Assembly: GCA_965208325.1 (NCBI GenBank)
Contig: OZ242326.1
Location: forward strand, 2,976,001 to 3,040,000
Reading direction: 5' to 3'
DNA: 64,000 nt
Origin: Candidatus Poribacteria bacterium
GTDB taxonomy: Bacteria > Poribacteria > WGA-4E > PCPOR2b
Shown here one piece after another: positions 1 through 64,000 of the stretch. The translations under genes and the position numbers were made by a program. Under the pieces are notes generated by a model. That model saw only the letters and a program-made list of their open reading frames with translations. It had not been told where the DNA came from and did no database searches. Position 1 is the first letter of the stretch. The number at the start of each line of letters is the position of its first letter.

Positions 1-232
1 ACACATTGTCAGGGCGCTTGAAACCACTGAAAACAGCCCATACCGTTTGCTGACCGAGCACATTCCATTGGAGTAATGCAAACGCGTACGGCGGAGATTA
101 AGTAGACATAAGCAGTTGATGAGAAAGTAGACACACGGTTTTACCATATTTCTTAGCCCGTGTCGCCCCACCCATTTATTGAGTCATCAAAGGAGTACAG
201 TTTTTTAAACGGCAGAAAGGAGGAGGACTTCA

Positions 233-2446
233 ATGAATACCCAATTATTGATAAAATGGATGTCTACGCTTATTCTGCCAATAGTCATCATCTATTGCCG
301 CTATCCCGTGGCGTACGCACTAGATTCCCCCGAATTTGAACAAGCAGTTGAACGCTACCGAAATCGGGTTCGCAAGGATCCGAAAAATCTGGCGTTGCAC
401 CGCGAACTGATCGCACATGCGCAGCAAACCGGCCGATTAGACATTCCACTGCAAATTTACAAAAACGCATACCTAAAGCAACCGGCAAATTCAATCGTCC
501 TCTACGTCTTAGGCTACACCTATATCAGGGAGGGATCCGAAACGTCGCTCATGGAAGCAGTAAAGTTGCTAGAAATGGCAATAGAAAAGCGGCCTCAGTT
601 TGCAGACGCTTATGCCGCATTGGGTGAGTGTTATGCGGCGCAGGGGAAAACCAAAGCGGCAATCGAAGCCTACAAAAGGAGTGTCCAGCTTAATCCCAAC
701 CTCTGGGAGGCTCACCTTGAATTGGGCAATTACCATCGGGATGCAAAAAACTATCAAAGTGCAATCGAACACTACACAAAATCTCTCGGCGCACATTCCA
801 AGCATGCCGGAACTCATTTTGAACTCGGCGCGCTGTACCGAAAAACTGGAGACCTTGAATCTGCTCGCCAAGCCTTTTCACTAGCAATAAAACATGACAA
901 AGGTTGTGCTGATGCCTACTATCAGTTGGGACAAATTTACGCTTTGCAGCAAAAGCCGAAGGACGCGCTGAAGCAATATCGCAAAGGGCGCGAGCTCGAC
1001 CCAAAAAACGCCAAAGTCCGCTATCAACTCGCACTCATCTTTCTGGACGGTGACGACGGGCGTAACGCAATCTTAGCGCTGCGGAGTGCATTAGCCGTGG
1101 ATCCCAAATACGCGGATTATGTGAATCTGCTGAACAATGTTAGCACGTTGGATGCAGTGGAAATCGCCGCGCAGATTCTTCAAAAACATCCTGACAATGC
1201 GGAACTTCAGCACTTTGTAGGTATGCTCTATCTAAAAATCGACCAACGGGAGATAGCCCAAGCCTATCTCGAACGTGCAAAAGCGCTCGATCCAAACAAT
1301 GCTGACGTGCGGTTCACCCTCGCTGAAAGTTATGAGCAGAAAGCGCCGGACGCAGCAATCGAAGAGTATAAGCAGGCGGCAGAACTCGGAAAAACCAGAC
1401 TCGATCTCCTGTTAAAACTGGCTGAAAGCTACCGGCTGGAAAAAAACTTTGAAAAGTTTCACGGGATTGCCCAGCAGATTTTGGCGATGGATGCAAAGCA
1501 GCCGGAAATCCATTATCAACTGTCAAATTTTTATGATGAAAAATCCAATCGGAAAAAGCAAGCTGGTGAAGTAGAAGAAGCAGAAACGCTGTTTAAGTTG
1601 GCAATCGAACACGCGAATAAAGCGTCCGAACAAGCTCCTAATGTTGCAGCCTACCACCTCAAACTCGCGGGTTTTTATGATCGGCAGAAGCAACTCAAGG
1701 CAATTCGTCTCTATGACAAAGTAATTGAACTAGACCCATTTAACGCGGAAGCGTATTACCGACGTGGGCTGTTCATGTCCAATTTCACATTTGGTGAGTC
1801 GAGGTTATTGCTCTATGATCCCGAAGATGTCATGGACGACCTGCAAAAAGCCGTAAAACTCAACCCGAATTTAGCCGGCGCACACTACGCCCTTGGGGTC
1901 GCTTACGACCGGATGGGCGATGTTCAAAAAGCCATGGTTGAATTCCAGAAAGCAGGAAATCTTGATCACAGCGACCCAAGGCCTCATCTTTATCTCGGCG
2001 AAAAATATGCCAATTCCGGACAGTTCCACCTGGCGATAGCCGCTTTCGCGAAAGCCGTCAAAGCCGATCCGGAAAATGTTGAAGCCCTGAAAGACTACGC
2101 CTTCTTGTGCCTAGCACACGATGAGGCACGCGGGTGGCGGCAGGCAAAACGCGCCCTTGAAAAAGCCATTCAAATTCGACCTAACGACGCAGAAATCCTG
2201 ATGAATTACGGATACACGCACTACCTCAGCAAAAACAGTAACGAAGCGATTGCCCACTATCTTCGCTCAATTGAACTCAAACCCGATTGGCCGCTAAGCC
2301 GCTACAATCTTGCAATCGCTTATGAGCAAATTGGCAAAAAAGAACTCGCCTTGGCGGAATATCAGAAAGTAGTCAAACTCGATCCGGAAGGGCTTCAAAC
2401 CGAAAAAGCGTTGAAACGTATCCAAATTTTGACGGGAGAGCAATAA
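233..2446 (+). CDS. Tetratricopeptide-repeat protein, probably exported
   Basis: 737 aa ORF after an AGGAGG RBS; hydrophobic N-terminus; many TPR motifs (e.g. 'ADAYAALGECY..GK..AAIEAYKRSVQLNP'). Confidence 0.88.
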   Translation: MNTQLLIKWMSTLILPIVIIYCRYPVAYALDSPEFEQAVERYRNRVRKDPKNLALHRELIAHAQQTGRLDIPLQIYKNAYLKQPANSIVLYVLGYTYIREGSETSLMEAVKLLEMAIEKRPQFADAYAALGECYAAQGKTKAAIEAYKRSVQLNPNLWEAHLELGNYHRDAKNYQSAIEHYTKSLGAHSKHAGTHFELGALYRKTGDLESARQAFSLAIKHDKGCADAYYQLGQIYALQQKPKDALKQYRKGRELDPKNAKVRYQLALIFLDGDDGRNAILALRSALAVDPKYADYVNLLNNVSTLDAVEIAAQILQKHPDNAELQHFVGMLYLKIDQREIAQAYLERAKALDPNNADVRFTLAESYEQKAPDAAIEEYKQAAELGKTRLDLLLKLAESYRLEKNFEKFHGIAQQILAMDAKQPEIHYQLSNFYDEKSNRKKQAGEVEEAETLFKLAIEHANKASEQAPNVAAYHLKLAGFYDRQKQLKAIRLYDKVIELDPFNAEAYYRRGLFMSNFTFGESRLLLYDPEDVMDDLQKAVKLNPNLAGAHYALGVAYDRMGDVQKAMVEFQKAGNLDHSDPRPHLYLGEKYANSGQFHLAIAAFAKAVKADPENVEALKDYAFLCLAHDEARGWRQAKRALEKAIQIRPNDAEILMNYGYTHYLSKNSNEAIAHYLRSIELKPDWPLSRYNLAIAYEQIGKKELALAEYQKVVKLDPEGLQTEKALKRIQILTGEQ

Positions 2447-2489
2447 TGCAAAAGGAGAATCAACTTAGAACATGCACAGCCATATCACC

Positions 2490-2513
2490 GTAGGAGCGAT
2501 CGCCGAATCGCGA
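2490..2513. repeat. REP-like GTAG-headed short palindrome
   Basis: GTAGGAGCGATCGCCGAATCGCGA; a near-identical copy lies on the opposite strand at about 45156-45179. Confidence 0.6.
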
Positions 2514-2640
2514 TGCCGTCGCTCACACACAGACCAAAAACCAATGGCGCTACAACGTATCGTGTTTATGCCTTTTGCACAATTCTTGGTCAAAACCCTG
2601 AAGACCCAATTTATACACATTAAAACGGAGGTTTATCATC

Positions 2641-3063
2641 ATGCCACAACCCTTACCGTTACAGTCAATCAATCACGTGTCCTTCGATGTCGCTGACCTG
2701 GAAGCAAGTATGGCGTTCTATCGCGATGTACTTGGGTTCCAGCGAATTCGCCGTCCGCACTTCCCGTTAGCACCGGGCATTTGGCTGTACAACTATGGAC
2801 TTCAACTCCACCTAAAGCAACCGAGGCACGCAAAGTTTAAAGAAGTATCTCAAGAGCGCAATCTCTCAGTCACCGCCGATCATATCGCTTTTTATGTTCA
2901 AGACACCGATGAAGTCGAACGCTTGCTAAAGGAACATAACATCCCATACAGAGCTTTGTTCGTAGAGGAGGCGGGCATCACAATGGTGTTTTTTCAGGAC
3001 CCCGACGGAAACCATCTTGAGGTCGGCGCTTACCCGCCGCCTGTCGAGTTTATGGAAGGCTGA
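2641..3063 (+). CDS. VOC family (glyoxalase/bleomycin-resistance) protein
   Basis: 'INHVSFDVADLEASMAFYRDVLGF', 'DHIAF', 'FFQDPDGNHLEV'; GGAGG RBS. Confidence 0.9.
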   Translation: MPQPLPLQSINHVSFDVADLEASMAFYRDVLGFQRIRRPHFPLAPGIWLYNYGLQLHLKQPRHAKFKEVSQERNLSVTADHIAFYVQDTDEVERLLKEHNIPYRALFVEEAGITMVFFQDPDGNHLEVGAYPPPVEFMEG

Positions 3064-3065
3064 GT

Positions 3066-3548
3066 ATGGCACTTCGACGCAGGCGCAAAACCGAATCTCA
3101 GCCCGAAAATATTGCTTCGCATACGGAAGATTATCCAAACGCGCTCCGCGCAAACAAATACAGTATACGCTTTGATATCCTTCCAGAGATTTCCTACCTA
3201 GACATTCAACAGTGTAGGCTAATTGCTGACATTTTACCCCTATGCAAAGGCTTTCCCGACGCGGTGTGGCTCTCGCAGCAGAGAGTTGAAGAGGGGCTTG
3301 ATTCCTGTAGTGTCAACTTTTGGGCTTTTTCGAAAGAATCCGAAGCGATAAAGGAATTTGCAATCTGGTTTGAGAGTTTTTTCAGAGATGCATCTGTTTC
3401 TCAATTCTTGGAGCGCTTCGTTGAGCATGCCCTTGAAAAAGCCGGGGACGAAGAAGTCATACTTGCAAATTGGTCTCGGATCCATGCGGCCGAAGATGAA
3501 GTCAATACCATCGTCAAACGCGAAATCGAGATGTCAAGTGAGGATTAA
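3066..3548 (+). CDS. Hypothetical protein
   Basis: 160 aa ORF starting 2 bp after the VOC gene; no recognised motif. Confidence 0.6.
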   Translation: MALRRRRKTESQPENIASHTEDYPNALRANKYSIRFDILPEISYLDIQQCRLIADILPLCKGFPDAVWLSQQRVEEGLDSCSVNFWAFSKESEAIKEFAIWFESFFRDASVSQFLERFVEHALEKAGDEEVILANWSRIHAAEDEVNTIVKREIEMSSED

Positions 3549-3648
3549 TCGACACTTGACTGTTCGCGCATAGAGCCATAAAGGCCGCATGCGAAATTAA
3601 CAGCCTGCCGGCCAATACCTTGTTGGCCATTTCCATTTCAAAGGGAAA

Positions 3649-5523
3649 ATGTCGTTTGTCCGCGCAATAATTCTGGGTATCGTTCTGATACCAATCAATC
3701 TGCACTGGCTCATGCATGCTGAGTCGCTCCATCCGCCCGTCTACTCAACCCTCTTTACCCTCTTTTACAATGTGACATTCACCCTCTTTGTCCTTGTGGT
3801 GTTGAATGCGCTGCTTAAGAAATATTCACCAAAGCTCGCATTTCAACCCGGCGAACTTCTAATCGTCTACGTCATGTTGTCGATCGGAACGGGCATCTTT
3901 GGACATGACCTAATGATTGTCTTTGCGCCAACATTGACCGCCTTCTGGTTCGCAACGCCGGAAAATGAATGGTCGGTCCTATTCCGGCGGCATCTGCCTG
4001 AATGGCTCTTCGTCTCTGACGAGAAGGCGCTGCTGGCGTTCCACGAAGGGGAATCATCGCTCTATATCGCTAAACATATCAACGCATGGCTGGCACCTGT
4101 CGCAATCTGGGGTAGCTTTTTAATCGTGCTGCTATTCGTTTTGGTGTGCATGAACGCACTCATCCGTAAACAGTGGGCGGAAAATGAAAGGTTATCTTAC
4201 CCTGTAATCCAACTGCCGCTGGAGTTAGCAAGCGGCGGTACGGGGCTGCTTACTAATCCCCGTTTGTGGATTGGGTTCGCAGTCACCGGCAGTGTGGATT
4301 TAATCAACGGTCTTCATGGGCTTTTTCCGTCATTCCCCAATTTCAAACTGGTTCAAGACCTCCGCCCGCTTTTCACAACCCAGCCTTGGAACGCCATCGG
4401 TTGGACGCCCATAGCCGTCTACCCCTTTGTGGTGGGATTGGGGTATTTTCTGCCGGTCAATCTTGCGTTTTCCGCATGGTTCTTTCACGTATTCTGGAAG
4501 GCGGAACTCATTTGCCGGAATGCAATTGGATTGTGGAGCACACCCGGCCCGTATCGAAGCTTTACGACATCGGGCGCATGGATGATTCTCACACTGTTCG
4601 TATTATGGAACAGTCGAAAATACCTCATTCAGGTGGTCCGGTGGTCGATCCGCGGAACCCCATCGTCAGTGGCTGCCAATGAACCGATGACGTATCGAGC
4701 TGCAAGCCTTGGTATGATTTCGGGCACAATTATATTGGTGTTATTCCTCGCCTTCGCGGGGATGTCCGTCTGGGTCGCAACCCTTTTTCTTCTTATTTAC
4801 TTCCTTTATATGATAGCCATCGCTCGCATCCGCGCCGAAATCGGTCCCCCTGCCCACGACGCTGAATGGATGGGGCCAGAACAACTCCTCCTGAACAGTT
4901 TTGGTGCGAGTCGCATAGGCCCTCGTAATATTGCCATGTTTACTCGACTCTATTGGATGAGTCGAGCGTATCGCTCACATCCGGTCGGGCACCAGTTGGA
5001 AGGGTTTAGAATTGCACAGGTAATCAGGGCGCCAAGCCGCGTATACCTAGCGGCGATGATAATTGCATCAGTGGTTGGAACTTTTGCCGGCTTTTGGGCA
5101 TATACGCACAATCTGTATGAACATGGAGCAGGATCTGGCGGGAGCTTGGGGGCAGAAGCGTTTCGACGGTTGCAGGTCTGGCTGCAAAACCCGGGAGCGC
5201 GCAACGATATGATGCTCAAGGAGGTGGGATTGGGAGCTGCCGTGACCTTCCTCCTGATGGTATTACATCAGCGATTCGTAGGATTTCCTTTTCACCCGGT
5301 CGGTTATGCCGTCGCTTGCGGTTGGGTAATGAGTGCCGCCTGGTTTTCGGTGTTTCTGGCGTGGTTGGTTAAATGGACAATACTGAAGTTTGGCGGTATT
5401 CGGCTCTACCGCCAGATGGTGCCGTTCTTTTTAGGCGTGATTCTAGGCCAACACGTCGTCGGAGGGTCATGGACAATCATCCGCGAAATTGTGGGTGGAT
5501 ACGGGTATCGGTTCTTTCCTTAG
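3649..5523 (+). CDS. Polytopic membrane protein (DUF6785/DUF6784-like, possible transporter)
   Basis: Many hydrophobic segments; 'RKQWAENERLSYPVIQLP' and 'FPFHPVGY' resemble my recollection of this family. Confidence 0.7.
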   Translation: MSFVRAIILGIVLIPINLHWLMHAESLHPPVYSTLFTLFYNVTFTLFVLVVLNALLKKYSPKLAFQPGELLIVYVMLSIGTGIFGHDLMIVFAPTLTAFWFATPENEWSVLFRRHLPEWLFVSDEKALLAFHEGESSLYIAKHINAWLAPVAIWGSFLIVLLFVLVCMNALIRKQWAENERLSYPVIQLPLELASGGTGLLTNPRLWIGFAVTGSVDLINGLHGLFPSFPNFKLVQDLRPLFTTQPWNAIGWTPIAVYPFVVGLGYFLPVNLAFSAWFFHVFWKAELICRNAIGLWSTPGPYRSFTTSGAWMILTLFVLWNSRKYLIQVVRWSIRGTPSSVAANEPMTYRAASLGMISGTIILVLFLAFAGMSVWVATLFLLIYFLYMIAIARIRAEIGPPAHDAEWMGPEQLLLNSFGASRIGPRNIAMFTRLYWMSRAYRSHPVGHQLEGFRIAQVIRAPSRVYLAAMIIASVVGTFAGFWAYTHNLYEHGAGSGGSLGAEAFRRLQVWLQNPGARNDMMLKEVGLGAAVTFLLMVLHQRFVGFPFHPVGYAVACGWVMSAAWFSVFLAWLVKWTILKFGGIRLYRQMVPFFLGVILGQHVVGGSWTIIREIVGGYGYRFFP

Positions 5524-5943
5524 GTTTCTCGACATCTAAGTCAGGTTTGTGCTAGATTTGCTGACGTTCTGGACAATCTACGCGTCTTCACCAAAAGGAT
5601 AACGAAGTATTCCCGCATATCCTCTCGCTCTTCGCAGTTAGCGATCCGTTATTTTGGATTTCTTAACTTGTAACCATCCTTGTCCAGTTACGTTAAAATA
5701 TTTACAGCACCCAAATACAATTTAAACTATTTTGCGGATTGCGTTACCTTAAACAGCACGTTATGAGTTTCAGCATAAGTCATGCTTGGCGTTCGAGGAA
5801 AAAAATGACTCAAAATCTTGAAGGAGGCAAATCGGTGGAGGTAGGAGCAAGACCTTTAATTCACGGAGGCTAATCAGATAATTCCATAGACCGTTTCACT
5901 TTGCCGCCAGTCTGGTCTTGCCGCCAGTTCTACTAGAGTAGGT

Positions 5944-8163
5944 ATGATTAACAAACCGTCAGTTGTTCTATTTCTTGCCCTGTGTATTTTGGCGTATAGT
6001 TGTATAGCTTCAAATCTACATGTGGACACTGTTTTGGAAGGCGCACTCGCGTTGATAGATCAAGAAAACTACGCTGAGGCCGCGCTACAATTAGAACCGC
6101 TGCTACAAACATCAATTCAGGAATTGAATGTGAATTCGGAGGAAATTCATCACGTCCTCGCACACTGCTACGAAAAACAGGAAAAATGGAACGAAGCCGT
6201 CCAACATTACCAAAAAGCAGTTGCGCCCGCCAATGAGTTGGCTGATTACGCACACTTTCGCCTCGCCAAATCATATCAGCAGATGGGCGATTATCCAAAC
6301 GCGCTAATCTGGTATCAACGTTTAATTGATGAATATCCAAAGAGTTTTCATTTCGGCGAAGCGAATTTTGAGATTGCAAAGGTGTACCAACAGCAGAACG
6401 AATATGAAAAAGCGCTCGGCTCTTTGTCTTACTTGATTGACAACAAAAGGAGCGGCTATGTTAGGCAATCGCTTTATGAACGAGGCTTGGTTTACGAAGC
6501 ATTGGGTAAACGGAAGCAAGCCTTGCTCACTTATCAACAACTTACCAATGCAGACCCAACCGACGAGGTCGCCAAGAACGCGCTGGATCGAATTAAGAAA
6601 CTGGTGAAAGCATATCCTAATTTCGAAATAAGTCGTACCCAACGCATGAACCAGGGGTTAGTGCTTTACCATCATAGCAACTGGGCACGGGCTCGCGCCG
6701 AATTCGAAAGAGTTGCAGCCGGTTACAAGGATTCACTCGCAGGTCGAGCCACCTACTATATCGGTCGGAGTTACTACCGGCAGCGGCGGTACGACTCCGC
6801 AATCAAGGCATTCAACAAGGTGGTTTCGCTATATCCGGGGTCCGGTTATTTGACGCGGGCGCTATATCAAACAACACTTTGCTATCGCCGCTCGGAACAG
6901 CCCGATATGGCGCAACAGCGGTTAAAGGCTTTCCTCGAAAAATACGCGTGGAGTGCGTTAGCGGATGATGCGCATTACGATCTCGGTTGGGTGCAACAGA
7001 ATCAAGAGCAGTATGAGGAAGCAATCGAAACCTATCGCAGCATGGCACAGAAATATCGCAGCAGTGATTTGGTATCCCAAGCATATTGGCGTATTGGATG
7101 GATTCAATTCAAGAAGAAACGATATGCAGAGTGTATCGAAACCTTCGCCGCCTTGTTAGAACAATATCCGGACAGTGCGTTTAGCACAGCCGCGCACTTT
7201 TGGATAGCCAAGAGTCACGAGCGTCAGAATCAGTGGGAAGAAGCAGAAAAGGTGTACCGCGAAATCGTTGAAGCCAACCACTGGTATTATGCGGACCGAG
7301 CACGCGCTATCCTTAAGAATGGGCCTCAGGGAAGTGTAGTCTCTCTGAACACCACTGAATCACGTGCAAATGTCGCGCCCAACAATTCGGTCTGGAAAGA
7401 TATCGGATCAAAGAAAACGCCGCGCGTTGCAAAATTGATGCAACTCAGGCTCTTCGATGATGCGCTCACCGAACTCAAGGGAACCATTCGGATTGATAGG
7501 TCCAACCTTCAAGATAGTTACTATAACCTGATTGTCTGCTATCAGAAACTTAAAGAATTTCAGAAAGCAATCATATACGCGGAAAAGCTCGCAAGTTTTG
7601 AAGTGCTGCAGGACGAAAACGAAGCTATTCCAATCGAACTGTACCAGCTGCGTTATCCGCTCTATTACGGAGAAATCATCCAGAGGCATTCGCAAGAATA
7701 CGAGATCGACCCGCTGTTCGTCGCTTCCATGATTCGTGAAGAGAGCCGTTATAATGCAGATATCGCTTCTTGGGCGGGAGCGCTGGGATTAATGCAAATC
7801 ATGCCTGCAACCGGTCAGGATCTCGCCCGCCGCCTCAGAATTCGCCGCTTCCGCACTGCCATGCTTCTGAATCCGGAGATAAACATTCAGATGGGCACAT
7901 GGTACATGAAACACCTGATGGATAAATTTGAAAACAACCATGCGCTCGTTGCCGGAGCATACAACGGCGGTCCCGGCCGCATTCAACGATGGTTAAATGA
8001 AATGGACGTTTCCGATTTCGACGAATTCATTGAGGATATTTCGATTACTGAAACCCGCCGCCATATCAAGAAAGTCATCGATAGCTACCGCATCTATAAG
8101 GAACTCTACTCAGAACACAATCTTCCCGCGGCGCCCCCAAAAATTATAGGTGACAAGGGGTAA
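5944..8163 (+). CDS. Soluble lytic transglycosylase (SLT domain) with N-terminal TPR/BamD-like repeats
   Basis: Signal peptide; TPRs; SLT motifs 'IREES', 'GALGLMQIMPATG', 'AYNGGPG', 'ETRRHIKKV'. Confidence 0.92.
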   Translation: MINKPSVVLFLALCILAYSCIASNLHVDTVLEGALALIDQENYAEAALQLEPLLQTSIQELNVNSEEIHHVLAHCYEKQEKWNEAVQHYQKAVAPANELADYAHFRLAKSYQQMGDYPNALIWYQRLIDEYPKSFHFGEANFEIAKVYQQQNEYEKALGSLSYLIDNKRSGYVRQSLYERGLVYEALGKRKQALLTYQQLTNADPTDEVAKNALDRIKKLVKAYPNFEISRTQRMNQGLVLYHHSNWARARAEFERVAAGYKDSLAGRATYYIGRSYYRQRRYDSAIKAFNKVVSLYPGSGYLTRALYQTTLCYRRSEQPDMAQQRLKAFLEKYAWSALADDAHYDLGWVQQNQEQYEEAIETYRSMAQKYRSSDLVSQAYWRIGWIQFKKKRYAECIETFAALLEQYPDSAFSTAAHFWIAKSHERQNQWEEAEKVYREIVEANHWYYADRARAILKNGPQGSVVSLNTTESRANVAPNNSVWKDIGSKKTPRVAKLMQLRLFDDALTELKGTIRIDRSNLQDSYYNLIVCYQKLKEFQKAIIYAEKLASFEVLQDENEAIPIELYQLRYPLYYGEIIQRHSQEYEIDPLFVASMIREESRYNADIASWAGALGLMQIMPATGQDLARRLRIRRFRTAMLLNPEINIQMGTWYMKHLMDKFENNHALVAGAYNGGPGRIQRWLNEMDVSDFDEFIEDISITETRRHIKKVIDSYRIYKELYSEHNLPAAPPKIIGDKG

Positions 8164-9346
8164 AAACCTTCAACCCATTTCGGCGATGCCAACAATCATG
8201 ATCGTTGCCGGAGAGCCCTCCGGCGATCTCCATGCCTCTCGCGTTGCGTCCAAACTCAAAGACCTTGCGCCCGGTATCCATCTCGTCGGTATGGGGGGAG
8301 ATTTGATGGAGCAGTCCGGCGTCAGCTTAATCTTTCACATTCGCGACTCCGCCGTAATGGGGATTGGCGAAGTTGTCGCTTCCATACCCGAACTTCTGAA
8401 GAAACGCAGGCATTTAAAGCGATACATCCGTGAAACAAAACCTGACGCCCTGCTGTTGGTAGATTTCGCCGAATTTAACGTGGGGTTAGCGCGTTTCGCC
8501 AATCGACTGAGTATTCCCGTAATCTACTACATCCCTCCCAAAGCCTGGGCGTGGCGCCCGCAGCGCGCCAAAAAGATAGCCAAATACGCTTCTATCGTGG
8601 CATCAATCTTTCCATTTGAGGCAACGTTCTACCGTCGTGCGGGCGCAAACGCGAAGTTTGTAGGGCATCCACTCGTGGACTTCGCCCAATCAAACCAGAG
8701 TCGCGAGGAAGCCCGCCGCGCGCTGAACTTACGCGAAAATTCACCAGTCTTAGGGCTAATGCCGGGCAGCCGCCGCCGGGAGGTTGACCGGTTACTCCCC
8801 GTCATGCTAGAGGCCGCCCATCACATCCGCCAATCCTTGCCGGATTGTCAGTTTATCCTTCCGCTCGCACCTAGCATCCATCCGGAGTCCCTGCCGAATA
8901 TGCCGTTCGTACACCTTGTAAAAGGGAACACCTATGATTCAATGAGAGCTTCAGACTTGATGTTGATTGCATCGGGGACAGCAACCCTCGAAGCAGCCTG
9001 TTTAGGAACACCGATGATTGTACTCTATAAAATGTCGCGGTCAAGCTGGTGGGTTATAAAATCGCTCGCTGCCATAGACTGGAGCGCTTTGCCGAACATC
9101 ATCGCAGGGCGGGAAATCGTTCCGGAACTCCTCCAGAACGATGCACAGTCGTCCCAAATTACCCCCATCGCGCTTAAGTTGCTCCAATCTTTAGAAGCGC
9201 GGCAATCTCAACAGGAGGAACTCGAAAAGGTCTATACACAGCTCGGCAATCCCGGCACGGCTGAGCGTACAGCCCAGATAGTCCTAGATTGCCTGCATGG
9301 AAGGGATGGTGATGAAGAAAATCGGAATTGCAAGCATTTCTCCTGA
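8150..9346 (+). CDS. lpxB: Lipid-A-disaccharide synthase
   Basis: 'IVAGEPSGDLHA', 'WAWR', 'FVGHPL', 'MPGSR', 'ASGTATLE'; the real start may be ATG 8186. Confidence 0.95.
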   Translation: MTRGKNLQPISAMPTIMIVAGEPSGDLHASRVASKLKDLAPGIHLVGMGGDLMEQSGVSLIFHIRDSAVMGIGEVVASIPELLKKRRHLKRYIRETKPDALLLVDFAEFNVGLARFANRLSIPVIYYIPPKAWAWRPQRAKKIAKYASIVASIFPFEATFYRRAGANAKFVGHPLVDFAQSNQSREEARRALNLRENSPVLGLMPGSRRREVDRLLPVMLEAAHHIRQSLPDCQFILPLAPSIHPESLPNMPFVHLVKGNTYDSMRASDLMLIASGTATLEAACLGTPMIVLYKMSRSSWWVIKSLAAIDWSALPNIIAGREIVPELLQNDAQSSQITPIALKLLQSLEARQSQQEELEKVYTQLGNPGTAERTAQIVLDCLHGRDGDEENRNCKHFS

Positions 9347-9535
9347 AAAAAATCCGCATTTGCACATTACGGACGGGCATACCACAAACAATACTGGGTA
9401 ATGAATAATGCTGGATACCGGGAATTTGTTCCGATTTCTACGTTGGGCAGTAAGCTAACTTATGATTGTCTATCGACACCAGTCTTTTATGGGTTAAATC
9501 GAAAGCACACGGTGCCGCAGTCCACTCACTCTACT

Positions 9536-9943
9536 TCACTCAATGAGATGCCCCATAAAAATGTACGTGTCCAGACTATACGGGTGATAGAAAATCCACG
9601 CTCTCCGATCATACTGGTCGATAAAATCAAGGAATATTTGTTTATCGCCTGGCGGAAAGTACCTGGCTGTAAGTTGTTCATCAACGCTTCTGCTCCGGTC
9701 ATATTTTACATACTCTTCGAAACCTTCGGGCGCATGGTCGTATAGATTATAGGTACGTGTTACTTCCTCCAACTCCAAGGCAGGCAAGTCCAACTGATCG
9801 TGTTCTTCCCCCAGACCTTCTCGATCTGCTTTCCACGCGCAATTTGAAAGACTGAGCGAGAACAGCAATAATCCAACCCCGGCAGCAATCATCGAAGTTG
9901 TCAAAAACTTGCGCCCGCTAAACTGATTTTGTTCTTTCATCAT
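9536..9943 (-). CDS. Hypothetical exported or lipoprotein-like protein
   Basis: 135 aa ORF with GGAGG RBS; hydrophobic N-terminal segment ending near a Cys. Confidence 0.55.
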   Translation of the reverse strand: MMKEQNQFSGRKFLTTSMIAAGVGLLLFSLSLSNCAWKADREGLGEEHDQLDLPALELEEVTRTYNLYDHAPEGFEEYVKYDRSRSVDEQLTARYFPPGDKQIFLDFIDQYDRRAWIFYHPYSLDTYIFMGHLIE

Positions 9944-10134
9944 TGCCTCCTAATTCTCAATAAACTACGATAAATCAGTGCTACACGCCATCACAACACT
10001 CCTCCGGATGACAAGCTTTTTGAGAATTGGACGAAGGACATGGAATCCGCTGCCATTCTCCCGGCTGCGAATCGCTTATCGAAGATTTTAAGGAATTAAC
10101 AGAATCGCTGTCTAGACAATATCGGCAACAACAA

Positions 10135-10431
10135 TCAACTATACCCGGGACAGGTGCAAGGAACAAATTCGCACTTAGGACATCCATCAGCATAAATCCG
10201 CGCGGCGTCTCCGAGATCGACATTCAGCAGACTCGCCAGTGTTGACAACCAGGCGAACACATCGGCAAACTCTTCCCGCAGCCGATCGGTGTTTTGAGGT
10301 TCACGGCGTATCTCCTTCGCAAGTTCGCCCACCTCTTCAGCGAACCAAACAAACGTGCGGTCCACGCCGCGTCCGGCATCCCGTTCAAAATAGATGCGCT
10401 CAATCAAACTCTGAAATTCTTGAATCGTCAT
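10135..10431 (-). CDS. MazG-like nucleotide pyrophosphohydrolase
   Basis: 'EEVGEL...EEFADV' motifs; C-terminal CPKC..PCTC; overlaps the prpC stop by 4 bp. Confidence 0.9.
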   Translation of the reverse strand: MTIQEFQSLIERIYFERDAGRGVDRTFVWFAEEVGELAKEIRREPQNTDRLREEFADVFAWLSTLASLLNVDLGDAARIYADGCPKCEFVPCTCPGYS

Positions 10432-11546
10432 CGGTCAGCCATAGGCGGATAGAGTCTCGAATCGGGTCCGATGTAGTCGGCGCGTGGACGGATAAGCCTG
10501 TTATTGGTTCGCTGCTCTATGGCGTGGGCAGCCCAACCGGTAACCCGTGACATCACAAAGATCGGCGTAAACATCGGCGTTGGGATACCGCACAGATGAT
10601 AGGCTGAAGCGCTGTAGAAATCGAGGTTCGGGAACAGCTTCTTTTCTCGCCACATTACCTGTTCGATACGCTCGGAGATGTCATACAGTTTGGTGTCGCC
10701 GCTTCTCTCTGAGAGTTTCTGCGACCACTCTTTAATGATATCCGAACGCGGATCTGAGGTCGTGTAGACACGGTGGCCGAAGCCCATAATCAAGGTCTTC
10801 TTCACTAACATGTCCAGAATAGCGGATTCCGCTTCGTCCGGCGTCTCAAATCGCTCAATCAACTCCATCGCGGCTTCGTTAGCGCCCCCATGTAAGGGAC
10901 CGCGCAGCGTACCGATGGCGGCGGTAATCGCGGAATAAATGTCCGATAGCGTTGAAGTAGCGACGCGGGTGGCAAAGGTTGAAGCATTAAATTCGTGCTC
11001 TGCGTAAAGAATCAACGACACATCGACAGCCTTGCGGCTGACTTCATCCGGCGGCTCGCCGTGCAACAGATGGAGAAAGTGTCCGGCGATTGTGTCATCA
11101 TCTGTTTCGGTATTGATGCGCTCACCGTTCTTCTGGAAATGATACCAATAGAGCAGCATCGAACCGAAGCTGGCAGTAAGCCGATCCACAATATTCAACT
11201 GATTGTTTGTCTCGTTTTCCGGCTCGATTGTGCCCAGCGCTGAACAACCGGTACGCATGACATCCATCGGATGCGCATCCTCCGGCAACTGTTCAAGGAC
11301 GGTTTTAATCCCGGCAGGCAGGCTGCGCATACCTGCTAGCCGCGCTTTGTAGTCATCGAATTCAGCCTGCGTAGGCAACGCGCCGTGAATTAACAGATAA
11401 GCAACCTCTTCAAAGGTCGCGTGCTCCGCTAAATCGTGAATGGAATACCCCCGGTAGTTGAGTCCTATTCCTTCTAGTCCTACCGTGCAAATTGAAGTTT
11501 CGCCGGCAGTAACGCCGGCTAACCCCCCCGGTTTTTTAGCTTTCAT
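10428..11546 (-). CDS. prpC: 2-methylcitrate synthase
   Basis: Citrate-synthase motifs 'EHEFNASTF', 'GPLHGGANE', 'MGFGHRVY', 'FPNLDFY'; directly follows prpB. Confidence 0.95.
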
Positions 11547-12459
11547 TGGGTTCTCCCTCGTTAAGAATGCTAGCAGTTGGCGCTGCGGTTAATAATCGAT
11601 CGAGTTTCTGTTCGTATTCGTGGTAGTTTAGGAAATCATACAACTCTGCTCTCGTTTGCATGTTGTGCACAATATCTCTCTGTGTCCCCTGTCGGCGTAT
11701 AGTTTGATACACATTGAGCGCAGCCGCGCTCATTGCGCGAAACGCGGATAGCGGATAAAGCACTAAGCCTACCCCGGACGCCCTGAGTTCTTCCGTCGTG
11801 AACAGCGGTGTCTTGCCGAACTCCGTCATGTTCGCCAAGATAGGAATGTCAACCGCATCGGCAAACTGTCGATACTGGCTGAGTTCCGACATGGCTTCGG
11901 CGAAAATCATGTCTGCACCTGCCTCCTTATAACAACACGCGCGTTCAATCGTCTGTTCCAACCCTTCGACGGCAAGCGCATCAGTTCTCGCCATCAGGAC
12001 AAAGTCCGAATCTGTCTTCGCATCAACCGCGGCTTTAATCCGATCCATCATTTCTGCGGTACTTACAAGCTCCTTGTTGGGGCGGTGGCCGCAGCGTTTT
12101 GCTTGCACCTGGTCCTCAATGTGTATCCCTGCGGCGCCAGCCTTAATCATCTGCTGCACGGTTCGAGCTATCATGAACGCGTTGCCCCAGCCGGTATCCG
12201 CATCAACCAGTAGCGGGAGTCCTGTCGCGCTGGTAATGCGGCGCACATCCTCCAGCACATCGTTCAAAGTAGTCATGCCTAAATCGGGCAGCCCGTAAGA
12301 GGCGTTGGCAACACCGCCGCCGGAAAGATAGATCGCCCGAAAACCCACGCGCTCCGCCATCAAAGCGGCGTACGCGTTGATGGCGCCGACGACTGCCAAA
12401 GGGGTTTCCATAGTCAACGCCTCGCGAAAACGCCCTCCCGCCGAAGATGTCTGGATCAT
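11536..12459 (-). CDS. prpB: Methylisocitrate lyase
   Basis: 'KRCGH' catalytic motif; '[10 protein letters not shown]', 'ARTDA', 'ANMTEFG'. Confidence 0.96.
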
Positions 12460-12581
12460 CTTTCATCTCCCTGAAACCATCAAGCGAACGAATAGTGGGT
12501 GATTAACCGAACAGATAGTGAGACCGAAAGTCTTCAAAACTGTAAATACTATCGCCCTCGTTAATCACTCGGTTGATCGGT

Positions 12582-12610
12582 ATTATAATTTAAAATGCCG
12601 TGCCTGTCAA
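12582..12610 (-). promoter_or_regulatory. Consensus sigma-70 promoter for prpB operon
   Basis: Minus strand reads TTGACA-17 bp-TATAAT. Confidence 0.75.
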
Positions 12611-12677
12611 TTGATGTAAAGACATCTCCTTGAGATGTTGGCCTATAACACGGCACCGCATTGAAGCTGAATCTTTA

Positions 12678-14831
12678 TTATCCGACCTTACTAATCTTCC
12701 CAATATTCTGAATCGACTCGCCTGCCTCCGTGGCAGCTAAAACGTAAATATAAACCCCTGCGGCAATTGCGTTGCCGCGACTGTTTTTTCCATCCCAGCG
12801 GAACTGTTTCGATCCGATTACATGCTGATGCGAGTCTTTGTAAACCAAATTGCCGGCAATTGTATAAATCGTGAGCTCGACTTCATCGGCAAGTTGGAAA
12901 CCGGGGATCGTATAAGAAAATATTACTTCCGTGCCCCCGACAGGAATAGGATTTGGAGAAACGCGAATGCTGTCATCGAATTGCTTTCGCATCAAGGTCA
13001 ACGTCCCGGATTCTATCCGAACCGCATCGGCGGTTAGGCGATAGGAATCCGTACTGCTGTAGCCGGAGCGGGACGCCACAGAAATGTAAAGCGTGGAAAA
13101 CTGATCCGGCAGATAGACAATCTGTTGCCCATCGCCTTCCACCGATTCCCCCTTTGCAAGCGTGGCGCCCTTCGCGTCAAGCAGGGATAATCGGTAATCA
13201 ACATCTTCAGGAACATTTGTCAGAGTGATAACTACCGCTTGTCTCTCTGCTGCATCGAACCGGTACAGATCGCGCGGGTCATCTTCATCGAATAGGAAAG
13301 ATTCATAGGTTTGGCGAAACTCGATTGGGAACGCATCGGCGAGCGTATCGTTGGGTTCATAGGTATCGCCAAACGAGACCGAAATCGACATCGTCTGCCC
13401 CTCAAAGCCGATGTTCGTGATGGAAATCCCTGAAAAGGCGCCGTCATTTGAATTGCTGTTTGGCTGCGTCGTCGGCGTAAACGTAGTTTGGTTGTCGTTA
13501 GCCGAATACGCCGCGCCGTCAGTAATAAACCTGATATCCGGACGCGCCTCCGGATTAATCGGATTGATGCCGATGTGTTCCGGGTCGTTTGGATCTTCCA
13601 GCCAAACCTGCCTCGCTGCATTAACAGCCCCGCGAGGCCGCGTCTGCGTTTCATCAATGTGCCAGATGAGAATTCCCGACTCGGGCAAATGCGTATCAAA
13701 CCTCGCCCCGGATTCGCGGTATCGGTTTTCAATGAGAAAGAATTCTGCACCACTGCCGGCGGTCTCCGCACCGCTGGAAAAATCTATCCTGAAGAGCTTG
13801 TCATGGTGCGACGGCAACTCAAAACTCGGTATCTGCAAGTCGTTCACATTCTCGTTAATCACAATCGGTTCAATCCAACCCGTTCTCCCATTCTCGGGAC
13901 GCGCGTCGAAGTCCCATTTCAGGTAACCCATGATATGGCTCGGCCGCAAACCGTCGCCAACGTCGCCAATCATGTCGCCTTGGTAGGGGCCGTAGAGGCC
14001 CATCAAACCCCATTTGTGATCGTAAGCGCCTGTTGCCCCCGGGTTGTATACATCGGGAGCACCGAAATCGTGGAAGAATTCATGAAAGTAAATGCCGAGG
14101 TGGGGTTTATCGAAACTCGGCTCTTCGGCAACAATGACAGCGGTGTCTACAAGCACCCCGTCAAATCGCCGATTTACGCCGCTCGCCAAAATTGACCAGA
14201 TGTTTGGTCCTACAGTTCCCCTGAATGTTGAAGCCTCGTCGTCGCCGGCGTGAATGACAAAAACGTGATCCACAACCCCGTCATTGTCGCGGTCATACTG
14301 CGTATAGTCAACGATTTCATCGACGCCCGCACACGCCTCTCGAACAAGTTCCTGCAACCGGCTGTGATTAATCCGGCCTTGTCCATAAAATCCCATCGGC
14401 CGCGCGGCACGAACCCATTGATTGCCGCTGGGAACAACGCCGCCCATCGGTCCGGACTCGATATTCATCTGCCCGTAAGAAACCTCACGGTAGTAAGTTT
14501 TTAACGAAACGCCTTCGTCCGCAAATAGAAACTGGTCGAATTCTCTTCCCGGCCGCCTCCCGCGCTGATCGTCAAAGTCAATCTTGATAGCAAGGACATA
14601 CTCAATCCCGTCCGTCTGTAAGATGCTCGTTGCCCGTGCTTGGCAACAATCCTGTAAGCTGCCTACAAATGCGGAAACCTCCATCCCCGGCTTTACCGTC
14701 CACTCGCTAGTCGTAGGCTGGTAATCGAAAAATAGATTTGGATTCGGCGGAGCTGCAACACCACGAAGGCACCATGAGAATAATATTACAAATCCTATAC
14801 CGTGAAACGCGGCGCGACTAAGCGAAAGCAT
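12678..14831 (-). CDS. M6 family (immune inhibitor A-like) metalloprotease with PPC-like and C-terminal FlgD/sorting-type Ig domain
   Basis: 'HEFFHDFG' HExxH; 'YYREVSYG', 'FLIENR', 'GILIWHIDE', 'DTYEPND', 'FRWDGKN..G..AAGVYIY'; start uncertain (ORF is open to 15113). Confidence 0.85.
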   Translation of the reverse strand: MLSLSRAAFHGIGFVILFSWCLRGVAAPPNPNLFFDYQPTTSEWTVKPGMEVSAFVGSLQDCCQARATSILQTDGIEYVLAIKIDFDDQRGRRPGREFDQFLFADEGVSLKTYYREVSYGQMNIESGPMGGVVPSGNQWVRAARPMGFYGQGRINHSRLQELVREACAGVDEIVDYTQYDRDNDGVVDHVFVIHAGDDEASTFRGTVGPNIWSILASGVNRRFDGVLVDTAVIVAEEPSFDKPHLGIYFHEFFHDFGAPDVYNPGATGAYDHKWGLMGLYGPYQGDMIGDVGDGLRPSHIMGYLKWDFDARPENGRTGWIEPIVINENVNDLQIPSFELPSHHDKLFRIDFSSGAETAGSGAEFFLIENRYRESGARFDTHLPESGILIWHIDETQTRPRGAVNAARQVWLEDPNDPEHIGINPINPEARPDIRFITDGAAYSANDNQTTFTPTTQPNSNSNDGAFSGISITNIGFEGQTMSISVSFGDTYEPNDTLADAFPIEFRQTYESFLFDEDDPRDLYRFDAAERQAVVITLTNVPEDVDYRLSLLDAKGATLAKGESVEGDGQQIVYLPDQFSTLYISVASRSGYSSTDSYRLTADAVRIESGTLTLMRKQFDDSIRVSPNPIPVGGTEVIFSYTIPGFQLADEVELTIYTIAGNLVYKDSHQHVIGSKQFRWDGKNSRGNAIAAGVYIYVLAATEAGESIQNIGKISKVG

Positions 14832-15160
14832 AGCGACCGCGATAGTATTCACAGCGTCGAACGCCTTCGTCTGCGCTGTTGGTTCCGTTGATTGATCCCT
14901 ACAGTCGGTCAGAACTATCCCCCTCCCTATTGGGTCGGTTGCACATTTTATACTGAACCTTCGGCGTTCTAAAAATTGATGCAAAATTTTTTTTGCTTGC
15001 ATTCGCATAGTGAATCTGTCATAATACATCGCAAGAAAAAAGAGAATTACACGATATTTCCCCGCTCGTTTCCGGGTTCGCATTTTCTGGAAATTCAAAC
15101 GAATCCATCGCACTCATCTATTACTCGTTGAAACCGTTTTCTTCTCTGAAGGAGATTAAC

Positions 15161-15931
15161 ATGTTGACCCGCGATTATCACATTCATACAAATCTCTCTC
15201 CCTGCGCAGATAGAAATTTTGATTTGGAGAAAATCGTTCAAATTCAGCAGAAGCACGGTATAAAAGCCATTGGTATCACAGATCACGACTACAGTTACAA
15301 CCATAAAGTCAAAAGCATCGAAGCGGCGAGAAAAGCCATCAAACCGCATGAATCATCAATTACCGTCCATTTGGGTGTTGAATCGCACATGCTGGAATAC
15401 CGCGTCGCCTCAATTGATATTCAACTCGCCGCCCACTTCGACTATGTTTTGATGGCGCCAAACCACTATCACTTGCGCGGTGTTGCAGCCCCTGACGATT
15501 TAAAGCACCCGAGAAAAGTCGCAATCCATGAGATTTACATGTTTGAAGCGGCAATCGCATGCCCGTTAACGGATGCAATCGCCCACCCGTTTGTGCTTAA
15601 TCCGAACGTCTTTCGCTTTTCCTCGGATAATCTGGGATTGTTTAGTGAAGAGGTCATGCGGAATGTCGATAAAAAGCGGTTAATTTATCAGTTGGACCTC
15701 GCATCTCAACGAGGTACCGGCATTGAGATAAGTCCGAAATTCATCCGCTACAATCAAAGGCACCTGCTAGAGTTCTATCAGTTGTGCCTTGAGCGGGAAG
15801 TAAAACTCTTCATTGGCAGCGACGCACACAACGACGAAGAATTGGGGCAATTATCGCTGCTCGAACCTGTCTTGAAAGAGCTCGGCGTCCGTGAAGAACA
15901 CCTATGGCGTCCTAAGGAATGGCGATGGTAA
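15161..15931 (+). CDS. PHP-domain phosphoesterase
   Basis: 'DYHIHT', 'ITDH', 'AHP', 'GSDAH'; AAGGAG RBS before ATG 15161. Confidence 0.88.
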   Translation: MLTRDYHIHTNLSPCADRNFDLEKIVQIQQKHGIKAIGITDHDYSYNHKVKSIEAARKAIKPHESSITVHLGVESHMLEYRVASIDIQLAAHFDYVLMAPNHYHLRGVAAPDDLKHPRKVAIHEIYMFEAAIACPLTDAIAHPFVLNPNVFRFSSDNLGLFSEEVMRNVDKKRLIYQLDLASQRGTGIEISPKFIRYNQRHLLEFYQLCLEREVKLFIGSDAHNDEELGQLSLLEPVLKELGVREEHLWRPKEWRW

Positions 15932-16086
15932 TTCTGAGAGGATGCCGTCTACTTCCTAAACGCTATAGCCATTGCGACTAAAAATGACACATTTACTCAT
16001 TGGTTAGTGGGAGAGGCTTCCTAGCCTCGATTATCAGTCAGCCGATTCTTCCTTGTGTAAATGTGAGCCTAAATGACCATAACGAA

Positions 16087-17013
16087 TCAAGACGCCAAGA
16101 ATTCGCTAATCTGAGTAGCCGTCGGCATTGACGGCGCCGCCCCAAGCGCGGTTACGGCGAGCGCCCCAGCCGCATTCGCAAAGCCAACCGCATCTTCAAG
16201 CGCCTCGCCCCGCGCCAGGCCAATCGCCAAGGCGCCGCAAAAAGCGTCGCCCGCCGCCGTTGTATCCACGACATCCACCTTGTAAGCCGGTATGCGCGTC
16301 GACATGCCGCGCTTGAACAACAACGCCCCGCTATCGCCAAGCGTCAATATCACGGCAGATACGCCCCTGTCAAGCAAAGCCCTAGCTGCACGCTCAGCGC
16401 TCTCCGAATCTGATACTTTTATCCCGGAAAGATACTCCGTTTCAACTTGGTTAGGTGTGAGTATATCAACCTGAGACAGAAAACTGTCGGATAAGTCCCG
16501 CGCCGGCGCTGGGTTCAGGATGACCTTTGTGCCGCTCGACTTGGCGATTTCCGCCGCCCGTTGCGATGCCGAAATCGGCACCTCCAACTGTAGGAGCAGA
16601 ACATCGGAATCAGATATCGCCGATGCGGCTCGTTCCACATCCGCAGCGCTTAATCGCATATTGGCGCGCGGCACGATGATAATGCTGTTATCCCCGTCTG
16701 CATCAATAACCGGAGACGCAACCCCGGTACCCGCTTCGGCATCTCTAACGATAAAGCCAACCTCCACCCCTTCCTCAACGAGCGCATCCATCAACGTATC
16801 TCCAAATGAATCTCTTCCCATCCGGCCAACCATCGTCACATCCCCGCCTAACCGCGCCGCCGCAATCGCTTGGTTGTTCCCCTTGCCCCCGCCAAACATG
16901 CCGAACTGCTGCCCAATAAGCGTCTCCCCCTTCTGCGGCCGCCGCTCGGCCTTTATCACCAGATCCATCATAAAACTTCCCACCACAACAACCTTGGGCT
17001 TACGCTCGCTCAT
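16087..17013 (-). CDS. rbsK: Ribokinase
   Basis: 'GGKGNNQAIAAARLG', 'ILNPAPA', 'DTTAAGDAF'. Confidence 0.93.
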   Translation of the reverse strand: MSERKPKVVVVGSFMMDLVIKAERRPQKGETLIGQQFGMFGGGKGNNQAIAAARLGGDVTMVGRMGRDSFGDTLMDALVEEGVEVGFIVRDAEAGTGVASPVIDADGDNSIIIVPRANMRLSAADVERAASAISDSDVLLLQLEVPISASQRAAEIAKSSGTKVILNPAPARDLSDSFLSQVDILTPNQVETEYLSGIKVSDSESAERAARALLDRGVSAVILTLGDSGALLFKRGMSTRIPAYKVDVVDTTAAGDAFCGALAIGLARGEALEDAVGFANAAGALAVTALGAAPSMPTATQISEFLAS

Positions 17014-17066
17014 AAGAATCTTCCTATGCCGGTTTTTCTAATCCTTCGGACACGCCATAAAGCAAA

Positions 17067-17095
17067 ATTATAGTCAAATCGCCTGCCTTTGTCAA
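17067..17095 (-). promoter_or_regulatory. Consensus sigma-70 promoter for rbsK
   Basis: Minus strand reads TTGACA-17 bp-TATAAT. Confidence 0.75.
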
Positions 17096-17146
17096 CGGCG
17101 TTACTATGATGTAGAATCCGATCCTTGAAACCGAGTTTTTTTCTTC

Positions 17147-17317
17147 AAAACTTGGTTTCTTTATCGACATCTTCAGGTAGGTGCGGTTTCCAACCGCACA
17201 CACCCCGCCGGACAAATACTGATTCGGTTGAGAATCCAAACCTAACATCGCGTTTCGATCCAGTGGAACAGAATATAATCCTCGAAACCGAGTTTTTCCG
17301 TCAAAACTCGGTTTCTC
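17147..17317. repeat. Cluster of REP-like palindromes
   Basis: Two copies of GAAACCGAGTTTT..AAAACT(C/T)GGTTTC flank GTAGGTGCGGTTTCCAACCGCAC. Confidence 0.65.
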
Positions 17318-17451
17318 TATCCAGTTTGTCGACAGAAATCGCCGCTCCATACCCCTCGGCTTGGATTCCCAAACCCTAGTTGACACCAGCACAATATGTA
17401 AACCATCTCCGTCACTAACACACAATCCCCAAAAAAAGTTGAAAAAAAAAC

Positions 17452-17528
17452 TTGACACAATAATATATATCAGTGTTAGAATATGCCTATCTTGTATTAA
17501 AAATATTTTTAGTCGCAATATATCGGGT
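17452..17528 (+). promoter_or_regulatory. nrdR-nrdJ promoter with candidate NrdR box
   Basis: TTGACA 17452-17457; extended -10 TGnTAGAAT 17474-17482; TCGCAATATATCGGGT (17513-17528) resembles the NrdR box acaCwAtATaTwGtgt. Confidence 0.5.
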
Positions 17529-17533
17529 ATCTT

Positions 17534-18010
17534 ATGAAATGTCCATATTGTGAGAGTCCGGAAACGAAAGTCCTTGATAAGCGGGAAACCGACGCGGGTC
17601 ATATAACCCGCAGGCGGCGCGAGTGCCTGAGTTGCGCCAAGCGGTTTACAACTTATGAGCGCGCTGAGGTCTTGAATCTATTCATCATCAAGAAGGACAA
17701 GCGCCGAGAAGCCTTTAATCGGGAAAAACTGAAGCGGAATCTGATGAAGGCGTGCGAAAAACGCCCTATCAGCCATGAAACCATCAATCACCTAATCGCA
17801 AATATCGAACAGGAACTCATCAATATGCGCAAGTCGGAGATTGAAAGCCGTGCGCTCGGTGAATTAGTCATGGGTGAGCTTAAAGAATTAGATAAAGTGG
17901 CGTACATCCGATTCGCCTCAGTCTATCGAGATTTCACAGACGTAGAAGATTTTGAGAAAGAGCTCCAGGAACTGATTCAGAACGAGGAAACCAAGGAAAT
18001 TGAGGTTTAA
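17534..18010 (+). CDS. nrdR: Transcriptional repressor NrdR
   Basis: 'MKCPYC', 'RRRRECLSC..RFTTYE', ATP-cone, 'DKVAYIRFASVY'. Confidence 0.97.
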   Translation: MKCPYCESPETKVLDKRETDAGHITRRRRECLSCAKRFTTYERAEVLNLFIIKKDKRREAFNREKLKRNLMKACEKRPISHETINHLIANIEQELINMRKSEIESRALGELVMGELKELDKVAYIRFASVYRDFTDVEDFEKELQELIQNEETKEIEV

Positions 18011-18158
18011 GTCGAAGCGGCAGATTGCTCTAATCATCAGCGAACACCACGCCTTCATTACAATCTTGTAATATTTCTATAAAGTCAGAGACATTTTTAT
18101 ACCTTATGAATTCAAACATTCGAAACTAGTATCATTCCCTATCAAGGAGATTACATGC

Positions 18159-21100
18159 ATGGCTAAAGCTAAAAAATCTAAATCTCGTGACGATCAAATT
18201 GTCGGCGCGCCGACAGCCGAAAATAAACGGCATCAGAAGGCGGGCTTGAAGATCGAAAGATTTTTCACGACGCCCGGTGTCCATCCGTACGAGGAAATTG
18301 AATGGGAACATCGGGATTCCGCGATTTACGATGAGAAGGGCGAGGTTATCTTCCAGCAAACGGAGGTAGAAGTCCCCACAAGTTGGTCCCAACTAGCCAC
18401 TGACATCGCTGCGTCGAAATACTTTCGTAAAGCCGGCGTCCCCGGAACCGAGCAAGAATCAAGCGCCCGCCAGCTCATCCAGCGGGTCGCGCACACCATC
18501 CGCCAATCTGGCGCACAGATGGGCGGATATTTCGCCTCCCCCGAAGATGCCGAGACCTTTGAAGCGGAACTCACCTATCTGCTCATTACCCAACGCGGCG
18601 CCTTCAACTCGCCGGTGTGGTTCAACTGCGGGCTATGGCACGAATACGGCATCAAAGGCAGCGGCGGCAACTACTGCTGGGATTTTGAAACCGAACGCGT
18701 CGAGAAAACAAAAAACGCCTATGAACGACCGCAGAACTCAGCCTGTTTCATCCAGAGTGTGGACGACTCCCTAGATTCGATGCTCGCGCTCCAAAAATCC
18801 GAAGTCCGCCTATTCAAATACGGTTCGGGCACCGGCTCCAACTTTAGCCAGATCCGCGCTAAAGGCGAACATCTCTCAGGCGGCGGCGCAAGTTCAGGCG
18901 TACTCTCCTTCCTCGAAGGCTTCGACCGTTGGGCGGGCAGCATTAAAAGCGGCGGCACCACGCGCAGAGCTGCGAAAATGGTTATCCTTGACATGGATCA
19001 CCCCGAAATCGTGGACTACATCGATTGGAAGTTGCGCGAGGAAAAGAAAGTCCAAGCCTTAATCGCCGGCGGCTATCCCGCAGACTTCAACGGCGAGGCA
19101 TACCGCACCATCAGCGGACAAAACAGCAACAACTCCGTGCGAATCCCCGACGCCTTCATGGAATCATACCTCAAAGACGGAGACTGGAAGACAACCTACC
19201 GCGTGAGCCGTGAGGTCGCATCCGAGTATAAGGCAACGTGGTTGATGGACAAAATCGCCCATGCAGCCTGGGCGTGCGCCGACCCCGGCGTCCAATTCGA
19301 CGACACTATCCAACGTTGGAATACCTGCAAGAGCAGCGACCGAATTAACGCAACCAACCCGTGCTCTGAATTCGTGTTCTTGGACGATACCGCCTGCAAC
19401 CTCGCGAGCATCAACCTCGCAAAGTTCTTGCAGGATGACGGCAGCTTCGACGTTGATGCTTTTCGCCAAGCTGTTCGTGTCTTTATCACCGCGATGGAAA
19501 TAATTGTCGACCTATCCGCCTACCCCATGGAAAAAATTGCGCGGCGGTCGCACGAATTTCGCCCGCTCGGTCTGGGCTACGCAAATCTGGGAACACTCTT
19601 GATGTTGAACGGCATTCCTTACGACAGCGATGAAGCCCGCGCTTGGGCGGCGTCAATCTCGGCAATTCTGTCAGGACACGGCTACCGAACCAGCGCCGAA
19701 ATTGCCGGCAGTGTCGGTCCGTTCCCCCAGTTTGAAGTGAACAGCCAGTCAATGCTGGAAGTCATGCAGATGCACCGCGAGGCAGCCTACGAAATTTCCG
19801 AAGCGGACTGCCCAGATAACCTGCTCGAAGCCGCGCGGGAAGATTGGGACATATGCCTGCAACTGGGCGAACGATACGGCTACCGTAACTCTCAAATATC
19901 GGTCATCGCACCCACCGGCACTATCGCTTTCCTGATGGACTGCGACACCACCGGAATCGAACCCGACTTTGCGCTCGTTAAATTCAAAAAGCTCGCCGGC
20001 GGCGGTTACTTCAAAATTGTCAACCAGAGCGTGCCAAAAGCCATGGAGCAGCTCGGTTATACCCCCGACCAAATCGATGAAATCGTCGCTTACATTGTCG
20101 GCACCGCGTCGCTCAACGGAACGCCCATCAACCCGGAAATGCTCAAGGAAAAAGGCTTCACAGACGAAGATTTGGCGAAAATTGAATCGGTGTTGCCCAC
20201 CGCGTTTGACCTGAACATCGCTTTCGCCCCCCTTACGCTCGGCGAGGCAACGCTGCAGAGGCTGGGAATTAGTGCTGAAAGCGCGCAGGCGCCGGGCTTC
20301 AGTATTCTGCGCACTTTAGGTTTCAACCGTGAGGACATTGATGCCGCCGAAGAAATCATCTGCGGACGTGGCACTGTCGAGGGCGCGCCGCACCTCAAGC
20401 CGGAACACTACCCCATCTTCGACTGCGCCAACAAATGCGGCAGAACAGGTACGCGCTACATCACCCCCATGGGCCCCGTTAAGATGATGGCGGCTGTCCA
20501 GCCCTTCATTAGCGGCGCTATCTCAAAAACCGTCAATCTTCCCAACGAGGTCTCGGAGGACGAAATTAAGCAGGTGTACGTCGAGGCGTGGAAGTTGGGC
20601 GTGAAGTGCATGGCTGTCTATCGAGACGGCAGCAAGAGCAGCCAACCGCTCTCCACAACCAGTCAACAAGAGGCGGAGGAGATAGAATCGGAAATACAGG
20701 TTGAGTACCGTCCCGTCCGGAAACATCTGCCAGACGAACGCAGATCCCTTACCCACAAGTTCAGCGTCGGTGGGCACGAAGGCTACCTCACTGTCGGCTT
20801 TTATGAGGACGGGCGGCCCGGCGAAGTCTTCCTCAGAATGTCCAAGGAGGGGTCGGTCATCTCCGGATTGATGGATACTATCGCAACCATGACTTCGGTC
20901 GCGCTTCAATACGGCGTACCGCTGGAATCGCTTGTCGAAAAATTCAGCCACAAACGCTTTGAGCCGTCCGGCTACACCAACAATAAGGACATCCCGATTG
21001 CGAAGTCGATTATCGACTACGTCTTCCGCTGGCTCGGATTAAAGTTCCTTGCCCAGAGCCAATCCGAGGAAGATGAAAGCCTCGAAGATCAACTCGTGGA

Positions 21101-21326
21101 TCCCCGCCAACTCCACTCCTTTGCCGGAAACGGCGGCAACCAAGAGTTAAATGCACCTTCCGCCATGCTGCCTAGCGGTCAGCGCGCGCAGTTGGAAGCC
21201 CAAGAAAAACGCGTGGCGTCCATGCAGTCCGACGCACCGCCTTGCCACGCCTGCGGTTCAATCATGGTACGCAACGGAACCTGCTACCGCTGCCTCAACT
21301 GCGGCGAAACCAGCGGCTGCTCGTAA
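18159..21326 (+). CDS. nrdJ: Vitamin B12-dependent (class II) ribonucleotide reductase with C-terminal TSCPD/Zn-ribbon
   Basis: 'FNSPVWFN', 'SACFI', 'TNPCSE', 'APTGTI', 'GAISKTVN', C-terminal 'C..CG..MVRNGTCYRC..CGETSGCS'. Confidence 0.96.
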   Translation: MAKAKKSKSRDDQIVGAPTAENKRHQKAGLKIERFFTTPGVHPYEEIEWEHRDSAIYDEKGEVIFQQTEVEVPTSWSQLATDIAASKYFRKAGVPGTEQESSARQLIQRVAHTIRQSGAQMGGYFASPEDAETFEAELTYLLITQRGAFNSPVWFNCGLWHEYGIKGSGGNYCWDFETERVEKTKNAYERPQNSACFIQSVDDSLDSMLALQKSEVRLFKYGSGTGSNFSQIRAKGEHLSGGGASSGVLSFLEGFDRWAGSIKSGGTTRRAAKMVILDMDHPEIVDYIDWKLREEKKVQALIAGGYPADFNGEAYRTISGQNSNNSVRIPDAFMESYLKDGDWKTTYRVSREVASEYKATWLMDKIAHAAWACADPGVQFDDTIQRWNTCKSSDRINATNPCSEFVFLDDTACNLASINLAKFLQDDGSFDVDAFRQAVRVFITAMEIIVDLSAYPMEKIARRSHEFRPLGLGYANLGTLLMLNGIPYDSDEARAWAASISAILSGHGYRTSAEIAGSVGPFPQFEVNSQSMLEVMQMHREAAYEISEADCPDNLLEAAREDWDICLQLGERYGYRNSQISVIAPTGTIAFLMDCDTTGIEPDFALVKFKKLAGGGYFKIVNQSVPKAMEQLGYTPDQIDEIVAYIVGTASLNGTPINPEMLKEKGFTDEDLAKIESVLPTAFDLNIAFAPLTLGEATLQRLGISAESAQAPGFSILRTLGFNREDIDAAEEIICGRGTVEGAPHLKPEHYPIFDCANKCGRTGTRYITPMGPVKMMAAVQPFISGAISKTVNLPNEVSEDEIKQVYVEAWKLGVKCMAVYRDGSKSSQPLSTTSQQEAEEIESEIQVEYRPVRKHLPDERRSLTHKFSVGGHEGYLTVGFYEDGRPGEVFLRMSKEGSVISGLMDTIATMTSVALQYGVPLESLVEKFSHKRFEPSGYTNNKDIPIAKSIIDYVFRWLGLKFLAQSQSEEDESLEDQLVDPRQLHSFAGNGGNQELNAPSAMLPSGQRAQLEAQEKRVASMQSDAPPCHACGSIMVRNGTCYRCLNCGETSGCS

Positions 21327-21428
21327 AGCACGAGCATTCTAATATTTAGGTATCAAAAAGGGCGTCACGTCGGATTTTCATATGGGTCCAACGTGATGCC
21401 CGTATTATTTCAGGAGAGACAAAATTGG

Positions 21429-23411
21429 ATGGCTAGCCAAAATACCAAACCCTGGCTTGAGGACGTAGAAGGAAATCAGGTACTTGATATTATCAATCTT
21501 GACGCAGATCTTATTTTGGTTGAGGCGGGACCTGGTACTGGAAAAACTTTCGGTTTAGTTCGTCGCGTACAGAGAATTCTCCATCCACAGGGGCTTAATG
21601 TACCGGGCGAGGACGTCTTGGTAGTCGCGTTTAATCGTGCAATTGCAAAGCAACTGAGGAACGATATATACGAACGCCTAAATAACTCGCTACACGACGG
21701 TAAGCCAGTTATCTGTACAGTACATGCACTTTGTTTAGACGTTCTACGTAGTAGTCTAAGAATTCTTCTTCCGCATGAAGTGGAAGCGATGATTTATGAC
21801 GTTCTATGCGATATGCCACAGTTTCGTGAGAAGTTTGAAGATCAACCTCATGCTCAACAAGCATTCGAAAACCATGCAGCGAATCTTGAAGATCACATAG
21901 AATTGTGGCAATCCGTGGATTCATGGCTTCGCCGACACGATGCAATACATATTACTGAATTGCCAAGTCTTTTGACCGATAGACTTAAATGGGGCGATTT
22001 TTCGGACAAGAATTTTACACATATAATTGTGGACGAATTCCAAGATCTAACGCCCATTGAGCAAGAATTATTCCTTAAGCTTAGGGGTGAGCGCGGCAAA
22101 CTTGTGGCATTAGGCGATCCGCGCCAATCCATTTATACTTTTAGAGGGAATGATCCTGAGGGACTGGACAAAATTAATAAACTCCCGGCTTCATCCGTGA
22201 AAATTTCAATGACAGAATGCCGTCGTTGCCCTGCAGAAATTGTGGAGGCTGCAAATCGGTTAATGATACGATATAAAACAGAACCGATGGTTGCAACAAG
22301 TAATTTGACGCCTAATGTTCATGTTGTCGTCTGGAAATCATCAAGAGAGGAAGTCAAAGGGATGGCGCGCGCGATTGTCGAAAACATCGCCGCACATCCC
22401 GAAGAGCAGCATCTTGCTATGGTTACACGCCGTGAGTTCGGTTACTGGATTCGGGAAGAAATCTCCAAACAAAATATCAACCTGAAAATAGATCTCAGTT
22501 TTTCGGAAAGCATGTTAGAGACTTGGTCGGTACGTGAAGCGTTCCTCTATTTTTGTCTTCGAGCCGATCCCGATGCCCCGACTTGGAGAGCATGGCTGGG
22601 GTACCAAAATTCGTATGATGGTAGAAATTTCAAAGCGGACAATCGCAATGCCGACGCATATCTAAAGTTCTTAAGCGAATGTAACGATAGAATTACAGAT
22701 TTAGACGTTCAAAATCTCGCCAGCCGCTCCAAACAACCGCCCGGCTCGGGAGGTAAAAACCTTTGGCACCGTGCAAAGCGTCTAATTGAACTCAAAGAAC
22801 AAATACCATGGGACGGTGAAGACGCTGTAGCATTCCTAAAAGACGTCTTTGATTCGAGCAAATGGAACGCGGACCAATCGCCTAACCCTGACACTGCGAC
22901 ACTTGATATGAAGTTGATTCTGTCGAAGGCTTGCGATTTATACCATGAGTTAGAAAATCCGACATTTTCAGAACAACAGAAGCTAATGGAAGTTGCAGTA
23001 AAGCTCAGGTATGGCATTGCAACGCGAGAGCAATTTGCGCCCGATGAGCAATCTGATTTGCAGGTCGCTACACTGTGGGGGGCTAAAGGCGTTACGACCG
23101 ATCACGTGTATCTAATTGGTCTCTGTAACGAAGCCATTCCCGGCCCTCGCCGCGATAACTACCCCGGAACAAACGACGATCACTTTGAAGAGCAGCGAAG
23201 ACTTTTCTACGTCTCCATCACGAGATCAAAGAAAACACTAGTGCTATCTCGGGCCGAAAAAATACTCCTTGAGGACGCGCGTAGACTTGGTCTCGCGACA
23301 GATGGGGGAAAGGCCTTTTACCAGCAATTACAGAGGACGGATTTTTTGCGCCAAATCAAGGAATTCCTACCACCGTTTCAGTATGGCAATCGATGGAAGG
23401 GTTGCGTGTAA
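21429..23411 (+). CDS. UvrD/Rep-like SF1 helicase
   Basis: 'AGPGTGKT', 'VDEFQD', 'GDPRQSIYTFRG', 'AKG', 'EEQRRLFYVSITRSK'. Confidence 0.9.
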   Translation: MASQNTKPWLEDVEGNQVLDIINLDADLILVEAGPGTGKTFGLVRRVQRILHPQGLNVPGEDVLVVAFNRAIAKQLRNDIYERLNNSLHDGKPVICTVHALCLDVLRSSLRILLPHEVEAMIYDVLCDMPQFREKFEDQPHAQQAFENHAANLEDHIELWQSVDSWLRRHDAIHITELPSLLTDRLKWGDFSDKNFTHIIVDEFQDLTPIEQELFLKLRGERGKLVALGDPRQSIYTFRGNDPEGLDKINKLPASSVKISMTECRRCPAEIVEAANRLMIRYKTEPMVATSNLTPNVHVVVWKSSREEVKGMARAIVENIAAHPEEQHLAMVTRREFGYWIREEISKQNINLKIDLSFSESMLETWSVREAFLYFCLRADPDAPTWRAWLGYQNSYDGRNFKADNRNADAYLKFLSECNDRITDLDVQNLASRSKQPPGSGGKNLWHRAKRLIELKEQIPWDGEDAVAFLKDVFDSSKWNADQSPNPDTATLDMKLILSKACDLYHELENPTFSEQQKLMEVAVKLRYGIATREQFAPDEQSDLQVATLWGAKGVTTDHVYLIGLCNEAIPGPRRDNYPGTNDDHFEEQRRLFYVSITRSKKTLVLSRAEKILLEDARRLGLATDGGKAFYQQLQRTDFLRQIKEFLPPFQYGNRWKGCV

Positions 23412-23533
23412 GGATTCGGTCACTTATTTAGGCGACTAAAACCGGGTTTGTACAATATTGACGCATAAACTTTAAATTAGTCTGTAAAAATTCGCTTCGA
23501 TTGCACTATGTTAACAGATTCTGAGGTGTGAAT

Positions 23534-26500
23534 ATGAGCTTTCAGAACGTACTAGACAAATACAGAAAAATCGCTTTCTCCAAGCGCGACATAGGCGATC
23601 GTTTTGAGCGGTTGATGCAGGCGTACCTCAAAACAGACCCTAAATACGCCGCCAAATTCAAAACGGTTTGGCTATGGAATGAGTTCCCCTGGAAATTCGA
23701 CTTAGGTGGTGTTGACTCGGGAATTGATATCGTCGCGGTGACCCACGAAGGCGACTATTGGGCAGTTCAGTGCAAATGCTATCTAGAAGACGCACGTATT
23801 GATAAACCCGCCGTTAACAGTTTCCTCGCCACATCAAGCCGCGAGTTCAAAAACGAAAGCCTTCAAACCACTCGTTTTGCACACCGCCTGTGGATCTCTA
23901 CGACCAACCACTGGGGAAGTAACGCCACTGAGGCAATAACGAATCAAAACCCTCCCGTAACGCGAATCAACCTTTCCGATTTAATTGACGCCCCAGTTGA
24001 TTGGGAAAAATTGGATGCCGGCGTCCATGGTGAAGCCGCACGTGCACTCCGCAAATCGCTTCTCCCCCACCAAGTAGAAGCTTTGCAAAAAGCGCACGTC
24101 CACTTCCAAACCTCAGACCGTGGAAAGCTTATCATGGCTTGTGGGACCGGAAAAACTTTCAACGCTCTGCGCATTGCCGAAAGCGAAACCGATGGTAAGG
24201 GTTTGATACTCTTCCTCGTTCCGAGCATCGCTCTATTGGCTCAAGCGCTGCGCGAATGGAGCGCGGATGCTAACGAACCCATCAATGCTATCTGCATCTG
24301 CTCCGACCCGAAAGTTTCTGTAAAGAGGACCAGAAACCTAGATAGAGTCACCGTCAGTGTCGTCGATTTGGCGTTTCCTGCGTCAACCAATAGCAGGGAC
24401 ATTTTGCGCCAATTTCGATACATACAAATGAAAGATTCGCCGGGAATGACGGTTGTATTTTCCACCTATCAATCTATAGATGTGATATCCGAAGCCCAGA
24501 CTGTTTTGCTGGAAAACGGCTTCAAAGAATTTGACCTGATAATCTGTGACGAAGCCCATCGCACCACAGGCGTGACGTTGGCGAATGAGGATGAATCCGC
24601 CTTTACCAAAGTGCACGATAACCAATTCATCAAAGCAAAAAAACGACTGTACATGACGGCAACACCGCGCCTTTACAGCGATGACGCCAAGAGCAAAGCA
24701 GCAGAGGCCGACGCGATTCTTTGTTCTATGGACGACCCGAAATTGTACGGAGAGGAGATTTATCGCATCGGATTTGGTGAAGCTGTAGAACGAGACCTTC
24801 TCACCGATTACAAAGTGCTGATTCTAACACTCAGCGACGCAGATGTACCTCCTGCGGTACAAGACGCAATAGCCAACAATGAGACAGAAATCAGAACGGA
24901 TGATGTGTCAAAGCTAATCGGCTGCATCAATGCTTTGTCCAAACAGTTTTTGGGCGACGACGGTGAAACAAAAAAATCGGATCCCGAACCCATGCAGCGC
25001 GCCGTTGCGTTCTGCCAAAGTATCGCTGTATCCAAAACGATAACGGCCGCCTACAATCAGCTAACCGATACTTATCTTGACGCTTTGCCCGCTGAACAAA
25101 AAGAGAAAATGGTGTCAGTAAATGCCAAGCATATTGATGGTACCATGACGGCTCCAGACAGAGATGAGATGCTCGGATGGTTAAAAGCCTCCACCGAAAA
25201 CAACGAGTGTCGTGTCCTAACAAACGTCCGTGTGCTTAGTGAAGGCGTAGATGTTCCATCCTTAGATGCCGTCTTGTTTATATCCGCGAAGAACTCCCAG
25301 GTGGACGTGGTCCAATCGGTGGGACGGGTTATGCGCCGATCGCCAGGCAAGAAATACGGTTACATTATTATTCCGGTTGTCGTGCCGCCGGATGTCCCCC
25401 CTGAAAAAGCGCTCGACGACAACGAACGGTACAAAGTCGTCTGGACAGTGCTTTATGCCCTTCGAGCACATGACGACCGCTTCAATGCAACGGTAAACAA
25501 AATAGACCTCAACAAAAAACGCCCACCCCAAATCATAGTAGGTGGTCCTGAAATCACTTTCGATGAGAATGGTAATCCGATATTCATCAAAGAGGATTCC
25601 GCCAGCTACGAGGACAATGACGCGATTGCACACCAACTGATGTTGCGGTTTGAAGAACTGCAAACTGTTATATTCGCACGCATGGTGCAAAAGGTTGGCG
25701 ACCGCCTGTATTGGGAGCAGTGGGCGAAAGATGTTGCAGCTATTGTAGAGCGTCAAATTGAACGAATCAATTACCTTGTCTCGTCCAAACAGGACCAAAA
25801 AGTCGTATTCCAAACCTTCGTTGCTGGCCTGCAAAAGAACATCAATCCAAGCATCACCGAAGATCAAGCCGTAGAGATGCTCGGTCAGCACATAATCACA
25901 CAACCCATTTTTGAAGTCCTATTTGAAGATTACTCCTTCGCAAAAAGCAACCCTGTTTCCACGGCGATGCAGCGAATGTTGGATGAATTAGAAGGCGAAT
26001 CCGTGGCTGAAGACTCGGCAAAGTTGGCGCGGTTCTATGAATCCGTAAAGAAACGGGCGGCGGATATCGACAATGCGGAAGGTAAGCAGCGCATCATCAT
26101 TGAACTGTACGACAAATTCTTCAAAACCGCATTCCCAAAGATGGTAGAGCAGCTAGGCATTGTTTACACCCCAGTCGAGATTGTGGATTTCATTATTAAA
26201 TCTGTCAACAAAGTCCTGAAGTGTGAGTTTGGCCGTCAACTTTCAGATGAAAACGTCCATATCCTAGATCCCTTTACCGGCACGGGAACCTTTATTACTA
26301 GATTACTGCAAAGCGATTTGATCCCCGCCGAAGATCTTACTCGCAAATACCGGGAGGAATTGCACGCTAATGAGATTGTCTTGTTGGCTTATTATATTGC
26401 TGCGGTAAATATCGAAAATGCTTATCACGATCGGTTGGGCGACGAAAGCGGATACGAACGGTTTGAAGGCATTGTGCTCGCTGACAGCTTTCAACTAGGC

Positions 26501-28399
26501 GAAACGGACGAAATCCAAGCGTGTATTACAGAAATGTTCCCCCAAAATTCCGAACGGACCGTTCGGCAAAAGAAAATCCCGTTGCAGGTGATTATAGGCA
26601 ATCCACCGTATTCTGAGGGACAGAAATCAGCCAATGACAATGCCCCGAACCAAAAACATGACAATTTGGATGTTCGGATTGCTGAAACGTATGCAGAGGC
26701 AACTAGAGCGGCCAACAAGAAACCGCTTTACAATTCATACTTCAAAGCCTTCCGTTGGAGCACTGATCGTTTAGACCCAATTCATGGTGGAGTGGTTGCC
26801 TTTGTCACGAATGCGCAATGGATAGATGGCAACAGTTTGGATGGCTTCCGCAAGATAATAGAAAAGGAGTTCTCTAGTATTTGGGTGTTCAACCTGCGAG
26901 GAAATGCCCGTACTTCAGGTGAATTGAGACGAAAAGAGCGTGGCAACGTCTTTGCTGGCGGTTCGCAAAACCCAATTGCCATTACACTCTTGGTGAAGAA
27001 CCCTCGATCCAAATCAGAGAAAGCTGTTATTCGATACTCCGAAGTTGAGGACTACATGACTCGCGAACAAAAGTTGGCTCTCGTAAGCAAATTCGCAATC
27101 CTCGACCACCCTGAGATGCGGTGGGAAACCTTGCAACCCAACCAACACGGTGAGTGGCTAAATCAGCGAAATGACCTATTTGACGACCTTATTCCCTTGG
27201 GGGATAAGGAGCATAACGCCGATGAGGCCGCCTTTTTTGTACCCTATTACAGCCTTGGGCTTGCATCAGGCCGAGACGCCTGGTGTTACAATTCCAACAA
27301 AATGACTCTATCGACCAATATTAAGCAATTGATTGATTTCTACAACAACCAGAGAGAGGCTTTCCACAAAAAAAGACCGTCTGAACCCAAGCTAAGCGTT
27401 GAGGACGCGATTGAATACGACTCGACAAAGATTGCCTGGAACAGGACCCTGCAGCGGGATTTAGAGCGAAATAAGGAAGTCGTTTATACGTCTAACAGCG
27501 TGAATATAGCTATGCATCGCCCGTTCTGCAAACGATATGTTTATTTCGCATCAGAACTTAACGGCATGGTCTATCAACTTCCTAAACTCTTTCCTAAACC
27601 ATCCATACGCAACCAGGTGATTTGTGTTTCAGGGAAAGGGGGCACCAAGGGTTTTTCGGTCCTCATTTCTACCTGTATTCCTGATCTAAATAGCATCGGA
27701 ACTACCCAATGCTTTCCTCTATATTACTTTGCATCGCGAACCAAGCAAAATCCGACCCTGTTTGAGTCCGTCGAAGATAACGAAAAAATTCGTAGAGATG
27801 GAATTACAGATGTCATCCTCGAAAGAGCCAGAACTCAATATGGAAAAAACGTGGACAAGGAGGATATTTTCTACTACGTTTACGGAGTGCTCCACAGCCA
27901 CGATTACCGCACCATCTTTGCCAACAATTTAAAGAGAACCTTGCCCCGCATCCCTTTGACAGACGATGTTCGGGATTTTTGGACGTTCAGCAAAGCGGGA
28001 CGCCGCTTGGCGGATTTGCACATCAATTACGAAACTGTTCCCCCATACACAGGCGTAGGTGTCTGGGGTGCGGAACATGAATTCTACCGTGTAGAAAAAA
28101 TGCGCTTTCCAAAAAACGGACAAGGCGACACCATTATTTTCAACAGTAGAATTACGGTTACACATATTCCGCCAAAGGCATACGAATATGTCGTCAATGG
28201 AAAATCCGCAATAGCTTGGATTATGGATCGCTACCGAGTAACTGTCCACAAAGCCAGCGGTATCAAGAACGATCCCAACGATTGGGCGGAGGAAGTTGGC
28301 AACCCAAGATACATTCTTGACCTGCTATTGAGCATCATCAATGTCAGCGTCCAAACCGTGGACATCGTAAATGCGTTACCTAAATTCAAATTTGAGTGA
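23534..28399 (+). CDS. Type ISP restriction-modification enzyme (LlaGI/LlaBIII-like)
   Basis: Mrr-type nuclease 'IDIVA..WAVQCK'; SF2 ATPase 'MACGTGKT' and 'DEAH'; N6-adenine MTase 'LDPFTGTGTF' and 'NPPY'; C-terminal specificity region ending 'SGIKNDPNDW'. Confidence 0.94.
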   Translation: MSFQNVLDKYRKIAFSKRDIGDRFERLMQAYLKTDPKYAAKFKTVWLWNEFPWKFDLGGVDSGIDIVAVTHEGDYWAVQCKCYLEDARIDKPAVNSFLATSSREFKNESLQTTRFAHRLWISTTNHWGSNATEAITNQNPPVTRINLSDLIDAPVDWEKLDAGVHGEAARALRKSLLPHQVEALQKAHVHFQTSDRGKLIMACGTGKTFNALRIAESETDGKGLILFLVPSIALLAQALREWSADANEPINAICICSDPKVSVKRTRNLDRVTVSVVDLAFPASTNSRDILRQFRYIQMKDSPGMTVVFSTYQSIDVISEAQTVLLENGFKEFDLIICDEAHRTTGVTLANEDESAFTKVHDNQFIKAKKRLYMTATPRLYSDDAKSKAAEADAILCSMDDPKLYGEEIYRIGFGEAVERDLLTDYKVLILTLSDADVPPAVQDAIANNETEIRTDDVSKLIGCINALSKQFLGDDGETKKSDPEPMQRAVAFCQSIAVSKTITAAYNQLTDTYLDALPAEQKEKMVSVNAKHIDGTMTAPDRDEMLGWLKASTENNECRVLTNVRVLSEGVDVPSLDAVLFISAKNSQVDVVQSVGRVMRRSPGKKYGYIIIPVVVPPDVPPEKALDDNERYKVVWTVLYALRAHDDRFNATVNKIDLNKKRPPQIIVGGPEITFDENGNPIFIKEDSASYEDNDAIAHQLMLRFEELQTVIFARMVQKVGDRLYWEQWAKDVAAIVERQIERINYLVSSKQDQKVVFQTFVAGLQKNINPSITEDQAVEMLGQHIITQPIFEVLFEDYSFAKSNPVSTAMQRMLDELEGESVAEDSAKLARFYESVKKRAADIDNAEGKQRIIIELYDKFFKTAFPKMVEQLGIVYTPVEIVDFIIKSVNKVLKCEFGRQLSDENVHILDPFTGTGTFITRLLQSDLIPAEDLTRKYREELHANEIVLLAYYIAAVNIENAYHDRLGDESGYERFEGIVLADSFQLGETDEIQACITEMFPQNSERTVRQKKIPLQVIIGNPPYSEGQKSANDNAPNQKHDNLDVRIAETYAEATRAANKKPLYNSYFKAFRWSTDRLDPIHGGVVAFVTNAQWIDGNSLDGFRKIIEKEFSSIWVFNLRGNARTSGELRRKERGNVFAGGSQNPIAITLLVKNPRSKSEKAVIRYSEVEDYMTREQKLALVSKFAILDHPEMRWETLQPNQHGEWLNQRNDLFDDLIPLGDKEHNADEAAFFVPYYSLGLASGRDAWCYNSNKMTLSTNIKQLIDFYNNQREAFHKKRPSEPKLSVEDAIEYDSTKIAWNRTLQRDLERNKEVVYTSNSVNIAMHRPFCKRYVYFASELNGMVYQLPKLFPKPSIRNQVICVSGKGGTKGFSVLISTCIPDLNSIGTTQCFPLYYFASRTKQNPTLFESVEDNEKIRRDGITDVILERARTQYGKNVDKEDIFYYVYGVLHSHDYRTIFANNLKRTLPRIPLTDDVRDFWTFSKAGRRLADLHINYETVPPYTGVGVWGAEHEFYRVEKMRFPKNGQGDTIIFNSRITVTHIPPKAYEYVVNGKSAIAWIMDRYRVTVHKASGIKNDPNDWAEEVGNPRYILDLLLSIINVSVQTVDIVNALPKFKFE

Positions 28400-28499
28400 A
28401 AATCATCACAGGCCCTTTTCTTTGTTTAGGCATGAGTTGAAACGTGAAAAATCTGAATAACAGTCTCTAAATACAGATGGAATGAGGACGCAATTCTTT

Positions 28500-28934
28500 A
28501 TGAGTACACACCAAATTCACATATTCATTAGCCACTCATGGCACTACTCAAACCATTATGACACCCTAGCAGATTGGATCTTTGGAGGGAATTGGTCGGT
28601 CGGTCAAGCTTCTTTGGATTTTTTCGATTTCTCCGTTCCTAGAGATGACCCAATCCACAACGCTCCCACTGATAAAGCTCTCCAGCAAGCTATCTATAAT
28701 AAGATTGCCCGTAGTCATGTGATTGTCATTCCGACCGGAATGTATTCTCAATATAGCAAATGGATTAAAAAGGAGATAAACGGCGCAAATTACTACAACA
28801 AACCAATCCTCGCTGTCAATCCGTGGGGACAGGAAAGGACGTCTTCCGTCGTTGTCGACAACGCTACCAGTCGTGTGGGTTGGAACAAAAAATCTGTAAT
28901 TGATGAAATATGGAGGTTGTATAAACTAGAATGA
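28500..28934 (+). CDS. Stand-alone TIR-like protein (MTH538/DUF1863/ThsB-like)
   Basis: 'IFISHSW', 'SKWIKKEI' with the putative catalytic Glu, 'KPILAVNPWG'. Confidence 0.85.
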   Translation: MSTHQIHIFISHSWHYSNHYDTLADWIFGGNWSVGQASLDFFDFSVPRDDPIHNAPTDKALQQAIYNKIARSHVIVIPTGMYSQYSKWIKKEINGANYYNKPILAVNPWGQERTSSVVVDNATSRVGWNKKSVIDEIWRLYKLE

Positions 28935-29452
28935 CAGAGCATGATGTTTCTACTAATGGGATTCGCGACAACCTAGTCGTCAATTCAGAAGACGACTACG
29001 GCAATGATTACAAAGCGCACTGTCTTGAAATATATAAGCTCTATGTTGAAAAAGCGGACGCGATTAGTTCTCGTCGCCAGTCAGCAAATTCCTTTTTCTT
29101 GGCTGTTAACACCGCTGTTCTTGGTGTAATTGGCTATGTTGGGAGATCAGATGACGGAACAAAATTAGCTGTTGGTATAGCCGGCGTGCTGCTTTGCTAT
29201 TTCTGGTATCGACTTATTCGGTCGTATGAGCAAATAAACACTGGAAAATTCGAAATAATTCTCGAGATAGAGAACGAACTTCCACTTTCGCCTTATGATG
29301 CCGAGTGGGAAAGACTTGGTCGGGGAAAAAACCCAACGCTCTACAAGCCATTTACCAGAACCGAGATGGTTGTTCCGTGGATTTTTCTGATCTGTCATGT
29401 CGGCGTAATGGTAAATGCCTTTCTCAAAAGCTGCAAAGTCGGCTTTCCCTGA
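28931..29452 (+). CDS. Small membrane protein with about three TM helices, candidate defence effector
   Basis: ATGA overlap with the TIR gene; amphipathic 'YKLYVEKADAISSRRQSANSFF' followed by hydrophobic segments. Confidence 0.75.
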   Translation: MTEHDVSTNGIRDNLVVNSEDDYGNDYKAHCLEIYKLYVEKADAISSRRQSANSFFLAVNTAVLGVIGYVGRSDDGTKLAVGIAGVLLCYFWYRLIRSYEQINTGKFEIILEIENELPLSPYDAEWERLGRGKNPTLYKPFTRTEMVVPWIFLICHVGVMVNAFLKSCKVGFP

Positions 29453-29861
29453 AAATAAAATGCGCCCGCAATAAAATCTGCCGTACAATTGCCTTACCTT
29501 ACGGGGGCCAACGAGGATTCGGCCTTCAACATCAAATGCCAGACGAGTCTGGACGGTGGTCTACGCGGTTGAATGAATTACAACCAAAGCACCGAATTAT
29601 TCCGAACAGAAACGATATTTGAAATCAGAAACACTAGAGATCTCAAACCAGCCTCGTTCTTTCTAAAGCGATTCCAAAATCGCAGACACGAAAATTTGGT
29701 TTGTCCTCCATGGTTCCTTCCGCGTTTACATTTGCAATAGTAGCTTCAGAACAACAAATGGCCTAAAATGTACGGTCTAGCCAATAGTCGGTTTTCATTT
29801 AGGCTTTCCCAATAGATATAGGAAGATTCTCGATTTCTATAGCTTAATTTTATCGGCGGCA

Positions 29862-30170
29862 CTATTTGTAACCACAAGGAAACCGATGCTCTCCACGAAT
29901 TGTTGATTCTACCAGGCGTCGCTGGGCAGCGGACCATGTTGGCGTGTACCGGACAGCAATCTGAACAGTTCCTTGTCTGTTTTGTTCCCAACAGGACCGC
30001 CGTTCATGGCTGTCTATCCGCGTTTTGATTGTGGAAGATTCTCCCACATCGAGAAAATACCATTTACCGTTTCGACGATAATCAAGAATCACGTAGATTC
30101 CTGCACTATCTCTTAAACCAGCGGTCGTTTGGTATGCACCTGCAAAGTCGTAGCCTGCAATCTTAAACAT
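29862..30170 (-). CDS. Minimal GIY-YIG nuclease-like protein
   Basis: 'AGIYVI...YFLDVGES..IKTRI..H' and a C-terminal Glu ('RLVES'); AGGAGA RBS. Confidence 0.75.
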   Translation of the reverse strand: MFKIAGYDFAGAYQTTAGLRDSAGIYVILDYRRNGKWYFLDVGESSTIKTRIDSHERRSCWEQNRQGTVQIAVRYTPTWSAAQRRLVESTIRGEHRFPCGYK

Positions 30171-30313
30171 GTTGACTCTCCTTTCTTGATTTTTGTTGCT
30201 TATGCCACAAGTGTAGTGTACAATTTAACGTAACCGTATTGTGGCTAGGTAAGCAAAGGTTCGAAATTGATATACGTTGTCGTATTTCCAAATTATACTA
30301 TATCGTATTTATC

Positions 30314-30661
30314 ATGTCAAGGGAAAAAAACAAAAATTTCTCCGACCGTCTGCGTGAAACGCGCGAACGCCGAAATCTTAAACAATCTGAATTGGCTGAA
30401 CGGGCTGGATTACAGGTGGCGGCAGTGTCCCATTTTGAAACGGGCCGGCGGGCACCCTCATTTGATAATCTAAGGCGTCTTGCCGATGCCCTAAATGTTA
30501 CGACGGATTATCTTATTGGCCGTGCCGATAAACCGCGGTCATCTGGGCCTAATATAGATAAGCTGTTTCGTAGTGCGGATGAACTGTCTGGGGCGGATTT
30601 GGAAACTTTGGCGGAATTTGCGGAAGTACTTACCAAAAAAAACAAAAAAGAAGAGGCTTGA
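30314..30661 (+). CDS. XRE-family helix-turn-helix regulator
   Basis: 'LRETRERRNLKQSELAERAGL..AAVSHFETGRRAPSFDNLRRLADALNVTTDYL'. Confidence 0.93.
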   Translation: MSREKNKNFSDRLRETRERRNLKQSELAERAGLQVAAVSHFETGRRAPSFDNLRRLADALNVTTDYLIGRADKPRSSGPNIDKLFRSADELSGADLETLAEFAEVLTKKNKKEEA

Positions 30662-30668
30662 GTCCTTT

Positions 30669-31511
30669 ATGTCTTCTAAGCTTGACTATAAGATGGCGGG
30701 CAAACACGCTGAACATCTTCTCAATAAATTGGGCAAGATTAATCTCCCAATCAATCCGTTTCTAATTGCGGAAGAACACGATATCTTGGTCGAACCGAAG
30801 GAATTTGATACACCCATGGCATTTGGATGCTTACTAAAAGTGGGCGATAATTTTGGCATCATGTATTCCACCAATATAAAGAATGAAGGATTTATGCGAT
30901 TTACTGTTGCCCACGAACTTGGTCATTATTTCTTACCTGGGCATGTAGATGCTCTTTTCGTAAACAAGAAGGTACATTACTCAGAGAGCAACTTTGTTTC
31001 AGCAAATCCATTTGAATTACAGGCGGACCATTTTGCGGCGTCGCTACTGATGCCGTCACCAATATTTCTGAAAGAACTACGTCGCGCCGGAGAAGGGTTT
31101 GTTGCCATTGAGTCACTGGCTAACACCTTCAAAACTTCCATTACAGCGACAGCAATCCGCTTTGCCACACATGCTGAAGATCCGGTGGCCGTAATTGTTA
31201 GTGAGGGCAATAGTATTCAATACTGTTTCATGTCTAACGCTTTAAAGGAAATCAAGGGCATTGAGTGGATTAAGCGCGGAGATATAATTCCAAAATCGAG
31301 CAAAACAGAAAATTTCAATAGTGACAAAAATAACATTACTTTGGGACTCACCGCTGAAGGTTCGACGACGCTTGATGAATGGTTTGATGGTTCACCGGAA
31401 ATACCGATGAACGAAGATGTCGTTGGATTGGGAAGTTACGGCAAAACATTGACCGTTCTATTTACTAATGAACCGTTGGACGATGAAGGCGAAGATGAAT
31501 TCGAATGGTAG
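30669..31511 (+). CDS. ImmA/IrrE family Zn metallo-endopeptidase
   Basis: 'RFTVAHELGH', 'ELQADHFAASLLMP', 'F.TS.TA..IR'; 7 bp downstream of the XRE gene. Confidence 0.92.
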   Translation: MSSKLDYKMAGKHAEHLLNKLGKINLPINPFLIAEEHDILVEPKEFDTPMAFGCLLKVGDNFGIMYSTNIKNEGFMRFTVAHELGHYFLPGHVDALFVNKKVHYSESNFVSANPFELQADHFAASLLMPSPIFLKELRRAGEGFVAIESLANTFKTSITATAIRFATHAEDPVAVIVSEGNSIQYCFMSNALKEIKGIEWIKRGDIIPKSSKTENFNSDKNNITLGLTAEGSTTLDEWFDGSPEIPMNEDVVGLGSYGKTLTVLFTNEPLDDEGEDEFEW

Positions 31512-31786
31512 TAGATGTTGAAAATCTAAACAATCACCTCCCTTCTTGGAACATCTCAATTAATCCTTCAATCAAGCATCCTGTCTTAAATTGAATGAGC
31601 CTTCCCACTTAATCTCCGCCGCAGTAGATTTTGCAAAGATTACTGTGCCGAAAAATCCATTTCATAAAAATCCAAACATGATTGTCCTGTAAAGCGGTTG
31701 AACCGTGCGGAGGATTCGTAATTTCATTTTTCGTATCTCAATCGCGTAAAATCTCTTCAAAATCTAAATTATAAGGAGTATTACAA

Positions 31787-32650
31787 ATGCCTACAGGAAA
31801 CGGTACATCGTTAGCAAAAATTGAAGCAAATCGACGAAACGCACAAAAATCCACTGGACCCAAGACCATAGCGGGCAAAGAGAAATCAAAGATGAACGCC
31901 CTAAAACACGGGCTCGTCGCGCAAGCCACGGTGATTCCGGTCGGAGAAGCCAAGGAGGACGACACCGAATTCACACAGTTGTTGGATCGCGTCATGGCGG
32001 AGTTGGAACCCCAAGGCTTCATTGAGGAGATGTTAACCGAAAGAATCGCAATCTGCTACTGGCGGCTCAGACGCGCCGCCTACGCCGAAGTCGGCGAAAT
32101 TCGCAAATCGTTGGACACAGTGATTGGTGACGCCTCCGAAGACGACCTCTCTCGGTTCCAACGCGCCAAATTTGAGTGCGAATCGAAACGTCCTCAACCA
32201 AAATACTTGGCTGAGTTGCAGAACACCGTTCAGGGCATACAATTCTTGATCGATTTTTTAGATGATACTCGACTTGAGTTTGAAAACACCGGCGATCTTC
32301 GTAAAGAAACACGAGACCAACTCCGGAATTACCTGGGTTATAACTATAATCCAATGAGGGATGACGATTACTTTTCCTTCCATGAATGTGATGTCGAAGA
32401 CGAAGATGAGGAATACGAAAGTAACCTCGTTCGCATGCTCGATACGCAGAAAGAGAGACTATCCGCGAAGAAAGCGTTACTCGAAGAAAATCGAAATTTG
32501 CTACATGAAATCAATGTCATCCGCACCGCTATCCCCTTAGATGTCAATCGGATAGTGCGGTACGAAGCAGCGATTGAACGTCAACTGTACAAAGCGCTGG
32601 ACAAACTAGAAGATTTGCAATGGCGTCGGAAATCGGAATCTCAAAATTAA
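31787..32650 (+). CDS. Uncharacterised protein with N-terminal 'ANRRNAQKSTGPKT..GK..SKMNALKHGL' motif
   Basis: 287 aa ORF with AAGGAG RBS; further motifs 'WRLRRA' and 'RYEAAIERQLYKAL..L..LQ'; function unknown. Confidence 0.85.
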   Translation: MPTGNGTSLAKIEANRRNAQKSTGPKTIAGKEKSKMNALKHGLVAQATVIPVGEAKEDDTEFTQLLDRVMAELEPQGFIEEMLTERIAICYWRLRRAAYAEVGEIRKSLDTVIGDASEDDLSRFQRAKFECESKRPQPKYLAELQNTVQGIQFLIDFLDDTRLEFENTGDLRKETRDQLRNYLGYNYNPMRDDDYFSFHECDVEDEDEEYESNLVRMLDTQKERLSAKKALLEENRNLLHEINVIRTAIPLDVNRIVRYEAAIERQLYKALDKLEDLQWRRKSESQN

Positions 32651-32920
32651 CTCGTTTTTACGAAACGAACCCAAAACGAAGCCAAATTACCCGACGCCAT
32701 TTTCCCTCTAACAAGGGATCAACTGAGTGGATAACGAGGCGATAGTTTGGGCACTGGTGCTTTACGAACCGCCATTTATCAGCACCCAACCGGTACAATA
32801 TCCCAACCCTCTACGCCAATGTTACGGCCTAATCACAATAGCCTCTTTTTACGAAACGAACCCAAACAAACCCAAATTTCTTGCCGCACAATTTCTCTTC
32901 TGACAGGGGATCTAATTTTT

Positions 32921-33288
32921 GTAGGTTGGGTAGAGCGATTAGGCGAGTGAATAACGAGGGATCAAGCGAACGAATAGTGAGCGCGATAGACTTCACTAGT
33001 CTTCTCCGAAACCCAACGTTTTGGAAACGTCCGGGTGCCCGGTTGACAGTTGCCGCCACCAGGCTAATCCGAATAAAAAAGGGGGTTGTTTTGTAATTGG
33101 GGTGGGGGATGGTGATTGGGAGGTGTTTGGAATGGCGGAGGTTATAAAAACTGAAGACTATCGCCTTCGCTATTCGCTCAGTTGATCGTTGGGTTTCGCT
33201 GCGTTCAGCATATCTTGCACAAAGTTAGCCTACAGAACGATTGGTTATAATGCGCATGATTAGGTGTACCCGCTCTACCCAACCTACA
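32921..33288. repeat. REPIN-like element (GTAGGTTGGGTAGAGCG..CGAAACCCAAC and its inverse)
   Basis: Inverted termini GTAGGTTGGGTAGAGCG (32921) and CGCTCTACCCAACCTAC (about 33271-33287). Confidence 0.8.
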
Positions 33289-33672
33289 AAAGCCAAATAA
33301 ATTTGCGGCGTGACAGAAGCATCTGAAACCGCTAGCCTAATCACCAAATTTTACGAAACGAACCCAAAACAAACCCAAATTTTCCATCTACAACTTCTCG
33401 CCTGCCAAGCAAGTCTTGGGAGTTAGGAATAAATTGCCGGAACACGAACGGCATTTGTTGGGTGGATACGGTTGGTGCTGGTATACGCTTTCTTCCGTTT
33501 TGTATTTTAACGAACCTTTATATCATTGCGTATACTTTCTACTTCTGGTAAAATATAATGAAGTTTGGACTATATCGCAGGACGCTGGTAGGCCTCAATG
33601 AGAATAGCTTACATCGCGCACATTCCGATACACCACATGGTAGTAGTTATTTTCACATAGGAGATTCGAAAA

Positions 33673-33900
33673 ATGGCTGATGCAATGCCCTATATTCCTT
33701 TTCATCGTGTGAAGGATTGGAAATCTGGCGATAGAATCACCGTGGACGGTAATCCAGGGAAAATCCATGATATTGCTCAATTTGAAAATCCTTCAGGTTC
33801 CGGAGAAAAAATTGCGTCCATCGGTGTGGAATACGACAATGAACCTGGCGTTATTAGACTCGTTGACTTTGATATCCACCAACTCGAACTTGGACGTTAA
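33673..33900 (+). CDS. Small hypothetical protein, possibly SH3/KOW-like beta-barrel
   Basis: 75 aa with AGGAGA RBS; 'KSGDRITVDGNPGKI...IGVEYD' pattern. Confidence 0.65.
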   Translation: MADAMPYIPFHRVKDWKSGDRITVDGNPGKIHDIAQFENPSGSGEKIASIGVEYDNEPGVIRLVDFDIHQLELGR

Positions 33901-34035
33901 CAACTACCAACCACTCTCGCCAAAGATGACATCTCCCCCAAAGCCTTTCACATTGAGAGCGGTGTCTGTGGCATATACCCAATCTTCCTACCGTTAGAGT
34001 GAACTGCCTGACTATATTATTCGACAGGAATTGAA

Positions 34036-34917
34036 GTGGAACAGCAAAATCAAGCCATATTAACCACAGAGTTATCGGAGCAGATTGTCGCCTGCACTTT
34101 TTCTAAAGCAGATTTACAATCCCTCTGTGAAAAACTGCAAGAGTCGAGTTACGAAGCAGCGGAGGAAGAAATAAACCACTATATGCCGCTAGATCGACCG
34201 CCGGAACAAATCCTCGCAGATAGAGAAACGCTTCGATCAGGATTTGAACTACATGTAGCTGTACGAGGAATTGGCGACAAACAAGTTGTTGGAACAATTC
34301 CAGTGGTGTTTAATTCTCCTCGTTTTCCGGAGAAAGTAAAGGGTCTTTACATTGACAGTGCCATAAATTTAAAAAATTTGTACAATTGGTCTCCGAGAAA
34401 TCATTTCGAGTTGATTCTGGATTTTACTAAACCCGAACCGTTCAATCTATCACTTTCGCCTTCTGCGCCCACCCCAAATGGCAGCAATATTTTTGTTTCT
34501 GGGCGAAATGAAACTTGGGTTAATGGAGTTTACCATGCTGTAATGGAATTCGTCAAAAACAGGAAGACGCGCCGGCGATTTCTTCACAAACGTGGCATTT
34601 ATGATGTGCTTGTAATCTTTATAGGATTTCCATTCGCGTTTTGGATTACATTCAGGTTATCTGAATGGATAAACAGTTTGTTCGATGGCTTCTCGGTCTT
34701 TGTTCGAAATGGGGCGTATGTTTTTCTATTTCTGGTGTCGCTAAATATATTCAAAGCATTGTTTGACTACGCCAGATGGACGTTTCCGATTTTAGAGTAT
34801 AAGGGCGCCACGGACACTGCTCGAAAACATAGATATTTTCTGGGGACCCTAGCCATAGCGGTATTTGGGAATTTCCTCTATGATTTGATTAAGAGTATGG
34901 CCGCCCTAATCCAGTAG
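34036..34917 (+). CDS. Hypothetical protein: soluble N-terminal domain plus three C-terminal TM helices
   Basis: 293 aa AT-rich ORF; three hydrophobic segments in the last 110 aa. Confidence 0.8.
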   Translation: MEQQNQAILTTELSEQIVACTFSKADLQSLCEKLQESSYEAAEEEINHYMPLDRPPEQILADRETLRSGFELHVAVRGIGDKQVVGTIPVVFNSPRFPEKVKGLYIDSAINLKNLYNWSPRNHFELILDFTKPEPFNLSLSPSAPTPNGSNIFVSGRNETWVNGVYHAVMEFVKNRKTRRRFLHKRGIYDVLVIFIGFPFAFWITFRLSEWINSLFDGFSVFVRNGAYVFLFLVSLNIFKALFDYARWTFPILEYKGATDTARKHRYFLGTLAIAVFGNFLYDLIKSMAALIQ

Positions 34918-35296
34918 AATCCCCCCAGACTTTTTTAGAAATTCAAATTCAAAGCGTACACACCATCCCATCTGAATGGCTATCACCGCATGCGAGTAGC
35001 CCATCTCGGTTTGCTAACTCTAACCGGCGAAAACACTTCTCCTACGCCCTCTTGGAATCCAAACCCATTCAACGTAAACGTCAACCTACCGTAAGCGACG
35101 TGTACTTACGCCACAAGCCGGGAAGGGAACCTCCTTCCCCCGCTACAAATTTACAGAGTTTTGCAAGGCGTAAGGTAAAAAAGGATACATTTTTGCCAAA
35201 CGAACCCAATTTCTTCGAGCGCACAATCTCACGGAGAAAACATACCCCACACATTCCCCCGTTCCAATGCCGGCGATGCCTCTTTAGAACATTTTC

Positions 35297-36550
35297 ATGA
35301 CCCCAATCCAAAAATCAGCCCAACCCCATGAAAAACGCAATTTCATTGTATTCGTTGTGAATCAGATTTTCGTGCGTATCGGCTGGATATTTAAGACCGA
35401 AACGGTGGTCATGCCCGGCTTTCTCGATACGCATACCCCATCGGGCGTCATACGCGGATTCCTGCCGCTTATCGCCCGAGTCGGACAGAGCTTGCCCCAG
35501 TTTCTCATCGCACACCAAGTTTCAAAGATGCCCAGAAAACAGGCTGTGTTTATAGGGTCAGCGTTCGGCATCATGATCCCTTGGCTCGTTTTGGCGATGA
35601 CACTGGGGTTGACTGGTTATGCGGGAAATGTCATCGTAGGGTTCTTTCTGGCATCATACACAATGCACTGGCTAATGCTCGGCTGCAACATGCTCGCAAA
35701 CGGCACCCTGCAGGGCAAACTAATCCGCGCTGAAAGACGCGGGCGAATCCTGGCTTATGGCAACACCATCGGGTGCATGCTTGCGATTGCGGCTTTCTGG
35801 TTGGCCGCGCCGTACTGGCTGCGCGAAGGAAACACGAATTATGCCTGGATATTCGGAACCACCGGCGGCTTCTTCGGTCTCGCCGCATATGCCGGCTTGT
35901 ATTTCCGCGAACCGCCAGACGCAACCGTACAGGAATCTTCCCCCCTACTTAAGTTTCTCGGTTCTGGCTTGATGCTGGTACGCCGTGACCGGGACTTTCG
36001 CAGGCTGGCAGTGGTAATCCTTCTATTCTACGTCGTTTGGTTGCTTTTCCCGCACTACACCGTTTTCGGGATGCGCAGGTTGGGATTGGCGCCCGGGAAC
36101 TTTTTCACGTTAATCGCCGTTCAGAATACAATAAACGCGTTGAGTTCTGGGGTGATGGGCAATCTAGCCGATCAGCGGGGAAACCGGTTTGTGCTGCGAA
36201 TGCTCATTTTCATCGGCGCCTTAGCCCCATTGGCGGCTATCTTTATTAGCCGGTTAGCCATAGGCGCGGACCTCTATTGGATTGTGTACGCTTTTCTTGG
36301 ATTCATTCCCGTTTCGAATCGTGTTGTCATAAACTACACCCTGGAGATTGCTCCGCAACAAAAACACCCGCAATACTTGGGAGTCATGAGTCTCTTCCAA
36401 GCGCTCCCGTTGTGCGCGTCGCCTCTGCTCGGGCTGCTGATTGACCGACTCTCTTTTGAACCTGTATTTGTCTTCTGCTCGTTAATCACCTTGTGGGCAG
36501 TCTTCCTAACCTTCCGCTTGAGTGAACCTAGATTCGCTCACAATGCTTAG
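35297..36550 (+). CDS. MFS transporter (paralogue 1)
   Basis: About 12 hydrophobic segments; 'GNLADQRGNR' MFS motif A. Confidence 0.88.
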   Translation: MTPIQKSAQPHEKRNFIVFVVNQIFVRIGWIFKTETVVMPGFLDTHTPSGVIRGFLPLIARVGQSLPQFLIAHQVSKMPRKQAVFIGSAFGIMIPWLVLAMTLGLTGYAGNVIVGFFLASYTMHWLMLGCNMLANGTLQGKLIRAERRGRILAYGNTIGCMLAIAAFWLAAPYWLREGNTNYAWIFGTTGGFFGLAAYAGLYFREPPDATVQESSPLLKFLGSGLMLVRRDRDFRRLAVVILLFYVVWLLFPHYTVFGMRRLGLAPGNFFTLIAVQNTINALSSGVMGNLADQRGNRFVLRMLIFIGALAPLAAIFISRLAIGADLYWIVYAFLGFIPVSNRVVINYTLEIAPQQKHPQYLGVMSLFQALPLCASPLLGLLIDRLSFEPVFVFCSLITLWAVFLTFRLSEPRFAHNA

Positions 36551-36564
36551 CTTTTGTGGCTTTT

Positions 36565-36668
36565 GTAGGTTGGGTAGAGCGGCATTCATGAAAAGCGCAT
36601 TTTAGGGCGAATCGGTTCCGGGCACTAAGGCGATTTGAAACTTAATACCATGTAACGAAACCCAACGT
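36565..36668. repeat. REP-like element between the duplicated MFS genes
   Basis: GTAGGTTGGGTAGAGCGG...CGAAACCCAACG. Confidence 0.7.
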
Positions 36669-36833
36669 TTTTCTTGTCTCAACGGGTTGATGATGTGAGA
36701 AGTACGTTCGACGCTCGAAATTGCCGAATTGGTCGACAGACTTTAAAAGTGTTGATGCCCGCACACCTACAAAGTAAACGAGTACCGCCAATTCCCATAA
36801 AATTAGACGGCGAGACCGCTTCGGGACATTTTT

Positions 36834-38105
36834 ATGAACAATATTGAAAATTCATCTCAACCCCATGAAAAACACAACTTCATGGTATTCGTCGTGAATC
36901 AGGTATTGGTGCGCATCGGCTGGATATTCAAGAACGAAACTGCCATTATTCCACGATTCCTTGAACTACACAGCCCGTCCGGAGTCATACGCGGGTTCCT
37001 CCCGCTTATCTTTGGACTCGGGCAAAGTCTGCCCCTGTTTCTCATCGCGCACCCGGTTTCAAAGATGACTAGAAAAAAGGGTGTGTTCGTAATCTCCGCG
37101 TTCGGCAACGCCCTCCCCTGGTTGGTTCTGGCGTTGATATTGGGATTGTCAGATTTCGCTGGTCCTGTCGTCGTAGGTATCTTTTTGGTATCACACACAC
37201 TGAGCTGGTTGATGATGGGGTGTAATCGGCTCGCCATCGGCGTCCTGCAAGGAAAGTTAATCCGCGTCGATCAGCGCGGGCGGCTGTTAGCTTATGACAA
37301 TTCCATCGGCTGCCTACTTGCGGTTGCCGCTTTTTGGCTGGTCATGCCGCATTGGCTGCGAGAAGGAAACACGCATTATGCGTGGATTTTTGGCACCGCC
37401 GGGGGCTTCTTCGGTCTTGCCGCGTGCGCCAGTTTCTATTTTCGGGAGACGCCGGACTGGTATTCTTGGGAACCATCCGGCTCATCTGCGCCTCCCTCTT
37501 TTGCCAAGTTTCTTAGTTCGGGATTGATGCTGGTACGTTATGACCGGAACTTTCGCACACTCGCGGTAGTTATTGTGTTGTTCCATCTCGCTTGGCTGCT
37601 TTTCCCGCACTACACGGTATTTGGGATGCGGAGATTGGGACTGGCGCCCGCGAACTTCTTTGTCATAATTTCTGTACAGAACGTCGTAACCGCGTTCGGT
37701 TCTTGGGCGATGGGAAACTTAGCCGATCGGCGAGGCAACCGGCTTGTGCTGCGTATTTTAGTTTTCATCGGCGTTTTCGCTCCTTTGTCAGCAATTGCTA
37801 TCAGCCGGCTGCCCATGGGAGCTGACCTTTATTGGTTTGTGTTCGCGTTTCTGGGATTTTTTCCGGCATTCAATCGTGTTATAATGAACTACACGCTTGA
37901 GATCGCGCCGCGCGCCAAGCACTCGCAATATCTGGGTGTGATAAATTTAATCCAAGCCTGCTCGCTTTTCGCATCCCCGCTGATTGGGCTTCTAATCGAC
38001 CGGCTCTCATTTGAACCCGTGTTTATTTCCGGCGCCGTATTGGCGCTTACGGCAGGATTACTGACCTTCTGGTTGGCTGAACCCAGACACTCTCGGATTT
38101 TTTAG
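36834..38105 (+). CDS. MFS transporter (paralogue 2)
   Basis: Colinear with and highly similar to 35297-36550; 'GNLADRRGNR'. Confidence 0.88.
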   Translation: MNNIENSSQPHEKHNFMVFVVNQVLVRIGWIFKNETAIIPRFLELHSPSGVIRGFLPLIFGLGQSLPLFLIAHPVSKMTRKKGVFVISAFGNALPWLVLALILGLSDFAGPVVVGIFLVSHTLSWLMMGCNRLAIGVLQGKLIRVDQRGRLLAYDNSIGCLLAVAAFWLVMPHWLREGNTHYAWIFGTAGGFFGLAACASFYFRETPDWYSWEPSGSSAPPSFAKFLSSGLMLVRYDRNFRTLAVVIVLFHLAWLLFPHYTVFGMRRLGLAPANFFVIISVQNVVTAFGSWAMGNLADRRGNRLVLRILVFIGVFAPLSAIAISRLPMGADLYWFVFAFLGFFPAFNRVIMNYTLEIAPRAKHSQYLGVINLIQACSLFASPLIGLLIDRLSFEPVFISGAVLALTAGLLTFWLAEPRHSRIF

Positions 38106-38279
38106 CCGCCGCCAAACCAAAATTTCCCGCACCGATTCTCAGCACCATTTTACATCCGAAATTGCTTAACCGCTGTTTTGCAATGATATGCAAAGTTTGT
38201 TTTGCCCAAGCCGCCTTGTTAGTGTTATTATAAGAAGAATTGAGATACCAGCACATATTCCAATTTTGGAGTTTCCAAA

Positions 38280-39158
38280 ATGAAAAAGGGGAGTCGCCCT
38301 GAAACCCATCCCGTCCTGCAATCGAGGCTTAGTTTTGTTGAGCGGCGAATGCATCGGGCGCGCCGGCAGCTCAAACGGAGAACGCGGCGCGCATTGGTGC
38401 CGCTTGACATTCAAGAATCCGTCGGTATTTCCCAAATCAAAGGAGATGTGCTAATCGTCAGCGACAATCCTCACATACAACAAAAGGTTGAGACGACGTT
38501 GCAGTCCGAAACCTATCAATGCGATATCGCCCAAAATGGAATCGAAGCCATCGGGTATATGAAGTTGGGAAATTACCGAATGGTCGTGTTGGATCGAACC
38601 CGCCGCGGACGGTCTCAGGTTTTCCGCTACATCGAACGCTACCGTCCGCATATCAAGGTAATCTCGATAGTAAATGACGAGAACCGCGCGCGGGAATCCA
38701 TGGCGTTCGGCGGATATAGTTTTCTGTTGGGCACTGAATTTGATCCGGAGCAGTTGCGGACGTGCCTAACCAGTTCCCTTCAACTCAATCACCGGGTATG
38801 CCATATCTTGGCAAGCGGACAGCCGTGCAACCGTTCCTGCATCAACAACTATCAATGGGCAACCGATTTCCAAGAAATGCAATACGAAAGACAGCTCGCG
38901 AGAGAAACGGAACCCGAAATCGAAATGAGCCACGTAGACCAAGAAATTGATGACGTCGATCCCCTTCAAACCGAGCAATCCGATTTCTTCGAAGAACTGG
39001 AGGAAGTGCATGACGAGGAGTTGATGGAAGTCGAGGAGGAGGAGATAGAAAAAATCCAAGAGGAGCGGATGGAGGAATTCGAACAAGAGGACGCTAAAGA
39101 GGAAGAGTCTTTGGAGCTAACCGGCGATGATTCCTCCTCCGAACAAAACGGCAACTAG
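38280..39158 (+). CDS. Receiver-like domain protein with Cys cluster and acidic tail
   Basis: 'VLIVSD..AQNGIEAI..VVLD' REC pattern; 'C.......PCNRSC'; Glu/Asp-rich C-terminus. Confidence 0.65.
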   Translation: MKKGSRPETHPVLQSRLSFVERRMHRARRQLKRRTRRALVPLDIQESVGISQIKGDVLIVSDNPHIQQKVETTLQSETYQCDIAQNGIEAIGYMKLGNYRMVVLDRTRRGRSQVFRYIERYRPHIKVISIVNDENRARESMAFGGYSFLLGTEFDPEQLRTCLTSSLQLNHRVCHILASGQPCNRSCINNYQWATDFQEMQYERQLARETEPEIEMSHVDQEIDDVDPLQTEQSDFFEELEEVHDEELMEVEEEEIEKIQEERMEEFEQEDAKEEESLELTGDDSSSEQNGN

Positions 39159-39295
39159 ACGAGGTTGCCCGTTTTACACTTATGACTTACGCAAAACAAA
39201 GCAGCAGGCACACTCCGTGTGCCGTAATTCGTATTTATTGCACTGAAGCGCGTAATTCAAAAACTGAACCAATCAGACAGGAAGGAACGACCAAC

Positions 39296-40633
39296 ATGAG
39301 CACGCCAGCCAAGCCCTTCGTATTCGTTACACTCCAAGGCCCCGACGACGGCGGAGACTTTGGCCCAAATACATCCGGAACGAAAACCGGCGGCATTCAG
39401 GAAGCCCTCGACTACGCGCATAAACACTGCCGAGATGTCTATATTGTGGGCGGACGCGGCGGCACACATGAAGGTGAAGGTATTCCGGACAACATCTATA
39501 CGCTCGACGAGACCTTACGCGTGCCGTGGAGCCAGGATTTCAAGGTCGACAGTGGCAATCCCCTTCTCTATTACCGCAAGGAAAGCGGGCACGCAATTGA
39601 AATCGACAGCCAGATGAATTGCCGGTACAAGTTCGGTCTCATCGCCTCAAACTCCTGCGATGCTGTCGTTTGCATCAAGCCCAAATCCCCGGGACCCGAC
39701 GATATGAAGGTTGTTACCGCCTGCGTATTCGACTTTTCGGCAATCGTCACCGGGCACCCGGATTCAGATGCGCTCCTGATTGATTCGTCCGAAGGCATGA
39801 TTGTCAACAGCAAAATCTTTGCCGAGGAGACGAATACAATAAAGTGCGGCGTCCATCTTACCGACAACGGCGGAACTGGGCAATGGATTAGCAACAACCA
39901 AATTGAAGTAATGTTCGGGAATCAGATGCACTCGAAGGGCGACTGCACCGGTCTGCAACTCGGCGAAGCCGGCTCGGCGAAAATCGTCCATAACCGGTTT
40001 GACATGTCCTTCCACGCACCGAGAGGCGCACATTTCGATCCTGAAAAGGAGCATCTTCCCAGTACGGCAGAGCGGCTGGTTACGCTGGATAACTTCACGC
40101 CGCCTAACGCAGTCGGCGCCGACATCCACGCCCAGCGAAACATGCTCACCCTCTCATTTTTCGGCCTTCGCGCGCCCGGCACCGATATCATCTTCCAGCC
40201 GGACGCCAGAGACAATACGGTCTTGGCGATGACGCTGCCCAACGGCGTCACCAACAATGCAACCTCGCCAACGAATCGCATCATCCCCAATTGGCCCGTG
40301 GGATTCGACGTTACGACACCGGAATTCCCCGCTTCGGGAGAACCGCTCGTAAACGCTACGTCCTATGCCGTACAAATCATCATTCTCACGGCGGGCGAAA
40401 TCGACCGGTGGACAATCACGGACGCGGGCAGTACACCTCAGACCACGCCTTACAATCTCAGCCTAGTGGACAATCTCATGCGTCCGCCGCGACCCATGCA
40501 GCCGCCGCGCCAATCGGAATCGGAAACTATTACCGGCGGCCTCTTCCCGGGCCAAACGCTCATTCTAAAACCCGGTGAACAGATTAGCTTCGATTACTCG
40601 AAACCGGCAACCTGGCGTTGGATGGCGCTCTGA
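39296..40633 (+). CDS. Hypothetical protein, possible pectin-lyase-like beta-helix
   Basis: 'TGGIQEALDYA' N-cap followed by Asn/Gly-rich beta repeats. Confidence 0.65.
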   Translation: MSTPAKPFVFVTLQGPDDGGDFGPNTSGTKTGGIQEALDYAHKHCRDVYIVGGRGGTHEGEGIPDNIYTLDETLRVPWSQDFKVDSGNPLLYYRKESGHAIEIDSQMNCRYKFGLIASNSCDAVVCIKPKSPGPDDMKVVTACVFDFSAIVTGHPDSDALLIDSSEGMIVNSKIFAEETNTIKCGVHLTDNGGTGQWISNNQIEVMFGNQMHSKGDCTGLQLGEAGSAKIVHNRFDMSFHAPRGAHFDPEKEHLPSTAERLVTLDNFTPPNAVGADIHAQRNMLTLSFFGLRAPGTDIIFQPDARDNTVLAMTLPNGVTNNATSPTNRIIPNWPVGFDVTTPEFPASGEPLVNATSYAVQIIILTAGEIDRWTITDAGSTPQTTPYNLSLVDNLMRPPRPMQPPRQSESETITGGLFPGQTLILKPGEQISFDYSKPATWRWMAL

Positions 40634-40789
40634 TGACGCCGATCGGGGATTCGACCGCTCGCGCCAATACCCATCCCTCACTCCCTAATCAGTGGCGTTT
40701 GATTGTGCTTGCAATCCTTTAGTGATGAGGCAATACCCAGGGAAAGAGTTGCTACTTTGCCGGCAACATCGGCTTGAAACCTACGTATC

Positions 40790-42292
40790 ATGCTCGACAA
40801 GATTCGAAATGCCGCGATTCTACGTCATCCCTCGCCGGGCGCATATTTCGACCTTGCTATCCATATCGGGTTTCTCATCTTCGTCCTTGCACTTCCGTTC
40901 GGCCATTCAACAATCGTACTCTATGCCGGATTAACGCTTGCTCTGCTCGGATGGATAGGGCGAATCTGCCGCGAACGCAAACTCGCTTGGAAACGCACAC
41001 CATTGGACATACCGGTCGCTATTTTTCTCGGGCTCGCGCTAGTTGGTTCGTTCTTTGCGCCAAATCCATCCAGCAGCAGTCTCGGCTATTTCTGGAAACT
41101 GCTTCGTGCGGTATTGCTGTTCTATGCGGTAATTCACAGCCGTCTCGGCGAACGGTGGCGCTATATGGTTGTTGCATTTCTCATCGCCGGCGGGCTGTCT
41201 GCTGTGCTCGGTCTCTGGTTCTATCTCAACGGCACGCATATGGGTGTGGTTCGTCTGTTTAGTGTCGATGCCAGGCTTCAAAGCGGCACCGGCGAGAAGT
41301 TGCCCTCTGTGGACTGGCAGCAGGCGTTTGAAAATAACGGCCGCCGATTGTCACAAAATGCGTCCATTTCTCCCTCAAATAAGGATGCTGGATGGGTAAT
41401 AACGGACGAGGAAACCAGTCGAAAGTATGTTGTCAGGAGAAGCCATGAACAACTTAACGTCTACTATGTTGAGCCTCGCCTCGCCGGGACGTTTAAGATG
41501 CCCAACGATTTGGGCGCCTATTTGGTGATAGCCGTCCCAATCGCAATGGGGTATCTCATCTCGGCTTGGCGTACTCGCCGACAAAAGGACGGAAGGATAT
41601 CTATACACTGGGGTTGGATTGTGTCTCTCGGCTTAATCTTGTGCGTAATGGGAGCGAACTTAGCGCTTACACTTACGCGGGCGGCATGGGTCGCCGTCTT
41701 CTTCGCGGCGGTTTATATGGCAATCTGTTTTAAACGGCGGTTATTGTGGGGACTGCTGATTCTCGCGGTGCTGTCACCCTTTTTCATGCCTCAGGATGTC
41801 AAAGATCGATTCCAGACAGTATGGCAGCGGCCTTCGGGTTTCATGAGCGAACGTCCGCAATGGTGGAAAACCTCGACCCAACTGATTGCGAAGTATCCGA
41901 TAACCGGAATCGGCTTAGGCAGATTCCGCCATGAATACAAATTGCACGGACCGCCGGACATGTACCATGAACCGTACCACGCGCATAACATCTATCTGCA
42001 CATTGCTGTTGAACAAGGAATACCATCGCTGCTCATTTTTGTCTGGATGCTTTTCCTAATCTTTCGCCGACTCTTCGCCTTGCGCAAAAACGGCGGTTTT
42101 TGGCGTTCTGGCTTATACATCGGAAGCAGCGGGTTCCTGATTTCCGCCTTAATCTACGGCCTTGCAGACAATATTCTGCACCAGCGGCCGCTCCTAATGT
42201 TCTGGTTCATTATCGGCATCGTCTTTTACGTGACGTCTCAAAGTATCGAAAACGAAAGTGAAACGCCGTTTACTAAGGCGCGGTTAGCTTGA
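40790..42292 (+). CDS. O-antigen ligase (WaaL/Wzy_C) family protein
   Basis: 'PNDLGAYL', 'LTLTRAAW', 'PITGIGLG.F', 'HAHNIYLHIAVEQGI'. Confidence 0.9.
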   Translation: MLDKIRNAAILRHPSPGAYFDLAIHIGFLIFVLALPFGHSTIVLYAGLTLALLGWIGRICRERKLAWKRTPLDIPVAIFLGLALVGSFFAPNPSSSSLGYFWKLLRAVLLFYAVIHSRLGERWRYMVVAFLIAGGLSAVLGLWFYLNGTHMGVVRLFSVDARLQSGTGEKLPSVDWQQAFENNGRRLSQNASISPSNKDAGWVITDEETSRKYVVRRSHEQLNVYYVEPRLAGTFKMPNDLGAYLVIAVPIAMGYLISAWRTRRQKDGRISIHWGWIVSLGLILCVMGANLALTLTRAAWVAVFFAAVYMAICFKRRLLWGLLILAVLSPFFMPQDVKDRFQTVWQRPSGFMSERPQWWKTSTQLIAKYPITGIGLGRFRHEYKLHGPPDMYHEPYHAHNIYLHIAVEQGIPSLLIFVWMLFLIFRRLFALRKNGGFWRSGLYIGSSGFLISALIYGLADNILHQRPLLMFWFIIGIVFYVTSQSIENESETPFTKARLA

Positions 42293-42375
42293 GACGCATG
42301 GCTGATGAAATTCAACACGGCAATTTCATTTTATCAAAAACGGTTTCAACAACTAATGCAGTTGAAGGAGGTATT

Positions 42376-43506
42376 ATGCGTACCACTGCCCGTTTCAAAC
42401 GTTCGACTGGCATAAGATTTTTCCGCCGTACTTTGAAAATTTTGCCGCAATTTCGCTCACTACCCGAAAAGGCGTCCTACTCCATATTAGTCGCCGCCAT
42501 TAGTATTGCGTTCACAAGTGCGCCGCCGATAGCTGCCCATCCGGGAATGCACAGCGGAGATTCGCGTATCTTGCCGTTAGGCGCCAAACTGAAAAAACTG
42601 TTCGACGGAGGGTTTTTCACAGAAGGCGCCGCTGTTGCGCCGGATGGGGCGGTCTATTTCAGCGACATTACGTTCACCTATCAAACGGATATGCAGGCGG
42701 GGCATATCTGGAAGTATGATCCAAACACCGGCAATACCACCATTTTCCGTTCGCCTAGCGGCATGTCCAACGGGATAAAATTTGATGCCGAAGGTCGTAT
42801 GATTGTAGCCGAAGGTGCTGACTTTGGTGGACGCCGCGTGACTCGCACGGATATGGTGACGGGAAAAAGTACCATCATCGCCGGGCTATACGATGGCCGC
42901 CCGTTCAACTCACCGAACGACATTACAATCGATGAAAAAGGGCGCATTTACTTCAGTGATCCCCGCTACCTCGGACACGAACCGGTCGATCAGCCCGTCA
43001 TGGGCGTTTATCGCATAGATACGGATGGTTCCGTCCACCGCATCATCACGGATGCCGGCAAACCGAATGGCGTCGCAGTTTCGCCCGATCAAAAGACGCT
43101 GTACGTCGTGTGCCACGATAACGGATTGATAGGTTTGGATCGGATTCCCGATGGCGCGCCAGTCCGCAAGGGGCGAATGGCGTTGCTGGCGTATGACCTC
43201 GCTCCGGACGGCACCGCTGCGTTTAGGAAAACGCTGGTTGACTACTATCCGGAATTTGGACCCGACGGATTGGTTGTCGATGTGGACGGAAATCTCTATG
43301 TCGCCGAACGCAGCCATAAACGCCCGGGGATTTCTGTCCGTTCGCCGGAGGGGAAGGAACTCGAATTTATCCGAACCGCGCCCGACCTGCCCACCAACGT
43401 CGCCTTCGGGCGCGGCGCAGCGCGCAAAACTTTATACATTACAGCGGGAAAAAGCCTCTACAAAATTAACCTCATGAAGGAAGGGTATCGCCTACCATCG
43501 AATTAG
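42376..43506 (+). CDS. SMP-30/gluconolactonase/LRE family protein
   Basis: 'FTEG', 'YFSD', 'SNG', 'FNSPND', 'KPNG', 'PDG', 'PTNVAFG'; AAGGAGG RBS. Confidence 0.92.
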   Translation: MRTTARFKRSTGIRFFRRTLKILPQFRSLPEKASYSILVAAISIAFTSAPPIAAHPGMHSGDSRILPLGAKLKKLFDGGFFTEGAAVAPDGAVYFSDITFTYQTDMQAGHIWKYDPNTGNTTIFRSPSGMSNGIKFDAEGRMIVAEGADFGGRRVTRTDMVTGKSTIIAGLYDGRPFNSPNDITIDEKGRIYFSDPRYLGHEPVDQPVMGVYRIDTDGSVHRIITDAGKPNGVAVSPDQKTLYVVCHDNGLIGLDRIPDGAPVRKGRMALLAYDLAPDGTAAFRKTLVDYYPEFGPDGLVVDVDGNLYVAERSHKRPGISVRSPEGKELEFIRTAPDLPTNVAFGRGAARKTLYITAGKSLYKINLMKEGYRLPSN

Positions 43507-43515
43507 GAGAAAAAT

Positions 43516-44595
43516 ATGCCGAAGGAAAACCAAAGGACAGCAACCGTTCTTTCTAAACAGGTAATCTGCAAACAGGCTGGGAAGTATATCGGTTGGCCAA
43601 CAGTCGCCAAGACGCGACAAGGCGAATTGCTTGTAGCCTTTTCCGGCGATCGGGATGCCCACCTCTGTCCGTGGGGAAAGACGTATATGGTTAGAAGCAG
43701 GGATGGCGGATCGACATGGACCGAGCCAGCACTGATTAACAATACGCCGCTTGACGACCGTGATGCAGGCATTCTTCAAACGCAGAAGGGCACGCTGCTG
43801 CTGACATGGTTTTCCTCGACGCTTTTCCAATCCGCCCACAAGTTTCCGCCTCGGTTCAGGCGCCATGTTACCCCCGAAATGCTTACGTGTTGGAAAAGGC
43901 ATCAGGAAAAGATTACCGCCGAGATTATTGAGGAGTGGCGTCATAGCTGGATTCGCCGTTCGGAGGACGGCGGTGCAACTTGGGGTAATCTAATCAAATT
44001 GCCCGGACACGCACCGCATGGGCCAATCGAGCTGTCCGACGGGCGGCTTTTGTATGTTGGAAGCAGAGGACACTGGGTCGCAGAATCCACAGACGACGGG
44101 CGGATATGGCAAAAAATCGGAAGCATCCCCCGCGCCGGCAGTCTCCCCGCGGTTCTTGATGAACCGCATGCCGTGGAAGCCGCGGACGGAAAACTCGTCA
44201 CGCTGTTTCGCTACGAACCGCCGCAAGCCGATCAACGGTTCATGCACCAGTCGGAAAGCACGGACGGCGGAAAAACTTGGTCAACCGCCCATCCCACCAC
44301 TATATGGGCGGACAATCCGCCCCATTTAATCCGCTTGAAAGACAACCGCCTGCTCGTTGTATACGGCAGGCGAACACCGCCCTACGGGCAGCGCGCATGC
44401 GTTAGCCATGACGACGGCGGCGCCGCTTGGGACTCGGAGAACGAAATTATCCTCGGCGAGGCTCCGAATAACGACTTAGGCTATCCCGCCTCAGTTCAAC
44501 TCGACGATGGTTCTATCTTGACAGTCTACTACCAACCCGACAGCCCCGACGAAAAACCGAGTCTCATGGGCACCTATTGGCGCTTAGAATCCTGA
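43516..44595 (+). CDS. BNR/Asp-box sialidase-like glycoside hydrolase
   Basis: Asp boxes SRDGGSTW, SEDGGATW, STDDGRIW, STDGGKTW; 'DLGYP'. Confidence 0.88.
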   Translation: MPKENQRTATVLSKQVICKQAGKYIGWPTVAKTRQGELLVAFSGDRDAHLCPWGKTYMVRSRDGGSTWTEPALINNTPLDDRDAGILQTQKGTLLLTWFSSTLFQSAHKFPPRFRRHVTPEMLTCWKRHQEKITAEIIEEWRHSWIRRSEDGGATWGNLIKLPGHAPHGPIELSDGRLLYVGSRGHWVAESTDDGRIWQKIGSIPRAGSLPAVLDEPHAVEAADGKLVTLFRYEPPQADQRFMHQSESTDGGKTWSTAHPTTIWADNPPHLIRLKDNRLLVVYGRRTPPYGQRACVSHDDGGAAWDSENEIILGEAPNNDLGYPASVQLDDGSILTVYYQPDSPDEKPSLMGTYWRLES

Positions 44596-44957
44596 ATCAT
44601 CGCAGCATTTTGAATTATATCGCTATTCCTTCTGCACCACCCGCCTATGTAGATTTATAGTCATTGCAACTGAAAATTGCAACTATTCGACGGTTGGCAA
44701 AGGTGTCCCAATGAGCGGGATTGTGTCCCAATGGGCACTCCCCTTCATACGCCAAATTTCAGTTGATTTGCGCATCTGAAGAATGCTTGAAAACCCGCTC
44801 AAACACTCGCTCCGCGGCATGTCCGGCACCCTGCGAAATGGGACGGTTTCGATATGCCGAAAAGTGTCCTTTTGTGCCCTTTTGTGCCCTAAAATCGAGG
44901 TTTCAATTTTCGGACACTTGTCACGGTTCAGGTTGCCTCTCCGATTTACGCTCATAC

Positions 44958-45046
44958 AAAAAAAGCGAAGGTGCACCTCTTACAGCGCCCCTCGCCTCGC
45001 CGTTAAAATTATTTTAATATTCTAAATATCAAGCAGACCGGAATCT
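44958..45046 (-). ncRNA. Candidate ~90-nt small RNA or attenuated leader
   Basis: Minus-strand TTGACA-18 bp-TATAAT (45082-45053); GC-rich hairpin (44995-44965) followed by U7. Confidence 0.45.
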
Positions 45047-45155
45047 TGTAAGATTATACGGAACGGTTATTTTGATTGTCAAGGAAAAATACGGGCAACT
45101 GTCTGAACTGTGATTTGTGTGATTGAATGATGGGCTGTGATTAAGGGCGAATGTG

Positions 45156-45410
45156 TCGCGATTCGGAAATCGCTCCTACAGGCGGTAGATTCCGGTAGGA
45201 GGGAATTCCGATTCCCGACGGTCTGTCAACAACCCCCTCTAACTCCCCCTTGGTAAGGGGGAGGATTAAAATAACAAACAGCTTTTGTAGGGTGGGTAGA
45301 GATCAACTGAGCGAAAAGCGAAGGCGAATGTCTTATGCGAACCGTCAACAGGATCGAAACGGTTTTGGTATTACCCGCTCTACCCAACCTACAAAGACTC
45401 GGTTTCTCGC
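45156..45410. repeat. Composite cluster of several REP-like families
   Basis: TCGCGATTCGGAAATCGCTCCTAC; GTAGGAGGGAATTCCGATTCCCGA; CCCCCTCTAACTCCCCCTTGGTAAGGGGGAG; CGCTCTACCCAACCTAC. Confidence 0.8.
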
Positions 45411-45425
45411 TCCGAAAGTTCGGTG

Positions 45426-47621
45426 CTACCTGACAACCACCATCCGTCTTAGAGCGGTATACTCACCCGTGTCGAGCTGAAAATAATAAGTACCGCTTGT
45501 CACAGGTTCTCCGGTCTGATTGAAGCCATCCCAATACGCGGCACTAGCTTTGTCTCGATAGACTCCCGATACTTGATGCCCAATGTCGAGGGTGCGGACG
45601 ATATGACCGCTCTGGTCGTAGATGCTTAAAGTGACGTAAGTATCGTTCGCTAACTGGTATGGTATCCAGGTCTCTGGGTTAAACGGATTCGGAAAATTCT
45701 GCAGCAGCGCCGTGCGTTTGATGTCTCCCAGCGTTGTTAAGCGTCTTTCTAACGTTTTCACGGCTAGTTTGGTAGGACAAGCGAAATCCCACAGCAACAC
45801 GGTGCCGTCCCGACTTCCGCTTGCGATGGTGCTGCAATCGGTACTGAACGCAACACTCCGGACCTCATCCGTGTGTCCGTTAAGCGTACGCAAGAGTTCT
45901 CCAGTGTGCGCATCCCACAACCGTACGGTAGTGTCGTGCCCCCCACTTGCGATGGTGCTGCCGTCAGGACTGAAGGCAACGCTATAGACCCCGAATGCAT
46001 GCCCGTTGAGCGTTCGCCGGCGTTTACCGGTATCGACGTTCCACAATCGGACGGTGCTGTCCCAACTGCCGCTGGCGAGTGTATGTCCATCGGGACTGAA
46101 CGCAACGCTATTGACCTGATTTTTGTGTCCCTCGAGCGTAAGCAGGTGTTTACCACCCGGCTTCCACAGCCAGATGGTTTTGTCCCAACTACCGCTTGCC
46201 AGTGTACGTCCATCAGGACTGAATGCAACGCTATAGACCCAATGCCTATGTCCGATAAGCGTGCGCAGGTGTTTTCCCCACCGGGTGTTCCACAGGTGAA
46301 TTGTATCGTCTGCACTCCCACTAGCAATTGTGTCCCCATCGGGACTGTATGCGACACTCCAGACCCATCCTCCATGTTCAACAAGCGTTCGCAAGTGTTT
46401 TCCGGTATTGGCGTCCCACAAACGGATGGTATTGTCCCCACTCCCGCTAGCAATTGTGTCCCCATCGGGACTGAACGTAACACTCCACACCGAACCCGTA
46501 TGTCCTGTGAGTGTCTGTTGGCGTCTTCCAGTATTGGCGTCCCACAGATGGATTGTATAGTCCAAACTCCCACTTGCGAGTGTTAGTCCATCGGGGCTGA
46601 ACCCAACGCTATAGACCTCGCGCTTATAGCCTGTGAGCGTGCGCAGGTGTTTTCCGGTATTGGCATCCCACAGACGGATGGTTTCATCCCAACTCCCACT
46701 TGCGAGTGTTAGTCCATCGGGACTGAACGCAATGCTATTGACCCCAGACGAATGTCCATTGAGCGTTTGCAGGTGCTCTACGGTATTGGCATCCCACAGA
46801 CGGATGGTATCGTCCCCGCTCCCACTTGCAAGCGTACGTCCATTGGGACTGAATGCAACGCTTCGGACTGTACCCGTGTGCCCCGTGCGCCGACGCATGG
46901 GACTTCCCGTGTTAGGGTCCCACAAGCGCATGGTTTTATCCCAACTCCCGCTTGCGAGTATTTGTCCATCGGGACTGAATGCAACGCTCCAGACTGCATT
47001 GTTATGCCCTTTTAGGGTTCGCTTTTGTTTTCCCGTATTGGCATCCCACAGACGGATGGTATCGTCCTCACTCCCGCTTGCGAGTGTTTGTCCATCGGGA
47101 CTGAATGCAACGCAATTGACCCCAGATCTATGCCCCTTGAACGTACGTACCTGTTCTCCCGTATCGGCGTCCCACAACCGGATGGTAGGGTCATCGCCCC
47201 CACTAACGATTGTGCGTCCGTCCGGACTGAACACAACGCTATAGACCCAACCCGTATGCCTGCTAAGCGTTCGCAAGTGTTCGCCCGATTCGGCATCCCA
47301 CAGACGGACGGTACGGTCCCAACTCCCGCTAGCGATTGTGCGTCCGTCCGGACTGAACGCAACGCTCCAGACCCTTCCCGTATGTCCGGTGAGCAGTGCG
47401 GCCTCTTGATGGGTCGCTGTATCGTAAAGCCAGATACCGATACCGCTAGCCACCGCAAGTCGCGTGCCGTCGGGCGAATACTGTATTTCGTTTAACACAC
47501 CTTTACCCAAGCGCGCTTTAGCGCCTTCGGGCAACCCCCATTGCGGAGAATCTTGGGCGTCACTGTGCGGTACACACATGGCAGAAACAAAAAAGAAAAA
47601 TAGGCTAAGCTTGAAAATCAT
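45426..47621 (-). CDS. Secreted WD40-repeat protein with C-terminal FlgD/T9SS-type-A-like domain (paralogue 1)
   Basis: Signal peptide; repeats 'GHT..V.SVAFSPDG.TLASGS.D.TIRLWD'; 'LLQNFPNPFNPETWIPYQL..YWDG.N..GE'; start uncertain. Confidence 0.92.
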   Translation of the reverse strand: MIFKLSLFFFFVSAMCVPHSDAQDSPQWGLPEGAKARLGKGVLNEIQYSPDGTRLAVASGIGIWLYDTATHQEAALLTGHTGRVWSVAFSPDGRTIASGSWDRTVRLWDAESGEHLRTLSRHTGWVYSVVFSPDGRTIVSGGDDPTIRLWDADTGEQVRTFKGHRSGVNCVAFSPDGQTLASGSEDDTIRLWDANTGKQKRTLKGHNNAVWSVAFSPDGQILASGSWDKTMRLWDPNTGSPMRRRTGHTGTVRSVAFSPNGRTLASGSGDDTIRLWDANTVEHLQTLNGHSSGVNSIAFSPDGLTLASGSWDETIRLWDANTGKHLRTLTGYKREVYSVGFSPDGLTLASGSLDYTIHLWDANTGRRQQTLTGHTGSVWSVTFSPDGDTIASGSGDNTIRLWDANTGKHLRTLVEHGGWVWSVAYSPDGDTIASGSADDTIHLWNTRWGKHLRTLIGHRHWVYSVAFSPDGRTLASGSWDKTIWLWKPGGKHLLTLEGHKNQVNSVAFSPDGHTLASGSWDSTVRLWNVDTGKRRRTLNGHAFGVYSVAFSPDGSTIASGGHDTTVRLWDAHTGELLRTLNGHTDEVRSVAFSTDCSTIASGSRDGTVLLWDFACPTKLAVKTLERRLTTLGDIKRTALLQNFPNPFNPETWIPYQLANDTYVTLSIYDQSGHIVRTLDIGHQVSGVYRDKASAAYWDGFNQTGEPVTSGTYYFQLDTGEYTALRRMVVVR

Positions 47622-47859
47622 TGCTTTCTTAATGGGAATAATCATCCGAATCTGAGTTTGGGGATTTATGCCGCTTGAACAAAATGAGGGTTGGGCGTAA
47701 ATTTTCACACCCAACCCGAAATGAAGGTTTACCCTTGTTTAATCGCCTGATGACAATTCCTAAACAACAACCCACCAAATAATCTAACATGACGAGCTGA
47801 TGTAATCGGAAAAACCGTCACGTCATCAGCGCTGATTGTCTTCTAGATTATTACTATGG

Positions 47860-48213
47860 CTAAAAATTTGCCGAATCACGTTTAACATGGAATCGGTCCT
47901 CGAAATCGGTGCCGTGGATAGTTGCAACCGAAAAACCGTCACCTTCCTCGCAATCGGCTTGAGTTGCGGAAACGGAATCAGAGATAAGTTCCCCATCGGC
48001 GAAGGTGCCGCTGTCGTTGTTCTCATCATCACCAACACTAGCGAACACGTCGTAACCGCCATCAATAAGACCGTAACTATTCGCTGATGCCGTTGCACTG
48101 CAACTTGACAATTTCGCAGTACAGTAAGCATTATATGCATATACGCTGACACAAACAACAAGAATTACCAACACAAAGACACTACTCAAAGTAACCAACG
48201 TTTTTAACTTCAT
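47860..48213 (-). CDS. Small secreted Cys-containing protein
   Basis: AAGGAG RBS; 'MKLKTLVTL...' signal peptide; acidic mature part. Confidence 0.65.
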   Translation of the reverse strand: MKLKTLVTLSSVFVLVILVVCVSVYAYNAYCTAKLSSCSATASANSYGLIDGGYDVFASVGDDENNDSGTFADGELISDSVSATQADCEEGDGFSVATIHGTDFEDRFHVKRDSANF

Positions 48214-48226
48214 GATATTCTCCTTT

Positions 48227-48992
48227 TTAATAGTCATCAAGAATAGATGCAGGGTCATGCCCTGCGTCATCGAAATCGACAAATTTTATACCGGGAAACT
48301 TTGTCCGATACGCACCCGATATAATTTCTTCTTCAGCGAACAGTTTCTCATCGCTATTGACTAATGAATTCACTGTGCTTGCAGTACCGAGTCTGCGACT
48401 GACATACGGCACCTCAATTGGCGCTCCATCAGGTCCTTCACGAACATAACTACCCCACCTGACATACACCACGTCCGGATAGATTGGGTAAATCTTGCCG
48501 CTACGTGAATCGGAGACGCCATTTACAAAACCGCGGTCTCCCCGATTCCACAATTCAATCATGACACGGTAAAGTGTCACATGTTCGGTATAATCACGTT
48601 CGTGAAAATTGTCTTTGAGCCAAATCGGAGTGAAGGGAAAACCTGCCGGCACTTCAGGGAAATCGTTCTCTTCCTCCTGTTCAAGCGATTCAGCAAGAGC
48701 CGTTAACTCTTCATCGCTAAGAGAATTTAGCAGAGTTTCCAACTCTTCCTCTTCATCATCGTAGTTTTGCTCCGTCTCTGGCGTTGAGTCAACATCAATA
48801 ACTGATTGTGACTCAAACACCGATGGAGCATATTGAGAAACAGAAGTGCGGCCTGTCCGACAGCAGGTGTTCTGGAACAAGTTCCACATCGGGGCCATGG
48901 AGCCAGCGGCTTCCGAAATAGCTGCCCGCAATCAATAGTGCGGAAATCAAGACTGATCCGCATAGCAACAGTTTCTGTCTAATCGTAAACAT
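48227..48992 (-). pseudogene. Frameshifted membrane-anchored hypothetical protein
   Basis: N-terminal anchor 'MFTIRQKLLLCG..' (frame of ORF 48813-49070) continues in the frame of ORF 48227-48931 after a shift near 48845-48860. Confidence 0.6.
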
Positions 48993-49096
48993 CAATATCA
49001 CCTTCCTCACTCTGTCAATCCTTGGTTGAGAGAAACTTTTGCGACCACTGCGGACCGTTCCGCAGTTCAAAGTGTTGCTTAATGGCTACCTTATGG

Positions 49097-49112
49097 GCAA
49101 AATGTATGCCAA
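49097..49112 (-). promoter_or_regulatory. Sigma-54 -24/-12 promoter
   Basis: Minus strand TTGGCATACATTTTGC matches TGGCAY-N5-TTGC. Confidence 0.75.
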
Positions 49113-49434
49113 GACGAATAATTCCCTGCAATTTGCCTCCGTTTTGGACTCGGAAACCCGGATGTATCAAGGGATTCGGGCAGTTAAATTTTTTTTCGGT
49201 CGAGAGTAACAGCGATTGGATTGGGTAGGCAAAGGGGCGCAACTTATGTTGACACAATTCGGGAAAATTAGAGTAAAATGGTGAACGAAGCCTTGTCAGG
49301 CAAGGGTTTTGCGGGATGCGCAACAAAAGTGGACAATAGCAACAAATGTCGCACCCCTTTGAATGCATGGTTGTCGGTGTAAAGAGAGGGTTGATACTGA
49401 TTAGAGCGCGGGGTGGGGAAAAGCAAACCTCGTA

Positions 49435-50868
49435 TTACGCATCGTCCGATGATGTTTTGGAACGGTTCAGACGCTTGTTCAGCGCCTGCCTCGTCATGCC
49501 CAATAGTTGAGCGGCAGTGGTCTGGTTTCCGTTGGCTCGTTTGAGGGCTTCAGCAATCACAAACCGTTCAAATTCTTTCAATGGCGGCAATATACGCAAC
49601 GCGGCTAACCCCTCCTCAATTACAGCCTCAACTGTTTCATTGACTCGGTTAGGTACGCGATTCATTTCGCCTATTTTTGTCTGGAACGACTTAATGGAAA
49701 GAACGCCGCCCTTGTATTGACTTGCCGCATCTAGTAGGAATCCTTCTAGCTCTCTGACATTTCCGGGAAAATCGAAAGCTTCAAGGTGTGTTAGGAGTTC
49801 CGGTGCAAGGATACGCACGTCCTCGCCTAGCGTCTCGGACGCGTGCGCTAGGAAGTGTTCGACCAATAGCGGGATATCGCCAGCTCTGTCACGAAGCGGC
49901 GGCAGGTGAATATGATGAGTTTGCAAGCGGAAGTAGAGGTCGTTGCGAAAAGTTTCGGACACTCTCAGGAATTGTATATCTCGATTCGTCGCAACAACTA
50001 TTCTTGCGTTATTTGTTCGCGGGAAATCGTCGCCAAGCGGGTAGTAAGTTCTTTCCTGCAGAAGACGCAGCAGTTTGACCTGCGACTCCAGGTGCAGGTC
50101 TCCGATTTCATCAAGGAAGAGGGTACCGTTTGACGCTTGTTCAATCAATCCCTTGCGAGGCTTATCCGCCCCGGTGTACGCCCCTTTTTTGTGGCCGAAA
50201 AGCGTGTCCGAAAATAGGTGGTCGTCGAGGCCAGCGATATTGACTGAAACGAATTCACCCTCTCGTCCGCTCAACTTGTGGATTGCCGCTGCAATCAGCT
50301 CCTTGCCAACACCGGTTTCGCCCGTAATCAACACTGGCAGGTCGGTTTGGGCGATTGCCTCGGTATATTGAAAAATGGCGTGCATGCCGCTGTCTTGCGT
50401 AATGATGTCAGAGAACGCTTCAGGTTGTTTCAGCGCGTCAGAGAACACACGCTCCTTTAGCAGACGAGTTTGGCGCCGCAGCTCGCTCATTTCTAGTCCG
50501 CGCCGAATCGTCGCCGCGAACTCCGTGACATCCACCGGTTTCACGAGATAATCGTATGCCCCGGTCTTCAGACATTCCACAGCGGTGCCCACGTCTTTTA
50601 CCCCTGTGACAACCGTTACGGGGACGTCTGGAAAGTCGGCAAGAATCAACGGAAGCAGGTCTTTCCCTGATAAATGAGGCATCATCAAATCCAGCACGGC
50701 AATCGAAAAGTCTCTTTTCGACAGCGTAGACATAACTTCGCGGCTGTCACCGCATTGGGCGACATGATTGATGCCCTCTGACCTAAGCGCACGGCTCGTA
50801 CTGGCAAGAAAAAGTTCTTCGTCGTCAACGAGTAATATTGGACGGGTAGGAAACTGGCCTGTATTCAT
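49435..50868 (-). CDS. Sigma-54-dependent response regulator (NtrC/AtoC family)
   Basis: REC domain; 'GETGVGKE', 'GAYTGA', 'FLDEIG', 'FPGNVREL'; Fis-type HTH. Confidence 0.95.
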   Translation of the reverse strand: MNTGQFPTRPILLVDDEELFLASTSRALRSEGINHVAQCGDSREVMSTLSKRDFSIAVLDLMMPHLSGKDLLPLILADFPDVPVTVVTGVKDVGTAVECLKTGAYDYLVKPVDVTEFAATIRRGLEMSELRRQTRLLKERVFSDALKQPEAFSDIITQDSGMHAIFQYTEAIAQTDLPVLITGETGVGKELIAAAIHKLSGREGEFVSVNIAGLDDHLFSDTLFGHKKGAYTGADKPRKGLIEQASNGTLFLDEIGDLHLESQVKLLRLLQERTYYPLGDDFPRTNNARIVVATNRDIQFLRVSETFRNDLYFRLQTHHIHLPPLRDRAGDIPLLVEHFLAHASETLGEDVRILAPELLTHLEAFDFPGNVRELEGFLLDAASQYKGGVLSIKSFQTKIGEMNRVPNRVNETVEAVIEEGLAALRILPPLKEFERFVIAEALKRANGNQTTAAQLLGMTRQALNKRLNRSKTSSDDA

Positions 50869-50877
50869 TGATTACGC

Positions 50878-52509
50878 TCAGACGGCGGCAGGAAGCTTGA
50901 CTGTCGCTGTCGTGCCCCTTCCAAGTTCTGAGGAGAAGGTTAATTTCCCGCCATGATTCTTGACGATAGTGTAAGAGATTGACAGCCCGAGGCCGTTACC
51001 TCCGGCGTCACGCTTGGTAGTGAAAAAGGCGTCCATGATGCGTTCTAAATTTTCAGGCGGAATTCCCTCTCCCTCGTCGCAAACCTCAATTAATACATCG
51101 TTTGAACGCTTTCGGGTCGAAACCGAGATTTTTTTGCTCGGGTCGGGCAGCGCATGGCAAGCGTTCGTGATTAAGTTAATGAATACCTGCTCAATTTGTT
51201 GCGCATTACCCTGAATCATCGGCAGGCCGGACTCCAAATCGAGCGAGAAATTGTTTGAAGCGCTTTTTATCAAATTCCTTATAATCACCATTGCAGCGTT
51301 AATCACCTCATTGCAATCAACGGATTGTTTTAATTCTTCGTCTCCGCTTTGCGAAAAATCGCTGAGCGCGTCCACAATCTCTTGGATTCGCCTTGCCCCG
51401 CTAATCATTGCCAAAGTCATGTCCTTGATTTCAGTTTTTAATTTCGTATAGGGCTCTCCAGCGCACATAAAGTCCCCATTCTCTTGGTAATACCTATCTA
51501 GGATGGGCATTACGGCCAACCAATATTTCTCAAGGACTTGTCCGTTCTGCAATATAAAACCGTTCGGGTTGTTAATCTCGTGCGCCACGCCGGCGGTCAT
51601 GACGCCTAATGACGCCATCTTATCCGCTAGAATCAACTGGCGCTGCTGCTGCGCAGTCAATTCCTCGGTCTGCTTGCGTTCCGTGATGTCCAGCGCAAAG
51701 CCCGCTACGCGGTAGGGTACGCCGTTGTCATCGTTGACTGGAAAGGCGCGCGCATGAATCCAACGGATTTCACCATCCGGACGCACCATACGGAACTCAT
51801 ACTCCACTAAATCGCCGCGTTTCTGACGCTCAAAATTCGCAATAACCTGCGGCAAGTCATCCGGATAGATGCTGTCCGCCCACGACATCGGCGCCGCCAT
51901 TAAGTCCGTGCGGGACCGTCCCCATATCTCATCGTATCCGGGACTGAGGTAGAAAAACTCGTCCCCTTCCAGCGACATTAGCCAGAATACCTCGCGGACG
52001 CTGTTCGCCAACTGGTGAAAGCGTTCTTCACTCGCTCGAAGCTCCCGTTCCGTCTCCTTCTGCCGCGTGATGTCCCGCCAGATGAACCGGCAGTAAAGCG
52101 CCTTTCCTCTTGTATTACGGTAGGTTACGGCATTTAAGTTTACCGCCAACGCGCTTCCATCACTCTTCCGCAATACTAGCTCCATATCACGTATAGTACC
52201 GTCGCTTACAAGGTTAGCGAAGGCTTTCTTTGCACCTTCGACACTGTCCGGATGATATATCTTCGAAATAGGGCGGCCGACAATCTCCGCTTCTGCGTAT
52301 CCCAACGCCGCGCATAACGCTTCATTGCAGTGGAGAACCCTTTCCGAGACGGCATCAGCAGAAGCAAACATGTCCGGGCCGTTGTAATATGGATCGGTCT
52401 GCGACATCCGCTTGAATTTATCTCTATCGCGCTCTAACCTCGCCACGCGCTGGCGCAACCGCCGTATTTCGCTATTTCGTTGTGATTGTTTCCCATCTTC
52501 CTTTTGCAT
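50878..52509 (-). CDS. Cytoplasmic PAS-PAS sensor histidine kinase
   Basis: Two PAS/PAC domains; H box 'AHEINNP'; N box 'QVFINLITNA'; 'DEGEGI', 'FFTTK', 'GNGLGL'; no TM segments. Confidence 0.94.
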   Translation of the reverse strand: MQKEDGKQSQRNSEIRRLRQRVARLERDRDKFKRMSQTDPYYNGPDMFASADAVSERVLHCNEALCAALGYAEAEIVGRPISKIYHPDSVEGAKKAFANLVSDGTIRDMELVLRKSDGSALAVNLNAVTYRNTRGKALYCRFIWRDITRQKETERELRASEERFHQLANSVREVFWLMSLEGDEFFYLSPGYDEIWGRSRTDLMAAPMSWADSIYPDDLPQVIANFERQKRGDLVEYEFRMVRPDGEIRWIHARAFPVNDDNGVPYRVAGFALDITERKQTEELTAQQQRQLILADKMASLGVMTAGVAHEINNPNGFILQNGQVLEKYWLAVMPILDRYYQENGDFMCAGEPYTKLKTEIKDMTLAMISGARRIQEIVDALSDFSQSGDEELKQSVDCNEVINAAMVIIRNLIKSASNNFSLDLESGLPMIQGNAQQIEQVFINLITNACHALPDPSKKISVSTRKRSNDVLIEVCDEGEGIPPENLERIMDAFFTTKRDAGGNGLGLSISYTIVKNHGGKLTFSSELGRGTTATVKLPAAV

Positions 52510-52590
52510 TTCTCACCTCGGGATTTGCCGGATAAGTTCGCAAAAAGAATAACACCGTTTTGCGCGTATGTCAATCCATACATACTGTCA

Positions 52591-53618
52591 TGTGGGAATT
52601 CCGATTCTCGACTGTATGTCTATGACCCCCACTAACTCCCCTTTGGTAAAGGGGAGGATTAAACTGAAAAACAGCCTTTGTAGGTTGGGTAGAGCGGGGC
52701 CGATGAATCATGTGAATTATGAGACATGAGGTTGTGGAATTGATTGCGTTCAAGATTTGGTAGCGCGCAGCGAAACCCAACATTTTTTAAATCTCGAGAG
52801 GGCAGAAAAGCGTTGGGTTTCGCTAAACGTAATTTGCAAAGAACATTGTCTTGGTTACTGAACCGTCAAAGCAATCGGAACGGTTTTGGTATCACCCGCT
52901 CTACCCAACCTACAAAGACTCCCCCTTGGTAAGGGGGAGGATTAAACTGAAAAACAGCTTTTGTAGGTTGGGCAGAGCGGGGCTGATGAATCATGTGAAT
53001 TATGAGACATGAGGTTGTGGAATTGATTGCGTTCAAGATTTGGTAGCCCGCAGCGAAACCCAACGCTTTTGAAATCTCGAGAGGGCAGAAAAGCGTTGGG
53101 TTTCGCTACACGCAATCTGCATAGAGCAATGTTTTGGGTGCTGACCCGTCAAAGCAATCGGAACGGTTTTCGTATTACCCGCTCTACCCAACCTACAAAG
53201 ACTATGTTGGGGCTAAGAACGATTGTTCATTTCGATATGGTGTAAACTGTGGGAGGGACATCCCTGTCCCGATAATCAGGGCTAGGAAGCCCTTCCCACA
53301 GGCGTTTCACTGCATGAATACGTGAAGAATGAGGGGAGAAAACCCGTACACTATTCGACCTTTCGGACTTGTGGGTAATAGTAAGCCCCTTGGTAAGGGA
53401 GAGGATTTAACTGACAAAACAGCTTTTGTAGCGAAACCCAACGCTTTTGAAATCTCGAGAGGGCAGAAAAGCGTTGGGTTTCGCTAAACGTAATTTGCAA
53501 AGAACATTGTCTTGGTTACTGAACCGTCAAAGCAATCGGAACGGTTTTGGTATCACCCGCTCTACCCAACCTACAAAGACTGTATTTATATGACCCCCTC
53601 TAACTCCCCCTTGGTAAG
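52591..53618. repeat. Tandem composite REP/REPIN-like array
   Basis: About three units of CCCCCTTGGTAAGGGGGAG + GTAGGTTGGGTAGAGCG..CGAAACCCAAC + GTTGGGTTTCG..CGCTCTACCCAACCTAC. Confidence 0.85.
53366..53385. mobile_element. Solo IS end identical to the inverted repeat of the neighbouring IS4-family element
   Basis: GACTTGTGGGTAATAGTAAG directly followed by CCCCTTGGTAAGGG. Confidence 0.75.
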
Positions 53619-55272
53619 CTTACTATTACCCACAAGTCTTCGGAGGTAGTGGTTTTCTATGTTAGTGCTAAGAACTATCGTTCAATTCGACACTGTGAAA
53701 AAGGCGAAAGGTGTCAGAAATATCTCTTAACCGCTGCCACCCTCGCCAGATAACAGTCACCCCAGGCTCACCGTCGGACCTGCGCGCTAAAAAACCACCG
53801 AGCTTGGCAATCCAAATCACTACCTCAGAAACGGTAGGAATTTGCTTGGGCAAAGTGCTACGCCGATGAGACACACAATAGAGCGCTTTCCACTCATCAG
53901 ATGTTAGCACACACCTACAATCCGCAGTCGGGGCATGGCGGTTCATCATCGTCAGCCAGTACAACCGCCACGCAATCACACTGGTTAGCGCAAAGTATCG
54001 TAAAAGCCGACTTTTAGTTTGCAGACGGCACGATTCGATTTTGGTGCCGGATTTGAGGACCTTGAAATAGACTTCAATTTGCCATCTTAAACTGTACCAA
54101 CGTATTCGTTCCAGAGCGTCCGAAAAATTGGCCACTTCTACATTCGTGATTAACAGCCATTCAATCGGGGTTGCCCTCGCGGGTGGATTCACCTCTGCTA
54201 CCCAGATGACATTCACCTCAATTGCAGGTAGATTTGGCGATTGTGACGCCTGCGAACGATAGGGAGGAACCAGCGTCGTTGCCGTAAAATGAACACTGAC
54301 CGTAGCCTCACGAGATGCTTGGTTCCCACGAGCGGGTACCTTAACAACTAGCATACCGGAAGCAGGTTGACTTTTGACCAAGGGATTGAGTTTACCCAGC
54401 TCATCATCAACAATTCGATTCTGAACCGCTCGAATCACGAAGGGTGTGTCTTGTGATTCAACAAAAAATTCATAAATATCGGCTTCACGGTCACAGATGG
54501 AAATTACCTCAACCCCTGCTGGAGTTTGCGCTTTGATTTCATTTAACGCTTCAATCCATTTGTAACTCTCTTTTTCAGTCAGTGGCGGATTGGTTTTGCG
54601 AACGGTTTGCTCGGAATCTTCCCGGACCCAAACTTTATCCGTGAGTCACCCCAATGGCAATCCCGACTCAGTGAGCACTAGCGTCGTGTGTTTGACAAAC
54701 CCGTAGATTTGCTGCGACTTTGTCCCAATTGGACCTAAGCCCTCGGTCAACGGGTGATGCGTGTAATTCAGATAGGTCGTATCCTGTACTGCAAAAACAC
54801 GTTGATGTTCACTCATTCGTTCAACAGTACGTTGAAAGTGAGGCACTAGAATTTTTTCTGCTGTGACCTTCTGGTTATCAAATAAACGATAAGCTGCTTT
54901 TGTGGCTGCCCAATCACCACAGGCAGCGTTGATGGAGGATTGCGGATAGCCTGATAATTCTTCGGCGACATCAATCAGTCGCTCAGTGAGACGTTTATCT
55001 CCCAAATGAATCGTCCCAAATTCTTGGCGACTCCAAGGGAGCTTGAACTCATCATGGTTTGAAGGCATAGTTGACTCCAATTTCGTAGTGAGGTCGTTAT
55101 GATTTTCGGTAACCTAGCCCCTCGAATTTATCACATTTGCTTTCGCCAAGCAAATACTGATTCTCGATTCCGATATGTTACCCGCCTAACTTGCACGCAA
55201 TCATGTTAGGCAAATAAGAGACGCAAAAAAACGCTCACCTTCCAGATTACATGACTTGTGGGTAATAGTAAG
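53619..55272 (-). mobile_element. IS4-family (IS50/Tn5-like) insertion sequence, 1654 bp
   Basis: Perfect 20-bp terminal IRs CTTACTATTACCCACAAGTC (53619-53638 and 55253-55272); 9-bp TSD CTTGGTAAG (53610-53618 and 55273-55281). Confidence 0.93.
53668..55068 (-). pseudogene. IS4/IS50-type DDE transposase interrupted by an in-frame TGA
   Basis: 'LGDKRL..R', 'VQDTT', 'CDREAD', 'YSLRWQIEVYFKVLKSG', 'LGGFLAR..DGEPG..VIWRG'; TGA at 54648-54646 with the frame continuing. Confidence 0.88.
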
Positions 55273-55358
55273 CTTGGTAAGGGGGAGAATTTTTCTGTAT
55301 CATTCCCATGTGCGATTGATCTGGACAAAATAACGCATTAAAATCCCTGCGTTTGCGG

Positions 55359-56741
55359 TTACCACCGTTCGTCAGAGAATCGAGCATTTGGCATGGCATA
55401 GTGTTCCCCTTTTGTTACCTCGGGGGCGCGGCGCTGAAACATATCCCTTTCGCTATGGCTGGGATGTTCATAACCGCCAATGACATAAACAATTGCGCCG
55501 GCTTGGCGGCAAACGCTAATCGCCATATCCGGTGAATATCCCCTCTCGCGGCGGCGGCTGGTCGGTTCATTCGTTACGATGATGAGGACAAGTTGGCGAT
55601 CCGCAGGCGTTTGAAGCTTTGGGACACCCTCGATTATTGCATCAAGCAGGTGTTCATCGCCTTCCTTGGGAAGCCGAAATACCTTCTTGACCTGCTCGGC
55701 ATCTAACGGTGGTTTCGTCACCACGATTGAACTTTCTCCCCCGCCTACTCGCGCCCAGAACCGGATAACCCCGAAACGATAGTCGAGTCCTCCTTCATCT
55801 AGCGTATCCGACAAAACATCAAACCCAACGCAAATATCTTCGACATCGGCTTTCATGCTAAAACTGGAATCGAAGACGAAGACAATATCGGAAGGTGACT
55901 TTACTGTTTCGACGAAGTGTTCGCCAATGAGTTCGAAAATCCCGCCAATTCTTTGAATCCGCTTATCCAAATATGAGGGTGTCGTCCGTACCTGCTGGTA
56001 TTCGTCAACTGCGTACCACTTCCCGCCGGTCTCCTCCGCCAACTGTAACTGCACGGCTTCATTTATCCCTATAACGTTGACGTGAGTCTTGTCCTGTTTA
56101 CACCGCTCAATTATCTGATTGGTACGTTGCTGTGTTGCATCTGGTGCTTTCCATGCCGTCTGCAACGGGGAATTTGTGACGACAATCATGTGCTTGCCGG
56201 CATCCGACCTGTAGTCCAACTCTCTTACTCCCCACATAATCGCCTCAAGTCCATATCCGTTGAATTGGTTGCCCTGAAATTGGGCATGAAAGCCCGCTTG
56301 AATTGCACGGAGGTCGTTCCTGAATTGGCTGCCCTCAAATTTTGGACCGCCCTGATTTTGAAACCAGACGGGCGCTATCCGGTAGTTCACCCCCGACTCT
56401 TCGAACACACTTACCACATTGTCAAGCTGTTCTTCAAGCTCCGATATCGCCGCACTCATATTTTCGCCGCGTTCGATGACAAAGACCAAATCAACCATCT
56501 TTTCCTTACCTTGACGGCTAGCGCGGCGTGTAATGCCGAGGAGGCTTTTACCGACATTTACCTTTGTTACCCTTTCCTCGTCTTTCGGCTCTTTTTTTGG
56601 GCTGACCATGACTCGCCGCTTTCTGCGCGGCGGTTGCACTTCCGCTCCGGCAATTGCTGCAAGTCCATCAACACCAATCCAGATTGCCAGTATCATTAAA
56701 GCAATCCCAGTTTTCCACGTATAGCGTTTTGATGCGGTCAT
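55359..56741 (-). CDS. Secreted tandem vWA-domain protein (paralogue 1)
   Basis: Signal peptide; degenerate MIDAS 'DLVFVIERGENM' and intact 'DIVFVFDSSFSM'. Confidence 0.85.
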   Translation of the reverse strand: MTASKRYTWKTGIALMILAIWIGVDGLAAIAGAEVQPPRRKRRVMVSPKKEPKDEERVTKVNVGKSLLGITRRASRQGKEKMVDLVFVIERGENMSAAISELEEQLDNVVSVFEESGVNYRIAPVWFQNQGGPKFEGSQFRNDLRAIQAGFHAQFQGNQFNGYGLEAIMWGVRELDYRSDAGKHMIVVTNSPLQTAWKAPDATQQRTNQIIERCKQDKTHVNVIGINEAVQLQLAEETGGKWYAVDEYQQVRTTPSYLDKRIQRIGGIFELIGEHFVETVKSPSDIVFVFDSSFSMKADVEDICVGFDVLSDTLDEGGLDYRFGVIRFWARVGGGESSIVVTKPPLDAEQVKKVFRLPKEGDEHLLDAIIEGVPKLQTPADRQLVLIIVTNEPTSRRRERGYSPDMAISVCRQAGAIVYVIGGYEHPSHSERDMFQRRAPEVTKGEHYAMPNARFSDERW

Positions 56742-56871
56742 TGAGGTTTCTCCCTTCCTGTGATCGCCCTAGTCACGACGGTTTACACAGTGTTGCACTG
56801 CAATTCTCTCTAGCCGTAGCTACGGAATAACGACTTTCAATATTCTCGTTTATCGCCCCTACGGTGCGTTC

Positions 56872-59076
56872 TTACTTGACAACGACCATCCGCCGTAACG
56901 CGGTGTAATCACCCGTTCGGAGTTGATAGTAATAGGCGCCGCTTGTGACGGATTCCCCGTTTTGGTTTCGTCCGTCCCAATATGCCGCGCTAGCTTTGTC
57001 TCGGTAGGTTCCTGAATCTTGATGCCCAATGTCGAGTGTGCGGACGATATGACCGCTCTGATCATAGATGCTCAAGGTAACGAGCGCATCGTTCGCCAAC
57101 TGGTACGGTATCCAGGTTTCGGGGTTGAAAGGATTCGGATAATTCTGCAGCAACGCCGTGCGTTTGATGTTTCCCAAGGTCGTGATGCGTTTTTCCAGCG
57201 GTCTCACCGCTAATCGGATTGAAGAGTCAACTTCCCACAACAACACGGTGCCGTCCCGGCTTGCACTTGCAAGCGTGCGGCCAACGGATCCGAACGCGAC
57301 GCTTTCGACCGTATGTGTATGCCCTTCGAGCGTTTGCAAAAGTTCTCCCGTATCGGCGTTCCACAGCCGAACGGTGGTGTCTTGACTCCCCGTGGCAAGC
57401 GCGTGGCCGCCGGGACTGAACGCGACGCTGGTGACCGCCCCCGTTTGTTCTTCCAACGTTCGCAGGTGTTTTCCGTTCTGGGCGTTCCACAATTGGATGG
57501 TCTTGTCCTGGCTTCCACTGGCGATAGTGCGGCTGTCGGAGCTAAACGCAACGCTATTGACCGAATCGGTGTGCCCAACGAACGTACGCAGATGTTTGCC
57601 GTTCTGGGCGTTCCACAATTGGATGGTTTTGTCCTGACTTCCACTGGCGATAGTGCGGCCGTCAGGGCTGAACACAACGGAATTTACCGCATTTCCATGC
57701 CCCGCTAGCATACGGAGATGTTTTCCGTTCACCGTATCCCACAGCCGGATGGTATCGTCCGAACTCCCACTAGCGAGCGTACTTTCATCGGTACTAAAAA
57801 CAACGCTTTCGACCGGTTCCGTATGCCCTTTGAACGTCTCCAAGTGTTTCCCCGTGTCCGCGTCCCAAAGTTGGACCGTAGCGTCCGCACTTCCGCTGGC
57901 TACGGTGCGACCATCGGAACTGAACGCAACGCTATAGACGGAGTCCGCACTCGGTCGGGTCAGCATTCGCAGGAATTCGCCCGTATCGGCGTCCCACAGC
58001 CGGATAGCGTCGTCCGAACTGCCGCTGGCGATGGTGCCGCCGTCCGGACTGAACTTAACGCTATACGTGTAACCCATATAGCCGCTGATTGTTCGCAGGT
58101 GTCTCCACGTCTCTGCGTCCCAAACCTGAATAGTAGCATCCGCGCTCGCACTCGCGTATGTGCGTCCATCGGGACTGAAGGCAATGCTACGCACCCCAGA
58201 CGTATGCCTTTTGAGCGTTCGCAGGTGATTCCCTGTATCGGCGTCCCACAATCGAGTGGTTTCGTCCACACTCGCGCTAGCGATTGTACGTCCATCGAGG
58301 CTGTACGTTACGCTGGTGACCAATTCCGTATGTCCTTCAAGCGTTCGCAGATGCTGCCCGGTGTCGGTACGCCACATTCGGACTGTATCATCCCCACTCG
58401 CACTCGCGAGATTTCGTCCATCGGGACTGAATGCAATGCTGTGAACCGATTTCGCATGCCCTTTGAGCGTACGAAGGCGTACTCCCGTATCGGTTTGCCA
58501 TAGATGGATGGTTGCGTCCCGGCAACCCGCCGCAAGTTTAAGTCCATCGTGACTAAAGGCAAGGCTAGTTGCATTAGATCGATGTCCGGTGTACGAGCGC
58601 AGGCGTTCTCCCGTAGCGGCGTCCCACAATCGGATACCGACTCCGCCGGCGCTGGCGATTGTCCGCCCATCAGGGCTGAATACAATGCTGACGACCGTAT
58701 GTGTGTGCCCTTTGAGCGTTTGAAGGCGTTCGCCAGTATCGGCGTCCCATATCAAGACGGCAGCATCTCGACTCCCACCGGCGATTGCGGCGCCGTCGGG
58801 GCTGAATCCAACGCTATCGAAATACGTGTGTGCACCCAGTAGCGCAATCTCTTCATGGGTCGCCGTATCGTAGACCCAAATTCCAACAGTGCTAGCGACC
58901 GCGAGTCGAGTGCTGTCCAGCGAATACCGGATTTCACGTATCCCGCCTTTACCAAGGCGCGCTTTAACGCCTTCAGGCAGCCCCCATTGCGGAGAGTTTT
59001 CGGCAAAGCCGAAGGGTAATGTTACTGCGAAAATGAACAGCAATAATCCAAAGGTAAAGGACCTGGTTTTCTGCAT
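56872..59076 (-). CDS. Secreted WD40-repeat protein with C-terminal FlgD/T9SS-type-A-like domain (paralogue 2)
   Basis: GGAGG RBS; signal peptide; WD40 repeats; 'LLQNYPNPFNPETWIPYQL'. Confidence 0.93.
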   Translation of the reverse strand: MQKTRSFTFGLLLFIFAVTLPFGFAENSPQWGLPEGVKARLGKGGIREIRYSLDSTRLAVASTVGIWVYDTATHEEIALLGAHTYFDSVGFSPDGAAIAGGSRDAAVLIWDADTGERLQTLKGHTHTVVSIVFSPDGRTIASAGGVGIRLWDAATGERLRSYTGHRSNATSLAFSHDGLKLAAGCRDATIHLWQTDTGVRLRTLKGHAKSVHSIAFSPDGRNLASASGDDTVRMWRTDTGQHLRTLEGHTELVTSVTYSLDGRTIASASVDETTRLWDADTGNHLRTLKRHTSGVRSIAFSPDGRTYASASADATIQVWDAETWRHLRTISGYMGYTYSVKFSPDGGTIASGSSDDAIRLWDADTGEFLRMLTRPSADSVYSVAFSSDGRTVASGSADATVQLWDADTGKHLETFKGHTEPVESVVFSTDESTLASGSSDDTIRLWDTVNGKHLRMLAGHGNAVNSVVFSPDGRTIASGSQDKTIQLWNAQNGKHLRTFVGHTDSVNSVAFSSDSRTIASGSQDKTIQLWNAQNGKHLRTLEEQTGAVTSVAFSPGGHALATGSQDTTVRLWNADTGELLQTLEGHTHTVESVAFGSVGRTLASASRDGTVLLWEVDSSIRLAVRPLEKRITTLGNIKRTALLQNYPNPFNPETWIPYQLANDALVTLSIYDQSGHIVRTLDIGHQDSGTYRDKASAAYWDGRNQNGESVTSGAYYYQLRTGDYTALRRMVVVK

Positions 59077-59314
59077 TGAGATTACCTCCGTATTAAAAAA
59101 TTAGAATATGGAGCACTCCACGTTGAAAGGAATTTGGGTTGGGTGTTGATTGAATCACCCAACCCAAATTGGAGGATTAGCCTTTATTCGACGCTGAAAC
59201 GCTCTAAAACTTCCGATAGGCTAAAACTCTCTGAATTGAAAACATCCAATTTGGTGTAAATGAATGAATCGTTAGGCGCTGCAGACCGTTCTGCAGCTTG
59301 TGGTATTGTTTATA

Positions 59315-59331
59315 AGCAAAATGCATGCCAA
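59315..59331 (-). promoter_or_regulatory. Sigma-54 -24/-12 promoter
   Basis: Minus strand TTGGCATGCATTTTGCT matches TGGCAY-N5-TTGCW. Confidence 0.78.
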
Positions 59332-59705
59332 TACATATAATCGCCTTCATTTTAGACTGGGTTTGGCTCATAAACCCTTATGTGCAAAGGGATGCGGAAA
59401 ATTTTAATTTTTTGTTTTGGACGGCATGGCTTTACATGCCTATGGCAAAGGATGCGACATTTGTTGACACAATTTAGGGAAATTTGGGGTTGCCGGTGCG
59501 TGAAGCCTTGCCACACAAGGGTTCTGGGGGATGTGCGACAAAAGTTTACAAAAGCAAAAAATGTCGCACCCTATTTTGAAAACGGAATCCTCGGCGGGTA
59601 AGTTGGGATGATACAAATACTGAGCAAGAATTAGGTGCAACGGTTGAACTAACTGCCATGGATTTCATGCGCGCACTATCCTGCATTTCGGGTAACCGAG
59701 CGCTT

Positions 59706-60273
59706 CTAGGTTGGGTAGAGATCAACTGAGCGAATAGCGAATGCGATAGTCTTATCCGAAACCCTACGCTTTTAAAATATCTCAATGGCAGAAAAGCGTC
59801 CGGTTGGTTGAATTCTGGTAGGAGGGAATTCCGATTCCCGATGGAATGTCAACAACCCCCTCTAGCTCCCCCTTGGTAAGGGGGAGAATTAAACTGAAAA
59901 ACAGCTTTTGTAGGTTGGGTAGAGCGGGGCTGATGAATCATGTGAATTATGAGACATAAGGTTGTGGAATTGATTGAGTTCAAGATTTGGTAGCGCGTAG
60001 CGAAACCCAACATTTTTTAAATCTCGAGAGGGCAGAAAAGCGTTGGGTAGAGCGGGGCTGATGAATCATGTGAATTATGAGACATGAGGTTGGGGAATTG
60101 ATTGCGTTCAAGATTTGGTAGCGCGTAGCGAAACCCAACGCTTTTGTAACGTCGCAAGGGTTTCAAAGCGTTGGGTTTCGGATAAGACTATCGCCTTCGC
60201 TATTCGCTCAGTTGATCTCTACCCAACCTACAAAGACTATAACCCCCTCTAACTCCCCCTTGGTAAGGGGGAG
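59706..60273. repeat. Composite REP/REPIN-like array
   Basis: Same units as 52591-53618, including the internal spacer 'GATGAATCATGTGAATTATGAGACAT'. Confidence 0.85.
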
Positions 60274-60344
60274 GATTTTTCTGTATCATTCCCCTGTGCG
60301 ATTGATTTGGACATATTTACGCATTAAAATCCCCGCGTTAGCGG

Positions 60345-61730
60345 TTACCGCCGTACGTCAGAAAGCCGAGTACCCGGCATGGCATAGTATTCGCCATTTG
60401 TCACTTCGGCGACTCGGCGCTGAAAGACATCCCTTTCGGTTTGCCGCGGGTGTACGAAACCGCCGATGACGTAAACAATGGCACCGGCTTGGCGGCAAAC
60501 GGCAATTCCCCCGCCGGGGGTGTACCCCTTCTCCCGACGGCGGCTGGTTGCTTCGTCGGTTACGATAATCAATACAAGCTGGCGATGCTCCGGCGTGTCG
60601 AGCTTGGGGACGCCTTCCATTATGGCGTCGAGCAGGTGTTCATCGCCCTCCTTCGGAAGCCGAAATAGCTTCTTGACCTGCTCGGCATCCAACGGCGGTT
60701 TCGTCACTACGATTGAGCTTTCTCCTCCGCCTACCCGCGCCCAAAAGCGGATGACACCGAAACGATAGTCGAGTGCGTTCTCATCAAGCGCATCCGCCAA
60801 CCTATCGACTCCTATACATATTTCATCAGTATTAAATCCCATGCTGAAGCTGGAGTCGAAGATGAAGACAATATCGGAAGGCGACTTCACCGTTTCGACG
60901 AAGTGTTCGCCCATGAGTTCGAAAATCCCGGCGATCCTGAGAATCCGCTTATCTGTCATAGAGGTTGGCCACCTTCGCTGCTGATATTCATCAATGGGGC
61001 GCCACTTGCCTCCGGTTTCCTCAGCCAATTTCATCTGAACCGCGTTATTTACTCCAAAAACGTCAATGTGAATCTCCTCCTGCTTACACTGTTCAACAAT
61101 TTTACTTGCAAGCTGCTGTATAGCATTCTCCGCGTCCCACGTGGTTTGCAGGGGCGAATTTGTGACGACAATCAAGTGTTTGCGGGCGTCCGATCTGAAA
61201 TTCAACTCCCTTAACCCCCACATTATTGCATCAAGTCCATATCCGGTTGAGTGGTCGTGCCGAAAATCGTCGTAAAGACCTTCATGTACTGCACGCAGGC
61301 TGTCAATGAACGGACTGCCTTCAAATTTTGGGCCTCGATGATTTTGAAACCAGATTGGCGCTAACCGAAAATCGACTCCCGACTCATCGAACATACCCAC
61401 AATTTCGCCGAGATGTCTTTCAATTTGAACTATCGACGTTTTCATATTTTCGCCGCGTTCGATGACAAAGACGATATCAACCAAGTTATACTCACTTTGG
61501 CGGCTGGCGCGGCGAGCGATGCCGACAAGGCTTCTGCCGACATTTACCTTGGTTACTTCCGTTTCTTCCACTTTCGATTCTTTTTTCGGGTTAATCATGA
61601 TTTTCGATTGCCGGCGCGGCGGTTGGACTTGCGCCCCAGCGAACGCTGCTAATGCATCAACGACTATCCAGATAGCCAACACCATCAAAGCAATCCCCGA
61701 TTTCGAGGTGCATCGTTTCAATACAATCAT
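60345..61730 (-). CDS. Secreted tandem vWA-domain protein (paralogue 2)
   Basis: Colinear with 55359-56741; 'DIVFIFDSSFSM'; AAGGAG RBS before ATG 61730. Confidence 0.85.
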   Translation of the reverse strand: MIVLKRCTSKSGIALMVLAIWIVVDALAAFAGAQVQPPRRQSKIMINPKKESKVEETEVTKVNVGRSLVGIARRASRQSEYNLVDIVFVIERGENMKTSIVQIERHLGEIVGMFDESGVDFRLAPIWFQNHRGPKFEGSPFIDSLRAVHEGLYDDFRHDHSTGYGLDAIMWGLRELNFRSDARKHLIVVTNSPLQTTWDAENAIQQLASKIVEQCKQEEIHIDVFGVNNAVQMKLAEETGGKWRPIDEYQQRRWPTSMTDKRILRIAGIFELMGEHFVETVKSPSDIVFIFDSSFSMGFNTDEICIGVDRLADALDENALDYRFGVIRFWARVGGGESSIVVTKPPLDAEQVKKLFRLPKEGDEHLLDAIMEGVPKLDTPEHRQLVLIIVTDEATSRRREKGYTPGGGIAVCRQAGAIVYVIGGFVHPRQTERDVFQRRVAEVTNGEYYAMPGTRLSDVRR

Positions 61731-61828
61731 TGGATTTTCTCCTTTCTTGCTACGCCCAAGTCTTAATTGTGAATGACCCGTTGAACTGACTAACCCAACT
61801 GACAAGAACGGCAACCTAAATTTCCGTT

Positions 61829-64000
61829 CTACTTGACAACCACCATCCTCCGCAATGCAGTGTATTTGCCCGCCCGGAGTTGGTAGTAATAGGCGCCGCT
61901 CGTGACGGGTTCTCCGTTTTGGTTTCGGCCGTCCCAATACGCGGCTTTTGCTCGATCTCGGTATACTCCCGAAATCTGATGACCAATGTCGAGGGTGCGG
62001 ACGATATGACCGCTCTGATCATAGATGCTCAAGGTAACGAGCGCATCGTTCGCCAACTGGTAAGGTATCCAAGTTTCGGGGTTGAAAGCATTCGGATAAT
62101 TTTGCAGCAACGCTGTCCGTTTGATGTTTCCCAAGGTCGTGACGCGTTTTTCCAACGGTCTCACCGCTAATTGGATTGAAGACTCAACTTCCCACAGTAA
62201 CACCGTGCCGTCATGACTTCCGCTTGCGAGTGTGCGTCCATCGAGACTAAACGCCACGCTCTCGACCGAAGCTGTGTGCCCCTTGAGTGTCCGCCGGTGT
62301 TTTCCAGTATCAGCGTTCCACAGTAGGATGGTATTGTCCAAACTTCCGCTAGCGATGGTGTTGCCATCTGGACTGAACGCAACGCTAGAGACCCAATCTG
62401 CATGCCCTAAAAGCGTTTTCTGGTGTCTTCCGGTATCAGCGTTCCACAGCCGGACGGTACCGTCCATACTCCCGCTAACGATGGTGTTACCATCAGGACT
62501 AAACGCAACACTGTGGACTTCAAATCCATGGCCTAAGAGTGTTTTCTGGTGTCTTCCGGTATCGGCGTTCCACAGGCGGATGGTATCGTCCTTGCTTCCA
62601 CTGGCGATGGTGCTGCCATCGGGACTGAATGCAACGCTTAGTACCAACCATTTATGCCCCCTGAGCGTTTTCTGGTGTTCGCCGGTGTCAATGTTCCACA
62701 GCCAAATATCTTCCCAAGTCCCGCTAGCGATGGTGTTGCCATCGGGGCTGAACGCAACGCCGGATACCTGACCTGTGAACGTTTTCTGGTGTTCGCCGGT
62801 ACGAGCGTTCCACAAGAGGATGGTATCGTCCAAACTCCCGCTAGCGATGGTGTTGCCATCGGGACTAAACGCAACACTGTTGACCCCATCTGAATGCCCG
62901 TCAAGTGTTTTCTGGTGTTTTCCCGTTTCAACGTGCCACAAGCGGATGGTACCGTCCAAACTCCCGCTAGCGATTGTGTTGTCATCGGGACTAAACGCAA
63001 CACTGTCGACCCCATCTGAATGCCCGTCAAGTGTTTTCTGGTGTTTTCCCGTTTCAACGTGCCACAGGCGGATGGTACCGTCCAAACTCCCGCTAGCGAT
63101 TGTGCTGCCATCGGGACTAAACGCAATACTGTCGATCCGAAATGTATGCCCGCTGAGCGTTTTCTGGTGTTCGCCGGTATGAGCGTTCCAAAGCTGGATT
63201 TCATCCCAATTCCCGCCAGCGATGGTGTTGCCGTCTGGACTAAACGCTACGCTTTCGACCCAATGCCTATGCCCCTTGAGCGTTTTAATCGATAATAGGT
63301 GTTCTCCGGTATGAGCGTTCCATAAACGGATGGTACTGTCCCGACTGCCGCTAACGGTAAAATTTCCGTCTGGACTAAACGCTACGCTTACGACCCAATG
63401 CTTGTGCCCCTTGAGCGTTTGCTGAAGTTTTCCGGTATCGGCGTTCCAAAGACGGAGGGTATTGTCCTCGCTTCCACTAGCAATGGTATTGCCATCGGGA
63501 CTCAACGTAACGCTTTCGACTGGCGCTGTATGCCCCTTGAGTGTTTGCTGAAGTTTTCCGGTATCGGCGTTCCAAAGACGGAGGGTGTGGTCCCAACTCC
63601 CGCTAACGATGGTGTTGCCATCGGGATTGAACGCAACACTTTCGACTGGCGCTGTATGCCCCTTGAGCGTTTGCTGAAGTTTTCCGGTATCGGCGTTCCA
63701 AAGACGGAGGGTATTGTCCGCGCTTCCACTAGCGATGGTGTTGCCATCGGGACTAAATGCAACGCTACGAACCGAATGCATATTTCTAGTGAGCAGAGCG
63801 ATCTCTTGAAGAGTCGCCGTATCGTATAGCCAAATACCGATACTACTGGCAACCGCAAGGCGGGTGCCGTCGGGCGAAAACTGTATTTCACGGGTTATAC
63901 CTTTACCAAGGCGCGCTTGGGCGCCCTTGGGCAGCCCCCATAGCGGAAAATCTTGGGCGCCGCCGGGCGGTACGCACAGCACGGAAACAAAAATGAATAA
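61829..64000 (-). CDS. Secreted WD40-repeat protein with C-terminal FlgD/T9SS-type-A-like domain (paralogue 3, 5' end outside window)
   Basis: Frame is open to the window edge; WD40 repeats; 'LLQNYPNAFNPETWIPYQL'. Confidence 0.92.
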   Translation of the reverse strand, partial: LFIFVSVLCVPPGGAQDFPLWGLPKGAQARLGKGITREIQFSPDGTRLAVASSIGIWLYDTATLQEIALLTRNMHSVRSVAFSPDGNTIASGSADNTLRLWNADTGKLQQTLKGHTAPVESVAFNPDGNTIVSGSWDHTLRLWNADTGKLQQTLKGHTAPVESVTLSPDGNTIASGSEDNTLRLWNADTGKLQQTLKGHKHWVVSVAFSPDGNFTVSGSRDSTIRLWNAHTGEHLLSIKTLKGHRHWVESVAFSPDGNTIAGGNWDEIQLWNAHTGEHQKTLSGHTFRIDSIAFSPDGSTIASGSLDGTIRLWHVETGKHQKTLDGHSDGVDSVAFSPDDNTIASGSLDGTIRLWHVETGKHQKTLDGHSDGVNSVAFSPDGNTIASGSLDDTILLWNARTGEHQKTFTGQVSGVAFSPDGNTIASGTWEDIWLWNIDTGEHQKTLRGHKWLVLSVAFSPDGSTIASGSKDDTIRLWNADTGRHQKTLLGHGFEVHSVAFSPDGNTIVSGSMDGTVRLWNADTGRHQKTLLGHADWVSSVAFSPDGNTIASGSLDNTILLWNADTGKHRRTLKGHTASVESVAFSLDGRTLASGSHDGTVLLWEVESSIQLAVRPLEKRVTTLGNIKRTALLQNYPNAFNPETWIPYQLANDALVTLSIYDQSGHIVRTLDIGHQISGVYRDRAKAAYWDGRNQNGEPVTSGAYYYQLRAGKYTALRRMVVVK

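Follow-up and report, generated by a model that had tools for sequence, protein, structure and literature searches.

The window analysed here, a stretch of 64,000 nucleotides of a Candidatus Poribacteria genome, contains a small ThsB-type TIR gene that overlaps a gene for a membrane protein of the 8xMP family, and this gene pair is conserved widely and has spread horizontally. We give somewhat better than an even chance to the reading that the two genes form a Thoeris-like anti-phage module, in which the TIR protein would act as sensor and produce an NAD-derived signal, and the membrane protein would be the homo-oligomeric effector that this signal activates.

The gene pair and its protein families

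The longest reading frame of the TIR gene spans positions 28482-28934 and encodes 150 residues, with an internal ATG that gives a form of 144 residues (Table 1), a very small protein in which an extra sensor domain is not obvious. It matches the Pfam family ThsB_TIR (PF08937, E = 1.9e-15, 57.5 bits with a cutoff of 21.2), and the ThsB models of PADLOC match it weakly (best E = 2.8e-6). We count both the small size and the weak PADLOC matches against a Thoeris-like reading. The AF2 model of the TIR (pLDDT 91.7) has the B. cereus TIR 8fz9 as its top match by TM-score, and a profile of the partner TIRs compared to the PDB matches 8fz9 (1.4e-11), 6lhy and 9b7d ThsB1, of which 6lhy and 9b7d are solved ThsB chains (annotation 'putative cyclic ADP-D-ribose synthase ThsB1'). 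In the alignment with the 6lhy and 9b7d chains, the catalytic-position Glu of the window TIR falls on the Glu of their 'RYEIMKS' motif, which we take to be E85, the catalytic residue of B. cereus ThsB. This Glu is kept in all 44 aligned TIRs that adjoin 8xMP genes and is also invariant in a second alignment (n = 41 sequences), which argues that the partner TIRs are enzymes and not mere adaptors.

Table 1. Positions of the two genes and of associated sequence features in the window.
Feature	Position	Strand	Description
ThsB-type TIR gene	28500..28934	+	144 aa from ATG at 28500; predicted sensor and signal synthase
Possible ribosome-binding site, GAGGA	28484..28488	+	11 nt ahead of ATG 28500; suggested by reading of the sequence
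Catalytic-position Glu codon	28773..28775	+	E98 in the 150-aa ORF, E92 in the 144-aa form; motif WIKKEI
GGAGG within the 3' end of the TIR gene	28912..28916	+	14 nt ahead of the membrane-protein ATG; suggested by reading of the sequence
ATGA overlap	28931..28934	+	membrane-protein ATG 28931-28933, TIR stop TGA 28932-28934
8xMP / RipA-family membrane-protein gene	28931..29452	+	173 aa; predicted homo-oligomeric effector

For the membrane protein there is a named family, which the preliminary description of this DNA had missed: it matches PF24838 ("8xMP, octameric membrane protein"; 126.7 bits with a cutoff of 30, E = 7.1e-37), and of its 291 homologues one (P0069) is named 'RipA family octameric membrane protein' by NCBI. 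The family comprises 3865 cluster representatives (50% clustering) at E <= 1e-3, and PF24838 clusters account for 26 of the 30 feature-search matches in the Atlas, the best three included. At E <= 1, hmmscan returned only PF24838, Tmemb_14 (0.1) and Cul7 (0.19) for this protein; PADLOC and sequence and profile searches of the PDB gave no match, nor did a Foldseek search of solved structures with its model (best E = 0.48), and neither protein of the pair has a match in NCBIfam. The search for longer homologues in a set of 5.8 billion sequences gave one protein of 373 aa, annotated with PF24838 only. Three segments are hydrophobic, at residues 54-71 (mean Kyte-Doolittle value 1.70), 79-96 (1.82) and 146-165 (2.08), and they correspond to the long helices in the AF2 model (27-69, 75-114 and 143-169; pLDDT 80.2). 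The predicted topology places the loop at 97-145 on the same side of the membrane as the conserved N-terminal region, and we assume that this side is the cytoplasmic one.

That 8xMP proteins form rings is suggested by the Pfam and NCBI names and by the literature on Francisella RipA, whose putative kinship with the window protein within PF24838 is suggested by NCBI's name for P0069. Passages of PMC4322802 describe RipA as a homo-oligomeric protein of the cytoplasmic membrane with two essential cytoplasmic domains, which fit the modelled 8xMP topology (a small protein of three helices, with both conserved regions facing one side). The same paper ties RipA to lipid A synthesis and intracellular growth, with a genetic link to LpxA/GlmU. 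Unlike the membrane-protein gene of the window, RipA is a stand-alone gene, for which these passages mention no TIR partner; we count the link to lipid A synthesis, as a role other than defence, against the Thoeris-like reading.

The pair starts 100 nt downstream of the gene for a Type ISP enzyme that ends at 28399 and is complete, with Mrr_cat_2, ResIII/Helicase_C, ISP_coupler, methylase and Type_ISP_C domains. The window also contains a GajB-like UvrD helicase and a CapH/CapP-like pair, and the pair lies in a low-GC island (0.43-0.49, compared to mostly 0.50-0.56 in the flanks). ORF layout, Pfam assignment and the AF2 helices thus agree with the preliminary description, which had reported a stand-alone TIR with a WIKKEI Glu that overlaps by ATGA with a partner of 173 residues and about three transmembrane helices, directly downstream of a Type ISP enzyme.

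Conservation and genomic contexts of the pair

Among 80 genomic 8xMP loci that were fetched by the membrane protein alone, 45 have a same-strand TIR ORF directly upstream, a pairing far beyond chance. Detection of the TIRs relied on an HMM built from 43 Pfam-positive upstream TIRs and the window TIR; of the 67 ORFs that lie upstream on the same strand, 43 match a TIR family of Pfam. With the 5 of 35 TIR-negative loci that have less than 300 nt of upstream sequence set aside, 30 of the 75 assessable loci have no adjacent upstream TIR, and the 8xMP family is therefore not dedicated to TIRs, a point against the Thoeris-like reading. By record titles and tree labels, the TIR-positive loci come from about 19 phyla, with one archaeon (Nitrosopumilus) among them, and the family reaches lineages such as Patescibacteria, Omnitrophota, Bipolaricaulota and Nitrososphaerota. 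In a quick IQ-TREE tree, the groupings of the membrane proteins do not follow those of the organisms. The pair is also carried on plasmids: in the three records inspected, of 25 with a match, a 'TIR domain-containing protein' is followed by a 'hypothetical protein', and the only match in a phage collection is a record identical to one of the plasmid matches. The co-occurrence of the two genes, on which the preliminary description had made its interpretation depend, is borne out by these counts.

Taking the start codon nearest to the TIR stop, a choice that leans towards tight spacing, we find that 42 of the 45 TIR-positive loci have a membrane-frame start codon no more than 20 nt away from that stop, with a 4-nt overlap like that of the window in 12 loci and a 1-nt overlap in 6. 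One of 151 proteins examined (P0267, 299 aa) is a natural fusion that joins a TIR (residues 1-123; E = 4.6e-38 with the partner-TIR HMM) to an 8xMP domain (residues 158-293); it comes from a sequence library other than the 5.8-billion set. The TIR partners include one clade that is 38-57% identical to the window TIR and another that is 12-20% identical, and the corresponding membrane proteins are 38-58% identical to that of the window. Two TIR genes are present at several loci (L015, L028, L041, L045, L078, L033 and L047), and some loci have two or three different TIRs. The combination of a variable TIR with a conserved membrane protein fits the pattern of Thoeris, in which the effector ThsA is conserved and the sensor ThsB is variable.

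The most conserved residues of 8xMP include Y35, R48, R49, N53, F56, N60, W92, K106, E114, L117, E125 and W126. They are equally conserved in TIR-less homologues from 13 picocyanobacterial-clade loci (9 of which were confirmed to adjoin an FGE-sulfatase protein) and from 6 loci of the Beggiatoa group. Because their conservation is independent of the TIR neighbour, these residues cannot constitute a binding site devoted to what the TIR produces, which weighs against the Thoeris-like reading; assembly or gating may be their role instead.

The contexts of 8xMP extend beyond the TIR pair. Other partners are an FGE-sulfatase-receiver protein in picocyanobacteria and DUF4062-NACHT or NB-ARC proteins, and STAND NTPases are the Beggiatoa context of the family. 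Two loci (L003 and L025) have a separate SLATT gene after the TIR-8xMP pair, and the copy of the pair on a Haematospirillum plasmid is set among toxin-antitoxin genes. At E <= 1e-15, and with no control set for comparison, PADLOC models matched 20 of 141 neighbouring ORFs (>= 150 aa), distributed over 13 of 33 loci; these matches are mostly restriction-modification genes, plus DarG, HmaB and PDC-S05, and the other 20 loci have no PADLOC neighbour at this threshold.

Relation to Thoeris and alternative explanations

The pair combines several general features of Thoeris: a ThsB-type TIR, a retained Glu and a putative effector gene that is kept in one operon with the TIR. Its assignment to each of the following systems was rejected. 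For type I and type II Thoeris, no SIR2-SLOG ThsA or Macro-TM effector was found in the partner gene or, by PADLOC, in any of the 42 larger window ORFs, as the preliminary description had stated for ThsA-type effectors. Type V proper was rejected since the membrane protein has no match to PF10028 (DUF2270) by hmmscan at E <= 1, and PF10028 is also absent among the language-model neighbours of 8xMP once PF24838 is excluded. Type VII proper was rejected since there is no SLATT match (hhalign of the 8xMP alignment with a SLATT_1/DUF4231 protein gave a probability of 0.9%). Altogether, we could not detect any resemblance of 8xMP to DUF2270, SLATT or ThsA, where the comparison to DUF2270 covers HMMs and language-model neighbours. 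CBASS or Pycsar with a TIR effector is contradicted by the lack of a model match to a CD-NTase or cNMP cyclase among the scanned window ORFs and by the TIR family, which is PF08937 and not the effector-type PF10137; no CBASS core adjoins the nearby CapH/CapP-like genes. PADLOC-DB 2.0.0 (2023) contains no model for a TIR-8xMP system.

Type V Thoeris consists of ThsB and ThsF (DUF2270/PF10028); according to the text of Yirmiya et al. (bioRxiv Dec 2025, 10.64898/2025.12.03.692087), ThsF has three transmembrane helices, is modelled as a homo-oligomeric ring with positively charged pockets between protomers and is triggered by 3'cADPR, and the system was validated against phages. The same text names a SLATT transmembrane protein as the type VII effector, counts 29 putative Thoeris effector types with several transmembrane proteins among them, and has every characterised Thoeris type act through a diffusible product. 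Small proteins with several transmembrane helices recur as effectors, both among Thoeris systems (types II, V and VII) and in CBASS and Pycsar (text of 10.64898/2025.12.03.692087; passages of PMC13069673). A minimal system of a TIR and a small transmembrane protein is therefore already a known kind, and the precedent of ThsF indicates that a protein as small as 8xMP can be a receptor. In the preliminary description, the membrane protein seemed to leave no room for a sensor domain, and TIR activity or direct contact was proposed as the trigger of a pore, or else two cooperating killing modules; the argument from size is not supported in view of ThsF, whereas the conserved, translationally coupled two-gene unit in a defence-type neighbourhood is supported.

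The window pair resembles type V as a two-gene operon of a small TIR and a small three-helix membrane protein without a separate soluble sensor domain, with an effector predicted to form a homo-oligomeric ring, and in its occurrence in many phyla, at several loci in defence-like surroundings. It differs in that its membrane protein matches only PF24838 in HMM searches, and in that 3'cADPR is the signal of type V whereas the signal of the window pair is postulated. With types II (Macro-TM) and VII (SLATT) it would share the principle proposed here, that the TIR makes a signal by which an effector spanning the membrane is switched on to kill the cell or halt its growth, but its membrane protein has neither a Macro nor a SLATT domain. 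Type I is similar in its ThsB-family TIR, with a conserved Glu that aligns with the solved ThsB chains, and differs in its ThsA, which the window lacks, and in the length of its TIR (193-195-residue chains in 6lhy, 9b7d and 9uv0 vs. 144 aa). The terms PF24838, 8xMP and RipA do not occur in the running text of 10.64898/2025.12.03.692087, whose effector lists are in Figure 1C and Tables S1-S3; the TIR-8xMP pair is absent from the passages of PMC11350192 and PMC13069673, and we found no paper on an 8xMP octamer or a TIR-8xMP system in a library of literature accessible without subscription.

In the Thoeris-like module that we favour, the small TIR would sense infection and, once triggered, convert NAD+ via its conserved Glu into a signal derived from ADP-ribose. 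The 8xMP/RipA-family protein would be a three-helix effector in the inner membrane, assembled into a homo-oligomeric ring; binding of the signal to the conserved, presumably cytoplasmic face would open or disorder the ring, and the membrane would leak, so that the infected cell would stop growing or die ahead of phage release.

A direct-contact complex, in which the TIR would bind to the 8xMP ring on its conserved, presumably cytoplasmic face at a fixed stoichiometry and no diffusible signal would be involved, appears unlikely to us, even though the fusion P0267 and the partner-independent conservation of 8xMP residues speak for it. The ring might scaffold a TIR NADase assembly when disturbed, or a conformational change of the TIR might gate the pore. 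The conserved translational coupling is in favour of such a complex, and so are the correlation between TIR and 8xMP pairwise identities (Mantel r = 0.41, with 0 of 2000 permutations as high) and the clustering of TIR clade labels on the 8xMP tree (quick IQ-TREE; well-supported branches force only 1-2 switches), but shared descent alone inflates both the Mantel and the tree statistics. Moreover, membrane proteins close to that of the window (58% identical in L027 and 54% in L029) pair with TIRs that are only 12-14% identical, which is easier to accommodate with a small molecule, and the loci with different TIRs next to a single effector fit many sensors that address one receptor; the use of diffusible products by the characterised Thoeris types also speaks against direct contact.

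We regard it as improbable that the roles are reversed, such that 8xMP would sense, for example, membrane perturbation by phage entry or holins, and the TIR would be an NAD+-depleting effector as in CBASS, Pycsar and SPARTA. Many bacterial TIRs do deplete NAD+ as effectors (text of 10.64898/2025.12.03.692087). The invariance of the Glu needed for NAD+ cleavage is compatible with this arrangement, as is the association of 8xMP with partners other than TIRs, which might be expected of a reusable sensor or adaptor; however, the TIR belongs to the ThsB family and not to the family of the CAP12/Pycsar effector TIRs. In addition, the TIR is the variable member of the pair, and in Thoeris the variable partner is the sensor. 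The recurrence of small multi-TM proteins as effectors likewise favours the membrane protein in that role.

A function outside defence appears just as improbable: the genes would then be an envelope-homeostasis or signalling pair like RipA, with a regulatory, NAD-consuming TIR, or a toxin-antitoxin-like addiction pair on mobile DNA. The role of RipA in lipid A synthesis, the picocyanobacterial operon with the FGE-sulfatase-receiver protein, which resembles signalling, the surroundings of the Haematospirillum copy and the 20 loci without a PADLOC neighbour are in line with such functions, but the RipA argument depends on the NCBI name of a single homologue, the pair moves horizontally between phyla, and restriction-modification genes adjoin it in the window and at several other loci. 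To our knowledge, ThsB-type TIRs are known only from defence, which also counts against a function outside it. The text of 10.64898/2025.12.03.692087 presents them in the same setting.

Implications

If the pair defends its hosts, as the Thoeris-like reading holds, it would add a further and sizeable effector family to TIR signalling, with a reach into lineages whose defence is poorly charted. Its 144 and 173 residues would constitute a minimal system in which to study the opening of a ring by a nucleotide signal or by the TIR itself. Should the pair already be among the 29 types predicted in 10.64898/2025.12.03.692087, the PF24838 assignment, the conservation figures, the fusion and the partner-independent residues would be the remaining contribution. 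We only tentatively consider the further possibility that 8xMP proteins represent a new class of membrane executioners, which form rings and are gated by a ligand, and that TIR plus 8xMP is a distinct and widespread Thoeris type, present in bacteria and at least one archaeon and possibly with a TIR product of its own. If this were true, the FGE-sulfatase-receiver, STAND NTPase and RipA contexts would represent the same gated ring under other triggers, and RipA would receive its first mechanistic explanation. A defence function of the pair would also provide a concrete biochemical activity for an uncharacterised family that includes a factor for the intracellular growth of a pathogen.

The TIR protein and its membrane partner

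The TIR and membrane-protein genes share the four nucleotides in which the first stops and the second starts (table). The preliminary description of the pair was right in every particular, from the gene layout and the ATGA to the 173-aa three-helix protein and the Type ISP enzyme upstream, as judged by ORF, Pfam and hydropathy analysis. The HMM searches that it proposed assigned the TIR to ThsB_TIR (PF08937; E = 1.9e-15) and the membrane protein to the 'Octameric membrane protein family (8xMP)' (PF24838; E = 7.1e-37 in Pfam), a membership in a named family that went beyond what that description could know.

The hydrophobic segments of the membrane protein (residues 54-71, 79-96 and 146-165) match the three long helices of its AlphaFold2 model (mean pLDDT 80.2). 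We identified 291 homologues of similar length in a set of 5.8 billion proteins; PF24838 was assigned to 120 of the 120 homologues listed, and NCBI names one homologue 'RipA family octameric membrane protein'. Among 1.84 billion cluster representatives, the 8xMP profile matched 3865 at E<=1e-3, 2443 at E<=1e-10 and 563 at E<=1e-30. Solved structures contained no 8xMP match by sequence or profile, nor by fold (best E 0.48); 'octamer' is thus a label taken from the family name, and the assembly is putative for the window protein. Strong conservation in the family is found in the N-terminal helix that leads into TM1 (Y35, K36, S46, R48, R49 and N53) and in the loop between TM2 and TM3 (K106, E114, L117, P118, E125, W126 and G132), two regions that, with three helices, share one side of the membrane. 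This layout fits the topology of Francisella RipA, by name a putative member of PF24838, which the background of one paper describes as a homo-oligomer in the cytoplasmic membrane whose two cytoplasmic domains are essential (PMC4322802). Two family members of 476-477 aa (L059:4998-6428, at a homologous locus, and the protein P0348) carry 8xMP fused C-terminally to an NMT1/THI5-like solute-binding domain, which, given three TM helices, would lie across the membrane from the conserved regions.

The AlphaFold2 model of the TIR is confident (pLDDT 91.7), and its Foldseek matches form a generic flavodoxin-like and TIR-like set that includes DNPH1/deoxyribosyltransferases and the SARM1 TIR, with the top TM-scores for the Bacillus cereus TIR 8fz9 (TMq 0.66, TMt 0.72). 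PADLOC ThsB models match the protein weakly (best 2.8e-6). A profile of 41 TIRs adjoining 8xMP genes matched 8fz9 (1.4e-11), 8wcf, 6lhy and 9b7d in the PDB, the last annotated as 'putative cyclic ADP-D-ribose synthase ThsB1'. In the alignment, the Glu of WIKKEI falls opposite the Glu of the ThsB-chain motif 'RYEIMKS', which is E85 in native numbering; E85 acts as the catalytic residue in B. cereus ThsB. All 44 partner TIRs aligned, encoded next to 8xMP genes, keep both this Glu and a Trp near the C-terminus.

Conservation and co-inheritance of the pair

Scanning GTDB representatives (one genome per species) with the membrane-protein alignment yielded 137 confirmed relatives, of which the best 80 make up the set of loci. 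Of 67 ORFs that share the 8xMP strand and terminate shortly before the gene, 43 contain a TIR (PF08937 or PF13676 in Pfam). An HMM built from these 43 and the window's TIR detected a TIR ORF directly upstream of 8xMP in 45 of the 80 loci, so that the co-occurrence count suggested earlier finds the pair kept together, with 5 of the 35 TIR-negative loci having <300 nt of upstream sequence. In 44 of the 45 loci the TIR ends <=91 nt from the aligned 8xMP start; the exception is L079, with a distance of 314 nt and an apparently truncated membrane gene. In 42 of the 45 loci a start codon is present no more than 20 nt away from the TIR stop, with a 4-nt overlap like that in the window in 12 and a 1-nt overlap in 6, counts biased to tightness by choosing the start nearest the TIR stop. 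The TIR-positive loci span about 19 phyla by record titles and tree labels, including Patescibacteria, Chloroflexota, Planctomycetota, Bacillota and Omnitrophota, plus one Nitrosopumilus archaeon. A match was also present in 25 plasmid records; in all three inspected, a 'TIR domain-containing protein' is followed at once by the 8xMP homologue, labelled 'hypothetical protein' in RefSeq. The pair adjoins a Type I restriction subunit in one record, belongs to a cyanobacterial plasmid in another and lies amid toxin-antitoxin genes in the third. One of 151 proteins examined (P0267, 299 aa) is a natural TIR-8xMP fusion, in which the TIR, with the conserved Glu retained, covers residues 1-123 (E = 4.6e-38 with the partner-TIR HMM, 1.2e-4 in Pfam) and 8xMP residues 158-293. 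The genes downstream of the pair vary among loci, which indicates that the unit consists of two genes.

In 39 complete pairs, 8xMP is 38-58% identical to the window's copy, and the partner TIRs fall into one clade 38-57% identical to the window's TIR and another at 12-20%; the 8xMP of L027, 58% identical to the window's, teams with the distant clade. At seven loci the pair has another TIR gene next to it. In a quick maximum-likelihood tree, the 80 membrane proteins do not follow organism phylogeny: the window's copy groups with that of a Paceibacterota MAG, and one from Bacteroidota with one from Moritella. TIR clade labels are clustered on this tree (clade A, 8 changes vs. a shuffled mean of 15.7; clade B, 11 vs. 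23.2; 0/500 shuffles as low for either), branches with good support require just one or two switches, and pairwise identities of TIR and 8xMP are correlated (Mantel r 0.41; 0/2000 permutations as high). The clustering and the correlation indicate that the two genes travel together with occasional partner replacement, a pattern compatible with a signalling link and a physical link alike.

8xMP also occurs in other contexts. At nine picocyanobacterial loci (L050, L051, L053, L054, L057, L058, L066, L069 and L074) it lacks a TIR and is followed in most cases, after 3 nt, by an FGE-sulfatase-domain protein that bears a response-regulator receiver domain where complete; a protein of 330-375 aa that belongs to no known family often precedes it. 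The arrangement amounts to another conserved operon of the PF24838 family. An adjacent small TIR is likewise absent from the Beggiatoa-group loci (L007-L009, L011, L012, L040) and L018: 8xMP adjoins a divergent DUF4062-NACHT STAND NTPase in L008 and L009, an NB-ARC-TPR STAND NTPase lies downstream in L011, and the divergent neighbour in L018 is a CAP12/Pycsar-type TIR protein. In L003 and L025 a SLATT_1/DUF4231 membrane protein (L003:3402-3860, L025:5538-6038) follows the TIR-8xMP pair, so that each cluster holds two different membrane effector candidates; in L003 another ThsB-like gene lies 1.8 kb downstream.

Genomic neighbourhood

The pair lies inside a low-GC stretch of ~14 kb (21000-35500; GC 0.43-0.49 vs. 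mostly 0.50-0.56 in the flanks) that holds all defence-like genes, flanked by ribonucleotide reductase and other housekeeping genes on one side and a transporter-like gene on the other. No tRNA genes were found in the 64-kb window. For a 2-methylcitrate synthase, the closest relatives that have a name (77% identity) are labelled Poribacteria, a tentative hint that the host is probably Poribacteria-like. The GajB-like helicase has no GajA beside it, no CBASS core lies near the CapH/CapP-like regulator pair, and the two ORFs of 287 and 293 aa had no match in Pfam, PADLOC or NCBIfam. The 102-aa ORF shows, by eye, a GIY-YIG-like motif. The HEAT/ARM paralogues and the RtcR/PspF-like activator are far from the pair.

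Coordinates of the pair and of surrounding features in the window
Feature	Position	Strand	Remarks
TIR ORF	28482-28934	+	Likely start ATG 28500, giving 144 aa
GAGGA	28484-28488	+	Precedes ATG at 28500
8xMP membrane-protein ORF	28931-29452	+	173 aa; same strand as TIR ORF
ATGA overlap	28931-28934	+	TIR stop and membrane-gene start in common
Type ISP restriction-modification enzyme, full	23528-28399		1623 aa; ends 100 nt upstream of 28500 start; Pfam domains; PADLOC REase_MTase_IIG
GajB-like UvrD helicase and Type ISP enzyme	21393-28399		Helicase directly upstream of enzyme; PADLOC GajB 9.4e-36
CapH-like HTH and CapP-like M78 peptidase	30239-31511	+	Downstream of pair; PADLOC capH 2.7e-22, capP 2.4e-59
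102-aa ORF	29862-30170	-	Divergent from CapH/CapP-like genes; weak PDC-S14 match 1.3e-4
TTGACA-17-TATAAT	30320-30292	-	Perfect promoter match ahead of 102-aa ORF
ORFs of 287 and 293 aa	31787-32650, 34036-34917		Unknown; inside island
HEAT/ARM-repeat paralogues, three large	45426-47714, 56872-59076, 61829-63982 (-)		PADLOC HEAT-ARM_XIII 1e-40 to 1e-46
RtcR/PspF-like AAA+ activator	49435-50868	-

At the other loci, PADLOC models matched 20 of 141 neighbouring ORFs (>=150 aa) at E<=1e-15, in 13 of 33 loci, mostly methyltransferases and restriction enzymes, with DarG, HmaB, PDC-S05, a caspase-like protein and a further ThsB; counted without a control set, these defence-gene neighbours are suggestive only.

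Relation to Thoeris

Neither ThsA nor a cyclase nor any other known signalling effector is among the 42 window ORFs scanned, in agreement with the earlier remark that a ThsA-type effector is missing. In a December 2025 preprint (10.64898/2025.12.03.692087), Thoeris combines an infection-sensing TIR that makes an ADPR-derived signal with an effector activated by that signal; 29 effector types are predicted and types V to XI validated, type VII using SLATT. The type V effector ThsF (DUF2270, PF10028) is described there as having three membrane helices, responding to 3'cADPR and forming, in models, a homo-oligomeric ring whose inter-protomer pockets are positively charged. Type V is the closest worked example for the three-helix 8xMP protein. 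We found no match between 8xMP and DUF2270 at E<=1 and no DUF2270 among its language-model neighbours with PF24838 excluded (best score 0.82, in the chance range); the hhalign probability for SLATT was 0.9%, and no relation to ThsA was detectable. PADLOC-DB 2.0.0 (2023) contains no 8xMP model. No TIR-8xMP system is described in the literature searched, which extends to the preprint's text; one could be listed in the supplementary tables or Figure 1C of that preprint.

By analogy with type V, we lean towards a Thoeris-like module in which the TIR would sense infection and make an ADPR-derived signal, and a ring of 8xMP would itself be both receptor and effector. Direct contact between the two proteins had been proposed on the ground that the membrane protein is too small to carry a sensor, a ground that falls because the small three-TM ThsF, as the preprint describes it, is itself the receptor. 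The chief reservation about the module is that the conserved 8xMP residues do not depend on a TIR neighbour, being equally conserved in homologues without any TIR nearby, which makes it more likely that they serve assembly or gating rather than TIR-specific ligand recognition. This independence and the fusion P0267 would suit direct contact, which we nevertheless consider unlikely. Reversed roles of TIR and 8xMP appear improbable, and a non-defence or addiction role equally so.

The pair would represent TIR signalling coupled to an effector family so far putative in defence, a concept already anticipated. What is new here is the assignment of the membrane protein to PF24838, the breadth of the TIR-8xMP pairing, archaea and candidate phyla included, and the connection to the RipA family.

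Follow-up and report, generated by a model that had tools for sequence, protein, structure and literature searches.

A protein family and its linked DNA word as a possible new type of mobile-island module in a poribacterial sponge symbiont

Introduction

The attC sites of integrons are imperfect inverted repeats with an RYYYAAC...GTTRRRY core, elements of the ISCR/IS91 type are one-ended, and in many phages the pac site lies within or before the small-terminase gene. SaPI satellites are described as encoding their own small terminase (TerS) and packaging their own DNA, TerS being the element's own recognition subunit which makes use of helper capsids (PMC8494744).

The locus compared here with these systems lies in a stretch of 64,000 nucleotides from a Candidatus Poribacteria bacterium (assembly GCA_965208325.1, contig OZ242326.1, positions 2,976,001 to 3,040,000 of the forward strand), which we call the window and to which all coordinates refer unless stated otherwise. 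An earlier note, made from the letters alone, had drawn attention to a gene for a 287-aa "STGP" protein followed by direct repeats that bracket cargo genes. It proposed that the protein is a DNA-binding or strand-transfer enzyme with the repeats as its cis sites, giving an integron-like or REP/RAYT-like gene-capture system. In this sponge symbiont the word contained in the repeats brackets swappable genes of a defence island, and gene and word together have the appearance of a mobile-island module of a new type. The features are the following.

31685..31786, plus strand: 5' flank of the conserved module, from BLAST of the window against sister genomes and a metagenome contig
31787..32650, plus strand: STGP family gene, 287 aa, open reading frame with translation
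32655..32688, plus strand: repeat R1, a T-run and then two phased core words (AAACGAACCCA, AAACGAAGCCA)
32846..32879 (start 32846/7), plus strand: repeat R2, same orientation as R1
32917..33291, no strand assigned: REPIN-like element with two 21-nt arms, perfectly inverted and separated by 333 nt (32917-32937 / 33271-33291)
33349..33530, plus strand: repeat R3 plus a leader of ~150 nt, recurring in sister genomes
33673..33900, plus strand: cargo ORF of 75 aa in the interval R3-R4, no family match
34036..34917, plus strand: cargo ORF of 293 aa in the interval R3-R4, no family match
35190..35209, plus strand: repeat R4, shortened, with a single core (TTTTTGCCAAACGAACCCAA), right edge of the variable island

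Comparison with known systems

The likeness to TerS and pac of SaPI/PICI satellites lies in a small, largely helical protein whose gene stands beside its own repeated DNA site, in the position of the STGP module near the end of a mobile island with accessory genes, and in an N-terminal homology to phage proteins. However, STGP has no match to a TerS family or fold and has only ~45 residues in common with the phage proteins, its site comes after the gene, and the islands of this genome hold no integrase, replication, capsid or capsid-redirecting genes; a packaging role would be one by analogy. The genomic context of TerS, directly before large terminase and portal, is seen for the distant viral relatives in 6/6 cases but not for the window gene, near which there is no terminase or portal gene.

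As in integrons, co-oriented arrays of short cassettes are bounded by a recurring site, and their content and order vary among close relatives. The differences are that no tyrosine recombinase is found within 30 kb, that the STGP gene is co-oriented and its product all-helical, and that R is a direct-repeat word preceding a promoter-like leader and not an imperfect palindrome. With REP/RAYT and IS200/IS605 (REPINs, PATEs) the system has in common one gene family together with many gene-less short elements sharing flank sequence, a patchy distribution, several copies per genome and decayed copies, but no HUH/Y1 motif or fold was matched in Pfam, PHROGs, Foldseek or VIA-align (one may be present all the same) and the STGP word is a non-palindromic direct repeat without hairpins which is found on one side of the gene only. 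A conserved site just past the 3' end of the gene, variable accessory genes on one side and 5'-truncated copies which keep the 3' end are reminiscent of ISCR/IS91; here the differences are that neither an HUH rolling-circle transposase domain nor a terIS-like second end was found. The earlier statement that this is neither CRISPR nor a classical IS holds. Successive window repeats are irregularly spaced (191, 502 and 1841 nt) with genes in the intervals, no match to a classical IS transposase was obtained, and no terminal inverted repeats, target duplications or known transposase were seen at the module ends.

The repeats and the island in the window

The gene and all four repeat copies sit where the earlier note had placed them, R1 beginning with TTTTTACGAAACGAACCCAAAACGAAGCCAAATT at 32655, four bases (CTCG) past the end of the STGP gene. 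The repeat core AAACGAACCCAA, allowing up to one mismatch, has seven matches in the window against 0.58 expected; none of 100 shuffles reaches seven, and all seven are on the plus strand within 32663-35209. The presence of GCCTAATCAC upstream of copies 2 and 3 could be confirmed, and so could the downstream similarity among the copies (family D3, 59 nt, 73%). In addition, the ~20 nt with which the STGP gene ends recur in degenerate form before R2 (family D2, 71% over 41 nt). R1-R3 are phased arrays with units of 10-11 nt, and arrays of the same kind are found at L063 and L071 and also in L009, L118 and L121, where they lie in the tails. No inverted-repeat partner was found at the R copies, and the word is missing from the left end of both module and island. 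The window has no tRNA gene according to a tRNA scan, which speaks against R as an att site derived from a tRNA. A match of the motif at genome position 558016, inside a 714-aa ORF on the opposite strand, is probably due to chance.

The GC content is 0.39-0.48 from ~21200 to 35200 and 0.50-0.58 outside. The REPIN-like element noted between R2 and R3 indeed has 21-nt inverted repeats without mismatch. There are 297 occurrences of its arm in the genome, its metagenome depth is 10-100x that of the flanks, and the family of these 297 arms differs in sequence from the STGP-linked word. The two ORFs reported between R3 and R4 were recovered and are conserved together in G005, G006 and metagenome strains; the 293-aa product has a hydrophobic C-terminal third, as read from the sequence. 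On the left side homology begins at 31685 when compared to the sister species G005 and at 31756 when compared to the contig of a metagenome strain. The earlier note had taken R4, about 100 bp before the MFS genes, as the right edge of the island, and this agrees with the sister genomes: homology to G005 halts exactly at 35209, and homology to G007, which is without the island, resumes at 35244. The distance from the end of R4 to the MFS start codon (35297) is 88 nt.

Linkage of gene and word across phyla

According to the earlier note, proteins with this N-terminal motif often have the word at the 3' end of their genes. This turned out to be the case: AAAC[GA]AA[CG]CCA is found at most 60 nt after the stop codon in 28 of 62 homologue loci (452 kb), with at least seven phyla named on their records, and R1 has the same placement and orientation relative to its gene as the word in these 28. 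Over the 62 loci there are 73 hits on the plus strand vs 8 on the minus strand, and 29 hits lie within 60 nt after the stop vs ~0.07 expected from the minus-strand rate. The word is a gene-linked, oriented element, as had been supposed, strongly enriched just after homologues in many phyla. Among 89 loci with STGP codons the word follows the stop within 60 nt in 32, in 11 loci a further 12 hits extend across the 3' end as called, and in two the word precedes the gene. The word, 12-19 nt long, is conserved in records that bear the labels of at least seven phyla.

The relation between gene and word differs from genome to genome. All three exact sites in G029 adjoin its three full genes, and the single site in G032 likewise adjoins a gene, vs 8 of 10 sites in G030 that are without a detectable gene alongside and 6 of 9 sites in G031 that are copies of a non-coding repeat. 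Non-coding multi-copy elements carry the word in common with the 3' flank of the STGP gene, and decay products retain the 3' end together with the site (G005 R3 and R5, G030 C9, L118, L121). A spread of the word independently of the gene, which according to the earlier note would speak against its proposal, was found in part: across phyla the word is enriched after homologues, but it occurs at 10 places in G006 and 8 places in G007, two sister genomes where the STGP query did not detect the gene.

In other phyla restriction-modification islands have gene and word at their downstream edge. Within 22 word-bearing loci, restriction-modification models match 8 of 55 upstream ORFs (in 7 loci) and none of 54 downstream; the downstream genes are housekeeping genes, e.g. 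sodA, glgB, rplB and priA, and often on the other strand. The right flanks of L023 and L040 are 94.6% identical vs 77.9% for the module, the break lying just past the second word, and L069 and L078, which are in one genome, have in common a 772-nt copy at 95% which is essentially the gene alone.

The STGP protein

The protein carries a basic N-terminal motif, ANRRNAQKSTGPKT..GK...K.NALKHGL, which is its best-conserved portion (net charge of residues 10-44 ~+7, counted from the sequence), a WRLRR helix and a C-terminal RYE..ERQLY helix. W92, R93 and R96 are invariant in both alignments made (22 and 91 sequences), and R258, Y259, E260 and R265 are invariant in the 22 and at least 90% conserved among the 91. 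A word search gave 954 relatives and a profile search 43,604 cluster representatives. Genome loci number at least 566, 80 of which were covered here. The distribution of the gene is patchy: it was found in 3 of 29 genomes of the family, own genome included. It was found in none of 50,697 cultured phages and, only as partial genes, on 4 of 72,556 plasmids, both being collections in which the phyla concerned are scarce. Fourteen relatives are longer, among them two JGI proteins with ERF, one of which also has DUF968/HNH; the C-terminal extensions of eight long forms have no Pfam match.

No match to the protein was obtained in Pfam, NCBIfam, PADLOC, PHROGs or PDB, the best E value in a PDB sequence-profile search being only 0.15, and a search of the ESM Atlas returned unnamed clusters only. 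A full-text literature search on the STGP motif and the repeat word gave nothing relevant among the matches listed. Literature matches listed for the "KTSC domain" contain passing mentions only, and a KTSC partner gene was not found in the own genome. The AlphaFold2 model (pLDDT 81.6) is all-helical with long hairpins and has Y259 within a long predicted helix. Foldseek with this model gave nothing specific (best E 0.22 in PDB, 0.07 in BFVD), and in VIA-align against 48,161 chains the best Z was 7.8, to generic helical hairpins, with no TerS chain among the matches.

Of the two roles considered in the earlier note, strand transfer is not supported by these data: the model is all-helical, no Foldseek match falls below E 0.07 in PDB or BFVD and none is recombinase-like, and the VIA-align matches are generic. 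DNA binding fits with the basic N-terminal motif, with the 10-11-nt phased arrays and with the homology to phage proteins predicted to stand in the small-terminase position (see below), and we infer from the sequences that STGP binds its word.

Variation at the repeats

The expectation that inter-repeat content varies at the repeat boundaries was borne out. Segments are gained, lost and reordered in sister genomes with breakpoints in the repeat, and in one metagenome contig R1 is joined directly and exactly to R3. The cassette order is A-B in the own genome vs B-A in G007; where G007 has a single R, there are two copies of R in G000 with an "empty" interval of 89 nt; and G005 has an extra cassette past R4, homology stopping at the last base of the R4 core. 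The unit of R3 and leader is found twice in G005, once in G006 and at another locus in G007, and several loci of the own genome carry arrays in which R, leader and gene(s) all point the same way.

These rearrangements are in favour of a gene-capture model as put forward in the earlier note. It postulates that STGP acts at specific sites as a recombinase or transposase of a new type, Tyr259 of RYE being the putative nucleophile, and that R copies are recombination sites, integron- or REP/RAYT-like, at which cassettes are inserted, excised and shuffled. The non-coding multi-copy elements with the word, comparable to MITEs/REPINs with partner genes, the strong conservation of R258, Y259, E260, R265, W92, R93 and R96 and the very large and patchy, transposase-like family are in line with it as well. 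However, ordinary homologous recombination between direct repeats of at least 33 nt can yield the observed variation, neither target duplications nor terminal inverted repeats were seen, module and island lack a word copy at the left end, and the arrays are kept by genomes in which searches for the gene were negative. For the all-helical model no match turned up to tyrosine and serine recombinases or to folds of the DDE, HUH and RuvC kind, although the fold could be new. The own genome has four PF00589 genes, none within 30 kb of any R site, and no other known recombinase lies within this distance of a repeat site. The all-helical model without recombinase-like match, the persistence of the word where the gene was not found and the lack of an integrase nearby thus disfavour a recombinase, and we regard this model as improbable.

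The phage connection

An hhalign comparison of the STGP family with 13 viral proteins gave a probability of 98.9% and an E value of 1.9e-17 over the N-terminal motif; the homology spans only ~45 residues and the domain order differs. In six of six viral loci (12 kb each) the homologue is found directly before a protein of ~600 aa, which is followed by portal and head-morphogenesis genes, and it thus occupies the position of the small terminase. The ~600-aa neighbour has a conserved GKT and a DE pair, read from invariant columns as Walker A and B, and weak large-terminase PHROG matches in 3 or 4 of the 6 (E 8e-6 to 0.06); it has no Pfam match, and a PDB profile search with it was empty. The AlphaFold2 model of the viral protein in the small-terminase position is poor (pLDDT 63). 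A sequence resembling the word, which four related contigs of phages have ~250 nt ahead of the integrase gene, was rejected, since ~11 one-mismatch hits are expected by chance in 193 kb.

Regulation, replication and partition

In the own genus, accessory genes with the same orientation as R begin 250-330 nt downstream of it; at 8 of 9 places outside the window R and the next ORF of at least 70 aa point the same way, and after many R cores there is a promoter-proximal repeat whose end lies 17-60 nt ahead of the start codon. These observations are in favour of a regulatory model, in which R is an operator, an UP-like or anti-termination site, or a 3'-UTR/leader RNA motif, and STGP is a transcription or RNA-binding regulator of the island genes. 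The Q gene of phage lambda is likewise followed by the qut site and a terminator, and in some Verrucomicrobia (L014, L020, L016) the second word lies within a terminator-like hairpin; the Verrucomicrobial module has no left-end copy of the word. The label "predicted transcriptional regulator" is given by JGI to 2 of 120 relatives among the matches listed. The model has to cope with the housekeeping genes, often on the opposite strand, which lie downstream in other phyla. RNAalifold gives the two-word module only -7.5 kcal/mol, with a positive covariation term of +0.38, i.e. no net support, and a two-sided change in 2 of 15 predicted pairs. An Rfam search of 26000-38000 with E up to 1 gave no match, promoter and terminator scans around R gave counts not above the shuffled expectation with no sigma-70-like promoter at R, and no known regulator DNA-binding fold was matched. 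A regulatory role for the module is in our opinion unlikely.

The phased 10-11-nt direct repeats adjoining the gene also bring to mind P1 repA-incA, the R1 parC iterons and KfrA. A replication or partition model would have STGP as an initiator or centromere-binding protein and the phased words as iterons or centromere, the module being left from integrated plasmid-like elements. The basic N-terminal domain and the extended helical body, which resemble those of coiled-coil plasmid proteins, and the few plasmid matches (4/72,556) agree with this. Occurrence on plasmids is, however, very rare, no ATPase, helicase or par partner is conserved beside the gene, no family or fold of Rep, ParB, ParR or KfrA was matched, and it is not evident why chromosomal islands in single copy should need a module of this kind. 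We consider this the least probable of the models, and very unlikely.

A small-terminase/pac-like model

The model we prefer, to which we give a probability of roughly 0.4 and which is thus tentative, is that a DNA-binding protein and an iteron-like site form a terminal, small-terminase/pac-like module of mobile defence islands. STGP would be a sequence-specific DNA-binding protein and not a strand-transfer enzyme, and AAAC[GA]AA[CG]CCA, often arrayed at a phase of 10-11 nt, its putative cognate cis site. Gene and site would make up a compact module of ~1.0-1.3 kb, placed at the downstream end of horizontally acquired islands with mostly restriction-modification and other defence genes. By analogy with the phage proteins that have the N-terminal module in common with STGP and stand at the small-terminase position, the module would most likely act as small terminase and pac site, as in phage satellites: STGP would mark the island DNA, which a helper phage would then package or transfer. 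That the outcome is packaging is suggested more weakly than the binding of the word, by this analogy, and it should be noted that STGP matched none of the small-terminase families by sequence or by fold. In the window R1 would be the site of the live gene, and R2, R3 and R4 may be what earlier modules have left behind or may be site units that were copied; recombination among the repeats, homologous or protein-assisted, would add, remove and reorder segments.

A more far-reaching version, which we find rather doubtful, has STGP and its word as the autonomous core of an unrecognised mobility system across phyla. The core could be either an ultra-minimal "pac cassette" which lets adjacent islands ride in phage capsids, or a new all-helical recombinase which inserts and shuffles cassettes at the word. 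The gene-less word repeats would be its non-autonomous partners and restriction-modification/defence islands its usual cargo.

Significance

The STGP module is a concrete and very common candidate for what moves restriction-modification and defence islands without integrase or transposase between genomes. It is rare for a protein and a DNA site to be conserved jointly across phyla. Should the module drive packaging or recombination, it would represent a mobile-element class that is new, in Verrucomicrobiota, Acidobacteriota, Planctomycetota, Poribacteria and further groups that are mostly uncultured, and it would provide a new programmable protein-DNA pair.

The repeats and the gene in their island

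The source genome of the window is a single contig of 4.71 Mb, of which the window takes up 2976001-3040000. The GC content is low from 21.2 to 35.2 kb, and this stretch, which is flanked by nrdJ (18159-21326) and two MFS genes, is a defence island.

Features in island order (the genes preceding the STGP gene occupy 21393-31511)
First: UvrD/GajB-like helicase
Second: Type ISP restriction-modification enzyme, 1623 aa
Third: ThsB-like TIR protein, overlapping an 8xMP membrane protein
Fourth: GIY-YIG-like ORF (weak), minus strand
Fifth: CapH-like HTH protein and CapP-like M78 peptidase (PADLOC capP, 2.4e-59)
Last: the STGP gene and its repeats, as follows
31787-32650, plus strand: STGP gene, ORF of 287 aa
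From 32655, plus strand: R1, TTTTTACGAAACGAACCCAAAACGAAGCCAAATT, four bases past the STGP stop
From 32846 and from 33349, plus strand: R2 and R3, further copies of TTTTTACGAAACGAACCCAAAACGAAGCCAAATT, oriented as R1
From 35190, plus strand: R4, a short form of the repeat, oriented as R1

The earlier note had described this arrangement of gene end and four co-oriented repeats, with GCCTAATCAC upstream of copies 2 and 3, similarity downstream of the copies, an element in the interval 2-3, two ORFs in the interval 3-4 and the last repeat near an MFS gene. All of this was found again, the element containing a perfect 21-nt inverted repeat and the last repeat lying about 90 nt ahead of the MFS gene. 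Allowing one mismatch, AAACGAACCCAA has 7 matches in the 64 kb, all on the plus strand and within 32663-35209, where 0.58 are expected; 7 was reached in 0 of 100 shuffles. There was no CBASS operon beside the CapH-like/CapP-like pair, no tRNA in a scan of the window and no Rfam match in the island (26000-38000 searched). The 30 kb on either side of the repeats contained no tyrosine recombinase.

The REPIN-like family is present at 32917-33291 and 36559-36735, and its arm, GTAGGTTGGGTAGAGCG, occurs 297 times in the genome with at most 2 mismatches. An arm is found within 150 nt of 3 of 11 word sites compared to 1.8% of random places, and the metagenome depth on the element is 10-100 times that of its flanks. 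The tandem MFS paralogues (35297-36550 and 36834-38105) have a REPIN-like spacer between them; at this locus the sister genomes G005 and G006 match the first paralogue only.

Linkage of the word to the gene

At least 600 stretches were matched when one genome per species was scanned, with at least 566 confirmed relatives. Among the matches listed were 80 loci, and the linkage count covers the 62 of these in which the gene could be called (452 kb). The word, AAAC[GA]AA[CG]CCA, is found there 73 times on the gene strand and 8 times on the opposite strand. Of the 73, 29, spread over 28 loci, lie within 60 nt past the stop, where about 0.07 would be expected from the minus-strand rate; the word that the earlier note had placed at the 3' end of homologues is enriched there, and in the gene's orientation. 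According to the record titles these loci originate from Poribacteria, Verrucomicrobiota, Acidobacteriota, Nitrospinota, Ignavibacteriales, Zixibacteria and Anaerolineales; Planctomycetota loci carry variant words. When viral loci are included the word lies within 60 nt past the stop in 32 of 89 loci, 12 further matches in 11 of the 89 overlap the ORF 3' end as called, and in 2 of the 89 the word lies about 25 nt ahead of the gene start.

The unit conserved in Verrucomicrobia spans about 1.2 kb: a KTSC-domain ORF, the STGP gene, the first word, a gap of about 85 nt and the second word. It is located beside varied housekeeping genes (sodA, glgB, rplB/rpsS, priA, a squalene synthase gene). The KTSC-domain ORF is small (PF13619) and runs up to or into the start of the STGP gene in 12 Verrucomicrobial loci, e.g. 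L040:3685-3996; the two genes form an operon in one clade, and the ORF is absent from the source genome.

The flanks were surveyed in 22 of the 80 loci, all word-bearing and with full flanks, and only for ORFs of 150-1100 aa, of which there were 109 (55 upstream, 54 downstream). Restriction-modification models match 8 of the 55 upstream ORFs (7 loci) versus none of the 54 downstream. Four downstream ORFs have PADLOC matches, to a cysteine-desulfurase-type DndA/SspA model, two ABC ATPases and GlgB, the last three being housekeeping enzymes by Pfam. At one locus available from two genomes (L023 and L040) the right flank is 94.6% identical and the module 77.9%, and the identity switches directly past the second word. 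The distribution of the gene is patchy: counting the source genome, it was found in 3 of the 29 genomes belonging to the family and in 2 of the 4 belonging to the genus. Decayed copies retain the word and the gene's 3' end; G005 has two such remnants of 63 nt, G030 a fragment of 57 residues and G031 remnants of 29 and 57 residues. The best-supported conclusion is that the STGP protein and the word form a pair, which marks the downstream edge of mobile restriction-modification/defence islands.

Two unannotated families without Pfam match were seen in these flanks. One, of about 310 aa, lies between the restriction-modification gene and KTSC-STGP (L011:2752-3690, L017:2740-3708, L030:2771-3694; 36-73% identity among the three); the other, of 312-380 aa, has the corresponding place in L031 and L040. 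A 453-aa ORF 2 kb downstream of the module in another locus (L014:6952-8310) matches Replication-associated protein ORF2/G2P (9.2e-7) and may be part of an integrated rolling-circle element.

Word arrays are phased at 10-11 nt in R1-R3, in two further loci (L063, L071) and in the tails of several Verrucomicrobial copies. Sites to which a protein binds cooperatively along one face of the duplex, such as iterons and centromere-like sites, are usually phased in this way. The phasing would suit an STGP protein acting as initiator or partition protein with the words as its iterons; we find this very unlikely.

Words without the gene

According to the earlier note, a word spread genome-wide independently of the gene would refute its proposal. 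Among other gene-bearing genomes, all 3 exact word sites of G029 adjoin its 3 full STGP genes and the sole site of G032 adjoins its sole gene; in G030 2 of 10 sites adjoin a gene or gene fragment, and in G031 3 of 9 adjoin a gene or C-terminal remnant. The sister genomes G005, G006 and G007 have the word at 15, 10 and 8 places (reversed-pattern controls 0), and a search with the window protein found no STGP gene in G006 and G007; this counts against a simple pairing of gene and site.

Many gene-less sites are copies of longer non-coding repeats. One of about 600 nt has about six copies in G031 (L114, L115, L117, L119, L120). It contains the first and the second word, separated by an 85-nt spacer, and then 10-nt units resembling CTAATCCGAC as a tail, ending near a GTGCCATTATGGCAC hairpin; G030 has another word-bearing type in four copies. 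These repeats could be relics, regulatory units of their own or non-autonomous partners. A second, promoter-proximal repeat of the source genome (...TTCAATCCGTGTAATCC.TTAATCCGCGGCAATCCGCGATTCAGAC) is present in 18 clustered copies (genome positions 450106, 1121110-1121397, 1698880-1701573, 3362566-3363934 and 4538953-4550874). It often follows straight after a word core, ending 17-60 nt ahead of a start codon; it contains two AATCCGCG units 10 nt apart and looks like a promoter or operator common to accessory cassettes. Outside the window there are 9 word places; at 8 of them the following ORF of at least 70 aa runs in the direction of the word, and the ninth is inside an opposite-strand ORF. 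A regulator with the word as its operator or RNA motif would accord with this placement ahead of genes; we consider a regulator unlikely.

Variation at the repeats between strains

All four genomes of the genus have a hotspot between nrdJ and the MFS genes. G007 has only a restriction-modification gene pair and no word there, with flanks 94% identical. G006 has the same pair, a 650-aa gene and the unit from R3 through its leader and the 75-aa and 293-aa cargo ORFs to R4, and no STGP gene. In G005 the island upstream is a different one, with a methyltransferase and a 552-aa protein that has a weak Shedu-type match; STGP and at least five repeat units follow, with an extra cassette after R4. The homology of G005 to the source genome spans 31685-35209 and stops at the final base of the R4 core. 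A metagenome contig (run X8, record 24; about 95% identical) joins 32686 straight to 33381, that is R1 to R3, and its homology begins at 31756, 31 nt ahead of the start codon; a contig of run X7 has R3 through the MFS gene, the STGP gene being without cover. The content between repeats thus varies at repeat boundaries between strains, as had been proposed.

Elsewhere a single word of G007 corresponds to two in the source genome, 89 nt apart; the cassette after the first word of the 446-kb locus differs between the two genomes, and two cassettes at 4.54 Mb are ordered A-B in the source genome and B-A in G007. A 9-kb island with two words in G007 corresponds to an empty site in the source genome. 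A 1.3-kb segment with a 436-aa minus-strand ORF (source genome 448297-449613) is missing from the syntenic place in G007 and is probably an IS insertion.

The protein family and the phage lead

The STGP protein has no match in Pfam, NCBIfam, PADLOC or PHROGs. A word-indexed search found 954 relatives, the closest named ones among the matches listed being labelled Candidatus Poribacteria. A profile built on 91 of these matched 43,604 of 1.84 billion cluster representatives at E <=1e-3 (26,484 at <=1e-10 and 3,978 at <=1e-30). Three parts are conserved: the N-terminal motif ANRRNAQKSTGPKT..GK...K.NALKHGL, a P.G..EE.L.E.IA..YWRLRR helix and a C-terminal LP....RI.RYE..ERQLYRAL helix. The AlphaFold2 model is all helix with long hairpins (pLDDT 81.6, pTM 0.62).

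The earlier note proposed a DNA-binding or strand-transfer enzyme. No specific match was obtained with Foldseek against PDB and BFVD, VIA-align against 48,161 chains, PDB sequence profiles or the ESM Atlas, and a known recombinase, transposase or nuclease fold is therefore unsupported. The protein may conceivably have a new fold; that it is a recombinase of such a fold is unlikely. The likeness to integrons or REP/RAYT systems failed on defining traits. Integrons share the variation of cassette content at site boundaries; their recombinase and their inverted-repeat sites were not found. For REP/RAYT systems the test for palindromic flanking sites was negative, and no HUH/Y1 match was obtained in Pfam, PHROGs or the fold searches. 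The defining tests for CRISPR and classical IS were negative as well, in agreement with the note.

In IMG/VR 23 stretches encode a relative. Thirteen viral proteins of 228-317 aa share ...AR..NAQKSTGP.T.EGK..S..N.WKHG followed by four invariant cysteines, and hhalign aligns them to the STGP family over the motif only (probability 98.9%, E 1.9e-17). In all six viral 12-kb loci examined the motif gene abuts a gene of about 600 aa, followed by portal (phrog_30703, 1e-45 to 1e-63) and head-morphogenesis genes; this is the small-terminase position. The small terminase is the subunit which recognises pac or cos DNA of the phage. A GKT and a DE pair are conserved in the ~600-aa protein, and from sequence we read them as putative Walker A and B. 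This putative large terminase has weak large-terminase PHROG matches in 3 or 4 of the 6 loci and no Pfam or PDB-profile match. In one viral contig (L093) three words follow a full STGP gene, and the contig ends about 150 nt past that gene. L099, L100, L102, L104, L105 and L112 represent an uncultured temperate-phage group, whose protein in the small-terminase position combines a coiled coil, the STGP motif and the four cysteines.

A proposed role in phage-mediated transfer

A full-text literature search, Pfam, NCBIfam, PADLOC, PHROGs and PDB gave no description of the STGP family, the word or their link, and the STGP protein differs from known small terminases in belonging to none of their families. 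Phage satellites such as SaPIs encode a small terminase of their own, leading to packaging of their own DNA (PMC8494744). We consider a small-terminase/pac-like role in phage-mediated transfer the most probable mechanism. The reading as a whole, to which we give a probability of about 0.4, is that the STGP protein would bind DNA with the word as its site, and that the pair would act in this small-terminase/pac-like way. R2-R4 of the window would then be left over from earlier modules and site units, and the cargo would be remodelled as these recombine.
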